64,000 nt of DNA from Pseudomonadota bacterium (GCA_043821645.1 JBDRCO010000070.1:42425-106424); one strand, 5' to 3'. Shown: positions 1 to 64,000, counted from the stretch's first letter. Translations and numbers: made by a program. The notes: generated from the sequence alone by a model not told the origin.

Positions 1-759
1 TTCGGACTCTGGGCCCCAGACGACCCCGACAACCTCGACGGCCTGCGCGCAGCCCAGCGCCGCTACACCGAGCAACTCATCGCCCTGCTGCCCCCCGGTA
101 CGCAGCGCGTGCTCGACGTGGGCTGTGGCACCGGCGCCACCGCAGCCCTGCTGGTCGAGCGCGGGATCCACGTCGAGTGCATGACTCCCGACGCCTACCA
201 GTGCCAGGTGTTCCGGCGTGTGCGAGGTGACGCGATCCCTCTGCACCAGTGCCGGCTCCAGGACTTCCAGGCACAGCGGCTCTTTGACGCGGTGCTCATG
301 AGCGAGAGTGCGCAGTACGTCCCCGCAGCGGAGCTGTTCGCAGCTGTCCGGCGATGCCTGGAGCCAGGCGGAGCCCTGGTGCTGTCGGACTATTTTCGCT
401 TGCAGGCGGTCGACTACTACAAGACCACCCACGTACTCGAGGACTTTCGGGCTGCCGCCAGGTCCGCGGGTTTCACCCAGGTCCACGAAGAGGACGTGAC
501 CGAGCGGACCCTGCCCACCTTGCACCTGGGCCTCGCCATGTACCGCGACACCATTCGCCCTGTCATCGAGATCGCGGCGGGCTTCATCAGCGAGCGTGCG
601 CCCGTGGTCCGACGTGCGGTCGAGCTGCTGTGGCGCAAGAAGCTCAAAAAGCTCAAGTGGTACCTGTACGACAAGACCGAGCAAAAGCTCGACGCCGAGC
701 GCTTTGCGCGCGAGCTGCGCTATCTGTTCCTGCGCTTCGAGGCGACGCGGGACGGCTGA
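1..759 (+). CDS. Class I SAM-dependent methyltransferase (5' partial)
   Basis: Frame 1 is open from base 1 (FGLWAPDD...AQRRYTEQLI), followed by the SAM-binding motif VLDVGCGTG and FDAVLMSES; stop TGA at 757-759. Confidence 0.88.
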   Translation, partial: FGLWAPDDPDNLDGLRAAQRRYTEQLIALLPPGTQRVLDVGCGTGATAALLVERGIHVECMTPDAYQCQVFRRVRGDAIPLHQCRLQDFQAQRLFDAVLMSESAQYVPAAELFAAVRRCLEPGGALVLSDYFRLQAVDYYKTTHVLEDFRAAARSAGFTQVHEEDVTERTLPTLHLGLAMYRDTIRPVIEIAAGFISERAPVVRRAVELLWRKKLKKLKWYLYDKTEQKLDAERFARELRYLFLRFEATRDG

Positions 760-822
760 GCTGGCCGTTTCTGGACCCCCGTAGCCGGACGTCCACCTCG
801 CTCGCTGCCAAGCGTAGGATCT

Positions 823-955
823 GACACGAAATCGCTTTGATTCGACCCTGTTGTGGGGCCCCGCCTTCACCGGCGAGTCTTTGTGTCCTCGCAAGCTCGG
901 AAAGAAAGCCTCACCTGGGCCCCCCACATCGAGCTCCATCAATGCGATTCGGTAT
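823..955. repeat. 133-bp palindromic interspersed element, copy 1 (MITE/REP/structured-RNA-like)
   Basis: Aligns without gaps to 63115-63247. Nested inverted repeats: AATCGCTTTGAT (830-841)/ATCAATGCGATT (938-949) and TGTGGGGCCC (852-861)/GGGCCCCCCACA (917-928). Confidence 0.8.
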
Positions 956-1252
956 GACACAGCCTGGGGCTCGTGGTCGGATCCTCGACCGTCGACGGGC
1001 CTGTGCGCCACCACAAAGCAACTCCAGCGCCCCTGCGATGGTCTCATCGGTCAAAGCGATGACATCACAAGAACCTCATGATTCTCGAGGTCATCACACC
1101 TTGGAGGGGTCGAGCGCCGGCCCATCGGTCAATCGACGGAGATCAAGCCTGCGCAGGTCGCGGTAGTGAAAGGTACCACACGTCGAGTGCCATTCATGGC
1201 ACGACGGGGCTGTCCGCGGCGACCCAGAGACAAGGTCGCAAGGAAGGGATCG

Positions 1253-2131
1253 ATGAGAAGCTCACCACGACCCATGCCTGCGCTGGTGGCCACTGTGGCA
1301 CTGACCCTGGCGGCCACGAGCGCGGCGCAGTCCACCCCGCCGCGCCTGCTCCATCCGCTGGACCATCCGACGGCACGCCTGGCCAGTCTGCACATGCCGA
1401 TGAATCTGGCCTTCGTGGCACAGGCCTCGTCGGGCCCCGTGTGGACCGCCCAGGGTCTGTGGCAGGCCAAACCTGCTGGCCTGCATGGTCTGCAAGCGGT
1501 GCAGGACGCCAGCCCTGCCAATGACCCGGTGTGGGACCCGAGCTCGCGCGCCTGGTACGCATATGTCTATGGCGCCCTGGTCAGGGTCGAGCCCGAGGGC
1601 AGCCTGCCAGTGGTCCTCGAGTCGCTACCCGGCCACGACTTCGATGTGCGCGCGGCCCGCGGGCTCGTGGTCTACCGGGATCCGAACAGGGATCAGCTCG
1701 TCCTGCAGCGCCTGGGGCCACGGGGTGGGCGCCGCGTGCTGCTCGAGGGAGAGTTCTACAACCCGCGATTCTCGCCCGACGGTACGCGCATCGCCGTGTC
1801 GCAGCTTTGCGACGGCGGCGGCCACCTGTGGTTGATCGAGAGCGAGACCGGTGTGACGCGCGACCTGGGCCGGGGCTACGACCCCGCCTGGAAGCCTGAT
1901 GGCACGACCCTGCTCTTCCTGCGCCTCGACGACAACGGCCACGAGCTCACCGCCTCACACCTGTACACGTATATGCCCGGCAGTGGTGTCACCCGCCACC
2001 TCGCCACCACGCGCAGCCACCTGGTCACCCGCCCGACCTTCTCGCCGGACGGCCGCTGGATCGCCTTCGTCGACGACGTGAGCGGCCAGGTGATGGCCTC
2101 GCCACTCCCTGAGAGCGGAGGTGCGCGATGA
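1253..2131 (+). CDS. Secreted TolB-like (PD40/WD40) beta-propeller protein
   Basis: Purine-rich RBS before ATG 1253; signal peptide (VALTLAATSAA); repeats NPRFSPDG, DPAWKPDG, RPTFSPDGRWIAF; ATGA overlap with the next gene. Confidence 0.8.
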   Translation: MRSSPRPMPALVATVALTLAATSAAQSTPPRLLHPLDHPTARLASLHMPMNLAFVAQASSGPVWTAQGLWQAKPAGLHGLQAVQDASPANDPVWDPSSRAWYAYVYGALVRVEPEGSLPVVLESLPGHDFDVRAARGLVVYRDPNRDQLVLQRLGPRGGRRVLLEGEFYNPRFSPDGTRIAVSQLCDGGGHLWLIESETGVTRDLGRGYDPAWKPDGTTLLFLRLDDNGHELTASHLYTYMPGSGVTRHLATTRSHLVTRPTFSPDGRWIAFVDDVSGQVMASPLPESGGAR

Positions 2132-3897
2132 AGGCTCGCATCCCCACCCTCGTCGTCACTTCAGTGGTCCTGGTCCTGACCCCGGCCAGCGCCCAGGCCG
2201 TGAAGACCTTCATCAACTACAGCAACCAGACCGCGAACCGGGTCTGCGCTGGCGGTGTCGAATCGACCTACGCTGCGGACAACGCCGCGCGCCTGAAAAC
2301 CCTGCTCGTCGGCTACGGCTTTGACGTGCGCACCAGCGATGACTTCTATGGTTCCAACGCAGCGGCAGCGTCCTGGGGCGCCACATCGTTTCTGTCCATC
2401 CACTCGAATGCGGGTGGGGGCCACGGCGCCGAGACGCTCAAGGGCTGGTACGGCAACAGCTCCGCCTTCGCGACCAAGGTGCAAGCTGGCCTGATGTCCA
2501 AGATCCCTTTCCAGAGCCGCGGGGTGAAGAGCGGCACCTGCGGCGGTGGTCGTTGCCGGGTGCTCAACTACAGCGGCCAGACCGCAGCCCTGGTCGAGGT
2601 GGTGTTTCACGATTGCTGTACCTCGAGTGGCTACACGGGACACCCACCTTCGGAGGCGGCCTACCTGGTCAGTAGCAGTGGTCGCCAGACCATCGCCTCG
2701 GGCTTGGCCAAGGGCCTGTGTGACTATCATGGCGTGTCCTGCACGGGCTCGACCCCGCCACCGTCCAGCTTGGGTTCGCTCAAGGGCGTGGTTTACAAAA
2801 ACGGCGACCTCAACCAGCATGTCGCGCCTGCAACGATCAGGCTGAGCTCCGGCGCCACCACCAGCTACAACGGCAGCAGCGTGTGGAGCTTCGACGTCCC
2901 TGCGGGCAGCAGCTACACGATCACCGCCAGCGCCGCGGGCTTTCACACAGCCACCCGAAACTGCAACGCGGTCACCGCGGGATCCATCACCTATTGCAGC
3001 ATCGAGCTGGAAGCCGAGGCTCCCGCCACCAGCACAGGATTCATCAAGGGAACGGTGTACAAGAACGGCGACACCACGGATCGCGTGGTGCCGGCGACGC
3101 TCACCCTCAGCACCGGCGCCACAGCCAGCTACACCGATGCTGGCGCGCTGTGGTCCTTCGAGGTGCCGGTGAGCGGCAGCTACGCGATGACGGCCGGCGC
3201 AGCCGGTTACGATACCGTGACCAGGAGCTGCGGGGCGGTGACGGCGGGCGCCACCACCTGGTGCAGTGTGGAGCTGGTGCCCACCGCCGCGCCCAGCAAT
3301 GGTGTGCTCCAGGGTATCGTCTATCGGGACGGCAACCAGGCCAGCGTGGTCGCGCCGGCCACCGTGACGCTCAATACCGGTTCGACTACCACCTACAACG
3401 GCATGGACGCCTGGTCCTTCACCCTGTCCCCGGCGAGCTACACCGTGACGGTCGCGGCCGACGGCTTCGCGACGCGCAGCAACGTGGCCTGTCCGATGGT
3501 GCCGGCCGGCGGTCGCGTGCAGTGTGACGTGGAGTTGCAGCCCCTGGCCGTGCCCGATGCGGGCCATGCTCAGGACGACGCAGGCGAGGTGGAAAGCGAC
3601 GCAGGCAGTGTCGGCGGCGATGCCAGCAGCGCGGACACCGGGGAGAGCACCGACGTCGGCGGCGGAGACGCGGGCAGCGATACAGCCATCGGCGGGGATG
3701 ACGCGAACAGGCCGTCGGTGAGTGCCGATGTCGTCGAGCTGGGGGACGGCTTTGGCTGTGCGGCGGGTCCGGGGCGGGCGCCGGTGTGGCTCGCCCTGCC
3801 CGCTCTGCTTCTCGGCCTGGTCTGGCGGCGCCGAACCCATGCACCGGGTGCGCGGGCAGTGCTCTCGGGCGACCCGGGCCGCCCCCCTCGGCCCTGA
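2128..3897 (+). CDS. N-acetylmuramoyl-L-alanine amidase (Amidase_3-like) with three beta-sandwich repeats and a MYXO-CTERM-like anchor
   Basis: Signal peptide; FLSIHSNA and AALVEVVFHD amidase motifs; three ~88-aa repeats (G.LKG.VY.NGD...PAT..L.TG...CSIEL); Asp/Gly/Ala-rich linker; C-terminal GFGC...WLALPALLLGLVWRRR. Confidence 0.78.
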   Translation: MKARIPTLVVTSVVLVLTPASAQAVKTFINYSNQTANRVCAGGVESTYAADNAARLKTLLVGYGFDVRTSDDFYGSNAAAASWGATSFLSIHSNAGGGHGAETLKGWYGNSSAFATKVQAGLMSKIPFQSRGVKSGTCGGGRCRVLNYSGQTAALVEVVFHDCCTSSGYTGHPPSEAAYLVSSSGRQTIASGLAKGLCDYHGVSCTGSTPPPSSLGSLKGVVYKNGDLNQHVAPATIRLSSGATTSYNGSSVWSFDVPAGSSYTITASAAGFHTATRNCNAVTAGSITYCSIELEAEAPATSTGFIKGTVYKNGDTTDRVVPATLTLSTGATASYTDAGALWSFEVPVSGSYAMTAGAAGYDTVTRSCGAVTAGATTWCSVELVPTAAPSNGVLQGIVYRDGNQASVVAPATVTLNTGSTTTYNGMDAWSFTLSPASYTVTVAADGFATRSNVACPMVPAGGRVQCDVELQPLAVPDAGHAQDDAGEVESDAGSVGGDASSADTGESTDVGGGDAGSDTAIGGDDANRPSVSADVVELGDGFGCAAGPGRAPVWLALPALLLGLVWRRRTHAPGARAVLSGDPGRPPRP

Positions 3898-4173
3898 CGG
3901 ACGACGTACCAGTCAGCACGTGCGGTCCGTTGATGGCCGCACCACATGCCTTGCCCCCGTCGTCACCTCTTGCTAGCGTGCTCGCGCCGACCTGCCACAA
4001 TCCACGCGCCGGCACGCCCTGACGGCTCGGGCCACTCGGCGGCAGGAGGCAAGACAGAGCCTCGACGGCGCCCCTGGCCGTCCACAGCGACATCGATATG
4101 CCCACGGGATGACCCGCGTGCATCGATGCAGCCATTCTCCAAACCGGCCGCGTGGAGCCACGAGGAGAAGCCC

Positions 4174-5577
4174 ATGTCCCCCAAGCGACGAGTTCTGATC
4201 CTGGGAGCCGCTGGCCGCGACTTCCACAACTTCAACTGCGTCTTCCGCGACGACCCGGACCACGAGGTGGTGGCCTTCACCGCGGCCCAGATCCCCGACA
4301 TCGACGACCGCAAGTACCCGGCCGCCCTGGCCGGTCCCTACTACCCGAACGGCATACCCATCGTGGCCGAGGAGGAAGCGCCTGCCCTGATCCGCAAGTA
4401 CAAAATCGACGAGGTGGTGTTCTCGTACTCCGACGTGACCTACCAGCACGTGATGAGCCTGTCGTCGGTGGCCATCGCCAATGGCGCAGACTTCCGGCTG
4501 ATCGGCCCCGCCAAGACCATGATCCCGTCGAGCAAGCCCGTGGTCTCGATCTGCGCGGTGCGCACCGGCTGCGGCAAGAGCCAGACTACCCGGCGCGTGG
4601 CTGAACTGCTCAAGGAGCGTGGCAAGAAACTTGTCGCGGTGCGCCACCCCATGCCCTACGGCGACCTCGCCAAGCAGAAGGTGCAGCGCTACGCCAAGCG
4701 CCAGGATCTGATCAAGCATCGCTGCACCATCGAGGAGATCGAGGAGTACGAGCCCCACATCGCCGCAGGCACCATCATCTACGCCGGTGTCGATTACGAG
4801 GCCATCCTGCGCCAGGCCGAGCAAGAAGCCGATGTGGTGCTATGGGACGGCGGCAACAACGACCTGCCCTTCTACAAGAGCGACCTCGAGATCGTCGTCA
4901 CCGATCCCCTGCGCGCGGGAAATGAGCTCAGCTACTACCCGGGCGAGGCCAACCTGCGCCGCGCCGACGTGGTCATCATCAACAAGATCGACACCGCGCC
5001 GGCCGACGCCATCGAGACCGTGCGCGCCAACATTCGTGCCGTCAATCCCGACGCGGTGATCATCGACGCAGCCTCGCCGGTGATGGTGGACAACCCCAAG
5101 GCCGTACGCGGCAAGCGCGTGCTGGTGGTCGAGGATGGTCCGACCCTGACCCACGGAGAGATGAAGTTCGGTGCCGGCGTCATCGCCGCTCTGCATTACG
5201 GAGCGGCCGAGTTCGTGGATCCGCGCCCTTTTACCAAGGGCAGCATCGCCGCGACTTTCGAGAAGTACCCCGAGACCGGAACCCTGCTCCCTGCCATGGG
5301 CTATGGCGACGAGCAGATGAAAGATCTCAAGGACACCATCGATGCCTGTGACTGTGACCTGGTCATCATCGGCACCCCCATCGACCTGACGCGCTACGTC
5401 TCTTTCAATAAGCCCAGCGTGCGCGTGCGCTACGACCTGCAGGAGATCGGCTCACCGACCCTGGTCGACGTCATCGATGAGTTTCTGACCAAGCACGGCA
5501 AGCGCGCTGCCAAGGGCGGCAAGAAGGCGGCCACAAAGGCCGCGAAGAAGTCCCCGGCCAAGCGGGGCAAGCGCTAG
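4174..5577 (+). CDS. arcE: Arginine synthetase ArcE-like protein (COG2403 'predicted GTPase'/cDPG synthetase-like family)
   Basis: GAGGAG RBS before ATG 4174; family signatures GAAGRDFHNFN, VAFTAAQIP, AVRTGCGKSQ (P-loop), RHPMPYG, WDGGNND, VEDGPTLTHG, LPAMGY; sits directly upstream of OTC. Confidence 0.8.
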   Translation: MSPKRRVLILGAAGRDFHNFNCVFRDDPDHEVVAFTAAQIPDIDDRKYPAALAGPYYPNGIPIVAEEEAPALIRKYKIDEVVFSYSDVTYQHVMSLSSVAIANGADFRLIGPAKTMIPSSKPVVSICAVRTGCGKSQTTRRVAELLKERGKKLVAVRHPMPYGDLAKQKVQRYAKRQDLIKHRCTIEEIEEYEPHIAAGTIIYAGVDYEAILRQAEQEADVVLWDGGNNDLPFYKSDLEIVVTDPLRAGNELSYYPGEANLRRADVVIINKIDTAPADAIETVRANIRAVNPDAVIIDAASPVMVDNPKAVRGKRVLVVEDGPTLTHGEMKFGAGVIAALHYGAAEFVDPRPFTKGSIAATFEKYPETGTLLPAMGYGDEQMKDLKDTIDACDCDLVIIGTPIDLTRYVSFNKPSVRVRYDLQEIGSPTLVDVIDEFLTKHGKRAAKGGKKAATKAAKKSPAKRGKR

Positions 5578-5586
5578 GAGGAACCC

Positions 5587-6525
5587 ATGACCCGACATCT
5601 CTGTTCCGACGCCGACCTCTCGGCGGCGGACTACCTTCGCGTGCTCGACCTGGCCCAGCAGGTCAAGCGCCACCCCGAGCTGTACCGCGATGCGCTGCGC
5701 GGGCGCTCCATCGCCGTGATCTTCAGCAAGCAGTCCACCCGCACCCGGGTCTCCTTCGAGGTGGGCATTCACCAGCTCGGTGCACAGCCCCTGGTGCTGA
5801 CCGCCGGTGGTTCCACGGGCATGCAGATGGGGCGCGGCGAGAGCACCCACGACACGGCCAAGGTCATGTCGCGCTTCGTCGACGCCATCGTGATCCGTAC
5901 CTTCGCCCAGCAGGAAGTCGACGACCTGGCCAGGTACGGCACGGTGCCCGTGGTCAATGCCCTGACCGACGCCTACCACCCTTGCCAGGCCCTGGCCGAC
6001 ATGCAGACCCTGCGCGAGCGTTTCGGGGACACCCGCGGCCTCAAGCTGGTCTACGTGGGCGCGGGCAACAACGTGGCGCACTCGCTGATGCTGGCGGGGC
6101 CCCGCGCTGGCGTCGACGTGGTGGTGGCCAGTCCCGAGAGCGTGCCCCCGGACGCGCGCATCCTCAAGCGGGCCCAGGCCGACGCCAAGGCAGCCGGCAC
6201 CCAGGTCAGCGTCGAGAAAGATCCCCTCAAGGCCGTCAAGAACGCCCACGCCGTGTACACCGACACCTGGGTGAGCATGGGCCAGGACGCCGAGGCGGAG
6301 GCCCTGCGCAAGAAGCTTCAGCGCTACCAGGTCAACCCGGCGCTCATGGACAGGGCGCGACCCGACGCGATCTTCCTGCACTGCCTGCCCGCCCACCGCG
6401 GCGAGGAGGTGGTGGACGAGGTCATGGACGGCCGCTGGTCCGCGGTCTTTGACCAGGCTGAGAACAGGCTGCACGCTCAGAAGGCCCTGCTGCTGCTGCT
6501 GCTCGGCGCGGCGTCCTGGAGCTGA
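5587..6525 (+). CDS. argF: Ornithine carbamoyltransferase
   Basis: Motifs STRT, HPCQ, YTDTWVSMG, HCLP, QAENRLH; AGGAGG RBS. Confidence 0.95.
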   Translation: MTRHLCSDADLSAADYLRVLDLAQQVKRHPELYRDALRGRSIAVIFSKQSTRTRVSFEVGIHQLGAQPLVLTAGGSTGMQMGRGESTHDTAKVMSRFVDAIVIRTFAQQEVDDLARYGTVPVVNALTDAYHPCQALADMQTLRERFGDTRGLKLVYVGAGNNVAHSLMLAGPRAGVDVVVASPESVPPDARILKRAQADAKAAGTQVSVEKDPLKAVKNAHAVYTDTWVSMGQDAEAEALRKKLQRYQVNPALMDRARPDAIFLHCLPAHRGEEVVDEVMDGRWSAVFDQAENRLHAQKALLLLLLGAASWS

Positions 6526-6558
6526 GCGTGAACCTGCTCGCACGGCCACCTACCGGCA

Positions 6559-7257
6559 TCACTGCAGGGCGTCGAGCCTCCTGAACAACCACTCGTACAG
6601 ACCGTATTGCAGCACCGAGCCTTGGATCAGGCGGCCACTGCGCACGATCATGTCCGGCGTCAGGACCGCGGACAGCAGGGCCAGCACCTGCACCAGCTCC
6701 GGGGGAATGAGCCAGTTACCATCCGTGGCCCCCGTCGCAGCGCCCAGCGTCGAGGCAAAGGCTTCGATCACGATCGTGACCAGGGTGATGGCGAGGACCA
6801 TGTACTGGATGCCCAGGGAGAACTTGGTCAGGGGCAGGGGATGCAGCCCGAATCTGTCGAGCAGCAGAAACTTTGCCGACGAGGGCAGGAAGCCGAGCAG
6901 CGGGTACCAGGGAAGGACCAGCCAGCGCAGGCCCTGCGTGGCCCGGTAGTTCCGTATCATCGCATCCCTGGCCTCGACGAAGCTCGCGTCGTACTCGTAG
7001 ACTCGCCCGGGGAGCGCGATCTTGTCGTCGGCCGTCAGAGGTCTGAGCCAGTACAGGACCCCACCGTGCTGCGCCTCCACCGCGTCAATGGTGTAGTCGA
7101 TGCCCTGGTAACGCACCCATGTCTTGCGGTAGGTCGTGGGCTGCCACTCCTGCATCTCATGGCGCGACAGGATCTGGAGACCGTCCGGTCGCAGGGTGAC
7201 GACGTCAGATCCCACGCGAACGGGCTCGCTGCCCTGGTCCTCGCCCCGCTCGTTCAT
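6559..7257 (-). CDS. Hypothetical membrane protein (2-3 C-terminal TM segments)
   Basis: ATG at 7257 (MNERGEDQ); soluble N-terminus followed by hydrophobic segments; convergent with argF. Confidence 0.65.
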   Translation of the reverse strand: MNERGEDQGSEPVRVGSDVVTLRPDGLQILSRHEMQEWQPTTYRKTWVRYQGIDYTIDAVEAQHGGVLYWLRPLTADDKIALPGRVYEYDASFVEARDAMIRNYRATQGLRWLVLPWYPLLGFLPSSAKFLLLDRFGLHPLPLTKFSLGIQYMVLAITLVTIVIEAFASTLGAATGATDGNWLIPPELVQVLALLSAVLTPDMIVRSGRLIQGSVLQYGLYEWLFRRLDALQ

Positions 7258-7318
7258 CACCACCCCCGAGTGCCGCGATCCTGCGCCTGCAGCGCATCGA
7301 ACCACCGGGTTTGCTGGT

Positions 7319-8218
7319 TCAGCGCGGCTGCGCCAGCACGAGCATGGAGAAGCCACCCAGCACTCGGGCCGCGACATCCTCATCGACCGCTGCGAGCAGC
7401 CGACGCGGCCAGCGTAGCCAGCGCGCCAGACCGACCTGGTAGTGCGGCAGCTCGATGGATCCCCGGGTGTAGCGCCAGTCCACGACCTGCAGGCCCACGT
7501 CCTCGAGCAGGGCCAGTAGAGTCTCCCGGGTGAAGGCGTGCAGGTGTCCGACCCGGCGTCGCTGATCCACGAGGGGCGAGGCGCGAAGTACCGTCTGCAC
7601 CGAAAGGTCCAATGGCACGTGCAGCACCAGGTGCCGGGCACGCTTCCGGTGCTGGCGCAGGAAACCGAAGACGTCCTCGACATGCTCGATGACGTCGATG
7701 AACAGGAGCAGGTCCGAGAGCCCGGCATCCGCTGTCAGCTCTCCCTCGACCACGCGCAGGCGCTCGCCCTCGCAATGTCTGGCCAGGGCGATGGCATCCG
7801 TCGAGATCTCATAGCCCGTGAAGAGGGTCTCCGGGGCCAGCTGGGCCTGCAGCGCGCGCAAGACCTGCCCCGATCCGCAACCGACCTCGACGACATGTGC
7901 AGGCGCGAGGTCATGCTTTGTCAGCAAAGCCGCGATCTGTGCCGCCTTCCAATCTGCATCCTCCGCGTGCCAGGTCGGATTGTGTTTCAGGTAGGTGCCA
8001 TCGAGGTAGGAGCGTTCGGCTGGACGGGGACTGTCAAGGGGCGCCGTGGTGCTGCCCTCCCGGCTCCGATCGGGCGGGAAGGGGGACCGTGACGATTTCC
8101 TGGCGTTGGGCGACTGCGGTGCGGGCACCCGATCCGCGCGAGGTACGGGCACCACATGCCCCTTTTCCCGTCTCAGGCTACGGCTCCGGCGGGAGCTGTC
8201 GCTGCGTCGCTTGCCCAC
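7319..8218 (-). CDS. Class I SAM-dependent methyltransferase (start uncertain)
   Basis: Motifs YLKHNPTWH, VVEVGCGSG, DVIEHV, GHLH; the first ~65 residues are low complexity. Confidence 0.82.
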   Translation of the reverse strand: MGKRRSDSSRRSRSLRREKGHVVPVPRADRVPAPQSPNARKSSRSPFPPDRSREGSTTAPLDSPRPAERSYLDGTYLKHNPTWHAEDADWKAAQIAALLTKHDLAPAHVVEVGCGSGQVLRALQAQLAPETLFTGYEISTDAIALARHCEGERLRVVEGELTADAGLSDLLLFIDVIEHVEDVFGFLRQHRKRARHLVLHVPLDLSVQTVLRASPLVDQRRRVGHLHAFTRETLLALLEDVGLQVVDWRYTRGSIELPHYQVGLARWLRWPRRLLAAVDEDVAARVLGGFSMLVLAQPR

Positions 8219-8295
8219 AATCTCCCCCGTCCAAGGCAGATGGTTCCGGCCTGCGCTTCCGCGGTCTCTCGCCGGCCTCGTCCTTTCGGCGCCGG

Positions 8296-8850
8296 CTAGT
8301 TCTTTTCATCGGCGATGCGGGTCCCCTCGAAGGTGACCTTCTCTCGCCGCTCATCCTCACTCGTGGGCTCGTCGTTGACCTGGAGGATGGTCTTGAGTTC
8401 GGCATCGATGTAGATGCGCACCTTGTCGTCGCCCGACTTCTCGACCTCGAAGATCTTGATGGTCTGGTACTCGAAGAGCTTCTCGTGCAGGTCGCCGCCG
8501 GTGGCGAAGGTCGTCTTGTCGTGCACGGCATCGCACTCGACAGCATTCTCGAGGACCAGCTTGCTGCTGAAGACCTTGAGACTCACCGGGCAGCGTGCGC
8601 CGCTGACCACGGCGTCGCTCTGCACCCCGAGTTCTACCGTGTAGGTGGTCACCGCATCGGTGCGACTCTCGTAGTCCTGGGCAAGGGTCTGCCCGCCCGA
8701 GAAGGTGCGCTCGGTGCCATCGACGTCGACCACCTCGACGCCACGGTAGGTCCCTTCCAGGCCCAGCGCATTGCCCTGGGGGAAGCAGGCGTCACTCGCC
8801 AGCAGAACCACCGCCGCAGCCACGAATGCACCAGGTCGTGTTCTTGTCAT
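8296..8850 (-). CDS. Hypothetical exported protein, possible lipoprotein
   Basis: Basic N-terminus, hydrophobic stretch, then Cys (VVLLASDAC); coding-like codon usage. Confidence 0.65.
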   Translation of the reverse strand: MTRTRPGAFVAAAVVLLASDACFPQGNALGLEGTYRGVEVVDVDGTERTFSGGQTLAQDYESRTDAVTTYTVELGVQSDAVVSGARCPVSLKVFSSKLVLENAVECDAVHDKTTFATGGDLHEKLFEYQTIKIFEVEKSGDDKVRIYIDAELKTILQVNDEPTSEDERREKVTFEGTRIADEKN

Positions 8851-8962
8851 GTCGAACTCCTGCACCGGAACCGCCTGCGGCGGCGGCTTGAAGGACCTGC
8901 GAATCAGATCCGCACCCAGACTGCTCCATAGAAAACCTGCTGCACTTGTTCAAGGACTGCGT

Positions 8963-9934
8963 TCACAGCAGCGCTCGCGCCAGCTTATCCATCAGCCGCT
9001 TGAGTTCGCCATCACGGGGGTGCTTGACCACCGCTCTGCGCACCTGCGTCAGGGCCTCCTGCTGGTGCACCTTGCAGGTCAGGGCATAGCGCCCCAGATC
9101 GGCCACCGCGTCACGGCTGCGCAAGCGATGGGCGCGCGTCTCGAGGTACAACCAGCCGAGCTCGGTCCTGTCCATGCGATGCAGCGAGCGCGCGTACCAC
9201 CAGGCTGCGTCCTTGCCGTGCGGCGTGCTCCCGAAGCGCGCATCGAGTTCCCTGAAGTACTGGCGAGCCTGGCGCGGGTCGCGCTTCACCAGCGCCAGGT
9301 AGCGCCCCATGACGAACAGAGAGCGGTCGGTCACGCCATTACGATTCTCGGGATCGCGTGCCAGAACTTCCTCGAGCAAGGGGAAGCCCCGCCGAGGCTG
9401 GTTGTGGTCAAGCTCGGCCTTGCCCACGCAGAACAGGGCCCGGACATTGCCCCGATCGCGCTCGAGCCTGTGCTGGCAGTCCGTGAGGGGAGAGCGGCCG
9501 TCGAGGAGGGGCGTGAGTTCGCGCTCGTACGCGCGCACGCCGTCGAAAGTCTCGATGCGTCCTATCTCGCTGCCGTCGGGGCGCAGCACCAGGGTGGTGG
9601 GCCAGTCGATCACAGCATAGCGCTGCAGGGTGTCCTGGCTGCCGCCGTCCTCCACCTGCAGCCGCACGGCCAGAGCGCGATCCGAGAGCAAGGATCCGCG
9701 AGCCGTGGACAGGACCTCGCGGTCGAGGCGCTGACAGGATTCGCACTCTGCAGCCAGGACCACCACCAGCACGGCCTGGTGTTCCTGGCGCGCCCGAGCG
9801 AGCACCTTGTCGATGGGGAGTTCTTGAAAAAGCGTGCCGAGGGTCACCAGGGGTGGTGGCGGCTGCCACGCAGGTTCCTCGGCTTGAACGCGCGTCGGAA
9901 CCGAAGCCGCCAGGGAGAACAGAACAGCCCGCAC
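8963..9934 (-). CDS. Exported thioredoxin-fold (CxxC) protein with TPR-like C-terminus
   Basis: VLVVVLAAECESCQRL, cis-Pro motif WPTTLVLRPDG, helical repeats; GTG start approximate. Confidence 0.72.
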   Translation of the reverse strand: MRAVLFSLAASVPTRVQAEEPAWQPPPPLVTLGTLFQELPIDKVLARARQEHQAVLVVVLAAECESCQRLDREVLSTARGSLLSDRALAVRLQVEDGGSQDTLQRYAVIDWPTTLVLRPDGSEIGRIETFDGVRAYERELTPLLDGRSPLTDCQHRLERDRGNVRALFCVGKAELDHNQPRRGFPLLEEVLARDPENRNGVTDRSLFVMGRYLALVKRDPRQARQYFRELDARFGSTPHGKDAAWWYARSLHRMDRTELGWLYLETRAHRLRSRDAVADLGRYALTCKVHQQEALTQVRRAVVKHPRDGELKRLMDKLARALL

Positions 9935-9986
9935 GATGGGCACGGAAGGGGACCGTGGCGCGCGTCCCCCTGCCACCGACACGCAG

Positions 9987-10280
9987 CTACTTGCAGGCAT
10001 CGGCCTGGACCTCGCGGCAGGCGGGTCCGAATTCCGAACATCCGGTGGTGGCGTCGCAGTACGCTGCCGTGAACTCGGTGCCGCTGGCGCAGGCGCAACA
10101 GTAGGCCTTGCACTCCGCCGCCTTGGTGCAGGAGCGACCGAAATCAAGGCCGTCCCGGGTCTCGCACACGCCCACGGTGTACGAGGCCCAGCCATTGTCG
10201 GTCTTCTTGTCGACGGTCTCGGGCTCACAGGCGCTCAGACCGAGCAGGGCGAGGGCGAGGGCAAGAACGACGCTCTTCAT
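9987..10280 (-). CDS. Small Cys-rich lipoprotein
   Basis: Lipobox LSAC followed by about 10 further Cys in ~80 aa. Confidence 0.75.
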   Translation of the reverse strand: MKSVVLALALALLGLSACEPETVDKKTDNGWASYTVGVCETRDGLDFGRSCTKAAECKAYCCACASGTEFTAAYCDATTGCSEFGPACREVQADACK

Positions 10281-10391
10281 GGATTCCCCCGTCGACCTGC
10301 GCGGCGTGCAAGCCCAGGTCTTGCTGCCGGGCGTGTGGGCGTCGGACCTGTGTCCGGCGCGCCTCGGGCAGTGCGACCGCCCGAGGAGAGG

Positions 10392-11882
10392 TCAGCCCTT
10401 GACCACGTCGAGGACCTGCGAAGCCATCTGCAACATCGCCGAGGGCAACATGCCGGTGAGCAAGATCAGCAGGGCCGCGAGGGCCAGACCGACCGCCAGG
10501 AAAGCGCCGCCGCGCCCGTCGAGCTTGGGATGCGGCTCTTTCATGTACATGAAGACCAGCACCCGCAGATAGTAATAGACGCTCACCAGGCTGTTGAGGA
10601 TGCCGATGAAGGCGAGCCAGTACAGCTTGGCGTCGACCACGTTGTAGAACAGGTTGAACTTCGCCAAAAACCCCGCCGTGGGAGGGATCCCCGCGAGCGA
10701 GAACATGAAGACGGTCATGGCCAGACCGATCAAGGGGTAGCGGCGTGCCGCCCCGGACCACTCGTCAAAGGTCGCGCCCTTGCCATCTTCGCGTTCGAGG
10801 AAAGCCACCACGCCGAAGGAGCCCACGGTCATCAGGGCATAGGCCATCAGGTAAAAGCCCACCGCGCCCAGCGCCTCCTGGTGTCCCGCCACCGCCGCCA
10901 CCACACCCGCCAGTGCATAGCCGGCATGCGCGATGGACGAGTAGGCAAGCAGGCGCTTGATGCGCTTCTGCGCCAGGGCGGCCAGGTTGCCCACGCTCAT
11001 GGTGGCCACGGCCACGATCCAGCCCAGGGTGATCCAGCTCTCGCTGCCCGCCCCCGCGCCAGGTCCAAGACCCGCGATGACGACCCGGATCAGGGCCGCG
11101 AAGGCTGCAGCCTTGACCCCGGCTGCCATGAAGGCCGTGGCCGGAGCCGGCGCACCGTCGTAAACGTCTGGCGTCCACATGTGCAGCGGCACGGCCGCGA
11201 TCTTGAAGCCGAGGCCGAGCACCACCATGGCGAAGCCAGCGACCACCAGCGGCTGGTTGGCGACGGCGCCGCCCCGCAGCATGGGGCCAATGGCCTGGAT
11301 GCTGGTCACACCGCTGGCGCCGTACAGCAGCGCCATGCCGAACAGCAGGATCGCTGCCGCAAAGGCACCGTTGAGGAAGTACTTGAGCGCAGCCTCGGGG
11401 CTGCGGCTGTTGTCGCGATCCAGTCCCGTGAGCACGTACACGCCCACCGACATGGTCTCGAGAGCGACGAACAGGAACAGGAAGTCTGCGGCCTGGGCCA
11501 GGGCCACCATGCCCGCGGAGGCGAAGGCGATGATGGCGTAGTACTCGCCGCGCTCGATGTCGCGGGCGCGCAGCCAGGCCACCGCGACCATCACCGCCAG
11601 TGCGGCGCCGACACAGATGACCGCGCCGAAGAACAGTCCAAAGCGATCCACCCTCAGCGCACCGTGAAACACGCTGTGCGGCGCGCCGGTGCCAGAGAAC
11701 TGCACCAGCATCCATGCCCCGGCGGCGAGCAAGCCGAGCACGGTCAGGATGGCGATGTGACCCCGCGGCGTCGTCTTGCGCGCGCCCACCGGGACCCCGG
11801 CAACCTCAAGCATCAGTGCCAGACAGCCGGTCAGGGTCAAGATCACCAGAGGCCCGATGGCCGTGACTTCCTGGACGCTCAT
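10392..11882 (-). CDS. nuoN: NADH-quinone oxidoreductase subunit N
   Basis: GEYY, EAALKYF, FKIAAVPLHMWTPDVYDGAP, KRLLAYSSIAHAGY, AGIPPTAGF. Confidence 0.96.
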   Translation of the reverse strand: MSVQEVTAIGPLVILTLTGCLALMLEVAGVPVGARKTTPRGHIAILTVLGLLAAGAWMLVQFSGTGAPHSVFHGALRVDRFGLFFGAVICVGAALAVMVAVAWLRARDIERGEYYAIIAFASAGMVALAQAADFLFLFVALETMSVGVYVLTGLDRDNSRSPEAALKYFLNGAFAAAILLFGMALLYGASGVTSIQAIGPMLRGGAVANQPLVVAGFAMVVLGLGFKIAAVPLHMWTPDVYDGAPAPATAFMAAGVKAAAFAALIRVVIAGLGPGAGAGSESWITLGWIVAVATMSVGNLAALAQKRIKRLLAYSSIAHAGYALAGVVAAVAGHQEALGAVGFYLMAYALMTVGSFGVVAFLEREDGKGATFDEWSGAARRYPLIGLAMTVFMFSLAGIPPTAGFLAKFNLFYNVVDAKLYWLAFIGILNSLVSVYYYLRVLVFMYMKEPHPKLDGRGGAFLAVGLALAALLILLTGMLPSAMLQMASQVLDVVKG

Positions 11883-13765
11883 GGCTGCACCCCCTTGACG
11901 GGAGGAGACTTGAGTTTGTTCTTGGTACGCAGCGCAGCCTCCGGCGGTGTGGCCCCAGGGCCGGTGCGCACAGCCTGTGGTCGCTGATCCCGGGCGGTGG
12001 CCTGAACGCCAGCCGTCGTCGGATCGAGATGCGCGCGCTCGGCCTGCTCCCGCGGCGCGGGCAGAGGCTTCCCGCGGGCCTCGTCGAGGGTACGCGGAAT
12101 CGTCCCGAAGGGACGCAGCGGCTTGATCACCGGCATGTCTCCCTTGCGACGGCCCGGATCGACCGGCCTGGCAGCCCCGGCCACAGCCGCGGGAGCCTGG
12201 TGCTGGGCGTCAGCCCGGTGCATGTGGGAGCGCAGTTGCACATCGGCCACGGCAGCCTGCACCGAAGGCTCGATGCGCTGCAGGAACCAGCCCGGCACCA
12301 CACCCATGACCACGGCGAGCACGACCAGCGGTGCGAACACCACGCCCTCGCGCAGGGTCATGTCCTTGAGGTCCTGGTTGAGCGGGTTGCTCAGGGGACC
12401 GAAGAACACGCGCCGGAACATCCACAGCAGATAGACCGCAGCCAGGATTACGCCCGAGGCACCGATGAGCGCGAGCCAGCGGCCCGAACCGGGACCGAGG
12501 GTGGTGACGTCGAAGGTCGTCGATCCAAAGGTGCCGATGAGGATGAGGAACTCACCCACGAAGCCATTGAGGCCGGGCAGACCGATGGACGACAGAGAGA
12601 TCAGCAGGAACACCGTCGCGATGATGGGGATCACGCGCGCCACGCCGCCGAACTCCGAGATCAGGCGGGTATGACGGCGCTCGTACAGCACGCCGACCAG
12701 GAGGAACAGCGCGCCCGTCGAGATGCCGTGGTTGAGCATCTGGTACACGGCGCCGGTGATGGCCTTGGTCTCGAGGGCGGCGATACCCAGCATGACGAAG
12801 CCAAGGTGACTGATGGACGTGTACGCCACCAGGGCCTTGATGTCCTTCTGCACCATGGCGACGAGAGCGCCATAGATGATGCCGATGAGCGCCAGGATGG
12901 CGATGGGCGGGATGAACCAGTAGCTGGCCTCGGGGAAGATCGGGATGGCGAAGCGCAGGAACCCATAGGTCCCCATCTTGAGCAGCACACCAGCCAGGAT
13001 CACGGAGCCCGCGGTCGGGGCTTGCACATGGGCCAGCGGCAACCAGGTGTGGAAGGGGAACATCGGGACCTTGATGGCGAAGCTCAGCGCGAAGGCCGCA
13101 AACAGGAGCAACTCGGTGCCGATGGGATACGGCGCACGCTGCACGGCCTCGATGAGCACGGGCAGGTCGAAGGTGCGCTCACCCACGACGGGAGCCGTGC
13201 TGTAGATGTAGAGCAGCGCGAACAGCATCATCAAGGAGCCGACCATGGTGTAGACGAAGAACTTGAGCGCGGCGTAGACCCGGTCCTGGTAGCCCCAGAT
13301 GCCGATGAGGAAGTACATCGGGATGAGCATGATCTCCCAGAACAGGTAGAACAGCAGCAGGTCGAGGGACACCAGGGCGCCTAGCATGCCGGTCTCGAGC
13401 AGCAGCATGCAGATGACGAATTCCTTGACGCGATGCTGGATGCTGTTCATGGAGCCAAGCAGGGCAATGGGCGTGAGCAGCGTCGAGAGCAGCAGCAGGA
13501 ACACGCTGATGCCGTCGACACCGATGTGGTAGCCCGCGCCGATGCTGGGGATCCAGCGGTGCCGCTCGACCAGCTGCATGCTGCCCTGGCTGCCGTCGAA
13601 CCAGTACAGGATCGCCAGCGACAGCACGAACACCAGGGTGCTCCAGCCTATGGCGAAGCTCTTGAGCGATCCACGCTCGGCGCGCGGGAACAGCAGCAAA
13701 AAGAGCGCGCCGATGAGGGGCGTGAAGACCACCAGGCTCAGGATGTTGTTCTGCAAGAAGGTCAT
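11879..13765 (-). CDS. nuoM: NADH-quinone oxidoreductase subunit M with a ~120-aa C-terminal extension
   Basis: GVDGIS, FYLFWEIMLIPMY, IKVPMFPFHTWLP.AHVQAPT, GLPGLNGFVGE; ATG at 13765. Confidence 0.96.
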   Translation of the reverse strand: MTFLQNNILSLVVFTPLIGALFLLLFPRAERGSLKSFAIGWSTLVFVLSLAILYWFDGSQGSMQLVERHRWIPSIGAGYHIGVDGISVFLLLLSTLLTPIALLGSMNSIQHRVKEFVICMLLLETGMLGALVSLDLLLFYLFWEIMLIPMYFLIGIWGYQDRVYAALKFFVYTMVGSLMMLFALLYIYSTAPVVGERTFDLPVLIEAVQRAPYPIGTELLLFAAFALSFAIKVPMFPFHTWLPLAHVQAPTAGSVILAGVLLKMGTYGFLRFAIPIFPEASYWFIPPIAILALIGIIYGALVAMVQKDIKALVAYTSISHLGFVMLGIAALETKAITGAVYQMLNHGISTGALFLLVGVLYERRHTRLISEFGGVARVIPIIATVFLLISLSSIGLPGLNGFVGEFLILIGTFGSTTFDVTTLGPGSGRWLALIGASGVILAAVYLLWMFRRVFFGPLSNPLNQDLKDMTLREGVVFAPLVVLAVVMGVVPGWFLQRIEPSVQAAVADVQLRSHMHRADAQHQAPAAVAGAARPVDPGRRKGDMPVIKPLRPFGTIPRTLDEARGKPLPAPREQAERAHLDPTTAGVQATARDQRPQAVRTGPGATPPEAALRTKNKLKSPPVKGVQP

Positions 13766-13797
13766 CGTCAGCCTCCCGGTGTTGCCGGGGTAAAGAA

Positions 13798-15864
<2,067 letters not shown>

Positions 15865-15984
15865 CGCGAAGTCCTCGTTGCTGCCGCAAGGAACCGTTGA
15901 ACATCCTGTCGACGGGAACACCGAACTCCGGCGACCGTCGCTCGACCGCGCCCCCCGGCTGCCGGGGAACGCGGATCCGGGGCC

Positions 15985-16293
15985 CTAGCCCCTGAGCTCG
16001 CGCAATTCGTCCAGGTTGACACTGGCGCGGCGCCGGAACACCGCGACGATGATGGCCAGGCCCACCGCAGCCTCGGCGGCGGCCACGGCCATCACGAAGA
16101 AGGCCACCACGTGTCCGCGCAGATCCCCGTGGACTCGCGCAAAGGCCAGGAAGGCCAGGTTGGCGGCGTTGAGCATGAGCTCGACCGACATGAAGGCCAC
16201 GATGGCATTGCGCCGGGTCAGCACGCCGGCGGCGCCAATGCAGAACAGCACCGTGGCCAGCACCAGGTAGTTGCCGAGGGGTGTGGGATCCAT
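15985..16293 (-). CDS. nuoK: NADH-quinone oxidoreductase subunit K
   Basis: RRN...[23 protein letters not shown]. Confidence 0.96.
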
Positions 16294-16412
16294 TCAGAAC
16301 CTCTCTCTCGTCGACCTTCGTCCCCGGGGCGGGTCGCCGGGGTGAGACCAGTCGAGACGTCACCGGGGAAGGGGCGCGACCGCCAGGGGCCGGGCCCGCA
16401 GCCCCGTCGATG

Positions 16413-16901
<489 letters not shown>

Positions 16902-16931
16902 GGGTCCCTCTCGATCATTGAATGCGTGGCG

Positions 16932-16958
16932 CTTGTACCACAGGGCGTCGACGGTCAA
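16932..16958 (-). promoter_or_regulatory. Possible sigma70-type promoter for nuoJKLMN
   Basis: Minus strand reads TTGACC-N15-TACAAG with an extended -10 TG; the spacer is shorter than consensus. Confidence 0.35.
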
Positions 16959-17021
16959 AACACTTTTCGCCGCGATGCGGCATGGGCTGGTGACGACGGG
17001 AGCGCGCGCTCCTGGTAGCCG

Positions 17022-18368
17022 CTACTGGCAGTAGCCGAGGCTGTCGCAGCCCGGGGGGATCCGGCAGGTCTCGCCCGCGTCCTCGCTGCAGCCACCGTCG
17101 GCGTTGCAGGGCCTGGCGCAGGCCTCCGAGATCACGCTGCCGTTGGTCGTGTCGAGCACCACGGCGCAGGTCAGCCCTGCCGTGCAGCCCGCGGACGCGC
17201 AGGCCTGACCCAGCGACGCGGTTCCCGCAAAGTCACAAAACGGCGTGTCGACGCAGGCGGACACGTCCATGGGATAGTAGCAGCTGACAAACTGCGGTGC
17301 CTGCGGGGGGGGGCACGGGCACGCCGGGTTGCACAAGCCCCACCCGCCAGAGGCCGTCGTGCAGGATCCCCCGTCCACGCAATCGTAATTGGTGCGGCAC
17401 AGCCGCATGCACAGAGTAGGGCCGCCTGTGTACGAGGTGCAGGCGTGCCCGGGTTGGCAGGGGTTGATGGTCGCCGACTGGGTGCAGGAGCTAAACGCGA
17501 GCAACGGCGCGCCGGATTGCTGCAGGCAGACACCCTCGGCCAGGGAGGGGTTGGTATACATGCAGGCGCGATCGACACCGCAATCGTCGGGTGTGACTCC
17601 CAGGCGGCAGGCCAGACAGCTTCGCGAGGTGGGATCGCAGTACTTTCTCTGTGCCAGGCAATCCTGGCAGGTGGCCCCGCAGCAGTTCTGCGCGGTACCC
17701 GTGATGCATCCTCCATTGAAACACAGGCGATTGGTGGACGCGCAGTTGTTGTCACATACGCCGCAGTGCTGCGGTGAGGTCCGCGAGTCGAAGCACTGTC
17801 CGCCACAGCAGATCTGCTGGGCCGCGCTGTCGCAGCCCGCCCCGCTGACCGTGTCGCACTGCCCGATGTTGACACAGACGCCCTGCACGCAGTGCTGGGC
17901 TGGCTCGCAGCGGTGGCCACAGGTTCCGCAGTTGTCTCTGTCACCGGCGAGGTCCACACAGACCACGTTGTTCTGAACCGGCACGTGGTCCGCGTCGTAG
18001 AACGGGCAGCAGGACTCGCCCTCGCCACATCCGCCGCAGCAGGTCTGTTCGAAGGTGGTCACCTCGGAGACAGCGACGCAGTAGGCCCCGCACTTGAACT
18101 CGCTGTCCAAGCAGGCCTTACTCTTGGGCTTGCAGTACCCGTCGCTGGCGCAGCGGAAGCCATCGGGGCAGTCCTTGACGCAGACCCGGTCGCGGCAGGT
18201 CCACTTCTTGGACCCCATGATCACGTCGCAGTCGTCGTCCAGCACGCAGGCCACGGCATGCTTTCCGCTAAGCACGCCGCAGTCATAGTACTTCTGCTCG
18301 TCGAACTGCACAGGGCACGAGCCAAGCACCCCGATGCAGAGCGCGGCACCCAGGATCTTGCGGATCAT
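17022..18368 (-). CDS. Cys-rich exported (lipo)protein with DxxNCGxCG/PxHCGxC repeats
   Basis: Lipobox-like LGSC; very high Cys content; DRDNCGTCGHRC and SPQHCGVCDNNC units typical of myxobacterial surface proteins. Confidence 0.78.
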   Translation of the reverse strand: MIRKILGAALCIGVLGSCPVQFDEQKYYDCGVLSGKHAVACVLDDDCDVIMGSKKWTCRDRVCVKDCPDGFRCASDGYCKPKSKACLDSEFKCGAYCVAVSEVTTFEQTCCGGCGEGESCCPFYDADHVPVQNNVVCVDLAGDRDNCGTCGHRCEPAQHCVQGVCVNIGQCDTVSGAGCDSAAQQICCGGQCFDSRTSPQHCGVCDNNCASTNRLCFNGGCITGTAQNCCGATCQDCLAQRKYCDPTSRSCLACRLGVTPDDCGVDRACMYTNPSLAEGVCLQQSGAPLLAFSSCTQSATINPCQPGHACTSYTGGPTLCMRLCRTNYDCVDGGSCTTASGGWGLCNPACPCPPPQAPQFVSCYYPMDVSACVDTPFCDFAGTASLGQACASAGCTAGLTCAVVLDTTNGSVISEACARPCNADGGCSEDAGETCRIPPGCDSLGYCQ

Positions 18369-19507
18369 GGCTGCACCTCACCGCCCGAGCCTGCAGGCGC
18401 CTGCAACTCGCGCACTTCGAACTCCTCCGAGGGCAAAAAGAACAGCACCACCGTGGCCACGAACAGCGCACCTGTGGCGTACATCCCGACATTCGCTGCC
18501 GTGGCCAGGTACGGTCCCACCGCCGTGGAGGTGGAGACAGTCCCCGCGTCCGTGCCTCCATTGTCCGAGGCTGGACGCGTCTTCTCCTGCATCAGCACCC
18601 AGCTCATGCCATAGGTGCCACCGACGGCACCGAGGGTCACCAGACCTGCCACGCCGGTGAGCGCGGCGCTCGTCCACGCCAGTCCACGCCACAGCGTCAT
18701 GTGCTTCTCGACATACTTGACCTTGTTCGGATCCCCCTGGGAGACGACCTGTTTGGGTCTCGGGATGGGCTTCTGACCCGCCGTGGCGTCCCCCATCTCG
18801 AGCCGTCGCGCCATCCACTGCGTGAAGAACACCACCTCGTCATCGATGCCATTGAAGGTGTCGGTCACCCGTCGCACCACCTTGAGGTCCACGAGGTTGA
18901 TCTTCTTGAGCGATAGCAGCGTGCTCTCGCCCATCTTGGAGACCGATCCGGTGACCAGGAAGTCCACACCCAGGGCTCCTCCCAGCTCGGCCAGGCAACT
19001 CTCCTCGCCGCAGCCCAGGAGCTGCTTCTCGGCCTCGAAGGAGATCATCGAGCGGATGTCTGCTCGCGACATGACCTCGCACTTCGAGCGCTGCCCGATC
19101 TCCGTGGCCAGAGCATCGGTCAGGGCCTCGACGCCCTTCTCGGTGAATCCATCGCCTGCCTTGAGGTCGAGCACCGCGATCTTGCAGGTTCTCGCGACGG
19201 CGGGCGGCGGTATCGGCTTCGGTGCCGGGCTGGCCACGGGCTGTGGTGCAGGCACCGGTGACGGCAGCACAGGCATCGAGGCGGGCTCGCTCTGGGCTGG
19301 CGCGGACTCCGGGCTCTCCTCGACGACCGCTTCCACGGCTGAGGCAGACGCCGTGTCGTCGGCAAGGACGGGAGGCACAGGCGCGTCCGTCCCGGCCGAG
19401 GGCAGGTTGTGCTCCGACGTCGCGTCGGGATCTGGCGCCTCGACAAGAGGTGGAGCCTGCGCGGGGACCTGCACGAGCTGCAGCGCCAGGATCAGCACTG
19501 GGAACAT
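18365..19507 (-). CDS. Exported Pro-rich protein with a TolB_N/CsgG-like domain and C-terminal hydrophobic segments
   Basis: GGAGG RBS and ATG 19507; Pro/Ala linker; KIAVLDL...CGEESCLAELGGALGVDFLVTGSV; ATGA overlap with the next gene. Confidence 0.7.
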   Translation of the reverse strand: MFPVLILALQLVQVPAQAPPLVEAPDPDATSEHNLPSAGTDAPVPPVLADDTASASAVEAVVEESPESAPAQSEPASMPVLPSPVPAPQPVASPAPKPIPPPAVARTCKIAVLDLKAGDGFTEKGVEALTDALATEIGQRSKCEVMSRADIRSMISFEAEKQLLGCGEESCLAELGGALGVDFLVTGSVSKMGESTLLSLKKINLVDLKVVRRVTDTFNGIDDEVVFFTQWMARRLEMGDATAGQKPIPRPKQVVSQGDPNKVKYVEKHMTLWRGLAWTSAALTGVAGLVTLGAVGGTYGMSWVLMQEKTRPASDNGGTDAGTVSTSTAVGPYLATAANVGMYATGALFVATVVLFFLPSEEFEVRELQAPAGSGGEVQP

Positions 19508-19573
19508 GTCCCCTCCATGACGTCCGGAGAGGTTCGGCAACTCCAGATCCGGACGCGGTGAAAATGTTCGAGC

Positions 19574-19602
19574 AGAATCGACCGGCTCTGATTCCTTGTC
19601 AA
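19574..19602 (-). promoter_or_regulatory. Putative sigma70 promoter for the 19507/18368 genes
   Basis: Minus strand TTGACA-N17-GATTCT. Confidence 0.4.
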
Positions 19603-19648
19603 ACACGCACCGTGTGAGAGGCGAGCCCCGCGGGTCCGTCCGTGCGCG

Positions 19649-19678
19649 TTGACCCCGTGCCTCGGACTGCTCTACGCT
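19649..19678 (+). promoter_or_regulatory. Putative sigma70 promoter for sctV
   Basis: TTGACC-N18-TACGCT, about 65 bp upstream of ATG 19742. Confidence 0.45.
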
Positions 19679-19741
19679 CCCCTGTCCTGCCAGGAATCGC
19701 GATGCAGCGGCTCGTCAGAGCCGGGCACGAGGGACGGGTTC

Positions 19742-21886
19742 ATGAAGAAGTTCATCGACATCATCATGCAGGGCGACGTGGTCATCGTGCTCAGGCGATA
19801 CGCCGACCTGATGCTCGCCTTCCTGGTGGTCGCGGTCGTCGGGCTGATGATCATCCCGGTCCCGACCTTCATCATGGACCTCTTGCTGGTCCTCAACATC
19901 TCCATCTCGATGGTGATGCTGCTCATCTCGATGTACATCCCCAACGTGCTCAAGCTGGCGTCGTTTCCGACCATCATCCTGGTCACGACCCTGTTTCGAC
20001 TCGCCCTCAACGTCTCGTCAACCCGCCTGATTCTGCTGTACGCCAAGGCCGGTGAAGTCATCAAGTCCTTCGGCCAGTTCGTGGTGCAGGGCAACTTCGT
20101 CGTCGGCGCCGTGATCTTTTTGGTGCTGATCCTCATCAACTTCCTGGTCATCAGCAAGGGCTCGGAGCGCGTGTCCGAGGTGGCCGCCCGCTTCACCCTC
20201 GACGCCATGCCGGGCAAGCAGATGTCCATCGACGCCGACCTTCGTGCCGGCGCCTTCGATCTGGACGAGGCACGCCGCCGCCGTAACGACCTCGGCCGCG
20301 AATCGCAGTTCTTCGGCGCCATGGACGGCGCCATGAAGTTCGTCAAGGGCGACTCCATCGCAGGCCTGATCATCACGGCCATCAACATCGTGGCCGGCAT
20401 CATCATCGGCATCACCCAGAAGGACATGAGTGCCGGCGAGGCGGTCGAGACCTACTCCATCCTGACCATCGGCGACGGTCTGGTCTCCATCATCCCCTCC
20501 CTGCTGATGTCGGTGTGCGCCGGTCTCGTCGTCACCCGGGTGGCCTCCGAGGAAGAGGGCACCAACATGGGTATGGATCTGGCCACCCAGATCCTGGCCC
20601 AGCCCAAGGCCTTTGCCATTGCCGGCGGCTTCCTGTTCGTGCTGGGCATGGTCCCTGGCCTTCCCACCGTGCCCTTCACGGTCATGTCGGTATTGATCTG
20701 CGGCCTGTCCTACGGCCTGTTCAAGGCTCAGAAGGTCAAGGGGCCGGGCATGATGGATGCCGTCGAGGAGCGCGAGGAGGAGGTCAAGGAGGAGAAACAA
20801 AAGGCGGTGCAGCGCGCCAAGGTCCAGGAGGGACAGTCGCAGCAGATGTTGCCCGTGGTCACCCCCATTGCCCTCGAGGTGGCGCAAGATCTGATCCCGC
20901 TGGTCGACGACGCCCAGGGCTCAGCCTTCCTCAACGATATGATCCCGATGATGCGCGACGGCTTGTTCTACGAGCTCGGCGTGCGCTACCCCGGCCTGCG
21001 CGTGCGCGGCAACGAGGGCGATCTGCCCAAGGGCGCCTACATCATCATGATCAACGAGATCCCCCTGGTCATGGGCACCGTCGACCAGGAGAAGCTGCTG
21101 GTCAACGACACCCCCGACCGCCTCAAGCTGCTCAACATCGAGGGCGAGCCCGCGGTCAACCCGGCCAACCAGAGCGAATGCGCGTGGATCAGCATCGTGC
21201 ACAAGGAAGTCGCCGAGCAAGCCGGTCTGACGACGTGGGATGCAGCAGGCTACATGGTGCTGCACCTGTCCGCAGTGCTGCGCAAGAACGCCAGCGAGTT
21301 CGTCGGTATCCAGGAGACCCAGAACATGCTCGAGCAGCTCGAGCAGGCTTTCCCGGCCCTGGTCAAGGAGGTGGTGCCCAAGGCCGTCAGCCCCTTCCAG
21401 CTCACCGACATCCTGCGCCGCCTGGTCGAGGAGGAGATCTCCATCCGCGACCTGCGCAGCATCCTGCAGGCCCTGGCCGAGTGGGGCCCCGTCGAGAACG
21501 ACACGGTCATGCTCACCGAGTACGTGCGCGCGGCGCTCAAGCGCTACATCTCGCACAAGTACACCCGCGGCCAGTCGACCTTGATCGTGTACTTGCTGGA
21601 TCCGCAGATCGAGGAGACGGTGCGCTCCAGCATCCAGCACACCTCGTCCGGTAGTTACCTGGCCCTGGAACCCGAGATCACGCAGGAGATCCTGGCCGCG
21701 GTGCGCAACGAGATCGGCAACCTGCCGCCCAGTGCCCAGCAGCCCGTGGTGCTGACCACCATGGAGATCCGGCGCTACTTCAGAAAGCTGGTCGAGCTCG
21801 AGTTCCCGCACCTGGCCGTGCTGAGCTACCAGGAACTATCCCCCGAGATGAACATCCAGCCCATCGCCCGTATCAGTCTTGGTTAG
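19742..21886 (+). CDS. sctV: Type III secretion export apparatus major subunit (SctV/LcrD/FlhA, FHIPEP family)
   Basis: FPT..L.TTLFRLALNVSSTRLIL, ERVSEVAARFTLDAMPGKQMSIDADL, GAMDGAMKFVKGD, LTIGDGLV, VLSYQEL. Confidence 0.93.
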   Translation: MKKFIDIIMQGDVVIVLRRYADLMLAFLVVAVVGLMIIPVPTFIMDLLLVLNISISMVMLLISMYIPNVLKLASFPTIILVTTLFRLALNVSSTRLILLYAKAGEVIKSFGQFVVQGNFVVGAVIFLVLILINFLVISKGSERVSEVAARFTLDAMPGKQMSIDADLRAGAFDLDEARRRRNDLGRESQFFGAMDGAMKFVKGDSIAGLIITAINIVAGIIIGITQKDMSAGEAVETYSILTIGDGLVSIIPSLLMSVCAGLVVTRVASEEEGTNMGMDLATQILAQPKAFAIAGGFLFVLGMVPGLPTVPFTVMSVLICGLSYGLFKAQKVKGPGMMDAVEEREEEVKEEKQKAVQRAKVQEGQSQQMLPVVTPIALEVAQDLIPLVDDAQGSAFLNDMIPMMRDGLFYELGVRYPGLRVRGNEGDLPKGAYIIMINEIPLVMGTVDQEKLLVNDTPDRLKLLNIEGEPAVNPANQSECAWISIVHKEVAEQAGLTTWDAAGYMVLHLSAVLRKNASEFVGIQETQNMLEQLEQAFPALVKEVVPKAVSPFQLTDILRRLVEEEISIRDLRSILQALAEWGPVENDTVMLTEYVRAALKRYISHKYTRGQSTLIVYLLDPQIEETVRSSIQHTSSGSYLALEPEITQEILAAVRNEIGNLPPSAQQPVVLTTMEIRRYFRKLVELEFPHLAVLSYQELSPEMNIQPIARISLG

Positions 21887-21944
21887 AGGGACGTTCAGCC
21901 CGCCCCTCCCCCGTCGAAGTGAATTCGACAGGGCCCCCTCCCCG

Positions 21945-22034
21945 GCAGCGCAGTCATCGACAGAAGCCTTGGCGTGAGGGCGCCCGGACTGCACCTCACC
22001 TGCAGTGCAGAGATAGACAGAAGCCCTGGCGTGA
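21945..22034. repeat. Degenerate ~33-bp direct repeat, two copies with 57-bp period
   Basis: GCAGcGCAGtcATcGACAGAAGCCtTGGCGTGA (21945-21977) versus GCAGtGCAGagATaGACAGAAGCCcTGGCGTGA (22002-22034). Confidence 0.6.
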
Positions 22035-22068
22035 CAAGGGCAGGCGCATGGTTCGCGCTGGAGTCCGG

Positions 22069-24507
22069 TCAGGGTGTGAAGTCGATGAACCAGCGCACGA
22101 AACCCTCGCCGCGCACGTCCTGCTGCAGGTCGTAGATCATGGCCATCCCGGAGAGCGGCACGTGGCCACTCAAGGTCCACTGCCAGTCCGTATTGCTCGA
22201 GCCCACGCCCGGTGTGATCGCGGGATCCGTGGCCTGGCCCGAGGGCGCCGCGTTGGTGCCTCCGATGTACAGCGAAGGTGCGCTGTCGACGAAGGCCGCG
22301 CGGGCTGTCCAGATGTCCTCCAGCAGCGCATCGACCTCGACCCGAGTCAGGCCATTGTTGGCAAGCTCCAGGACGTGCAGGCGGGCCAGCGACACCAGGG
22401 GCCCACTCCGCTGGTAGCTCAAGTTGTTGCCACTGAGAGCCAACCGCTCGAGCTGCGTCAAGTCGCCCAGCTCGGCGGGAATCTGGCCGCTGAGCTGGTT
22501 GTAGTCCAGGTCCAGAACCGTGAGACCGGTCAGGTTGCCCAGGGCCGCCGGGATGGCCCCTGTGAACTCATTGCCACCGAGACTCAACACCTCGAGCGAG
22601 GTCATGGTGCCGAGTACTTGCGGCAGCGCGCCGCTGAGCGCATTGCCATAGAGGTTGAGGGTGCGCAGCTGGGTCAGCGCGCCGAACTCGACGGGAATGG
22701 AGCCGCTGAGACCGCACTGGGCCAGGTGCAGCTCGACGAGTGTTGTAACCTGCCCCAGGCTGACCGGCAGTGTGCCGCCCAGGTTCAGGTTGCGACTCAG
22801 GTCCAGGTGCTCGAGCGCCGTCAGGCTGCTCAGCCACGACGGAACGCCCCCCGTGAGACTGTTGTCATAGAGCATCAGGCGGTACAAGGACGTCAAGTTG
22901 CCCAGCTGCGAGGGGATGTCGCCTGCGAGAAGGTTCGCGCCGAGGTCCAGCACCTCGAGGTTACCCAGGTTGCCGAGTTCCACCGGGATCTGTCCGCTGA
23001 GCTCGTTGTTGTACAAAGACAGCTGCGTGAGGTTGCCCAGATTACCCAGCTCGGCAGGGATGGCTCCATTCAGCCTGGCGCTCGCAACGTAGAGTTCTCG
23101 CAAGCTGGTCAAGGCGCCGAGAAAGGTGGGCAGCGTCCCCTGCAACGGATTATGGCCGAGGTGCAGGTTCTCGATGCTGGACAGGTTCGCGAGCCAACTC
23201 GGGATGCCGCCGGTCAGCTGGTTGTCGTCGAGACTCAGACGCCACAGCGAGGTCAGATTGCCCAGTTCCGCTGGTGGTGCGCCCGTGAGGGCGTTACCAC
23301 TCAGGTCCAGGTGCTCGAGGTTGGTCAGGTTTCCCAGGTCGGCGGGGATGGCGCCGATGAGGCTGTTCCCCCAAAGCATGAGCGTGGTCAGGTTCGCCAA
23401 CCCCCCAAGGCTGGTCGGTATGGCACCGGTGAGTTCAGCGTGTCCGAGGTGCAGCTCGACCAGCGACACCATGTTACCCAGGAACCCAGGGATGGGCCCA
23501 CCCAGCGGGTTGTTGCTGAGCGACAGGATCTCCAGCTCGGTCAGGCCGCTCAGCCATGACGGGATCCCCCCTGTGAGGTCGTTGTCATCCAGCCACAGCC
23601 GCCACAGGTGGGAGAGACTGCCCAGACCTGGCGGTAGTGTGCCGCTGAGGTGGTTGCCGCTCAGGTCCAGGTGCCACAGCGCGGCCAGATGGCCCAGCTC
23701 CGCCGGGATCGCGCCACTGAACTGGTTGCCGGCCAGCATCAGCACCTCGAGGCTTTCGACCTGACCGAGCTGTGGCGGGATGCCGCCGTTGAGGCGATTG
23801 TTCGTCAGTGCAAGCTGCTGCAGCACCGCAAGCTCTCCCAGCACGGCGGGTAGAGTTCCCTGCATGCCGCAGCGCTCGAGGGTGATGCTCAGCAATCCTG
23901 GAAGATCCTGGGTGCCTCGCGGAAAGCTGCGCAGCTGCGCATCCTGCACCTGGAGGCTGGTGACGAAGGGCGCGAGCCCGGCGGGAAGCAGGTCCACGTC
24001 GACAGGACCGCTCGTGGTCAAATTGTACGTGATCTGGGCCCCCGTGAGCGTGCTGCCATTGGAGAACTGCCAGGAGGCGACCGGCGCACCGCTTTCGAGC
24101 TGCACGACAGGAGAAAAGGTGGTCGGACCCTGCAGCTCGATGCGCAGGGCACCGGGAATGGCCGCATCGAGCTCACCGGTGTCGGCGACCTGCTGGTCGG
24201 ATGCTCCAGCGTCGGTGGCCACATCGGAGGTCGAGCCGTCCCCGTTCGCGGCGTCGAGAGAAGCTCCATCCCCGCCCACGGCGTCGAGCACTCCGGCGTC
24301 CTCTACTGCGTCCTCATCAGGGACGCATAGACCTGTGTTGACTTCGCACGCATAGTGGGTAGGGCAATCGTCACGGTGCGCACATCGATGCCAGGGCAGC
24401 GCTGGATCACATGCGCCGGCGGCGAGCAGCAACGAGCAGCAGAGGGAGATCACGAGGCCCTGCCTGCTCACACGCTTTGTTCCCGAGACATATGCAGGTC
24501 GTCGCAT
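22069..24507 (-). CDS. Lipoprotein with ~22 plant-specific-type 24-aa leucine-rich repeats
   Basis: LLLAAGAC lipobox; small Cys knot (C..RDDCP..YAC....GLC); D/A/G linker; repeats LxxLxLxxNxLxGxIPxxLGxL. Confidence 0.9.
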   Translation of the reverse strand: MRRPAYVSGTKRVSRQGLVISLCCSLLLAAGACDPALPWHRCAHRDDCPTHYACEVNTGLCVPDEDAVEDAGVLDAVGGDGASLDAANGDGSTSDVATDAGASDQQVADTGELDAAIPGALRIELQGPTTFSPVVQLESGAPVASWQFSNGSTLTGAQITYNLTTSGPVDVDLLPAGLAPFVTSLQVQDAQLRSFPRGTQDLPGLLSITLERCGMQGTLPAVLGELAVLQQLALTNNRLNGGIPPQLGQVESLEVLMLAGNQFSGAIPAELGHLAALWHLDLSGNHLSGTLPPGLGSLSHLWRLWLDDNDLTGGIPSWLSGLTELEILSLSNNPLGGPIPGFLGNMVSLVELHLGHAELTGAIPTSLGGLANLTTLMLWGNSLIGAIPADLGNLTNLEHLDLSGNALTGAPPAELGNLTSLWRLSLDDNQLTGGIPSWLANLSSIENLHLGHNPLQGTLPTFLGALTSLRELYVASARLNGAIPAELGNLGNLTQLSLYNNELSGQIPVELGNLGNLEVLDLGANLLAGDIPSQLGNLTSLYRLMLYDNSLTGGVPSWLSSLTALEHLDLSRNLNLGGTLPVSLGQVTTLVELHLAQCGLSGSIPVEFGALTQLRTLNLYGNALSGALPQVLGTMTSLEVLSLGGNEFTGAIPAALGNLTGLTVLDLDYNQLSGQIPAELGDLTQLERLALSGNNLSYQRSGPLVSLARLHVLELANNGLTRVEVDALLEDIWTARAAFVDSAPSLYIGGTNAAPSGQATDPAITPGVGSSNTDWQWTLSGHVPLSGMAMIYDLQQDVRGEGFVRWFIDFTP

Positions 24508-24567
24508 GGATCCCCCGAGCATCAACGGCGCGCCGCACCAGGTCAAGCTGTGCTACGAGATTGAGCA

Positions 24568-25209
24568 TCAGGCAGCCGGCTTCAGACCGGCCACGCCCAC
24601 GGTGTGCCCGATCCAGGTGTCTTGCCCCAGGGCGTCGAGCGCGGCCTGCGCCACGTCGCCGGTGGAGATCGCACCGTAGTTCGAAGGGAAGCCATCCAGC
24701 TCGGTCTGGTAGCGCCCGGTGCGAGGACCCTCGGGCATGTGCGGCGGGCACAGCACGGTCCAGTCGAGACGACTCTGCCGGAGCAGGCCAAAGGCCGCCC
24801 GGTGATCGGCAAAGGCGAAGCGCAGGGCCGCTGGCATGTCGACGTCGCCCAGCAGCAGATCGGGTTGCGGCCCGGGAGTCAGCCCCTTGCTGCCGATGGC
24901 CACGAGACGCCGCGGTCCTGCCTGCTGCAGTGCCGCGATGATGCCGCGCATGCCGTCGGCGATGAAACTGCGCGGACCTGCCACGCGCTTGCCCCCGATG
25001 GCCGAGATGACCGCGTCACAATCCTGAGCAGCTTCTGCCAGGAGCTCCACCTCGGAGGCGTCACAGGCGACCACGCGCAGCCAGGTGTGCTGCCGTTCGA
25101 TGCGCGAGGCATCCCGAACGCAGGCCACCACCTGGTGGCGCGCCGTGAGCGCCTGGCTGACCAGGTGCTGCCCTACCCTTCCGGCAGCTCCGACGACGAG
25201 GATACGCAT
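24568..25209 (-). CDS. NAD(P)-binding Rossmann oxidoreductase (flavin reductase/BVR-B-like)
   Basis: MRILVVGAAGRVG, DAVISAIG, LDWTVLCPP, ISTGDVA. Confidence 0.85.
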   Translation of the reverse strand: MRILVVGAAGRVGQHLVSQALTARHQVVACVRDASRIERQHTWLRVVACDASEVELLAEAAQDCDAVISAIGGKRVAGPRSFIADGMRGIIAALQQAGPRRLVAIGSKGLTPGPQPDLLLGDVDMPAALRFAFADHRAAFGLLRQSRLDWTVLCPPHMPEGPRTGRYQTELDGFPSNYGAISTGDVAQAALDALGQDTWIGHTVGVAGLKPAA

Positions 25210-25235
25210 GTGTGCCACCTGGCGCGCCGTGCCCC

Positions 25236-26201
25236 TCAGCGCGAATCGAGCAGGAAGAACTTGACCGCCACCAGGGCCGCAAGCAGCGCGACCAGCCCCA
25301 GAACCAGAGCCAGGACACGCCAGGGTGAAAGCGGAACAGTGCCGATCACACGTTCGGAATCCTGTCCATGCAGCACGGCGCGGAAAACCTTGCCCCGGTA
25401 GCGGTAGGCCAGGACCCAGGCCGGCAGCAAGATGCGTCGCGTGGTCAAGCTGCGCAGAAGCAACTCGATGCGAATGCGCCGCGAACGCCTGCCTGGGACT
25501 TCCTGCGCTTGCACGTGAGCCTCGGCGCGGTCGTGCACGGCGCGCAGGATCTGGGCACGCGCTGCCGAGCGAGGCACGCCGTAGTCCTCCTGCACCGAGG
25601 TGCCATTTTGACTGGCGCTGGTGACGCGAAGGTCGTAGTCCCCCAGGCCTTGCACCTCGTCGTCACGCAGCCCACGCGAGGCGGACACCAGCAGGCCATC
25701 CAGGGATAGCTCGCACTGTCCGGCGTGGGGCGCCCAGGTCGACTTGCGCGCGCCGGCGTCGGATTCCGCGGTCCAGCTCACCGTGCTATCCGCGTCCAGG
25801 ACCCAGGCGGCCCAGTGCACGGCCTCGGTCTTCTCCAGCGCCGAGCGACTGGCCAGATCCCCGGGCGCCAGCCAGCGCCGCTTGCCCAGCCAGCGCCGCA
25901 AGGCCACGCGCGCCCGGCTGCGATCGACGGAGAAGGGAACCACCTGCTCGGCCCGCTCCACCGGATCCTGGCCCTGCTCCAGCTTGGCCACGCCGCCACA
26001 GAACGGGCAGCGCGCGCCCTGGCGCTGCACGTCAAAGTGCATGGGCGCGCCGCAGTCATCGCAGCGCAAGCTGCGCAGGGCCCCGGACTCGGTGCTTTCA
26101 GGTTGCGCCGGGACGGGCAAGGCGCACACGGGGCAGCGCAGATCGCCATGCTCGAGGTCACAGTGACAGCGGTCGCAGTTCCCGTTCGAGGCGCTGCTCA
26201 T
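25236..26201 (-). CDS. Zn-ribbon protein with a C-terminal TM anchor (paralog 2)
   Basis: Four CxxC pairs; VVPFSV; LLPAWVLAYRY.GK.F...LHGQ; C-terminal TM helix; ATGA overlap with the upstream paralog. Confidence 0.75.
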   Translation of the reverse strand: MSSASNGNCDRCHCDLEHGDLRCPVCALPVPAQPESTESGALRSLRCDDCGAPMHFDVQRQGARCPFCGGVAKLEQGQDPVERAEQVVPFSVDRSRARVALRRWLGKRRWLAPGDLASRSALEKTEAVHWAAWVLDADSTVSWTAESDAGARKSTWAPHAGQCELSLDGLLVSASRGLRDDEVQGLGDYDLRVTSASQNGTSVQEDYGVPRSAARAQILRAVHDRAEAHVQAQEVPGRRSRRIRIELLLRSLTTRRILLPAWVLAYRYRGKVFRAVLHGQDSERVIGTVPLSPWRVLALVLGLVALLAALVAVKFFLLDSR

Positions 26202-27322
26202 GCCTTGCCTCCGAAGAGCTGCACCAGGATCGCGGCGACCAGCAGGAGCGCCACGAGCCCCACGGCTATGCCCACCTTGAGCGGATCCAGCGGAACCTTG
26301 CCATGCACCTTGCCACTCTGGCCGTTGACGAGCGTGCGCAGCGGGGGCTTCTTCGGATGCCACTTCAGGGTCATCAGCCACAGCGGCACCAGCACGCCAT
26401 CGATGGTCTCTTGCTCGAAGCGCGACTGCACCTGCTTGATGGACCGCCGATCGCCTGGAAGAAAGGCCTGCACACGTCGGGTGACGTCCTCGCTCGCCTC
26501 CTTGCGCGCCAGCGGCAGGCACTGGGCCACGGTCAGCGCTGGCTCCTCTACTACCCAGCCCGCGATGGCCTTGTCGTCGAAGCGGATCATGCGCGCCAGG
26601 TCAAAGGGTTCCACGGCCTCCAGCGCGTCGTTGTGCACGCTGTGCGAGGCCGCCACCAGCACCTCACGCACGTAGCCCGCGAACTGGCCGGACAGGTCCG
26701 TCCACTCGATCTTGGGAACCTTCTTCTTGCGCTTGGTCACTGGGTCCGTGGTCGTGGTGTAGCCATAGATGATCCCGATCGAAGCGTCCCAGGAAGCCCT
26801 GGCCACCGCACCATACAGGTAGGTCGGTGTGTACGCGGCACGCACGCTGTCGACGGCAGCCTTGCGCAGTGCGGACGGCGCAAACAGTCGCTTTCGGCTC
26901 TGCCAGGTCTGCACGCATTCCCGGGCGCGCTCCCGGGTCACCACGAAGGGCAACACGAAACTCGGGCGCACCACTCCCGGCCGCGGTGGCACCTCGACGA
27001 TGGCTGCGGACGCGCAGAACGGGCACACCGTGGCGCTCTGGTGCCGATCAAGCTGCAAGGCCGTCCCGCATCCCTTGCAGCGATGCGAGGTGGCCAGCTG
27101 CCACGAAGCCAGCTCGGGGAGTACCTGACCCGGCCCTGGAGATTCTGCCGAGTTCTCCACGGTGGTCGCCCCCGGACCTCGCCCCGCGAGACCCACCTGC
27201 GGCGCCTCGACCTTGGCCCCACACCTGCCGCACCGATCACCGGCGGAGCTGCGCCTGAGCATCACGGCGGTGCCGCAGCTCGGGCACGAGACCTGGATGC
27301 GTTGCTCGGAGAAGCCGCTCAT
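26198..27322 (-). CDS. Zn-ribbon protein with a C-terminal TM anchor (paralog 1)
   Basis: CPSC, CGRC, CKGC, CPFC; VLPFVV; LVPLW...VNGQSGKVHGKVP; C-terminal TM helix. Confidence 0.78.
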   Translation of the reverse strand: MSGFSEQRIQVSCPSCGTAVMLRRSSAGDRCGRCGAKVEAPQVGLAGRGPGATTVENSAESPGPGQVLPELASWQLATSHRCKGCGTALQLDRHQSATVCPFCASAAIVEVPPRPGVVRPSFVLPFVVTRERARECVQTWQSRKRLFAPSALRKAAVDSVRAAYTPTYLYGAVARASWDASIGIIYGYTTTTDPVTKRKKKVPKIEWTDLSGQFAGYVREVLVAASHSVHNDALEAVEPFDLARMIRFDDKAIAGWVVEEPALTVAQCLPLARKEASEDVTRRVQAFLPGDRRSIKQVQSRFEQETIDGVLVPLWLMTLKWHPKKPPLRTLVNGQSGKVHGKVPLDPLKVGIAVGLVALLLVAAILVQLFGGKA

Positions 27323-27421
27323 GGGTGCAGGCTATCGCCCAGGACAGGGCGGGCCAAGCCGCGACGTCGGTGTTGTGGAACGCAGGGACCGACGAGCTCG
27401 CCCCTCGAGGCACCCATGAGG

Positions 27422-28855
27422 TCAGTCATGCGCGTGCTCTCCCGAGGGCTCGACGTGAATGATGACCCGGCCGACATGCTCGACGGCTTGCCGCAGACGC
27501 CTCTCGATCTGGTGCGTCAGAGCGTGGGCGTCGGCCAGGCTGACGTCGGGCGCCACCTCGCAATGCAGCGCCACGCTGAACACCTCGCCGGTGCGTCGCA
27601 CGGTTACCTTGTGAGGTCGGCAGGTGGTGTCGAGCGTGGCCGCGATGTCCGCCAGGGCCAGCTCGACGCGCTCCGATTCGGCAACGCTGGCGTGCTGGAC
27701 CACCGAGCACGCGCCCACGGGTTCGACGTGGGACAGCACGTGGTCCACGCCAGGAAGTGCCTCGCGGGCGGCCGCCTCGAAGGCACTGGCGCGCCGGTGC
27801 GCCTCGGCCAGGCTCCAGTCATCGTGCGCCTCGAGGTGCAACTCCAGGGTGCGGGCCGCGTCCTCCTCGAGCACGTGCACGCCGTGGACCCCCAGATCCC
27901 AGCGGCCAGCCAGCGCGCGCACAGTGTCCAGCAGGTTCTCGTTGGCGGCGGCGACAGGGTCGACGTGGACCACCACGTCCGCGCCCGGAAGCACCGTGCG
28001 CACCGCCGTCTCGGCCTGGTCCGCGATGGCGTGCGCGCGCTCCAGGTTGAGCCCGCGATCCATCGACAGGGTCACGTCGGCGAACACCTCGGGGCCCGCG
28101 CGTCGCAGCCGGACCTGCCGCACCTCGCGCACGCCCTCGACCTGCACGGCCTCGGTCACCACCTGGGTCAGCTCCGGTGGCACGGCGTCGATGAGATCGT
28201 CGACGCTCTTCTTGCCCAGTCGAAAGCTGATGCCGACGACGATGGCGGCCACACCCAGGGCCGCGACCGCGTCCGCCTGGGCCAGCCAGGTCAGACCGGT
28301 GGCCGCGGACACCCGCACCGCGATCAGGCCAACCAGGACCACCGACGACGACCAGATGTCGGTTGAAAAGTGCAGGGCATCGGCCTCGAGGGCCTGGCTG
28401 TTGTACTTGCGTGCAACCCGCATCAGGGCGCGGGAACGGCCATAATCCACGACGATGGACAGGCCGACCACGGCAAAGGCCCACCAGGTCGCCTCCACCG
28501 CCACCGGAGCAACGAACAGGCGATGAACGCCCTCGTACACGATCCACACGCAGGTCACGAGCAGCAGCAGGGTCTCGAACAGGGCACTCAGGTTCTCGAT
28601 CTTTCCGTGACCATATGGATGGTCGCGGTCCGCGGGACGGGACGCGGCCCGCACCGCGAACAGGGTGACCACGGCAGCCACGAGGTCCAGGCCGGAGTGC
28701 GCGGCCTCGGACAGGATGCCCAGACTGCCCGTCGAGAAGCCCACCACCAGCTTGGTGGCGGTGAGCAAGATGGCGGCCAGCACCGAGGTCAGTGCGACGC
28801 GGTTCTTCTCGCGTTCCGCCTCGGGCGAGCCGTGCATTGGGGGCGCTGCGGACAT
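27422..28855 (-). CDS. Cation diffusion facilitator (FieF-like) with three tandem ZT_dimer-like domains
   Basis: SEAAHSGLD, HPYGHGKIE, ADALHFSTD; AH...H(V)D/EP pattern repeated three times. Confidence 0.9.
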   Translation of the reverse strand: MSAAPPMHGSPEAEREKNRVALTSVLAAILLTATKLVVGFSTGSLGILSEAAHSGLDLVAAVVTLFAVRAASRPADRDHPYGHGKIENLSALFETLLLLVTCVWIVYEGVHRLFVAPVAVEATWWAFAVVGLSIVVDYGRSRALMRVARKYNSQALEADALHFSTDIWSSSVVLVGLIAVRVSAATGLTWLAQADAVAALGVAAIVVGISFRLGKKSVDDLIDAVPPELTQVVTEAVQVEGVREVRQVRLRRAGPEVFADVTLSMDRGLNLERAHAIADQAETAVRTVLPGADVVVHVDPVAAANENLLDTVRALAGRWDLGVHGVHVLEEDAARTLELHLEAHDDWSLAEAHRRASAFEAAAREALPGVDHVLSHVEPVGACSVVQHASVAESERVELALADIAATLDTTCRPHKVTVRRTGEVFSVALHCEVAPDVSLADAHALTHQIERRLRQAVEHVGRVIIHVEPSGEHAHD

Positions 28856-28960
28856 GACGGTTGCTCACCACGATGAGACTGCCGTGACTTTATGGCCGGG
28901 CTGGAGGTGTCGCAATGCGTACGTGCAGGGGGGGCGGCTTCGGCCCGGCGTGGGCGGAGC

Positions 28961-30862
28961 TCAGCGAGAGGAAAGTCGGGTGGCGATGTCGATGAGTTCG
29001 ATGAGCTCCATCTCCTCCTCGTTTTCCTTCTGCAGCGAGCTGCGCGCGATCTCCTGTGCCTTCTGCAGCGTCCAGATGTTCTTGAAGGGGCTGCCTCGCA
29101 GGTTCTCGGCCAGGGCTGCGGCTGCCACCGCGCGGCGCAGGTCGGGAGATGCGGCCTTGAAGTTCTTCTTCATCGTCGAGGAGGTGACCGTAAAAGCCTT
29201 CTCGTCGGCCTTGCTGCCCTCGGGCTGCTTCCAGCGCACGCGCACCGTGGCCCAGCTCGCCTTGGGGTCGGTGACCTCGACCTCGTACAGGGCCACCACG
29301 TTGTGACCGCTGCCGATCTCACCGGCGTCGACCTTGTCGTTGCGAAAATCCTCGTCCGCGATGTCGCGGTTCTCGTAACCCACCAGGCGATAGCGCTTGA
29401 CCGCCTTCTTGTCGAACTCGACCTGGATCTTGACGTCCTTGGCGATGACTTGCAGCGTGCCCATGAGGTCGGCGCCGAACACCCGCTTGGCCTGGCTGAA
29501 GCCGTCAATGTAGTAGTAGTTGCCGTTGCCCTTGTTGGACAGCTGCTCCATCGTCGTGTCTTTGTAATTGCCCATGCCAAAGCCGATGGTCGACAGGGTG
29601 ATGCCTTCCTCGGCGTACTTCTTGATCGAGGTCAGCATGTCGCCATGCTTGGTGGCACCGACGTTGGCATCGCCATCGCTGCACACGATGACGCGATTGA
29701 CGGACTTGCCCTTGATGTTCTCGTAGGCCTGCTGGTAGGCCAGCTCCAGCCCCGAGGCCATGGCGGTCGAGCCGCCCGCGCTCAGGCCCTCGATGGCGTC
29801 GTGGATCTTCTTCTTGTCGCTCATCCCCGTGGGCGTGAGCACCACGCGCGTGCTGCCGGCGTAGGTGGTCAGGGCCACGGTGTCGCCGGGCTGCAGCTGG
29901 TCGACCAAAAAGCGCAGGCTGCGCTTGAGCAAGCCGATCTTGTCCTCGGAGTGCATCGAACCCGAGGTGTCGACCAGGAAGGTCAGGTGCACGGGCTTGC
30001 GATCCTTGCCCTTGGCCTCCATGCCCTTGACCCCCACGCGCAAGATCGTGAGCTTGTCGTCAAAGGGCGAGGGCGCAGCCTCGAGGTTGACGTTGAAGGG
30101 ACCACTCTTCGGCGGTGCGTCGCTGTACTTGAAGTAGTTGACGAACTCCTCGGTGCGCACCGACGCCGGCGGCGGCAAGGACCCCTCGCGCAGCTTGCGG
30201 CGTGCGATGGTGTAGCTGGCCGTGTCCACGTCGACGGCGAAGGTCGACAGGTTGTCGGTAGCGGTGTCCGTCCAGGGGTTCTGGCCGTACTCGGTGTAGC
30301 CCTCGGTGTTGCCCTCGGCCTGGTCCGGCTTGGGTTGAGGCCGCGGCTTGGGCGTGGGCATGGGACGCCCCGGTGGAGCCGAGCGCAGCGACTGCGAGGG
30401 TGCGGCGGCACCGGACATGGATTCTTTCTTGGCCCTGCGCGGCGCCATGCGCTCGTCTGCCACGGCCCCGGCAGGCTCCGCCATGACCGGTGAGGGCGCC
30501 ACGCTCTTCGCGGCCTCCTGCTCCGGCGCCGCCCGGACCTGCAGCTTGAGCTCGATGAGCAGGTTCGCGGTCTTGCCCTCGGCCACCACCAGCTGCTGCG
30601 CGTACTTCTGGTAGCCAGGGGCCAGCACTGTGAGCTGGTAGGGTCCCGCCGCAACATCGTTGAAGGTGAAGGCACCTTTCTTGTTAGTGGTCGCCTTGTA
30701 CTGGGAGGCGCCCTTGAGCTCGACCACTGCGCCGGGCACGGGAACGCCAGCGATCTGCACCACCCCGCGCACCTTGGCGCCGGCCGCCAGGGCAACGGCC
30801 GCCAGGGTGAGCGCGGACAGCACGAGGAGGTATGCAAGCATGCGACGGGTTCGAGTCTTCAT
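28961..30862 (-). CDS. YfbK-like vWA-domain protein with an N-terminal carboxypeptidase-regulatory-like domain
   Basis: STFAVDVDTASY, VRTEEFVNYF, MIDAS motif FLVDTSGSM, SDGDANVG, YRLVGYENR, VDAGEIG; signal peptide. Confidence 0.9.
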   Translation of the reverse strand: MKTRTRRMLAYLLVLSALTLAAVALAAGAKVRGVVQIAGVPVPGAVVELKGASQYKATTNKKGAFTFNDVAAGPYQLTVLAPGYQKYAQQLVVAEGKTANLLIELKLQVRAAPEQEAAKSVAPSPVMAEPAGAVADERMAPRRAKKESMSGAAAPSQSLRSAPPGRPMPTPKPRPQPKPDQAEGNTEGYTEYGQNPWTDTATDNLSTFAVDVDTASYTIARRKLREGSLPPPASVRTEEFVNYFKYSDAPPKSGPFNVNLEAAPSPFDDKLTILRVGVKGMEAKGKDRKPVHLTFLVDTSGSMHSEDKIGLLKRSLRFLVDQLQPGDTVALTTYAGSTRVVLTPTGMSDKKKIHDAIEGLSAGGSTAMASGLELAYQQAYENIKGKSVNRVIVCSDGDANVGATKHGDMLTSIKKYAEEGITLSTIGFGMGNYKDTTMEQLSNKGNGNYYYIDGFSQAKRVFGADLMGTLQVIAKDVKIQVEFDKKAVKRYRLVGYENRDIADEDFRNDKVDAGEIGSGHNVVALYEVEVTDPKASWATVRVRWKQPEGSKADEKAFTVTSSTMKKNFKAASPDLRRAVAAAALAENLRGSPFKNIWTLQKAQEIARSSLQKENEEEMELIELIDIATRLSSR

Positions 30863-31140
30863 GGCCAGAGCCCCCGGTTGAGGTGTAGGCGTATCATAGG
30901 ACCCAAACGCTTGAGGTGCGAGCGCGGTCTGCCGCCCTGCCTGGCGCTGCGCGGGTGGGTGCCCCCTGTGGCTGTTGCTGCGGGATTGTCGCTGCAGCGG
31001 CAAAAAAAAAATGGCCAGGGAACAGCCTTTGCCGCAGTGCGTAATCGGCCCTCTGGAGCGCAAGACCCGTTTGGAGTCTGTCGAAAAAATTGACGACGCC
31101 TTGCGTCGAGAGCCACAGCTCCAGGCGCTTCGTGAATCCT

Positions 31141-31290
31141 CCTTAATATATTGTATTTGTTAGATTAAATTGTCTTCATCGGACGCCAAGGCATCAAGAT
31201 TCGCCTGGATAGCCTATCAAGCCATTTGATAACCCCTCCTTTCTATAAGCTCAGCGATTGACACGCAGAATGTTCTACGCCATTACCCTG
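31141..31290. promoter_or_regulatory. AT-rich divergent regulatory region between the vWA gene and hppA
   Basis: Most AT-rich tract seen in the window (31143-31172); inverted repeat TATCAA-N5-TTGATA (31215-31231); perfect TTGACA at 31258-31263 with no clear -10. Confidence 0.45.
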
Positions 31291-31390
31291 CTGCCGGATT
31301 CAGCAGAGGTGCCCGACCGACTCGACGGGGTGGTCAAAGGGCGGTCGTCACGGGCGCGGCACAGCACAACCGGCGCAAGGAGACCCCATC

Positions 31391-33607
31391 ATGGAGAAGC
31401 TGCTGTTCTTCTACTCGCCCATCGCCGTAGGTCTCGCCGCACTGCTCTATGCCTTCGTGCGCGCGACCTGGGTCAACAAGCAGGACCCGGGAAGCGAGCG
31501 CATGCAGACCATTGGCAAGTGGATCGCCGATGGTGCCATGGCCTTCCTGGCCCGCGAGTACAAGTCCCTGGCGGTGTTCGTGGCGGCGGTGGCCATCCTG
31601 CTCGGCGTTGCCAACCAGATGTCCTCGGATGACACCGACTGGACCATCGCCCTGTCCTTCGTGCTCGGCGCGGGCTGCTCGGCCCTGGCCGGTTACTTCG
31701 GCATGAAGACCGCGACCAAGTCCAACATCCGCACCGCGGCGGCAGCCCGCACCGGCCTCAACTCGGCCCTGCAGGTCGCCTTCACCGGCGGCTCGGTCAT
31801 GGGCCTGGCGGTGGTGGGCCTGGCCATCACGGGCGTGGGCGCGCTGTTCCTGGTGTTCGGCATGTTCGTGCACCCGACGGCGCAGACCGACACCACCGTG
31901 ATGATGTTCGTGCTCAACACGGTGTCGGGCTTCTCGCTCGGCGGCTCGTCCATCGCGCTGTTCGCGCGCGTGGGCGGCGGCATCTACACCAAGGCCGCCG
32001 ACGTGGGCGCGGACCTGGTGGGCAAGGTCGAAGCCGGTATCCCCGAGGATCACCCCCTGAACCCCGCCACCATCGCCGACAACGTGGGCGACAACGTGGG
32101 CGACGTCGCGGGCATGGGCGCCGACCTGTTCGAGTCCTATGTTGGCGCCATCGTGTCGTCGATGATCCTGGGCGTGGCCTGGTTCGGCGGCCTGCAGGCG
32201 CTGGGCGTCGACGGCATGAACGCGGTGTACCTGCCCCTGGTCATCGCGGTCATCGGCATCGTGATGTCCATCATCGGCTTCTTCTTCGTGCGCACCAAGG
32301 AGGGAGGCAACCCGCAGACCGGCCTCAACATGGGCACCTTCGGCGCCGGCGCGCTCATGGTCCTCGGTACCGTGGGAGCCATCTACTGGCTGCTGCCCAA
32401 GGACGGCATCAAGGTCATCGACATCATCACCAAGCAGGAGGCCGTGTACCAGTGGTGGGGCGTGGCCGTGGCCGTGATCGGCGGCCTGGGCGCGGGCATC
32501 GCCGTGGGCATGCTCACCGAGTACTACACCGCCACCTTCAAGGGCCCCGTGGGCACCATCGTCGAGGCCAGCAAGACAGGCCCGGCCACCACCGTGATCC
32601 AGGGCATCGCCGTGGGCATGAACTCCACCACCTGGCCGGTGCTGTGCATCTGCGTCGCCATCCTGCTCGCCTACTACTTCGCAGGCCTGTACGGCATCGC
32701 CCTGGCCGCCGTGGGCATGCTGAGCACTACCGCCATCCAGCTCGCCACCGACGCCTACGGCCCCATCGCCGACAACGCCGGCGGCATCGCCGAGATGGCA
32801 CAGCTCGGCCGCGACGTGCGCGCCCGCACCGACAAGCTCGACGCCGTGGGCAACACCACCGCCGCCATCGGCAAGGGTTTCGCCATCGGCTCCGCCGCCC
32901 TCACCGCCCTCGCCCTGACCGCCGCCTACATCACCAAGATGAAGGGCTCGGTCTCGATGGACGCTGCCAACCCCTACGTGCTGGTCGGTCTGCTCATCGG
33001 CTGCATGCTGCCCTTCCGCTTCTCGGCCATGGCCATGGTGGCCGTGGGCAAGGCCGCCCAGGACATGATCCAGGAGGTGCGGCGCCAGTTCCGCGAGATC
33101 CCCGAGCTGCGCCCGGCCCTGATCGCGGCGCAGGCGGCAGAGCACGAGGACCGCGAGCCCAACGAAAGCGAGCGCGCCCTGATCCTGGCCGCGGACGGCA
33201 AGGCCGAGTACACCAAGTGCGTCGAGATCTCGACCGCCGCCGCCATCAAGAAGATGGTGGACCCGGGCGTGATGGCCGTGAGCGTGCCCGTCATCGTCGG
33301 CATCATCTCGCCCGACATGCTGGGTGGCCTGCTCATCGGTGTCACCATCTCGGGTGTGTGCCTGGCCATCTTCCAGGCCAACGCCGGCGGCGCCTGGGAC
33401 AACAGCAAGAAGCAGGTCAAGGAAGAGGGCCACGCCAAGTACGGCGACGCCTACGACGAGATGCACAAGGCCACGGTCACCGGCGACACCGTCGGCGACC
33501 CCTTCAAGGACACCTCGGGCCCCTCGCTCAACATCCTGGTCAAGCTCATCAGCGTGGTGGCCATGATCATCGCGCCCATGCTGTACGCACTGCACCACGG
33601 CAAGTGA
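31391..33607 (+). CDS. hppA: Membrane-bound pyrophosphatase, K+-dependent, probably Na+-translocating
   Basis: [56 protein letters not shown]. Confidence 0.96.
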
Positions 33608-33736
33608 TCCGCGGGCGCTGAATCCTCCACGATTTTTGTGCCCCCCCCTCTCCCTCCAGCGTGATCACACAGCGCCCTTGGCAGCCGCGCCAGGTTCCTG
33701 TTTCCGACGTGGCAAGCAGGTGCTATAGGACTGCGC

Positions 33737-34015
33737 ATGGTGAGGTTGTTGACCATCGCTGTGCTTGCTCTGGGGCTGGGCCTTGCCGTCGGCTGCCTGG
33801 ATCCCTGTGATCAGCTGGCCACGCGCATCTGCGATTGCAAGAGCAGCAACTACGACCGGGATATCTGCCGGCAGCGGGTCGAGTTGCAGAAAGCGAACCG
33901 GGACCCGAGCGATGCGGACAAGACCGCGTGCGAGGCAGCCCTGAAGACCTGCACCTGCGCCGCCATCGACCGCCTGGACCTGAGCCAGTGCGGCTTCGCG
34001 CGCCCGGCGCGCTGA
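33737..34015 (+). CDS. Small Cys-rich lipoprotein
   Basis: Lipobox AVGC followed by 8 further Cys; TGcTATAGG extended -10-like motif at 33721-33729. Confidence 0.72.
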
Positions 34016-34046
34016 ACCTCCGACACCGGCGAGGACGCGTAGCATC

Positions 34047-34847
34047 GTGAACCGCCCTCGAAGACCGCGTTTCGACCTGCGCAAGGCGATGTTCGTCCTG
34101 CCCAATGCCTTCACCATGTCGAGCATTGGCTGCGGCCTGCTCGCCATCGTGCTCGCCTCGGGCAACCCGGGTCCGGACCAACTGTTTCGCGCGGCCCTGG
34201 CCATCTTCTTTGGCACCTTCTTCGACATGATGGACGGGCGGGTGGCGCGACTCACCCGTACCCAGAGCGACTTCGGGGTGGAACTCGACTCCCTGGCCGA
34301 CCTCGTCACCTTTGGCGTGGCGCCGGCCATCGTGGTCTACAAGTGGGGGCTCGAGCCCCTGGGCAACGTGGCCTTGGCCGCCATCTTCATCTACACCGGC
34401 TGCGGTGCCGCCCGCCTGGCTCGCTTCAATGTCCTGGCCCACCGCAACCCCGCAACCTCCGAGCACTTCATCGGCCTGCCCATCCCCCTCGCTGCCGGCA
34501 CCCTGGTGTCCCTGATCATCGCCCATCACAGCCTGGGCAGCGCCCAGGTGGCGCGCCACGGCTCCGTGCTGGCAGTGGTGCTGGTGCTGTCCTACCTGAT
34601 GGTGTCCAACGTTCGCTATCGAACCTTCAAGGGTGCGCGGCTGAGCATGATCCCCCTGATCACCCTGGCCGTGGTGCTGGTGACGCTGGCGCTGACCTGC
34701 GTCATCCTCGGACTCAGCCCGTCGCTGCTGCTCGTGGCACTGTGCGGCGGCTACATCCTGCTGGGCTTGTTCGAAGAAGTGCTGTTCTTCAGGCGCCGTC
34801 GACAGGACGAGCGCACTCGCCGCGAGCAGGCCCCGGCCCGCCCCTGA
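34047..34847 (+). CDS. pssA: CDP-diacylglycerol--serine O-phosphatidyltransferase
   Basis: LPNAFT, DMMDGRVAR...FGVELDSLAD, RLARFN, FIGLPIP. Confidence 0.92.
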   Translation: MNRPRRPRFDLRKAMFVLPNAFTMSSIGCGLLAIVLASGNPGPDQLFRAALAIFFGTFFDMMDGRVARLTRTQSDFGVELDSLADLVTFGVAPAIVVYKWGLEPLGNVALAAIFIYTGCGAARLARFNVLAHRNPATSEHFIGLPIPLAAGTLVSLIIAHHSLGSAQVARHGSVLAVVLVLSYLMVSNVRYRTFKGARLSMIPLITLAVVLVTLALTCVILGLSPSLLLVALCGGYILLGLFEEVLFFRRRRQDERTRREQAPARP

Positions 34848-34952
34848 TCCTCGCGCTTTGTTCAGGTGCCTTGTGGAGGACGTGACCGCACGCGACCTGC
34901 ACGGTCGCTGAGCGCCTGTACATCGGGATATCGTGGCCCCGGGAGGTATCGG

Positions 34953-39410
<4,458 letters not shown>

Positions 39411-39471
39411 GCCCGGGCTTGGACCCCGGCCAGGGATCTGTTCTCATGAGCCTGCACGACGAGGGAACACC

Positions 39472-41052
39472 ATGGTCCGCATCCCCAGCTCTTCAAGCCT
39501 ACCCACCGGGACCGCCGGTGCGTCAACCAAGGCCATCCGTGACCCGGCGCCCCTCGACGACGGGGCGGGCACCAGCTCCGGGACGACGCCCAGAAAGAAA
39601 CAGAGCGACGGAGTGGACCCCGGCTCGCAGCAGGCCTCGCGCATCGCCGGCAGCGACCAGGTGCTGCCCAGCCACACCCGCCCCGAGCAGCGCCCGGGCG
39701 CGCGGGCCCAGGTCGACCTGACCGGCTGGCAACCCGAGGCCCTGAAGAAGACCCTGCTGGCGGACATCGAGCGCGCCTTCACCTTGCTGCGTCAGCTCCC
39801 GCCCGCGGTCACCTTCTTCGGCGGCGCACGCATCAAGCCCGACGATCCCTTCTACGAGCTGTCCAAGGCCATCGGACGCCGCCTGGCAGCCTCGGGCATC
39901 CCGCCGCGCACCGGCGCGGGGCCGGGCATCATGACCTCGGTGCCCCAGGGCTACAAGGAGGCCAAGGGGCATCCCCAGACGGGCAACGCCGTGTACTTCG
40001 CCCCCGTGCTCGAGGGCTTCTCGGAGCAGGCCAGTCGCGACGACACGCGCACCCAGGGCTTCAACATCCTGCTGCCCCACGAGCAGGGCCTCAACGACGC
40101 CATCGACACGGCCACCGAGCTGGTCATGTTCCCCTACCGCAAGCTCGCGCTGTACGAGAACGTGCGCGGCCTGGTCACCTTCCCCGGTGGCTTTGGCACC
40201 CTCGACGAGCTGTTCGAGGTCTGGTCCCTGGCCGTACGGGGTCGGCACAGCGATCCCATGGCCGTGATTGGCAAGACCTTCTGGCAGCCCCTGCTCGACA
40301 CCATCGAGCAGGTGGCGGTGCGCGATCGCCAGCTCCTGGATCCTGCCCAGCTCTCCCTGATCCAGGTCACGGACGACCCCGATGAGCTGGTGAGCTACCT
40401 GGCCAGCGACCACGAGGTTCGCGGCTTCGAGCACGATCCGGTGCAGAGTGCCATGCGCATGTCCGCGGAGATCTCCGACGCCATCGACCTGCTGGATCGC
40501 TTGCCAGAGGCCGTCACCTTCATCGGTGGACACAGGCTCGATCCCGCGGACCCGGCCTGCAAGGTCGCCGAGCACCTCGCGCAGGTGCTGCAACGGGATG
40601 GACAGGCGCTTCGCGTGGGCGGCGCGGGACCTACGGCCAGAGCTGTGACCGCGGGCGCGCTCGCAGCAGACCCCGATGCTCGGGTTCAGGGTTTCCTGCT
40701 CTCGGACGAAGATGGCGGCAAGGCCCTCCCCGGCCTCGAGGTGCACAAGATCTTCGACGAACCGGTGACCCATCGCGCGGTCATCGGTAGCCGCTGCAAG
40801 GCCTTCGTGGCACTGCCCGGAGGTGTGGGCACGCTTGACGAGCTGTTCACGGTGTTGTGCCAGGTGCAGACCGGCAAGATGAAGAAGATGCCCATCGTGC
40901 TCATCGGCTCGGACTACTGGCAGCCCATCCTCGATGCCATTCGACGCTCCATGCTCAGTGGCGAGCGTCAGACCATCGCCCCCGGGGACCTCGACCTGGT
41001 CACCGTCACCGACGACGCCGCCGCGGCCGCTCGCCTGATCCGCGGGGGCTGA
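39472..41052 (+). CDS. Tandem LOG-family (SLOG) nucleotide phosphoribohydrolase-like protein with a disordered N-terminus
   Basis: Two units starting LPxAVTFxGG and containing PGGFGTLDELF and PGGVGTLDELF; ~80-aa S/T/P-rich leader. Confidence 0.85.
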   Translation: MVRIPSSSSLPTGTAGASTKAIRDPAPLDDGAGTSSGTTPRKKQSDGVDPGSQQASRIAGSDQVLPSHTRPEQRPGARAQVDLTGWQPEALKKTLLADIERAFTLLRQLPPAVTFFGGARIKPDDPFYELSKAIGRRLAASGIPPRTGAGPGIMTSVPQGYKEAKGHPQTGNAVYFAPVLEGFSEQASRDDTRTQGFNILLPHEQGLNDAIDTATELVMFPYRKLALYENVRGLVTFPGGFGTLDELFEVWSLAVRGRHSDPMAVIGKTFWQPLLDTIEQVAVRDRQLLDPAQLSLIQVTDDPDELVSYLASDHEVRGFEHDPVQSAMRMSAEISDAIDLLDRLPEAVTFIGGHRLDPADPACKVAEHLAQVLQRDGQALRVGGAGPTARAVTAGALAADPDARVQGFLLSDEDGGKALPGLEVHKIFDEPVTHRAVIGSRCKAFVALPGGVGTLDELFTVLCQVQTGKMKKMPIVLIGSDYWQPILDAIRRSMLSGERQTIAPGDLDLVTVTDDAAAAARLIRGG

Positions 41053-41242
41053 CCGCGGCTGCTCTGTGGCTACCAGGCTGCACGGAAGCCGGGCACCCGC
41101 TATGTCACCTGCTGTCTCGCCACAGCGCACAGCGGGCAGGCCACGAAGCACATCCCTCGATGGCATGGAACCAGGACTGGCATGGATCCCAGAACGATCT
41201 ATGCTCGCGTCTCCCCGCAAGCGCCCCAATAAGGAGTCACCC

Positions 41243-43126
41243 ATGATCGCATACCGCTCTCGCCTGGTGGTGGCAGCGTTGACGCTGTCCGCGTGGCTAT
41301 CCGCACCTGCACGCGCCCAGACTGCGGTCGATATGCAGTCCTTCAAGCCCAGCCCCTTTGGCAATGATCTGCTGACCACCGAGAGCGGCGAGGGAATGCC
41401 TCAGTGGAGCTGGAACGTTGGCCTGTGGCCCCACTACCAGCACAACCCGCTGGTCTATCGCTACGCTGGCCAGCGCACCGTGAGGCGGGTCGCTCTCGGG
41501 AATCAGGTGATGGCGGATCTGGTCGGTGGCTTCAGCTTCTTCGAGTGGCTGAATCTCGGCGTGGCCCTGCCCACCGTGCTGTACCAGGACGGAGAGGGCC
41601 TGTACGGCGGTCAGCCTCCCGCCGTCGCCGGGCTCGGAGATCTGAGGCTGGTACCGCGCTTCCAGTTGCTCAATCTCAACCAGGGCATGTTCGCTCTGTC
41701 GCTGCTGCCCGTGCTCACCGTACCCACGGGCCAATTCTTTGACCCGTGGATGGGCGATCGCAACTTCAACTTCTATCCGACGCTGGCGGCCAGCACGCGC
41801 TGGAAGTGGTTCACCGTCGCCGGCAACGCCTACTACCGCCTGAGGGAGGATGGCACCGTGGACCGCGTGAAGGCCGAGCACGAGCTGGGCTTCCGGCTCG
41901 GCGGCTCCGTGTTCGTGTGGCCCGAGCACCTGGCCGTCGTGGGAGAGGCCTACGGTGCGACACCCGCCTGGCATCCGTTCCAGAGTGGCAAGGTGAACAA
42001 GCTCGACCTCGTGGCGGGTCTTCGCTACTTCACGCCCTTCGGGCTGGACGTGACGCTTGGCGGCGGTGGCAATCCAACACGCGGCTTCGGCACACCGGAC
42101 TTCCGGGTGTTCGCGGCTGCGGTGTTCACCGGCAAGCCGGAAGCGGACTCCGACGGCGATGGTCTGGACGACGCCGAGGATGGTTGCCCGGACAAGGCCG
42201 GTCCCCTCGAGAACAAGGGTTGCCCGGACACCGACAGCGATGGCGACACCGTGGCGGATCGTCTCGACCGGTGCATGGATCAGCCGGGACCGGCCACCAA
42301 CAACGGCTGCCCTGTGGACCGCGATGGCGACGGTTTGCAGGATGACGTCGACCAGTGCCCGGACGAGCCCGGTGCGCCCGCCACCAACGGCTGCCCGGAC
42401 AGCGACAACGACGGTATCCCGGACCACCTGGACAAATGCCGGGATCAGGCCGAGGACAGGGACACGTTCCAGGATGACGACGGTTGTCCGGATCCAGACA
42501 ACGACGGGGATGGGATCCTGGATGGCGACGACCGCTGTCCTGGCGAGGCGGGTCCCGCCGACAACGGGGGATGCCCCGACAAGGATCGCGATGGCGACGG
42601 GGTGACCGATCGCTTTGACAAGTGCCCGGATGAGGCAGGGCTGATGGAGAATCGAGGCTGCCCGGATCAGGATCGCGACGGCGACAGCATCGTCGACCGC
42701 CTGGACAACTGTCCGGATGAAGCCGGAAGCCCCAAGAACAACGGGTGCAAGGTCAAGCAACTGGTGGTGCTGACCGCCAGCAAGATCGAGATCCTCGACA
42801 TGGTCTACTTTGCCTCCGGCAAGGCCGTCATCGAGAAGCGCAGCTTCAAGATGCTGGACCAGGTGGCCGCCGTGCTCGGCTCGCACCCGGAGATCCCGAA
42901 GGTCAGGGTCGAGGGCCACACCGACAACAAGGGCAAGGCCGACTTCAACAAGAAGCTGTCACAGCAGCGCGCCGAAGCCGTCAGGACCTACCTGGTCGGC
43001 CGGGGCATCGACGAGGCCAGACTCGACGCTGTCGGCTTTGGCATGGAGAAGCCGATCGACACCAACGACACCAACGCCGGCCGCGCCAAGAACCGCCGTG
43101 TCGAGTTCAACATCGTCATGGAGTAG
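41243..43126 (+). CDS. TraB-like protein: OM beta-barrel, thrombospondin type-3 repeats and OmpA domain
   Basis: AAGGAG RBS; signal peptide; amphipathic beta strands; about seven D.DGDG..D..D.CP repeats; VEGHTDN...LSQQRAEAV...NRRVEF. Confidence 0.88.
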   Translation: MIAYRSRLVVAALTLSAWLSAPARAQTAVDMQSFKPSPFGNDLLTTESGEGMPQWSWNVGLWPHYQHNPLVYRYAGQRTVRRVALGNQVMADLVGGFSFFEWLNLGVALPTVLYQDGEGLYGGQPPAVAGLGDLRLVPRFQLLNLNQGMFALSLLPVLTVPTGQFFDPWMGDRNFNFYPTLAASTRWKWFTVAGNAYYRLREDGTVDRVKAEHELGFRLGGSVFVWPEHLAVVGEAYGATPAWHPFQSGKVNKLDLVAGLRYFTPFGLDVTLGGGGNPTRGFGTPDFRVFAAAVFTGKPEADSDGDGLDDAEDGCPDKAGPLENKGCPDTDSDGDTVADRLDRCMDQPGPATNNGCPVDRDGDGLQDDVDQCPDEPGAPATNGCPDSDNDGIPDHLDKCRDQAEDRDTFQDDDGCPDPDNDGDGILDGDDRCPGEAGPADNGGCPDKDRDGDGVTDRFDKCPDEAGLMENRGCPDQDRDGDSIVDRLDNCPDEAGSPKNNGCKVKQLVVLTASKIEILDMVYFASGKAVIEKRSFKMLDQVAAVLGSHPEIPKVRVEGHTDNKGKADFNKKLSQQRAEAVRTYLVGRGIDEARLDAVGFGMEKPIDTNDTNAGRAKNRRVEFNIVME

Positions 43127-43369
43127 GCGGCACCACTCTCCCCGGGCGTCCGATCGACACAGCGCCTGCCGCGCACCAACCCGTCAAGCCCTGGCGCTCG
43201 CGCCCTGCCCCTCGCCGGGGTTCGTGCCTGATTGCCTTGTCTGGAGTGACCGGTTCACCTGGGACGAGAGAGACTGCTGGCAAGCCGGCGAGAACAAGAC
43301 CCGCCACTGGGCATCACGCTTCAGGTCATGGCAGGGGGCACGAACAGCCGGGCGCAGGAGGGTAAAAGG

Positions 43370-45382
43370 TCAGGGAACCTTCGCGTCGGCTACGCCGGAA
43401 TCTTCGGTCGGCGCGGCCTGTCCCTCGGGCAGATCGGGCACGTCCTGGAGCTTCTCGAGTTCGAGGATGGCCTCGGAATAGTTGTCACGCGCGGCCACAG
43501 CCTTCTTGAACTGCGCCTTGGCCTCGGCTTTCTTGCCCTGCTCGCTGAGGACCCGGCCCGCCTGCAAGAAGGCCTCGGCCTGGGTGGCGTCGAGCTCGCC
43601 GGCCTTGAGGAACTCACCTAGTGCTTCCTTGCCCTTGCCTTGCTTGTAGCGTGCAAAGCCCAGGTAGTAGTGCGCCCGCGCCAGGCTCGGATCGTCCTGG
43701 ATGGCTCGCTCGAGCTCGACCATGGCGTCCTTGTCGCGCTCCTGCTTGAGCAGCACCAAACCGAGATCGGCACGCGCGTCCGCGAAGTCGGGTTTCGCCT
43801 TCAGGGCGTGGCGGTACTTCTTGGCCGCCTCGTTGAAGTTGTTCTGACGGTAGGAGATCTCGCCCATGCCCCACAAGGCGTCGGGCATGTCGGGATCCAG
43901 CTTGAGCGCGGTGACGAAGGCATCCCGTGCCTTGTTGGTGTCATTCAGCTCGAGGTAGAGCGCGCCCAGGTAGGCGTGGTTGCGCGTGTCATTGGGGTTC
44001 TGCTCGATGCCCTTCTGGTACTCGGCCACCGCCAGCTTGGTGAAGCCCTGACCGCGCAGGGCCGCCGCCAGCAGGTTCCGGCTCTCGCTGTCCTTGCCAT
44101 CCGCCGCCACGCCGGCCTTGCCGACGGCCACCGCGCGCTCCCACTGCTTCTGGGCAATGAGCAGGCGCAGCAGCTGCCAGCGCACCTCGCGATTGGCCTC
44201 ATCGAGCCCCAGGGCCAGGCCATACTCCTCGATGGCCTTGTCGATGGCGCCGTCCTTGAGGAACAGGTCGGCCATGCGCTGGTGCGCCTTGGCATCCTCG
44301 GGCCGCATGTCTGCCGCCGCCTTGTACGCGGCCATCGCGGCCGTGGTGTCGCCGCGCTGGTAGAACACCTCACCCAGGTACAGCTTGGCGTCGGGATTGT
44401 TGGGCTGCAGCTCCAGCGACTTGGAGAAAGCTTTCTCGGCTTCCTTGAGCTGCTTGCTGCGGTCCTTGCCCGTCTCCATGGCCGAGCGGAAGTATGCGAG
44501 CCCCAGGTTGAAGTGCGCGTCGGCGTAATCGCCCTTGAGCTCGATGGCCTTGAGAAAATGCTGGACCGCGTCGTCATGGCGCTTGAGTCTGGCCAGGACC
44601 ACGGCCAGGTTGTTGTGCGCCTCGGCGTGCTTGGGGTTCAGGGCCAGAGCCTTCTCGTAGGCCGCCACCGCCTCCTTGAAATTGCGGCGTCTGAACTGCA
44701 CCACCCCGGTGTTGTAGAAGGCCTCGGGGTTCTTGGGGTCCCGCTCGATGACGCTGTTGAACTCGGCGAGGGCCTTCTCGAAGTAGCCACGGTCGCCGTA
44801 CAGCTTGCCCAGGTTGATATGGGTCTGGCTCTCCTTGGGCTCCAGCTCGATGGCCTTGAGGTAGGCGCCGATGGCCTCGTCGACCTGGTTGACCACCTCG
44901 TAGGCCTCCCCCAGGTTGAAGTAGGCCGCGGCGAAGTCGGGCCGCTCGGCCACCACCTTCTTGAGTTCCTCGATGGACTCCTTGGTGCGCTGGGACTTGC
45001 GCAGCACCCGCGCCAGGTCGAAGCGCCGATCCGTCGTCGGTTCGCTGGCCACCGCGCGTTGCAGCGCCAGCACTGCCCGCTCTGGCTTGTCGTTCTGCTC
45101 GAGCAACAGGGCCAGCGCCTGCTGCATGTCGGCGTCGTCAGGATCCAGGGCCGCCGCTGACTCCATCATGGCCAGCGCGTCGAGGGGACGATTGATCCGC
45201 GCGTACGCGACACCCAGGGTGAACCGATACTGCGCGTTGTCGGGCTCACGCTTCACCAGGGCCTCGTACTCCATCACGACCTGCTCGTCCTCGGAGTCGC
45301 CCTGGGCGAGGGCGGTGATGGCAACCGTGCTCCATCCGAGCACGAGCATCACGGCCCAAGCTGTGGCTGGCAATCGCATCAT
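43370..45382 (-). CDS. Secreted multi-TPR protein
   Basis: Signal peptide followed by >12 canonical TPRs (e.g. AAYFNLGEAYEVVNQVDEAIGAYLKAIELEP). Confidence 0.9.
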   Translation of the reverse strand: MMRLPATAWAVMLVLGWSTVAITALAQGDSEDEQVVMEYEALVKREPDNAQYRFTLGVAYARINRPLDALAMMESAAALDPDDADMQQALALLLEQNDKPERAVLALQRAVASEPTTDRRFDLARVLRKSQRTKESIEELKKVVAERPDFAAAYFNLGEAYEVVNQVDEAIGAYLKAIELEPKESQTHINLGKLYGDRGYFEKALAEFNSVIERDPKNPEAFYNTGVVQFRRRNFKEAVAAYEKALALNPKHAEAHNNLAVVLARLKRHDDAVQHFLKAIELKGDYADAHFNLGLAYFRSAMETGKDRSKQLKEAEKAFSKSLELQPNNPDAKLYLGEVFYQRGDTTAAMAAYKAAADMRPEDAKAHQRMADLFLKDGAIDKAIEEYGLALGLDEANREVRWQLLRLLIAQKQWERAVAVGKAGVAADGKDSESRNLLAAALRGQGFTKLAVAEYQKGIEQNPNDTRNHAYLGALYLELNDTNKARDAFVTALKLDPDMPDALWGMGEISYRQNNFNEAAKKYRHALKAKPDFADARADLGLVLLKQERDKDAMVELERAIQDDPSLARAHYYLGFARYKQGKGKEALGEFLKAGELDATQAEAFLQAGRVLSEQGKKAEAKAQFKKAVAARDNYSEAILELEKLQDVPDLPEGQAAPTEDSGVADAKVP

Positions 45383-45457
45383 TGCCTCGCTTCCATGCTC
45401 CATCGTGCCAGGCCCGCGATGGAGGTGTACGTGTGACCCTGCCGACGCACCCGGGCC

Positions 45458-46129
45458 TCAATCCGCCCAGGGCCCTCCGAAGGCTCCGCCGCTGGCCTCC
45501 TGCAATCGCTGACTCACGTCGTCGTAACGGCTGCGCACTTCTTCCTGCATGATGCGACTCTCGTCCATCCTGGAGAGTCCGTCGGCCACCTTCTTCTCCC
45601 AGTCCGCCACCTGCTCTTCGAAGCCGGTGAGATTGACGCCAGCCCCGCGCTCTGGATCGTGATCGTGCACAAGCTGGGCCTTGGCGTGCTCGTACCGTGC
45701 GCGTGCCAGCCAGAGCTGGTCCTCGAAGACCTCCCGCTTGACGTAGAGGTGGCGCATCTCGTCGAGCCGCAGCTCCAACCTGAGCTTGGCCCACTCCTTG
45801 TACAGCGCCAGCACGTCCGGGGAGTTGATACCGGAGACCTCGCCGCTGTCATCCAGCAGCTTGACCTTGTCGCGGGCGCGGTCCACGGTCGCCCGCCCGT
45901 CGCTGATCTCCCGCTCCGCCGCCTCGATGTTGTCCTTGGCGATGATGACTTCGTTCTCGGCATCGAACAGCGCCAGCTTCTCATCGTTGGGAATGCGATC
46001 GAGCTGGTTGCGGTCGATGCGGTGCCACAGACCGAAGCAGGCGCCCTGCGTCAGCAGCAGCGTGACCGCAAGCAGTCCGCTGGCCGGGGGTCGATTCCGT
46101 CGTCGCGAGTACAGGTGCACGATGTCCAT
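45458..46129 (-). CDS. Coiled-coil probable lipoprotein
   Basis: Hydrophobic stretch ending TQGAC, then charged helical sequence; co-oriented within the operon. Confidence 0.7.
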   Translation of the reverse strand: MDIVHLYSRRRNRPPASGLLAVTLLLTQGACFGLWHRIDRNQLDRIPNDEKLALFDAENEVIIAKDNIEAAEREISDGRATVDRARDKVKLLDDSGEVSGINSPDVLALYKEWAKLRLELRLDEMRHLYVKREVFEDQLWLARARYEHAKAQLVHDHDPERGAGVNLTGFEEQVADWEKKVADGLSRMDESRIMQEEVRSRYDDVSQRLQEASGGAFGGPWAD

Positions 46130-46148
46130 CCTCCCGCGCCCTCGCACC

Positions 46149-49100
46149 TCAGCCGCCCACTTGCGCCGCCAGCTCGCGCGCCTTGGGCGCCACGTCGGGC
46201 CCTGCGGGCTTGCCGGCAGCGCCATAGGCCGCGCGTGCGCGTTTCAGATCGCCGACCCATGCGTAGAGCGCACCCAGGTTGGCCTGGATCGCGGGATTGC
46301 GCCCGTCGAGTTCTTTGGCGCGCTGCAGGGCGTAGAACGCCTCCTGATAGTTGCCCAGCTGGATGTCCGCCACGCCCATGGCATTGTGGGCAAGGGCGCT
46401 GCCGTCGTTGGCCTCGAGGGCCTTCGCCGCGACGAGCTTGGCCAGGTAGTAGTCACCGGCCTGGTTGGCGGCGCGCGCCAAACCGACCAGCGAATCCACG
46501 TCCTTGGGGTTCTTCTCGATCTTGGCGCGCAGCTCCTCGGCGCCAGGAATCTCCACCTCCTGCCTCGACGGTGCGTGGTCGGCATCCGGCTCCAGCGGCT
46601 GTCCGGTCAGGCAGGCCTTGGCGAAGCGATTGAACGCGTTGAGCTGCACCGACTTGTCCCGGCAGGTGCGGATCGTGTCCGCAGACGACTTGCGGTAATT
46701 GTCCGCCTGCTCCTTGAGAGCAGCCCGGTAGCCGGCCAGCTCCTCGGCGCTGACGCCCTCGGGGGCAGGGGCGTTGTCGAGGAAAGACGCGGCCTCGCCG
46801 TGAGCCTGCCCCAGGCGATAAAGACCACCGATGGCAAACTCGGGATCGCCGTACTTGATGGCCGTGACGTACTGCCCCTCGAGCTCGGCGAGCAGGCCGA
46901 ATTTTTGCTCCAGCACCTGGGCATCGTCGCCCTTGCCAAACTGAATGCCATCAAAGCGCGAGCGCAGGATCTCACCGAGGTAAAATGCAGCCTGGGCACC
47001 GAACCGGATCTGCTCGCCACTCGCCGATCCCGGCGGGATCTGCTGCACCACGGCCATCAGGTTGCCGGCCGCATCCGCTTCCTGCCCTGCCTTGTACTGG
47101 GCTGCGCCTGCCCGCGACAGTGCCTCGATGCCATAGCTCGGATCGGCCATGATGGGCGTCGCGGCCAGGGCCACACGCCGCCACTCACCGGTCTTCTCGG
47201 CCGCGGCGGCCATCTCAGCGTAGGCCCTGGCGGCATCCGGTCCACCCATGTTGGCCAGGCGCTCGTAGTCCGCCATGGCCCCGGAGTAATCCCCCAGGTA
47301 GGTGCGGATCTTCGCCGCGGAACCGAGGAGCTCCACCGCTGCCTCATCGCGCGAGAAGCGGCGCCCGTACTCCTCGTACAGGGCGGCACCACGCACGAAG
47401 TCCGTGCCACGGATGGCCTGCTCTCCCAGGGACGACAGCACCTCCTTGGCGGCGTCCGAGGTGCCATACTCCTCGAGAATCTGGTTCCCGGCCTCGATCA
47501 TGGCCTTGTTGTCGCGCCGGTCGCGCGCCACCACGAAGGCCTGGTACAGGGCCTTGGCGGCGACCTCGCTGCCCTTGCGATCGCCGCTGATGAAGTCCTT
47601 GAGGGCTTCCTGCACGTTGCCGCCGGCCTCGATGGTCTTGGCGTCGATCTCCTGCTGCTCCGCGTTGTCCGCCATGGCGAGGAGCTGCTTCTTGAATCCG
47701 TCGTCTCCGAGGCGTGCGATCTGCGCCAGCTCCCGCGCGACCTTGGCCAGACCCTCGAAGTCCTCCTTGTTGTTGTAGGCATCGAGGGCCAGGTTGGCGG
47801 CTGCGAGCGCGTCCTTGTGCAGCGGGTACTCCCGGGCGAAGGCAATGAACAGCTCGATGGACTTGTCGTACTCGCCCTGCTCGTAGTAAGCGCGGGCCAC
47901 ATTGAACTTGACCTCGGGCACCTGCGGATCGTCCGGAAAGGCCGAGACGAAGGCGGCGCCCAGCGCCTTGAGACCCTCGCGGGCCATGGCCACCTGGTAA
48001 CGGTTCAGGTTCTCCTCGTCCTTGATGCCAGCGAAGTAGGCGTTGATGGCGCTGTTCATCGCCTTCTTGCGCTCGTCGTCCTTGTCGGTATCGCGCGCCA
48101 GGCTCTCGAACTCGCGCCCGGCCTCGACGTACTGCTTGCTCTCGTACAGGCTCTCGGCGTAGTTCCAGCGCATCTCCAGGCGCGTGGGCGAGTCGATGAA
48201 GAGTGACAGGTAGGCCTTGTAGGAGTGGCTCGAGCGCTCGAACAGCTTCTCGCTCGATGTTCGCTGGGCCTCGACGTGGAGCCGGGTCGCCAGGTCACGG
48301 GTGAGCTGCTCGAAGTCCGAGTAAACCTGGTCCTTCTCCTCCTCCTTGGCACGCCACGAGAACCGGTAGCGGGCGGCCGCATCGACCAGCAGCTTGACGT
48401 CCTTGTCCGACTCCTCGCGCTTCTTCGAGGCCTGCACAGCGTCGTACACGCGCTGGGCGTACTCGATGTTGCGATCCACGTCGTGAGAGAGCGACAGCAG
48501 CTCGCGGTACAGGTTGCCCGCCGCGATGTAGTTCTGCTTCACCGAGTAGCGCCGGGCCAGCTTCTCCAGCACCAGCAGGTACTCGGCGCGGCTCGACACC
48601 AGGTGCCGGAAGTACGTGGTGGCGTCCTCGGGCTTCTTGACCTCGGGATAGGCATAGACCAGTGAGGTCAGGGCCTCGCGCTTGACGTTGAGGTTCTTGT
48701 GACTGTCGATCTCCTTGCTCTTCTGCTCGTCGATCAGGGTGTTCTCGACGACCTTCTCGAACAGCCCGAGGGCATCCTTCCACTTCTCGCGGTTCAGATA
48801 GCACCAGCCCAGCTTGAAGCGGGCCATGGGGTGGACATAGCTCTCCTTCTCGCCCAGCACCTTCTTGTAGTAGCCCTCGGCGGTGTCGAGGTCGCTCTTG
48901 TCAAAGTAGTAGTCGCCGACGATGAGCCAGGCCTCGAAGCGGTAGTCGCTCTTGGGATACTTTTCCACCAGCAACAGGTAGGTCTTGATCATCTCCTCGT
49001 ACTGCCCGAGCTCGCGCAGCTCGTGTGCGATGAAGAAGGTGATCTTGTCGTTGTCAGGGTAGCTGGCGAACTCACGCAGCACGCGCCGGTACTCGCGGAT

Positions 49101-49469
49101 GGCAGCGTCCTTGAGCAGCCGCGCCTCGGGGGCCGTGATCGATCGCTTGTCGTCCAGGCCTGCCTCTTCGAGGATCTTGAAGTACACCAGGCGCGATTTC
49201 TCGACGTAGAGCTCGGCCAGACGGAATACCAGATCCGGCAGGTAGCGCTCGCTCTTGGAGCGCGCGATCAGGTCCTTGGTGACCGAGATCGACTTGTCGA
49301 TCTTCTTGATGTCCCGGGCCAGCTTGCGGATGAAGGCTTCCTTGACGTCGCGCTGGGTCGAGAAGTCCGCGGCCAGCGCCGGCTGCGATGCCGACAGCCC
49401 GAAGGCCACGATGAGGCCGAGGGAGGCCAACCAGCGAGCGATGCTGGGAGCGAGGTGTCTGCGTGTCAT
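46149..49469 (-). CDS. GltD/AgmU-like large periplasmic TPR protein
   Basis: Signal peptide; PDLVFRLAELYVEKSR, EAWLIVGDYYFD, ARFKLGWC; 1106 aa; Glt-like gene context. Confidence 0.75.
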   Translation of the reverse strand: MTRRHLAPSIARWLASLGLIVAFGLSASQPALAADFSTQRDVKEAFIRKLARDIKKIDKSISVTKDLIARSKSERYLPDLVFRLAELYVEKSRLVYFKILEEAGLDDKRSITAPEARLLKDAAIREYRRVLREFASYPDNDKITFFIAHELRELGQYEEMIKTYLLLVEKYPKSDYRFEAWLIVGDYYFDKSDLDTAEGYYKKVLGEKESYVHPMARFKLGWCYLNREKWKDALGLFEKVVENTLIDEQKSKEIDSHKNLNVKREALTSLVYAYPEVKKPEDATTYFRHLVSSRAEYLLVLEKLARRYSVKQNYIAAGNLYRELLSLSHDVDRNIEYAQRVYDAVQASKKREESDKDVKLLVDAAARYRFSWRAKEEEKDQVYSDFEQLTRDLATRLHVEAQRTSSEKLFERSSHSYKAYLSLFIDSPTRLEMRWNYAESLYESKQYVEAGREFESLARDTDKDDERKKAMNSAINAYFAGIKDEENLNRYQVAMAREGLKALGAAFVSAFPDDPQVPEVKFNVARAYYEQGEYDKSIELFIAFAREYPLHKDALAAANLALDAYNNKEDFEGLAKVARELAQIARLGDDGFKKQLLAMADNAEQQEIDAKTIEAGGNVQEALKDFISGDRKGSEVAAKALYQAFVVARDRRDNKAMIEAGNQILEEYGTSDAAKEVLSSLGEQAIRGTDFVRGAALYEEYGRRFSRDEAAVELLGSAAKIRTYLGDYSGAMADYERLANMGGPDAARAYAEMAAAAEKTGEWRRVALAATPIMADPSYGIEALSRAGAAQYKAGQEADAAGNLMAVVQQIPPGSASGEQIRFGAQAAFYLGEILRSRFDGIQFGKGDDAQVLEQKFGLLAELEGQYVTAIKYGDPEFAIGGLYRLGQAHGEAASFLDNAPAPEGVSAEELAGYRAALKEQADNYRKSSADTIRTCRDKSVQLNAFNRFAKACLTGQPLEPDADHAPSRQEVEIPGAEELRAKIEKNPKDVDSLVGLARAANQAGDYYLAKLVAAKALEANDGSALAHNAMGVADIQLGNYQEAFYALQRAKELDGRNPAIQANLGALYAWVGDLKRARAAYGAAGKPAGPDVAPKARELAAQVGG

Positions 49470-51250
49470 TCGAAGAGTTCCTCCCCGAAGCAGCGACTCT
49501 CGATGCGGAAGCGGTAGTCGTGCAGCTCGTCGTTCCAGTACTCGCCGTCAAAGGTGTAGTACACGTCACGCGTGCCGACCGGGATCGGCTCCTCGGGCGG
49601 GGGAAGGTCGGTGGAACCCTCACCGGCCTTGAGGCGCTTGAACACCTCGAGCGCCACCTCGTAGTCCACCAGCCGGGCCTGCTCCTCGTAGTCGAGCAAG
49701 GTGTCGGCCACCCGCTTGGCCTCCTCGTTGAGGTCCACCTCGAGCGCGCGCACGGTCTCCTTGATCTTGAGGTCGTAGATGCGCGCCAGGTACTGGGCGA
49801 TGGGCGTCTCGGAGCCAAAGCGCTCGATGAGATCGCGCTCGACCTGCAGGGTCTTGAGGAAGGTCAGACGTCGGCTCGCCACAGGTCCCTGCAGCGCCGC
49901 CGCCCGCAGCGCCGGGTGCGACAGGGGGTCGCGCTTCTGGCGCAGGGTGTCGATGGCCTCGCCGTAACGCCGGCGGTACTCTCGGGCCGCACCCTTGGCC
50001 GCGGCATAGTGGCACAGCTTCTTGTAGATCAGGGCCTGCAGCACGAAGCGCTCGGGCTTGAAGTAATCGCGATAGCTCGGTGCGTCGAGGGAGATCAGGA
50101 TGCCCATGGCACCGCGCATGTCGTTCGCGTAGTAACGGGTCCAGGCCTTCTCCAGGAAGATCAGCGCCTCCTCGTGACTGAGAAAGGGCACGCGCACACG
50201 CTCGTACATATCGAGCGCCTCGGTAAACAGCTCCTGCCGGTTGGCGCGGGAGATCTCGTCGTCCATGCGGGTGCGGGCCCCCTCCTCGAAGTACAGGCGT
50301 GCCAGGGCCTTGAGTGCATCGTTGGCCACCTGGCTGTCCACGTCATTGAGGCTGGCCAGCGAGACCTCGGAGAAGATGCGTCGCGCCGGCATCTCCTTGC
50401 CTCGCTTGAGGGTGTCCACCGCCTGGGCGTAGCGGCCTCGATAGAAGTAGTAGCAGCCCGAGATCTGGCCCAGCCGCTCGTCCCCGAGCTCCGCGGGCTC
50501 GCAGATCTTCTCCACGTCGAGCTTGTCCGCCAGGGTCTTGTTGTAGCACTCGGCGGGACGCGCATCGGTCTCGCACAGCTTCTCGGTGGAGCGCTCGATG
50601 CGAGACAGGCGGTTGGAACAGGTCGGGCAGATGTTGTCAAAGTGCCGTCCCGCCCAGGCATCCTGCCCATCTCGCAGATCGACGAGCCCCTGGGTGTATT
50701 CGACGAAGGCCCGGACGTCGTCGGGGAGGTCGCCGAACTCGCTGCCCGCGATCAGATCGTAGACGAGAAGCTCCTCATCATAGGGGTAGTAGCGCACGAT
50801 CTGCTCGAGGGCGCGCACAGTGTCTGGCAGCAGCGCTGGCTGGCTGCGGGTCTTGGCCACGTTGTAAAAAAATTCGGCCGCTCCGTGCACGAGACCCAGC
50901 TCCTTGAGCGTGCGGGCCAGGTAGTACTCGGTCCACTCGTAGAAGTCTGCCGAGGGTTGGTTCCCGGCGATGTACTCGTGAAACTTGCGTGCCGCGCCCA
51001 TGAAGTCCTTGCTATTGAAGGCCGCGACACCCTCCTTGAACACCTCCTCGGTCACCGCGACGACCTCGCCTGGCTCGGCTGCCGCGGCAGTTGCTTCGGC
51101 GGCCTCCGGGGTCGCTTCGGCTGGCGCCTCGGCTGCAGCAGGTGCAGCCTCCTCGGCAGGGGGCGCGTCCTGTCCACGCGCCGACGACAGACCCAGGGTC
51201 AGCGCCGCCAGAGTCCACAGTGCTGTTCGTGTCGTTCGTGTCGTTCGCAT
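49466..51250 (-). CDS. GltC-like TPR protein
   Basis: Signal peptide; LEKAWTRY, C-terminal YTFDGEYWNDELHDYRFRIESRC as in GltC-type proteins; directly follows two OM barrel genes. Confidence 0.75.
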   Translation of the reverse strand: MRTTRTTRTALWTLAALTLGLSSARGQDAPPAEEAAPAAAEAPAEATPEAAEATAAAAEPGEVVAVTEEVFKEGVAAFNSKDFMGAARKFHEYIAGNQPSADFYEWTEYYLARTLKELGLVHGAAEFFYNVAKTRSQPALLPDTVRALEQIVRYYPYDEELLVYDLIAGSEFGDLPDDVRAFVEYTQGLVDLRDGQDAWAGRHFDNICPTCSNRLSRIERSTEKLCETDARPAECYNKTLADKLDVEKICEPAELGDERLGQISGCYYFYRGRYAQAVDTLKRGKEMPARRIFSEVSLASLNDVDSQVANDALKALARLYFEEGARTRMDDEISRANRQELFTEALDMYERVRVPFLSHEEALIFLEKAWTRYYANDMRGAMGILISLDAPSYRDYFKPERFVLQALIYKKLCHYAAAKGAAREYRRRYGEAIDTLRQKRDPLSHPALRAAALQGPVASRRLTFLKTLQVERDLIERFGSETPIAQYLARIYDLKIKETVRALEVDLNEEAKRVADTLLDYEEQARLVDYEVALEVFKRLKAGEGSTDLPPPEEPIPVGTRDVYYTFDGEYWNDELHDYRFRIESRCFGEELFE

Positions 51251-51954
51251 CAGTCGTACCCGATGTTGAAGGAGCCACCGAGCCCCAGGAACAGCACGTT
51301 GTCGATCTCGAAGCGCGGCGGGTCGAGCAAGAAGGCATCGACGGCCAGCACCATGTAGTGGCGCAGATCGACACGTACCGAGAACCATTCGGCCGAGAAC
51401 ACGCGAAGTCCCATGCCGTAGTTGAAGCCAGCCCGGTGGCTCAGGAAGCCCGGCTCGAAGCTCGTCGACGACGGGGAGTACAGAATATAGGCGGGTCCCG
51501 CGGTGAGGCTGAACTCGCTGTGCACGATCACCCGGTTGAACAGCGCCATCTTGCCGTAGAAGGGCTTGAGAACATAGTTGCTGTCCGCGATGATCACGGC
51601 CTCCCGGAACTCGTAGTCGGTGAGCGGATTGGCGCCAAACTCCTCGATCAGAGCCTCCTTGAGCCGGGTATCCCAGTTGAAGGAATAGCTGACGCCGAAG
51701 ACTTCCCAGGCGTGGCTTTCGGAGAAGTGCCACACGTAGCGCAAGGTCCCGGTCACGCCCTTGTAGTAGGCGTCGATGGGGATCAGGCCCACCTGCAGCG
51801 ACAGCTCGTGCGCCATCTTGTAGCGTCGGTTCTGGATCACCTGGGGCGGATTGTCGGGGTCGCGGACACTGACCGCCGCCGCTGGTGCAGCCACCACAGC
51901 CGTCAGCGCCAGTGCAGCGGCCGCGCGCATGACCTGCTCGAGCATGCTCGTCAT
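51250..51954 (-). CDS. GltA/GltB-like outer-membrane beta-barrel protein
   Basis: VIQNRRYKMAHELS...DAYYK, KPFYGKMA, GMGLRVF.AEWFSVRVDLRH. Confidence 0.8.
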   Translation of the reverse strand: MTSMLEQVMRAAAALALTAVVAAPAAAVSVRDPDNPPQVIQNRRYKMAHELSLQVGLIPIDAYYKGVTGTLRYVWHFSESHAWEVFGVSYSFNWDTRLKEALIEEFGANPLTDYEFREAVIIADSNYVLKPFYGKMALFNRVIVHSEFSLTAGPAYILYSPSSTSFEPGFLSHRAGFNYGMGLRVFSAEWFSVRVDLRHYMVLAVDAFLLDPPRFEIDNVLFLGLGGSFNIGYD

Positions 51955-51955
51955 C

Positions 51956-52669
51956 TCACTCGAACCCCACGTTGAAGGACCCACCCGCGCTGAGGAACAG
52001 AATGTTGTCGACGCCCGCGTTGGGATCCAGGAAAGGAATGCCATTGAGGAACAGGTAGTGACGGATGTCCAGACGCACCGAGAACCACTCGGCCACGAAG
52101 AAGCGGATGCCGACGCCGTAGTCCAGACCGGGGCGCCACGACGACACGTACTTGGCCACGCCGCCACCGGCGTTGAAGAACAGCTCGGAGTAAACGATGG
52201 TGCTGTTGAAGAGCGCCAGCTTCGAGTAGGCCGGCTTGAGCACGTAGTTGCTGGCCATCAGGATCTGCAGCGCATCGAACTCGCTGGACTCGGGCTCGGC
52301 ACGCCACTTGAAGATCTCCTCGCGCACACCGGTCTCGATGTTCTGCGAGTAGGCCAGGTGTACGATCTCCCAGCCCTGGAAGTCGCCGAAGTGCAGGGTG
52401 TAGCTGAAGCTCCCCACCGCGCCTTTGTAGTAGGCGTTCATCGGCTGGATGCCCGCGGACATCGAGAACTCGTGGGTGAGCTTGAACCGGCGCTGCTGGA
52501 TCACCACCGCGTAACCGCCCACATCCTCGTCGTCATAGGCCGCCGCGGCGGGAGCGGCGAGCCCCAGCGTCGTCACCGCCAGCAGAGCGCCGACCCAGCT
52601 CGCGCGCCGCACGCGCGCCCCTTGAGATCTGTTGCTCACTACCGTTCCTCCGGTTGCTGCACGTCGCAC
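51956..52669 (-). CDS. GltA/GltB-like outer-membrane beta-barrel protein (paralog; start uncertain)
   Basis: VIQQRRFKLTHEFS...NAYYK, KPAYSKLA, GVGIRFF.AEWFSVRLDIRH; clearly paralogous to its neighbour. Confidence 0.8.
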   Translation of the reverse strand: MRRAATGGTVVSNRSQGARVRRASWVGALLAVTTLGLAAPAAAAYDDEDVGGYAVVIQQRRFKLTHEFSMSAGIQPMNAYYKGAVGSFSYTLHFGDFQGWEIVHLAYSQNIETGVREEIFKWRAEPESSEFDALQILMASNYVLKPAYSKLALFNSTIVYSELFFNAGGGVAKYVSSWRPGLDYGVGIRFFVAEWFSVRLDIRHYLFLNGIPFLDPNAGVDNILFLSAGGSFNVGFE

Positions 52670-52699
52670 CTGTGCGCAGCAGGGACAGCTCGCGCTGCC

Positions 52700-55240
52700 T
52701 CAGAATCCCATGGCGTTGAAGATGAACGGATAGGTCACCACCACCGTGCCCCCGCGCGGCGCCGGGAACTTCCAGCCCTTGATGCTCCCGATCATGCACT
52801 GCACCGCCGTCGCGCTCTTGAGTGTCGACGTCGTGGTCTTGACGATCTGCACGCTGCCGTTGAGGCCGATGGTCCACTCGAACACGACCTTGCCCGACAG
52901 CGAGTTGTTCTTGAGCAGCTCCTTCTCGTAGCAGAACTGGATCTGCCCCAGGCCCTTGTTGACGACCTTCTGGATCTCGGCGCGGTCGAGGTAGCCCGTG
53001 CCGGCGGTCTTGGACGCCCGCGAGGCCTTGACCAGCTTGCCACGCACACCACCTGTCTTGAGTTTGGACAGGGTTCCCGGGCCGCCGCCACCCTCGCGCA
53101 GGATCGAGGCCAGGCCCTTGGTGGAGACCCCGCCTCCGGAGCCACCGATCTGCACCCGGTTGGTCGGCCCCTTGCCGATGAGGCCCGACACCTTGTAGCT
53201 GGAGCCACCACCCGGTACCTTGACCGCGTCGAGGTTGCTCACCGCGGCGGTCAGGGTCTGGCTTCCGGCCGGACCGGACATCTTGGGGATCTTGCCCAGG
53301 GCGGCCATGATGCCAGGCTTCTTGTTGGCCACGTTGGCATTGGTCGGACGCGGCGTACGCTGCGGCTTCTCGGGCTTGATCTCCTCGGGTGGCGCCTCCT
53401 CGACGACTTCCTCGTCGGGAGGAGGCTCCTCCTCGGGAGGCTTCTCGAGCTCGAGTTCCTTCTGCTCCAGCTGCACGAAGCGATCTTCCTCGAGCTGAGT
53501 CACCAGCTGCCCGGGAGCCAGCAGACCGATGATGAAGGCCACCAGCAGCACCGTCAGATGGGTCGCGCCCGAGGACGCGAAGCTGATCCCCAGCCAGCGC
53601 AGCTCCCGCTTCTCCTCGGCCGAGGACTTGCCGCGCACCGTGACCTGGCGCGCCACCGCCGGCGGATAGGCGAAGCGTACGAAGTAGCTCTCGCTGCCAA
53701 CCTGCAGGTTGGCGATGTCACCGGCGTTGAGCTTGATCGCGCCCTTGTCACCGCTCCAGCTGACGACCTGGTCCAGCGGCTTGGACGACCCGTTCTGGCG
53801 GACCTTGCCCTTGAAGTCCTTGAGCACCACCAGGTCCGCGCTACCGTCGCGGCGCAGGCGCGCCAGCTTGTGGTTGGTGGGCAGGCCCACCCGCTGGGCC
53901 TCTTTCTTGTTCAAACCCTTGCCCACGATGAACAGCTGACCCTTGCCCAGGGCTTCGAGCTCGTGCACCACGTTGCCCTTGTAGCGGATGACCTCGAGCA
54001 GCGGCGTGCGCAGCTGCTTGACCTTGCCCTCCTTGAAGCTCTCCTTGAGCAGGTTCTCGAGCAGAGAGAAGGGCGCGGGCAGATCGTCGGGATCCTCGTC
54101 CTCATCCGCCTCGGGCACCTCCCCGGGCAGGGGCATCAGGGCGCTCAGGGGCAGTGCTCCGACATCGCCCGCGGGCGTGGCTGGCACCGAGGCCAGGCCT
54201 GCGCTGGCGGCAACGCGCGCCGAGACGGCGGCGTGCGCTGTGGGTTCGATGACGGGGGGTGCGGCCGGCGGGGGCGCGACCACCGGCGGGGCGACCGCTG
54301 CCGTCGGAGGCGCGGGGGCGCGCTTGCGTTCGACCACCGGCGCGGGGTCAGGCTCCGGGATCAGGGACTCGAGATCGCCGAGGGCGGCCAGGGGGTCCGT
54401 GACCCCGCCTGGCATCGAATTCGGCAACGGGGGCATCTCGAAGCCGGCGTCGATAGGTGCCGCGCCCGGAAGGGCTCCGTGGCTCAGCCCGGCCACGTCT
54501 GCGAACAGCGCATCGGCCAGACCCGGGGCCACCTCTGTTGGCCCGTCGTGCACGCCGGGCGGAGGCGGGGGTGCCGCGAAGGGATCTGCGACTCGACGCA
54601 CGGCCTTGCCAGACACGGGGTCAGGCTGCTGCGAGGACGACAGCTCGCGCCAGGGGTCCGAGCGCGGCGTGTTGAACGGCGCCAGGCTGGCCTGCGCTGG
54701 CGCAACAGCTGCGCGAGGCGCCGCGGGAGCCGCTGCCACGGCCTGCTGCGGCCGGGTTGGGGCCCGCGGTGGCGCCGGCTTCGCGACCACCGGCTGCTGC
54801 GGTGCGGTGGGCGCGCGAGAGGGCATGGGATGCTGGATGGTCTGATCGGCCTGGTAGCTGTGAACCTTGGTGGCGTCGTGGTCCTGTGGTGCCGCCGCGG
54901 CCGGTGGCGTGGACATGGCGGCCGGGCTGGCGGACAGGATCTTGAGCTTGAGGGTGTGCCGGCCCACAAACACGTCGTCGCGGCCGCCCAGGGCGCGCTG
55001 GCCCACCACCGCCTCGCCGTTGACCTGGGTGCCGTTGGCACTTTGCAGATCCTCGACGTAGATCTGGTTGTTCAGCACGAACAGCGCGGCGTGGCGCCTG
55101 GACACGAGGTCGTCGTCGTCGATGACCAGACCACAGGTGGGATCGCGGCCGATCTCGATCCGCTCACCGGTGAGCATCTCGGTACCGAGATAGCTCCCGT
55201 CGCGAAAGATGAAGGCCTGAAGGACCGTTCCAGCCATCAA
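52700..55240 (-). CDS. GltG/PglI-like protein: FHA domain, Pro-rich linker, TM helix, TonB-C-like domain
   Basis: FHA motifs IGRD, VSRRHA, SANGT; single TM with S...H motif; C-terminal IQFCYEKELL..LSGKV..EWTI...WKFPAPRGG.V.V.YPFIF. Confidence 0.85.
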   Translation of the reverse strand: MMAGTVLQAFIFRDGSYLGTEMLTGERIEIGRDPTCGLVIDDDDLVSRRHAALFVLNNQIYVEDLQSANGTQVNGEAVVGQRALGGRDDVFVGRHTLKLKILSASPAAMSTPPAAAAPQDHDATKVHSYQADQTIQHPMPSRAPTAPQQPVVAKPAPPRAPTRPQQAVAAAPAAPRAAVAPAQASLAPFNTPRSDPWRELSSSQQPDPVSGKAVRRVADPFAAPPPPPGVHDGPTEVAPGLADALFADVAGLSHGALPGAAPIDAGFEMPPLPNSMPGGVTDPLAALGDLESLIPEPDPAPVVERKRAPAPPTAAVAPPVVAPPPAAPPVIEPTAHAAVSARVAASAGLASVPATPAGDVGALPLSALMPLPGEVPEADEDEDPDDLPAPFSLLENLLKESFKEGKVKQLRTPLLEVIRYKGNVVHELEALGKGQLFIVGKGLNKKEAQRVGLPTNHKLARLRRDGSADLVVLKDFKGKVRQNGSSKPLDQVVSWSGDKGAIKLNAGDIANLQVGSESYFVRFAYPPAVARQVTVRGKSSAEEKRELRWLGISFASSGATHLTVLLVAFIIGLLAPGQLVTQLEEDRFVQLEQKELELEKPPEEEPPPDEEVVEEAPPEEIKPEKPQRTPRPTNANVANKKPGIMAALGKIPKMSGPAGSQTLTAAVSNLDAVKVPGGGSSYKVSGLIGKGPTNRVQIGGSGGGVSTKGLASILREGGGGPGTLSKLKTGGVRGKLVKASRASKTAGTGYLDRAEIQKVVNKGLGQIQFCYEKELLKNNSLSGKVVFEWTIGLNGSVQIVKTTTSTLKSATAVQCMIGSIKGWKFPAPRGGTVVVTYPFIFNAMGF

Positions 55241-55260
55241 GTCCTCGTCGGGGTCGTCGG

Positions 55261-55702
55261 TCAGTCGATCGAACGGATGATCTCGTCACGAAAGGTCGTG
55301 CGTCGCCGGACCATGCTCCGCAGCTCCGAACTCTTGCGCTCGAAGATGTAAATGGCACCCGACTTGTTGCTCTGCCCCTGGATCAGGCGGTCGTCGAAGT
55401 CGACGCGCGCCGGCCCACGTCGGCTGGACATGATAGGACCGCCGCCTGCATCGTCGTCGTCACCCGAACTCGACGCCGCGGGTGGTGGAGGCGGAGCGGG
55501 GGGGGGGCGTCGCTTCCTCAGGCGCAGGCGTTGTCTTGGTGCCCTTCTTCTTGCGGCCACGCTTGGCCACCAGCACTCCAGCCTCGACACCGCCCTGGAT
55601 ACGGGGCGTTGCCGCGGTCGGCAGGGCCTGGCTGGAGTCCGGGAGGAGCAGGCAGAGCCCACCCAGAATCAACGGCAGCGACCACACATTGTTGCGTGTC
55701 AT
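55261..55702 (-). pseudogene. GltF/CglF-like small secreted protein, frameshifted at a G10 run (55498-55507)
   Basis: The signal-peptide frame (MTRNNVWSLPLILGG...) and the conserved C-terminal frame (RVDFDDRLIQGQ...Y.FERK...F..EI) differ by one base. The span is 442 nt; removing one G gives a 146-aa ORF. Confidence 0.75.
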
Positions 55703-55712
55703 CGGCCTCCCC

Positions 55713-56201
55713 CTACCTCGCCATGACGGCGAACTGGAAGTTGGCGAACCCGGCCATGCCACAGGTCTTCATCACCTTGTTGATGATGTCGAAGCCCACG
55801 CTCTCGTCCGCCATGAAGAGGATGACGGTCTCCTCGTCGGCGTTCTTGCCGCTGGCCGCGGTCTCCTCCATGATGCGCGCCCGCTTCTTTTCCAGGGTGT
55901 TGAATAGCGGGACGATCTTGTTGCCCTCGACCTGCACCTTGACCAGCTCGCCCTTGTTGATCTTGCCGATGACCTCGTCCTCGACGGTCAGGGCGTCCTT
56001 GGACACGAAGACCTGCACCGTCTTGGTGAAGCCGCGCTCGGAAATCGAGGGAGGCAGCGTGATGTCGCTGTGCACCTTGACGTCCTGATCCTCGCTCGAG
56101 AACGAGTGCAGCAGGAACACCAGGATGATGGTGAACATGTCCATCATCGAGGTGATGTTGAGGGCAACGACGGCCGAGGCCTGCTTGCGCTTGCCAAGCA
56201 T
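55713..56201 (-). CDS. ExbD/TolR family protein (AglS-like)
   Basis: LNITSMMDMFTIILVFLL, ADES, VMKTCGMAGF. Confidence 0.9.
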   Translation of the reverse strand: MLGKRKQASAVVALNITSMMDMFTIILVFLLHSFSSEDQDVKVHSDITLPPSISERGFTKTVQVFVSKDALTVEDEVIGKINKGELVKVQVEGNKIVPLFNTLEKKRARIMEETAASGKNADEETVILFMADESVGFDIINKVMKTCGMAGFANFQFAVMAR

Positions 56202-56716
56202 CAGGTCACCAGACTCGACACGACGACGCGTGGGAACATGATGTAGCGCTGTTTCTTGCCACCGATCTCGATCTCCAGCTCACGCGCGGCATCCATGGTC
56301 TCGACCAGTTCCTTGTACTTGACCGTGGGGTCCGACACGATGATCACGGTGTCGCTCTTGTCCCACTTGCGCTTGACCTCGCGCATGTAGCTGCTCAAGG
56401 CGGCAAAGTCGTAATCGCCACCCTTCTTGGGGAAGCTGCGCGCCAGCTTGTTGGTCTCGTCAGGGTGCAGTGTCGCCGACGAGGCCGAGACCAGGAAGCC
56501 ATCCTTGGGATCGATCTGCACGGTCATCGTCACCGTGTCGTCGCCCTTGGCGATGTCGGTCTGTCCCTCGGTGGCTGCGGGCACCGAGCCCTTGATCACG
56601 CGCAGGTGGAAGAACACTGCCGACAGAAGCAAGAAGGGGATGAGCGCCACGAACAGGTTCATGATCGGAATGAGGTTGAGATCGACCTCCTCGTACTCCT
56701 TCCGCTTGGCGAACAT
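56201..56716 (-). CDS. ExbD/TolR family protein (AglQ position)
   Basis: DLNLIPIMNLFVALIPFLL, Y..LV.TMDAAR, FP.VV. Confidence 0.88.
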   Translation of the reverse strand: MFAKRKEYEEVDLNLIPIMNLFVALIPFLLLSAVFFHLRVIKGSVPAATEGQTDIAKGDDTVTMTVQIDPKDGFLVSASSATLHPDETNKLARSFPKKGGDYDFAALSSYMREVKRKWDKSDTVIIVSDPTVKYKELVETMDAARELEIEIGGKKQRYIMFPRVVVSSLVT

Positions 56717-56740
56717 GCGAACCCTCCGCTGGTCGCTGGC

Positions 56741-57382
56741 TCAGCCCGCGGCGCGCGCCCGCGACTCGGCATTGCGCGAGGTGATGCGGTTGAACAGGGT
56801 GATCGAGCCCTCCTCGATGGTCTCGCTGAGCATGTTCTGGCGCGTGACCAGCACCGAGAAAGCGACCATGGTCGGGATCGCCACGATCAGACCGAAGGCC
56901 GTGGTGCCCATGGCGGTCGAGATACCTTTGGCCAGGATCTCCTGCTTCTGGGCCGCGTCGGCAGCACCGATGCCGGAGAAGGCCTCGATCAGACCGAAGA
57001 TGGTGCCCAGCAGTCCGAGCAAGGTCGACACGTTGGACAGCATGGAGAGGTAGTTGGTGCGCTTGGCCAGCTTGGGCATGACCCGAGCCGCCGCCTCCTC
57101 CATGGAGCGCTGGATCTCCTTGTCGCCGCGGTTGGCCTTGAGCAGACCTGCCTTGAGCACCATGGCCAGGGGATGATCCGGACGCAGGTTGCAGACCTCG
57201 ATGGCCCGCGTGAAGTTGTCCGCATCCACGAAGGACAGGATGTGGCTCAAGAACTGCGACGCGTTGATGCGGTACTTGAACCACAGCACGTACACGCGCT
57301 CGATGATCAACCCCAGACTCACGAATGAGACGCCCAGAATCACGTACATGAACGGGCCGCCCTTGTTCAGCCACTCGAACAT
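56741..57382 (-). CDS. MotA/TolQ/ExbB proton-channel family protein (AglR-like)
   Basis: GGPFM, IIER, TLLGLLGTIFGLI.AF, GISTAM.TTAFGLIVAIP; GGAGG RBS before ATG 57382. Confidence 0.93.
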   Translation of the reverse strand: MFEWLNKGGPFMYVILGVSFVSLGLIIERVYVLWFKYRINASQFLSHILSFVDADNFTRAIEVCNLRPDHPLAMVLKAGLLKANRGDKEIQRSMEEAAARVMPKLAKRTNYLSMLSNVSTLLGLLGTIFGLIEAFSGIGAADAAQKQEILAKGISTAMGTTAFGLIVAIPTMVAFSVLVTRQNMLSETIEEGSITLFNRITSRNAESRARAAG

Positions 57383-57446
57383 GGTGCTTGTGCCTCCTGC
57401 TTTGTCGTCGGGGTCCCGGCATGACCGACCCCACAGTGGAAGTCGG

Positions 57447-57475
57447 ATATTAAGCGGACCCCTTACAGCTGTCAA
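57447..57475 (-). promoter_or_regulatory. Sigma70-type promoter of the agl/glt-like operon
   Basis: Minus strand TTGACA (57475-57470)-N17-TAATAT (57452-57447), 65 bp upstream of the ATG. Confidence 0.65.
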
Positions 57476-57653
57476 AAGCCATCAAGGATGATCGCCGCAC
57501 CGGGATGGTCGGCAGCCACCGGTTTGTAGCTGATATCCGGCTCGCGCGCTACTGCCTCTCTCATGGTGGCCTCGCCAGCCCCTTGGAGCCCCTGTCGCGC
57601 GGACAGGCAGCCAGCTTCCGCGCCTCTGGCCGCCGCAGCCCGCAGCACCCGAG

Positions 57654-59198
57654 CTACTGACTGATCGAGCGCTTGAGGATCACGCCCTCGCTGCCGACCA
57701 CGAACACGCTGCGCAGGGCCGGTGCCTCGGCGTCGCGGCTGCCCGCGTCCAGGTCGTCGCGGGTCTTGCCCCAGATCGCGCGCAGGTGGGCGGTGGTGGG
57801 GACCTGCTCCACCAGCCACTGGCCTCCGCTGTGGTGCAGGACCACCCCCGAGAAGCCGGCCACGAAGAAGTCGTCGCGCCCCTGGTGCCACAGCGCGCGC
57901 AGGAACACAGGTGTCGGTGGCGTCAGGAAGGTGCGTATCCACTCGGCCTGGGTCACATCGCTGCCGCGCACCCACTCGTCGTCGCCGTTGCGCCACAGGA
58001 TGCGCCCGTCCTCGCCCACGGCGTGCACGTTGGTGCTCCAGGTCCCCCACACCCCGGCCAGGGAGTCGCGCACCGCCGGGTTGTCCGTGCTGCCAGCCCT
58101 CGCCACCGGCCGCCAGCAACTCGCCGGCGTCTGGGTGGGCGTCAGGCCCTCGCAGTTCCAGGTCGCACCCGCGCCCGAGGTGCCGTTGGGACGCAGCTCG
58201 ACCACGGCGCCGCTCTCGCCCACGGCGATCACGCGCAGATCCGCGCCCGAGCCAAAGCCCACCACCGCCTTGAAGTCGACGAGGTAGAAGTTGACCTGGT
58301 AGGCCGGCGAGACACCGTCTGCCTGGCAGCGCTGACCAAAGGAGCACTGCGCCGTGTCGCCCCGGCGCATGGTGGACGGAACCTCGCAGTCCACCGGGTC
58401 ATAGTCCGGACCCTGGCACAGGCGCACCGTCGCGGAACCGCTCGCCGAACACATCCACATGCTCTGCGGCAGCGGCGAGCCGTCGTCGTTGGTCACGAGG
58501 TTGCCACTGCTGTCGCGCGGAGGAGCGATGTTGCATGGCTGGCAGGTGCTCCCAGTACCCGCAAAGGGGTAGCCGTCGGCATCGTAGGCCACCCGCGCCT
58601 CGCACACCGGCATGCGATTCTGCACCATCTCCTCGATCATCAGGCCCCAGGTATAGGGAGCCTGGGGATCGCCGGGATCCGGCTTCTTCTGCAGCACGGT
58701 CCCCTCCTCGCCCACCGCGAACACGCCCTCCCGGCCGCCGTGCCACACGCCCATCAAGGTGTCGACGACATTGCCGGCGTTGGTCTTGCGCAGGTCCGGC
58801 ACCGCGGGCTCGGGAGCCCACACCACGCCGTCCCAGTGGATCACCGTGCCACTCGCCCCCACCGCATAGATGTCCTTGTCGCCATCCTGCATGGTTTCGT
58901 GGCCGTCGATGCCGAACAGATCCTGCGTGGTCGGCGAGGGCACCCGGGTCCAGGTGGTGCCGTCGTAGTGCAGGATGGTGCCAGCCGAGCCCACGGCCCA
59001 TACGTCGTCATGGGAGTAGCCCCACACGCCGTTCAGGTTGGCCACATCCGGAAAGGGTTGCTGCAAGACCCACAGCGCCTCGCTCGAGGTCGGAGGAGCC
59101 GCGTCGGGCGGAGTCACCAGGGGGTTGGCACAGTTCTCGTCACAGGCTGGCATCGCGATCAGCGCCAGCGCCAGACTCGACATCGCCCATCGTCTCAT
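57654..59198 (-). CDS. Beta-propeller probable lipoprotein with a Cys-rich insert
   Basis: Lipobox-like AMPAC; repeats L.GVWG....VWAVG..G.ILH.DG..W; central ~110-aa Cys-rich segment; start approximate. Confidence 0.8.
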   Translation of the reverse strand: MRRWAMSSLALALIAMPACDENCANPLVTPPDAAPPTSSEALWVLQQPFPDVANLNGVWGYSHDDVWAVGSAGTILHYDGTTWTRVPSPTTQDLFGIDGHETMQDGDKDIYAVGASGTVIHWDGVVWAPEPAVPDLRKTNAGNVVDTLMGVWHGGREGVFAVGEEGTVLQKKPDPGDPQAPYTWGLMIEEMVQNRMPVCEARVAYDADGYPFAGTGSTCQPCNIAPPRDSSGNLVTNDDGSPLPQSMWMCSASGSATVRLCQGPDYDPVDCEVPSTMRRGDTAQCSFGQRCQADGVSPAYQVNFYLVDFKAVVGFGSGADLRVIAVGESGAVVELRPNGTSGAGATWNCEGLTPTQTPASCWRPVARAGSTDNPAVRDSLAGVWGTWSTNVHAVGEDGRILWRNGDDEWVRGSDVTQAEWIRTFLTPPTPVFLRALWHQGRDDFFVAGFSGVVLHHSGGQWLVEQVPTTAHLRAIWGKTRDDLDAGSRDAEAPALRSVFVVGSEGVILKRSISQ

Positions 59199-59305
59199 GA
59201 GAGCCCTCCGCGATTCCTGTCCTGCCATCATGTCGCGCCACATAACCTAGCAAAAAGCGTGCTCCGCGTCTCCAGGGTCGCCAAATCCCTGCTTCCGGCG
59301 CAAGC

Positions 59306-59321
59306 TGGCACGGCCCTGGCA
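59306..59321 (+). promoter_or_regulatory. Possible sigma54 -24/-12 element
   Basis: TGGCACGGCCCTGGCA has GG-N10-GC spacing with a perfect TGGCACG; the -12 box is TGGC rather than TTGC. Confidence 0.4.
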
Positions 59322-59331
59322 ACACCCCAGG

Positions 59332-59360
59332 TTGAATCGCCGTCGAGAGGCGGTCATAAT
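59332..59360 (+). promoter_or_regulatory. Sigma70-type promoter for the vWA/TSP3 operon
   Basis: TTGAAT-N17-CATAAT, 50 bp upstream of ATG 59410. Confidence 0.55.
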
Positions 59361-59409
59361 TGGTGACGGCACATGCCGGGCCACATCCAGGTCCGGCCGG
59401 GGCACGTAC

Positions 59410-61497
59410 ATGAACTTGCGCCAGGCACCTCCCCCGCGGCACTCCGCGCTCGTTGCAGCCACTGTCCTCGCCGCCCTGGTGGCGACCAGCGCGTGCACCA
59501 ACGCCGACCTCTACGGGGTGGACATCACCAAGTCCGTCCCCAACAAGATCGCGCTGTTTGGCCAGGTGTGCACGGACAGCCCCATCCAGCGCGACCTGCC
59601 AGTCAAGGTGGTGCTGGTCCTCGACGGCAGCAACATCTCCGCGGGCAACGCCGCGGTGGGTGGCCGCATCTATGCCGCGCGCTCCCAGGCGGCCCAGAAC
59701 GCCATCGACCGCTACCCGCTGAGCCGCAACTACTCCCATGCCATGGTGCGCTTCGCCGGCGCCACCGACTCGTATACCAATGATCGCTTCTCCACCGACG
59801 TGGCCGAGCTGCAGGCCGGGGTCATGGCCTACGGCACGCCCTGCACCGGCGACGGTGTCGAGTGCAACTCGCGCAACTACGATCTGGGCTTCAGCCGCGC
59901 CGCCAGCATCATCACCGGCGATCTGCTGCGCTCCACCGCCGGCGAGGCAGCGCGCACGACCTATGCCATCATCTTCTACGCCGACGGCCCGCACCTCGAA
60001 CCGGACTGCAGCCCGGCCTCGAACTGCCCCACCAATGCCTGCCCGGCCAGCCGCAACTGCCGCGTCTACACCGGCCAGTGCTGTGGCCTGTCGCCCCTGA
60101 GCGCCTGCCCCGCAGCCTGCCAGGATACGGTGGGCACCTGCGACGAGGGCTGCTACTTCGAACGGCGGATCCGCGCCCTGCGCGACTACGTGCTGACCAA
60201 CGGCGGCGCAGGCATGATCCTGCACGCCGCGCATTTTCAAGAAGTTCCCCTGTCCGAACCGCCGCAGTGTGCCCCACCGGCCAACACCGACGACCCCGAG
60301 CAGTGCCGTGCCTTCTGGACCCTCGAGCGCATGGCCGCGGCCGGGGGTGGGGCCTACACGCCCACCACCATCCCCGAGGGGCTCAACCTGACCTCCTTTG
60401 ATCTGCGCTCCACCAAGAATGTGTTCATCAAGAAGTCCCTGCTCGCAGTCAATCTCAATGCGCGGCCCGTGGGCAACGTGCTCAAGGTGGACAGCGACGT
60501 CGACGGCCTGCCCGACGACGAGGAGGTCCTGGGTGGCTGCCCCAACCCCTACTTCCGCGACTCCGACGGCGACGGGCTCGGCGATGGCTTCGAAAAGCAG
60601 CTCACCAGCCAGGGTCTGGATCCCTGTGTGCCCGACACCATACCCTCCTGCGAGGGCATCGCCCCCGAGCAAGACAGTGACGCCGACGGGCTGCACGACT
60701 GCGAGGAGAAGCTGCTGCGACTGGAGCCCACCCTGTTCGACACCGATGCCGACGGGTATCCCGATTTGGTGGAGTTCCTGTACGGCACCAATTACCTGGT
60801 CGACGACGTGGCCCGCGACGATGACTACGACGGCATCAACAACGGCCAGGAACTCAGCGTCCACACCGATCCGCGCTCCAACGATGCGCGGATCCGGGCA
60901 GAGTCCTCGTACCTGTACCGCGAGACCAACCTGGGCGTGCAGCCCATCCTCATCGTGCAGCAGCCGCGACGCATCACTGGCGTGGTGGTCGAGTCCATCT
61001 CCCCGCGCGTCGCCTCGGGTCCCTCGGTGCTGTTCTACCACCCGGGACCACCGCCCTACCTGGCCTGGCAGGACGCTCTGGATCCCAACAACTTCGGCCC
61101 CCCCGTCAGCATCGGTAGCGACGGCACCTACACCCTGCACAGCGGCACCTCGGTGGCTGGCGACGAGGAACTCGAACGCTCGGTGCAGGTGCGCGTGATC
61201 TTCGGGCTGCTGCCGCCCAACTCGCTCACCGAGACGCTGCAGATCCGCGAGACCGAGCACCAGTGCACGGACTTCCGCATCCGCAACATCACCCTGGTGC
61301 ACACCAGGCCAGGACAGCCTGGCGAGGGCCAGAACGAGATCCTGACCTTCTTCTCCGAGGTGCCGACCCTGTCACCCGACAGCCCTGGCATCTTCCGCGT
61401 GGCGCGCTCCGTCGTCACCTACATCCCGCCAGATTTCAAGGACCCCGACGTCGCGGACATCAAGCTCTCGGACTACAGCTTCGTGCTCTTCGAATGA
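59410..61497 (+). CDS. Lipoprotein with a vWA-like domain, Cys-rich insert and thrombospondin type-3 repeats (Mts-like)
   Basis: Lipobox TSAC; GQVCT...PVKVVLVLDGS; IIFYADG; repeats DSDVDGLPD, DSDGDGLGD, DSDADGLHD, DTDADGYPD, DDDYDGINN. Confidence 0.78.
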   Translation: MNLRQAPPPRHSALVAATVLAALVATSACTNADLYGVDITKSVPNKIALFGQVCTDSPIQRDLPVKVVLVLDGSNISAGNAAVGGRIYAARSQAAQNAIDRYPLSRNYSHAMVRFAGATDSYTNDRFSTDVAELQAGVMAYGTPCTGDGVECNSRNYDLGFSRAASIITGDLLRSTAGEAARTTYAIIFYADGPHLEPDCSPASNCPTNACPASRNCRVYTGQCCGLSPLSACPAACQDTVGTCDEGCYFERRIRALRDYVLTNGGAGMILHAAHFQEVPLSEPPQCAPPANTDDPEQCRAFWTLERMAAAGGGAYTPTTIPEGLNLTSFDLRSTKNVFIKKSLLAVNLNARPVGNVLKVDSDVDGLPDDEEVLGGCPNPYFRDSDGDGLGDGFEKQLTSQGLDPCVPDTIPSCEGIAPEQDSDADGLHDCEEKLLRLEPTLFDTDADGYPDLVEFLYGTNYLVDDVARDDDYDGINNGQELSVHTDPRSNDARIRAESSYLYRETNLGVQPILIVQQPRRITGVVVESISPRVASGPSVLFYHPGPPPYLAWQDALDPNNFGPPVSIGSDGTYTLHSGTSVAGDEELERSVQVRVIFGLLPPNSLTETLQIRETEHQCTDFRIRNITLVHTRPGQPGEGQNEILTFFSEVPTLSPDSPGIFRVARSVVTYIPPDFKDPDVADIKLSDYSFVLFE

Positions 61498-62531
61498 TAG
61501 CCATGCCCCCCCGGGGCCCTGAGGTCATGATGCCTTTGTCGCCGACTCCCTGCTGCGTCCGTCGCATCGCGCCAGCCCTTCTCGCGCTGGGCCTGGGCTG
61601 CGCCTGCGAGCCGCCGCCGCCTGAAGACCTGATCCCGGCCGAGTGCCGGGACGACACCCTGATCGACGTGGGCTCGTCGACACCCGCGGCCCGGCGCGGC
61701 CAGGTCAAGCTGATCGAGATTCACCACGCGGACGGGTCCGCCACCACCACCGTGGTCGGCGCCAAGTTCGCGGATTTCTCGCTGTACACGGGCAGTTCGC
61801 AGCAGGGCATCGAGCTCAGCCCCACCTGCATCGGCCTCACCGGTCAGCCCGTGCGCTCGGACATGCACTGCGAGTACACGACCCAGACCTGCGAGCAGAA
61901 CAGCGACTGCGCGGCCGGGGTGGACTGCCGCGAGAGCGACCGCCTCGACGTGGCCAGCGTGCACATCGCGGGCCTGGCCGCCGGTGCCATCGACCTCGAC
62001 CAGCAAGGGCTGGGCTCCTTCATCAAGGCGGGTCTGGCGAGCCTGTACGGCAGCAGCACCGTCGGCATCCAGTTCACCGCCTCGAACGGCGCGCATCCCT
62101 TCGTGCTCAACGACGGCAGCCTGCTCGACATCCCGGCGCCGCCAGCGGTCGAGGGCGTCACGCCCAACCTGGCCGGCAGCACGGCCCTCGAGCGCGAGGA
62201 CACCTTCCTCCGCTGGAGTGCCGGGCCCGATCCCGATGCCGCGGTGTTCATCGACGTCATCGCGCGCCAGCAGTTCATCACCGACCCCAGCATCGAGCGC
62301 AACGTGAACGTGTCCTGCGTGGCCCTGGACGACGGTTGCCAGACCCTGTGGGCCGGTGCCGTCGACTGGCTGGTGCGGCCGGAGCCGGACTGGCAGATGA
62401 CGGACTCGGTCACGGTCATCGTGTCGCGGCGCACCCAGATGCGCGTCGACCTGTCCGCAGACACCCCCGACACCGAGCTCACAGCCAGCCTGTCCAGCGA
62501 GCTTCACGGCAGCATGAGGTTCCAGCCATGA
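61494..62531 (+). CDS. Hypothetical lipoprotein (start 61494 or 61527)
   Basis: ATGA overlap with the upstream stop; LLALGLGCAC signal; small Cys knot; ATGA overlap with the next gene. Confidence 0.7.
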   Translation: MIAMPPRGPEVMMPLSPTPCCVRRIAPALLALGLGCACEPPPPEDLIPAECRDDTLIDVGSSTPAARRGQVKLIEIHHADGSATTTVVGAKFADFSLYTGSSQQGIELSPTCIGLTGQPVRSDMHCEYTTQTCEQNSDCAAGVDCRESDRLDVASVHIAGLAAGAIDLDQQGLGSFIKAGLASLYGSSTVGIQFTASNGAHPFVLNDGSLLDIPAPPAVEGVTPNLAGSTALEREDTFLRWSAGPDPDAAVFIDVIARQQFITDPSIERNVNVSCVALDDGCQTLWAGAVDWLVRPEPDWQMTDSVTVIVSRRTQMRVDLSADTPDTELTASLSSELHGSMRFQP

Positions 62532-63007
62532 AGCGGATCGTCGTCGTCAGCTGTGTGCTGGGCCTGCTTGCAGCCTGCTCGCTGTCCAGCGAGGACGGCT
62601 TCATCCAGGGCGCGCGCAAGGATCCCTGCGACAACGCCATCCCGGTCTGCTCCTACACCGCGGGCTGCCGCCTGGTCGAGAACGAGAACTACATCGAGGC
62701 GGCGTTTCCGGGCTTTCTCAGCTTCATCGTGCCCACCGCGGGCGAGGCCGAGATCTCGGTCATCTTCTACTTCCGCGACCAGGCCGCCCCGGGCAGCGAC
62801 ACCGAGATCATCTGGTACGAGCCCGGCTGCCGCGACCAGTACAGCCACTACCTGCCGGGCATCGATCTGTTCCGCCAGGTCGGCAACGATCGCCTGTGGA
62901 CCGTCGTGGGCACGGTGTACCAGGAAGGCGATCACATGATCGAGATTCGCTCCGACGCCTCGGCGGAGTTCTTGCTCAAGATCGAGATCGAACAGCTGAC
63001 CAACTGA
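62528..63007 (+). CDS. Small lipoprotein
   Basis: MKRIVVVSCVLGLLAAC lipobox; DPC...PVC...AGC motif. Confidence 0.78.
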   Translation: MKRIVVVSCVLGLLAACSLSSEDGFIQGARKDPCDNAIPVCSYTAGCRLVENENYIEAAFPGFLSFIVPTAGEAEISVIFYFRDQAAPGSDTEIIWYEPGCRDQYSHYLPGIDLFRQVGNDRLWTVVGTVYQEGDHMIEIRSDASAEFLLKIEIEQLTN

Positions 63008-63114
63008 TCCCGGGCGTCCGCCACGCCCCCGCGGCGCGACGTCCGCTACAGCGAGAGCGCATCGCCGGCCAGGGCGGGGTTCCACGACCAATCGGTCTCA
63101 ACCGGAGCTGGTCC

Positions 63115-63247
63115 GATACGAATTCATATTGAATCGCACACAGTGTGGGGCCCGGCCTTCATAGGCGAGTCTTTTTGTCTTTGCAGCCTCGGAAAAACAG
63201 TCTCGCCTGGGCCCCCCACAACAGGACCCATCAGCACGATTCGGTAT
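63115..63247. repeat. 133-bp palindromic interspersed element, copy 2
   Basis: Ungapped match to 823-955; contains TGTGGGGCCC...GGGCCCCCCACA and AGGCGAG...CTCGCCT; its last base overlaps the TAA stop of the 63247..63717 gene. Confidence 0.8.
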
Positions 63248-63717
63248 TACCCCGCGGTGGCCAGGGTGAGCTTGGCGTCGAAGCGGCCGCGCAGCGTGCG
63301 CTTGTTCTCGAACAGCACGTTGAACTCGCCCGAGGTCTGCTCGTCGACCTTGTTACCACCGTTGAAGAAGACGATGGTGCCCTCTTTCACCGCGGGGAAG
63401 TCGTCTCCCGTCGCCACCCGGTGAATCTTGCCGTTGACCTGCTCGAACTTGATGTCGGTGTTGGCCGGGAAGCCGCCGCTGGGCCGGGTCACCGTGATCT
63501 GGGCCACCACGTCCTTGGCCGAGCCGTCCTCGGTCTTGCGCAGGTACTCGATCTGCAGCTCGCCGGTGCTCTCGAAGGTGCGGATGCGCACCTCGTCGAA
63601 GCCCAGATCGAAGTTCTCGTCGACGCTGCCCTCGAGCTGGTTGGGAGGCTCCGGGCACCCCTGTAGCAGGGCCAGGCCGGCGAAAAGGGTGGCGCAGCGA
63701 AGCAGTGTCCTGTGCAT
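63247..63717 (-). CDS. Hypothetical lipoprotein
   Basis: GGAGG RBS; lipobox LQGC; beta-rich mature region. Confidence 0.8.
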   Translation of the reverse strand: MHRTLLRCATLFAGLALLQGCPEPPNQLEGSVDENFDLGFDEVRIRTFESTGELQIEYLRKTEDGSAKDVVAQITVTRPSGGFPANTDIKFEQVNGKIHRVATGDDFPAVKEGTIVFFNGGNKVDEQTSGEFNVLFENKRTLRGRFDAKLTLATAG

Positions 63718-63857
63718 GAAATGACCTCCTGCGATCGGCGACGGCCGCAGCCTAGCACGCGCGACCGGCTCCGTCGGGCGAGAACTGCTGCCAGGGGTGA
63801 ATGCGTCGGGACCTGCGCCCGACGCAGAGGGGGCGTGCCGAACGCCCCCTGAGAAGC

Positions 63858-64000
63858 CTAGTTGGTGTGCGGCGTGCCGCGCGCGATCATGACCTGCTGG
63901 GACGCGGCGGCGCGGTACACGACGACCGGGTTGCCGCTGTCCGGATCCAGGTGCAGGTGCACCTCGGTACCGTCGAGCTCGTCACTGTCGTTGACCACGT
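63858..64000 (-). CDS. 3' end of a CDS running in from beyond the window (propeller-blade-like)
   Basis: Open frame ...VVNDSDELDGTEVHLHLDPDSGNPVVVYRAAASQQVMIARGTPHTN* with TAG at 63858-63860. Confidence 0.65.
   Translation of the reverse strand, partial: VVNDSDELDGTEVHLHLDPDSGNPVVVYRAAASQQVMIARGTPHTN

Follow-up and report, generated by a model that had tools for sequence, protein, structure and literature searches.

A G5-type Agl-Glt gene block with its own motor genes in a Myxococcota bacterium and its possible connection with Mts-type lipoproteins

Described relatives of the block

The Agl-Glt gliding machinery of Myxococcus xanthus (motor M1 with transducer sets G1 and G2) contains AglR/Q/S, GltF, G, A/B, C and D, homologs of which occur in the locus considered here, and in both cases VWA-type lipoproteins are the likely surface partners. 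CglB, a VWA lipoprotein, was purified together with GltA/B/C/H/K (PMC9946355), and CglD combines VWA with COMP/TSP domains (bioRxiv 2023.10.19.562135). The Agl-Nfs spore coat system (G3) resembles our locus in that its Glt genes (barrels, C, D, F and G) also lie together, but differs in the order A-B-C-D-E-F-G-H, the lack of its own motor and a separate GltD clade. Motor M2 (MXAN_3003-3005) and set G4 (MXAN_1923-1919) are uncharacterised paralogs of the same family that make up a separate pair, and M2 was ruled out for motility and sporulation in later work (PMC3858216). Finally, set G5 (MXAN_1331-1327) was described by Luciano et al. in 2011 (PMC3169522), where Table S3 lists no GltE for it; our locus shares with G5 the GltD clade and the F-G-barrel-C-D order.

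Motor and trans-envelope genes lie in one locus, as in our case, in the expanded core loci of Bdellovibrio (Bd0828-0838, Bd1481-1474, Bd0420-0413 and Bd2377-2369) and in the core complex of Gammaproteobacteria and Geobacter. Bd1481-1474, with the order R,Q,S,D,F,G,B,C, likewise opens with R-Q-S, and it has no GltE. The arrangement, stressed in the preliminary description of this DNA, had been published for Bdellovibrio (Bd0828-0838 and Bd1481-1474) and the core complex; what we infer below is the function of G5-M3.

Layout of the eleven-gene block

The window, i.e. the whole stretch of DNA analysed, comprises 64,000 nt (GCA_043821645.1, JBDRCO010000070.1:42425-106424) of a genome coded here as G000, and its source is a Myxococcota bacterium. 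Gene calls and family matches bear out the eleven co-oriented minus-strand genes of the preliminary description and their order AglR, AglQ, AglS, GltF, GltG, barrel 1, barrel 2, GltC, GltD, X, T, which span 57382 to 43370 (Table 1). Overlapping stop and start codons, also reported there, are seen at three junctions (Q/S and B/C as TGATG, C/D as ATGA), and the remaining seven gaps measure 1–78 bp. A search for related loci with GltD gave 4 loci and was replaced by whole-genome searches. Exactly the same 11-gene order was found in nine other genomes. A convergent TraB/OmpA-like gene (41066-43126) was dropped as a part of the block, its homolog occurring in just one related locus scanned.

The near-consensus sigma70-type site ahead of the block matches 10 of 12 consensus positions; when the 271-bp intergenic stretch was base-shuffled 2000 times, 2 shuffles reached this value, the site being chosen post hoc; a 17-kb scan gave 4 promoter-like sites against 1.4 expected. 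The block boundary formerly set at 57475 is the −35 hexamer, and it was corrected to the first ATG.

Table 1. Features of the block and its surroundings (positions in the window)
Feature	Position	Strand	Remarks
T, long TPR protein, signal peptide	43370..45379	-	conserved last gene of G5
X, unassigned coiled-coil lipoprotein	45458..46129	-	G5-specific; invariant lipobox Cys
GltD (G5 type), 1106 aa, predicted periplasmic TPR scaffold	46149..49469	-	
GltC (G5 type), 594 aa, predicted periplasmic TPR-like	49466..51250	-	GltC-like E=6e-17
GltA/B-family outer-membrane beta-barrel 2	51250..51954	-	TIGR04565; 44% identity to barrel 1
GltA/B-family outer-membrane beta-barrel 1	51956..52639	-	TIGR04565; 35% to lone G5 barrel of G112
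GltG (G5 type), 845 aa	52700..55237	-	FHA, Pro/Ala-rich linker, TonB-like C-terminal domain
GltF (G5 type), ~146 aa, signal peptide	55261..55702	-	CglF(GltF)-like E=4e-6; split by frameshift
AglS-type ExbD-like subunit, 162 aa	55713..56201	-	ExbD PF02472; membrane Asp kept
AglQ-type ExbD-like subunit, 171 aa	56201..56716	-	ExbD PF02472; Asn at membrane Asp site
AglR-type motor subunit, 213 aa, M3 group	56741..57382	-	MotA/TolQ/ExbB PF01618 E=2e-27
Sigma70-type promoter-like site TTGACA-17-TAATAT	57447..57475	-	consensus match only; 65 nt upstream of first ATG
Beta-propeller-like lipoprotein, co-oriented upstream	57654..59243	-	recurs beside G5 or M3 genes
MtsD-family lipoprotein, divergent; candidate cargo	59410..61497	+	VWA fold, then TSP3 Ca-binding repeats, C-terminal beta domain
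Small Cys-containing lipoprotein	62528..63007	+	homologs recur in mts/G5 neighbourhoods
Small lipoprotein	63247..63717	-	weak homologs in several G5/mts neighbourhoods, 27-43 bits

The GltF-like gene announced earlier is present, but in the window a one-base frameshift at 55498-55507, within a G10 run, breaks its reading frame into two pieces, each of which matches the one gltF present in the related genome G001. Contigs of the public runs X1 and X3, which come from two studies, have one base fewer at this run, and this difference is the sole indel listed across 19.3 kb between the window and these contigs; therefore, the frameshift is probably an assembly error. Phase variation (switching) at the G10 run was also considered and is less probable: both independent runs carry the in-frame length, though rare variants get dropped from contigs and X1 may be the source sample.

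G5-type transducer genes and a third motor group

The window encodes an AglR-type subunit, two distinct ExbD-like ones (AglQ and AglS; PF02472 matches at E=4e-13 and 3e-12), homologs of GltC, GltD and GltG, GltA/B barrels and GltF. Judging by profile scores and trees, the block belongs to the Agl-Glt/Nfs family (expanded core complex), as had been proposed, and not a Tol/Ton system. The motor subunits do fall into the TolQ/TolR and ExbB/ExbD Pfam families; ordinary Tol-Pal/Ton components joined by chance to TPR genes are nevertheless practically ruled out by scores far below the TolQ and ExbB cut-offs (80 vs 221 and 52 vs 206), by the 40% identity of AglR to AglR-type proteins and by the gene order shared with nine genomes. 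Neither a TolQ/ExbB equivalog score nor a tolA-tolB-pal or tonB context was found in the window. PDB sequence searches found FHA domains and TolQ/ExbB only.

Each of the 8 non-motor proteins has its best match in G112 within the G5 cluster. This closed Myxococcaceae genome carries a 1089-aa GltD, used here in place of MXAN_1327 (1089 aa), the two being equated by length and gene order from Luciano Table S3. In the GltD tree, the window belongs with this copy to a 32-row clade (support 100), separate from the G1, G3 and G4 clades; its GltD has 36% identity (E=4e-179) to the G5 copy and 23–24% to the G1, G3 and G4 copies. GltC is likewise closer to the G5 copy (32%, E=2e-85) than to the NfsC-type protein (24%, E=1e-14); used as a protein query, it gave 52 matches with uninformative names. 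GltG has an FHA domain, a single membrane helix at about residues 551-582 and a GltG/AgmX-PglI C-terminal domain (E=6e-48), and the two barrels score 69 and 77 bits with TIGR04565 (cut-off 60). As in G5, the F-G-barrel-C-D order is not followed by gltE. On the strength of these comparisons, the block is an ortholog of the described, uncharacterised M. xanthus G5 cluster MXAN_1331-1327, in keeping with the earlier suggestion of an uncharacterised paralog. In Myxococcaceae G5 loci, X and T follow as well and mts genes lie divergently upstream, but the window differs in having the M3 motor at the block head and two barrels instead of one; from sequence, the barrel pair looks like a duplication inside the window's lineage.

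X and T are thus standard G5 parts, also in Myxococcaceae, so that of the "two extra subunits" claimed previously, both are indeed added to the block but neither is peculiar to it. They are absent, like the mts link, from the 2011 G5 table in the parts of PMC3169522 covered. X is a predicted three-helix coiled coil that matched no Pfam or NCBIfam family. A Foldseek search gave nothing at E<=0.001, and its best Z of 11.2 in VIA-align is within the range usual for helical bundles; because the fold matches are generic helical bundles, no fold family is named for X. T has 30% identity (E=5e-56) to its counterpart in the G5 cluster of G112. X did not match GltE-type alignments, and T showed the same generic TPR likeness to them as C and D; T is a possible stand-in for GltE.

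Motor trees resolve three groups, M1, M2 and M3, with a support of 98 for the split in AglR only (a quick tree) and of 99.8, 100 and 87, respectively, for the concatenated R+Q+S alignment. The window's R/Q/S lie outside the M2 clade (support 100), and its AglR has 40% identity to the M1 and likewise to the M2 AglR of G112. Thr120 and Thr161 of AglR are invariant in 21 M3 rows. At the membrane site of AglQ, M3 has 13 Asp and 7 Asn, the window being among the latter, whereas M1 has Asp in 28/28; in AglS, this Asp is kept in 20/20 M3 rows. As the trees place it, the window motor belongs to a third group of AglRQS-type genes, "M3", separate from both AglRQS (M1) and MXAN_3003-5 (M2). This group appears new: a literature search, which largely did not extend to subscription papers, found no paper on a third motor group or a G5-mts link. 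Among 17 AglR-like proteins from 11 genomes of Bdellovibrio's class (B. bacteriovorus itself being outside the set), 14 were placed on the M1/M2 side, the other 3 being long-branch outliers, and none exceeded 198 bits on the M3 profile. Trees of AglR- and GltD-like proteins and a survey of gene order had been suggested with the preliminary description; of its claims, the block's own motor stands as a separate group, but the Glt set that accompanies it is orthologous to one already described.

M3 profile matches were found in 65/401 genomes of the phylum and in none of 185 Myxococcaceae genomes (family f11), where G5 itself is mostly kept (X marker in 40/44 genomes). G5 genes adjoin M3 genes at 17 of 30 other M3 loci with wide flanks read, 5 of these 30 having been chosen because their coordinates already hinted at linkage, and M3 occupies at least three different positions relative to G5. 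Ten of the 30 have neither G5 nor Mts genes nearby, and M3 is present in G044 and G050, where no G5 was found. All 8 GltD proteins labelled at or near an M2 motor fell into the G4 clade, including that of G000's own C-D-E-R-Q-S-G locus (contig C37). Gene order in uncultured Myxococcota thus gives the motor-transducer pairs M2 with G4 and M3 with G5. The motor and GltD trees both strongly support a split of G5/M3 from the rest, which partly backs the "ancestral-type" arrangement supposed earlier, but the root is unsure and the motor position varies by lineage. Distant TolQ-like outgroups put the root within M3, so that the group may be a basal grade rather than a clade, but deep support was weak and we do not rely on this root.

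The preliminary description also named gliding. Luciano et al. (PMC3169522) suggested any bacterium with AglRQS and GltA-G as a potential glider, and the G000 assembly yielded no M1-group aglRQS, so the block might be a gliding machine, or M3 a general motor also driving the G1 and Nfs sets of G000 (the latter on contig C89). We consider this very unlikely. The window's motor and GltD lie outside the gliding clades, and its scores are below the gliding equivalog cut-offs (GltG 164/650, GltC 62/450, CglF 27/90, GltE 133/225), whereas G1 GltG and GltE of G112, taken as a positive control, score 1094 and 744. G5 lacks a recognisable GltE, and no GltH, I, J or K was recognised in the block. The M. 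xanthus G5 mutant glides, according to the same paper. G000 has a separate gliding-clade (G1) locus with GltC at 568 (NCBIfam cut-off 450), and for this reason gliding is unlikely as the block's job. With G000 at 94.7% completeness and M1 present in its relative G001, this motor may be unassembled in G000 rather than absent.

Neighbouring genes and the possible function of G5-M3

Beta-propeller and MtsD-family genes recur next to the block; therefore, it is probably not self-contained, contrary to what was supposed at first. The MtsD-family neighbour, a lipoprotein with a VWA domain followed by TSP3 repeats, scores 118 bits against the NCBIfam MtsD cut-off of 800 and is a family homolog, not an ortholog; its MIDAS is degenerate (D-G-S-N-I). 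Stronger MtsD-family matches in G000 are on another contig. In G112, genes for a true MtsC (600 bits against a cut-off of 350) and a true MtsD (1353, cut-off 800) lie divergently next to G5 gltF, and G012 likewise has a true MtsD (1328) there. MtsD-family genes occur in 22/22 G5-bearing and 0/8 G5-lacking genomes and, by one and the same search, within 20 kb of G5 gltD in 5/11 genomes, compared with 0/31 for other gltD paralogs there, counts that are not independent because the genomes are related. The fetched flanks of the G5 loci of G002, G038, G014, G030, G039, G069 and G145 have no MtsD-like gene, and in G039 such genes adjoin M3 instead. This co-occurrence of G5 with MtsD-family genes and their frequent adjacency appear new.

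In our opinion, with a probability of about 0.45, the block encodes a trans-envelope machine powered by protons, whose task is to display, hold or move VWA/thrombospondin lipoproteins of the Mts type at the cell surface and so to serve cell-cell or matrix cohesion. By analogy with published Agl-Glt work, the AglR5-Q-S channel, with one Asp on AglS in the window's subclade, would pull on GltG at its membrane helix, and the periplasmic portion of GltG would surround GltD. A bridge from GltG/GltD to GltC would be formed by GltF, with GltC seated on the pair of barrels. X, through its lipid anchor and coiled coil, and T, through its TPR, would replace the missing GltE and GltK-type parts, and MtsD-like lipoproteins would play the role of CglB/CglD in gliding. 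G5 of Myxococcaceae would borrow M1 or M2 or be motorless.

Several data speak against the Mts-related function. The polar MXAN_1327 (G5 gltD) mutation did not appreciably affect motility (PMC3169522), whereas MtsC is cited as required for cohesion, social motility and development (PMC11980579). MtsC is MYXO-CTERM-tagged and reaches the surface by a route of its own, the G5-MtsD linkage is incomplete, as the G5 loci without an MtsD-like gene in the fetched flanks indicate, a third of the M3 loci read have neither G5 nor Mts genes nearby, and the degenerate MIDAS of the window's VWA protein is unfavourable too. A predicted complex of the two barrels and the VWA portion of this protein scored 0.01 (mark 0.32) and counts neither for nor against the Mts-related function.

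The normal motility of the MXAN_1327 mutant also fits a matrix role, in which G5-M3 would move or organise a surface polysaccharide or other matrix polymer like the Agl-Nfs spore coat, mts genes being only co-regulated neighbours. The two characterised relatives both work on sugar polymers (PMC3858216), and their trans-envelope part has the same architecture. We regard this as rather improbable, because the co-occurrence with MtsD-family genes is left unaccounted for and no polysaccharide synthesis gene was among the queried recurring neighbours (VWA/TSP3, propeller and small lipoproteins).

Another, unlikely, explanation is an energised device for surface sensing or uptake, with a signal passing from a barrel ligand through GltG and its cytoplasmic FHA domain to gene expression in the style of TonB-dependent signalling. 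GltG has a TonB-like C-terminal domain, deletion of gltG in M. xanthus raised gltH expression 4-5 fold, and in G000 and G001 alike an ECF sigma gene is immediately followed by an additional G5-type gltG with a zinc anti-sigma-like domain fused at the N-terminus. However, this fusion was seen in just two genomes of one family, the anti-sigma domain is absent from the window's own GltG, and the barrels, at ~200 aa, are far smaller than TonB-dependent transporters.

Returning to the Mts-related function, a broader and rather doubtful scenario may be outlined. The Myxococcota ancestor would have run four Glt transducers on three Agl motors (M1 with G1/Nfs, M2 with G4, M3 with G5), and G5-M3 would be the oldest branch, a motorised integrin-like machine for cell cohesion, moving Mts VWA/thrombospondin adhesins across the cell surface. 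Myxococcaceae would then have lost M3 and kept G5 by mts as a rewired or motorless remnant, the window operon being the intact original.

Thus, G5 gains two conserved subunits, and the mts cohesion genes, with their known mutant phenotype, become candidates for its cargo. The predictions concerning G5, M3 and Mts can be tested in M. xanthus by routine genetics. As a minor observation, homologs of the small Cys-containing lipoprotein lie between gltD and X in family f6.

Composition and affiliation of the block

The eleven co-oriented genes claimed in the preliminary description were borne out: the motor genes aglR, aglQ and aglS (R, Q, S), gltF, gltG, two barrel genes, gltC, gltD and the genes of a coiled-coil lipoprotein (X) and a TPR protein (T) all lie on the minus strand. 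A family scan placed R in the MotA/TolQ/ExbB family and showed Q and S to be two ExbD-like proteins; GltG has an FHA domain, one membrane helix and a GltG-type C-terminus, and both barrels belong to TIGR04565. Three junctions overlap, the remaining seven gaps measure 1–78 bp, and a sigma70-type promoter-like site (10/12 match; among 2000 shuffled versions of the intergenic sequence, 2 scored as high) ends 65 nt upstream of R.

In the window a frameshift, located within a G10 run, breaks gltF, and both halves align to one unbroken gltF in G001, a genome of the same family. At this site contigs from two public groundwater runs, each of a different study, are one base shorter, the only indel listed relative to the window across 43300–62600; one run, X1, covers 30/30 bins of this stretch and may be the window's source sample. 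Judging from these contigs, gltF is probably intact in the living cell.

Coordinates of the features considered (window positions unless a contig, C, or extracted locus, L, is named; G000 is the window's own genome)
Feature	Location	Strand	Remarks
Eleven-gene block	ATG 57382 to stop at 43370	minus	co-oriented genes
aglQ of the block	56201–56716	minus	
G10 run in gltF	55498–55507		site of frameshift
TraB-like protein	41066–43126	plus	barrel-like N-terminus, TSP3 repeats, OmpA domain; 311 bits against TraB cut-off of 700
Tandem LOG/SLOG (lysine-decarboxylase-like) two-domain protein	39121–41052	plus	family scan
1514-aa ORF	34866–39410	plus	ORF call; from its motifs, presumably an Lhr-type helicase
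Second motor-containing Glt locus, G000	C37:177–189 kb (L025:3394–14784)		order C-D-E-R-Q-S-G
Nfs-clade gltC, G000	L027:6108–7773 (C89)		two ORFs, stop between, no homopolymer at join
Lone aglQ-like gene, G000	C87:73630–74265		
Extra gltF, G000	C51:126659–127150		
Further G5-type gltG, G000	C63:78909–80465		
Anti-sigma–gltG fusion, G000	L030:6961–10147 (C65)		
Anti-sigma–gltG fusion, G001	L318:3819–7178 (C5)		
Tandem motor triplets, G030	L238:5622–9394 (C21)		M2 then M3
Tandem motor triplets, G003	L090/L099 (C114)		M1 then M2
Lipoprotein gene insert, family f6	L050:9229–12431		similar in L052, L054, L058, L060

For Myxococcus xanthus, Luciano et al. 2011 (PMC3169522) listed five clusters of Glt genes along with two motors; one cluster, MXAN_1331-1327 (G5), encodes F, G, barrel, C and D of 162, 749, 246, 538 and 1089 aa according to Table S3 of that paper. 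In all sequence comparisons M. xanthus was represented by G112, a closed 9.0-Mb Myxococcaceae (f11) genome, the clusters of which agree in order and length with the Luciano table (GltD of G5, 1089; GltG of the paralog G4, 447; R/Q/S of the AglRQS motor, M1, 245/162/194; Q/S of the MXAN_3003-3005 motor, M2, 173/193) and whose GltG and GltE of the gliding cluster (G1) exceed the NCBIfam gliding cut-offs. The window GltD matched the G5 copy of G112 with E=1.6e-176 and the remaining three copies with 1e-21 to 1e-26, and the best match lay in G5 for 8/8 non-motor proteins. A FastTree phylogeny of 83 GltD rows, leaving out duplicate loci and fragments covering <350 profile columns, gave four groups with support of 99–100, namely G5 (32 rows, the window included), G4, G1 and the spore-coat Nfs. 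The organism belongs to the phylum of the Myxococcaceae, the family name given by their sources to proteins of G012, a same-phylum genome of f11. The G000 assembly (7.07 Mb, 94.7% complete) holds one GltD locus per group (the window, two on C37, one on C89), so the window is neither its gliding nor its spore-coat set. The probability that the block belongs to G5 is, in our opinion, about 95%. The earlier notion of an uncharacterised paralog stands in the sense that the window GltD falls into the clade of a described paralog of unknown function, apart from the G1 and Nfs clades.

A probable third motor group and its Glt partners

The preliminary description stressed the union of motor and Glt genes in one locus, an arrangement that is already known: in Gammaproteobacteria and in Geobacter one locus encodes the core complex, and Bdellovibrio has four loci combining motor and Glt genes, with the order R, Q, S, D, F, G, B, C in Bd1481-1474 (PMC3169522). 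Nine f4 genomes (G005, G024, G031, G051, G056, G071, G076, G081 and G101) have the identical eleven-gene order; G038 keeps it as far as its contig end, and G120 and G265 show it with a single barrel within the stretch fetched.

Trees of AglR (89 rows) and of joined R+Q+S (86 rows) from 39 genomes of the phylum contain, beside M1 and M2, a third set (M3) to which the window belongs. The split of M3 from M1+M2, supported at 98 in the former tree and 87 in the latter, is a firm result and mirrors that of G5 from the rest in the GltD tree; distant TolQ-like outgroups put the root inside M3 with weak support. The window AglR shares 40% identity with each of the two AglR proteins of G112, that of M1 and that of M2. 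The membrane Asp of AglS is kept in 20/20 M3 rows and in nearly all rows overall, and the corresponding AglQ site has Asn in 7/20 M3 rows (the window included) and 12/38 M2 rows and Asp in 28/28 M1 rows. M3 is quite likely a motor group of its own.

An M3 profile (M1/M2 rows ≤230 bits, left-out M3 rows 227–304) matched 65 of 401 phylum genomes at E≤1e-69, with seven candidates scored per genome, one unpublished genome (G183, which carries no claim by itself) included and divergent M3 copies liable to miss the threshold. Matches were found in 16/17 genomes of f4, 18/19 of f6, 7/10 of f18 and 4/5 of f30, and none at this threshold in f11 (0/185), f15 (0/64), f29 (0/23) and f26 (0/10); in the Bdellovibrio-related class, 17 AglR-like proteins of 11 genomes were scored and none qualified as M3. 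Within M3 the window motor clusters with f4, f16, f21, f23 and f30, apart from the same-family G001, and was therefore exchanged or differently retained.

Among 30 other M3 loci with wide flanks, five of them chosen because their coordinates already suggested linkage, 17 adjoin G5 genes, one lies 24 kb from G5 with genes of Mts cohesion lipoproteins between, two adjoin only Mts and propeller genes, and 10 have neither G5 nor Mts nearby. M3 stands before F in f4, f30, f16 and f21, after T in G008 and G045 and before T in G001; G044 and G050 have M3, and G5 was not found in them. All eight GltD at or near an M2 motor fall into the G4 group, therefore M2 pairs with G4, which fits the report that MXAN_3003 binds neither GltG nor NfsG (Wartel et al., PMC3858216). 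M1 was not found in the G000 assembly, though it has Glt loci of the gliding and Nfs clades, so that M3 or M2 may drive other Glt sets there.

The second motor-containing locus of G000 combines M2 with a G4-clade GltD in core-complex order, and a GltE-like gene directly precedes M2 in many genomes. The tandem triplets of G030 and G003 resemble the Sorangium pair sce2991-2996.

Accessory subunits and candidate cargo

The two supposed extra subunits, X and T, are present; however, they are not special to the block and, from the comparison of loci, are regular G5 components. The X profile matches 99/151 phylum genomes, mostly in single copy, including 40/44 f11 genomes, with a few of the matches weak; its lipobox Cys is invariant in the 29 homologs listed, and its model is a confident three-helix coiled coil (pLDDT 86.5). 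T comes after X in almost every G5 locus that has sufficient flank and resembles GltE only at the generic TPR level. The window's barrels share 44% identity and group with each other's lineage; Myxococcaceae carry one barrel. In f6 loci, gltD and X are separated by an insert of ~3.3 kb with small lipoprotein genes, among them homologs of the genes at 62528–63007 and 63247–63717 of the window.

R is preceded by a co-oriented gene for a propeller-like lipoprotein and by a divergent gene of the MtsD family, the product of which has a VWA fold, TSP3 repeats and a degenerate MIDAS and scores 118 bits against the NCBIfam cut-off of 800; stronger MtsD-family matches exist elsewhere in G000. True MtsC and MtsD are encoded among the genes divergent from G5 gltF in G112, as is true MtsD at the same place in G012, and MtsC is MXAN_1334, three locus tags from G5 (bioRxiv 2022.03.08.483542). 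In 25 other genomes examined, MtsD-family or propeller genes are neighbours of G5 or M3 genes; none was found in the flanks fetched for G002, G038, G014, G030, G069 and G145, and several contigs end too early to tell. When 30 genomes were searched uniformly, MtsD-family genes turned up in 22/22 with a G5 locus and 0/8 without; by manual comparison of coordinates from the same search, they lie ≤20 kb from G5 gltD in 5/11 genomes versus 0/31 other gltD paralogs of those genomes (Fisher p=5e-4, overstated because related genomes are not independent).

If G5-M3 works like the Agl-Glt complex as predicted (PMC11761067), the target of M3 AglR-Q-S would be the membrane helix of GltG, the periplasmic part of which would wrap GltD; GltF would form the bridge to GltC, which in turn would be docked on the barrels. 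In the gliding machinery, the platform of barrels holds CglB, a VWA lipoprotein (PMC9946355), and works with the VWA/TSP lipoprotein CglD (bioRxiv 2023.10.19.562135). G5-M3 may serve Mts-type lipoproteins similarly, resulting in powered cell-cell or matrix cohesion; that it displays them is a tentative reading by analogy, slightly short of even odds. Against it, the G5-Mts linkage is frequent, not universal, and a polar MXAN_1327 mutant had normal movement (PMC3169522). In the available parts of the literature G5 and M2 figure as paralogs of unknown function, with no third motor group or G5-mts link found, though the Figure S9 survey of PMC3858216 may bear on this; those of a 2025 review (PMC12288465), a 2026 review (PMC13104615) and a 2026 fitness screen (bioRxiv 2026.08.28.747804) added nothing on G5, M2, a third motor or the mts link. 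MXAN_1327 is named once in the part available of a 2023 paper, within a list of Tad-like pilus genes (PMC10196010).

A signalling role of G5 is hinted at in G000 and G001, both genomes of the family, where a G5-type gltG lies behind an ECF sigma gene and carries, as an N-terminal fusion, a zinc anti-sigma-like domain; the fused GltG is 65% identical to the window GltG in its C-terminal half. The TraB-like gene converges on the block's end, a neighbourhood with G5 that is not conserved, and G000 also has a lone aglQ-like gene, an extra gltF and a further G5-type gltG.
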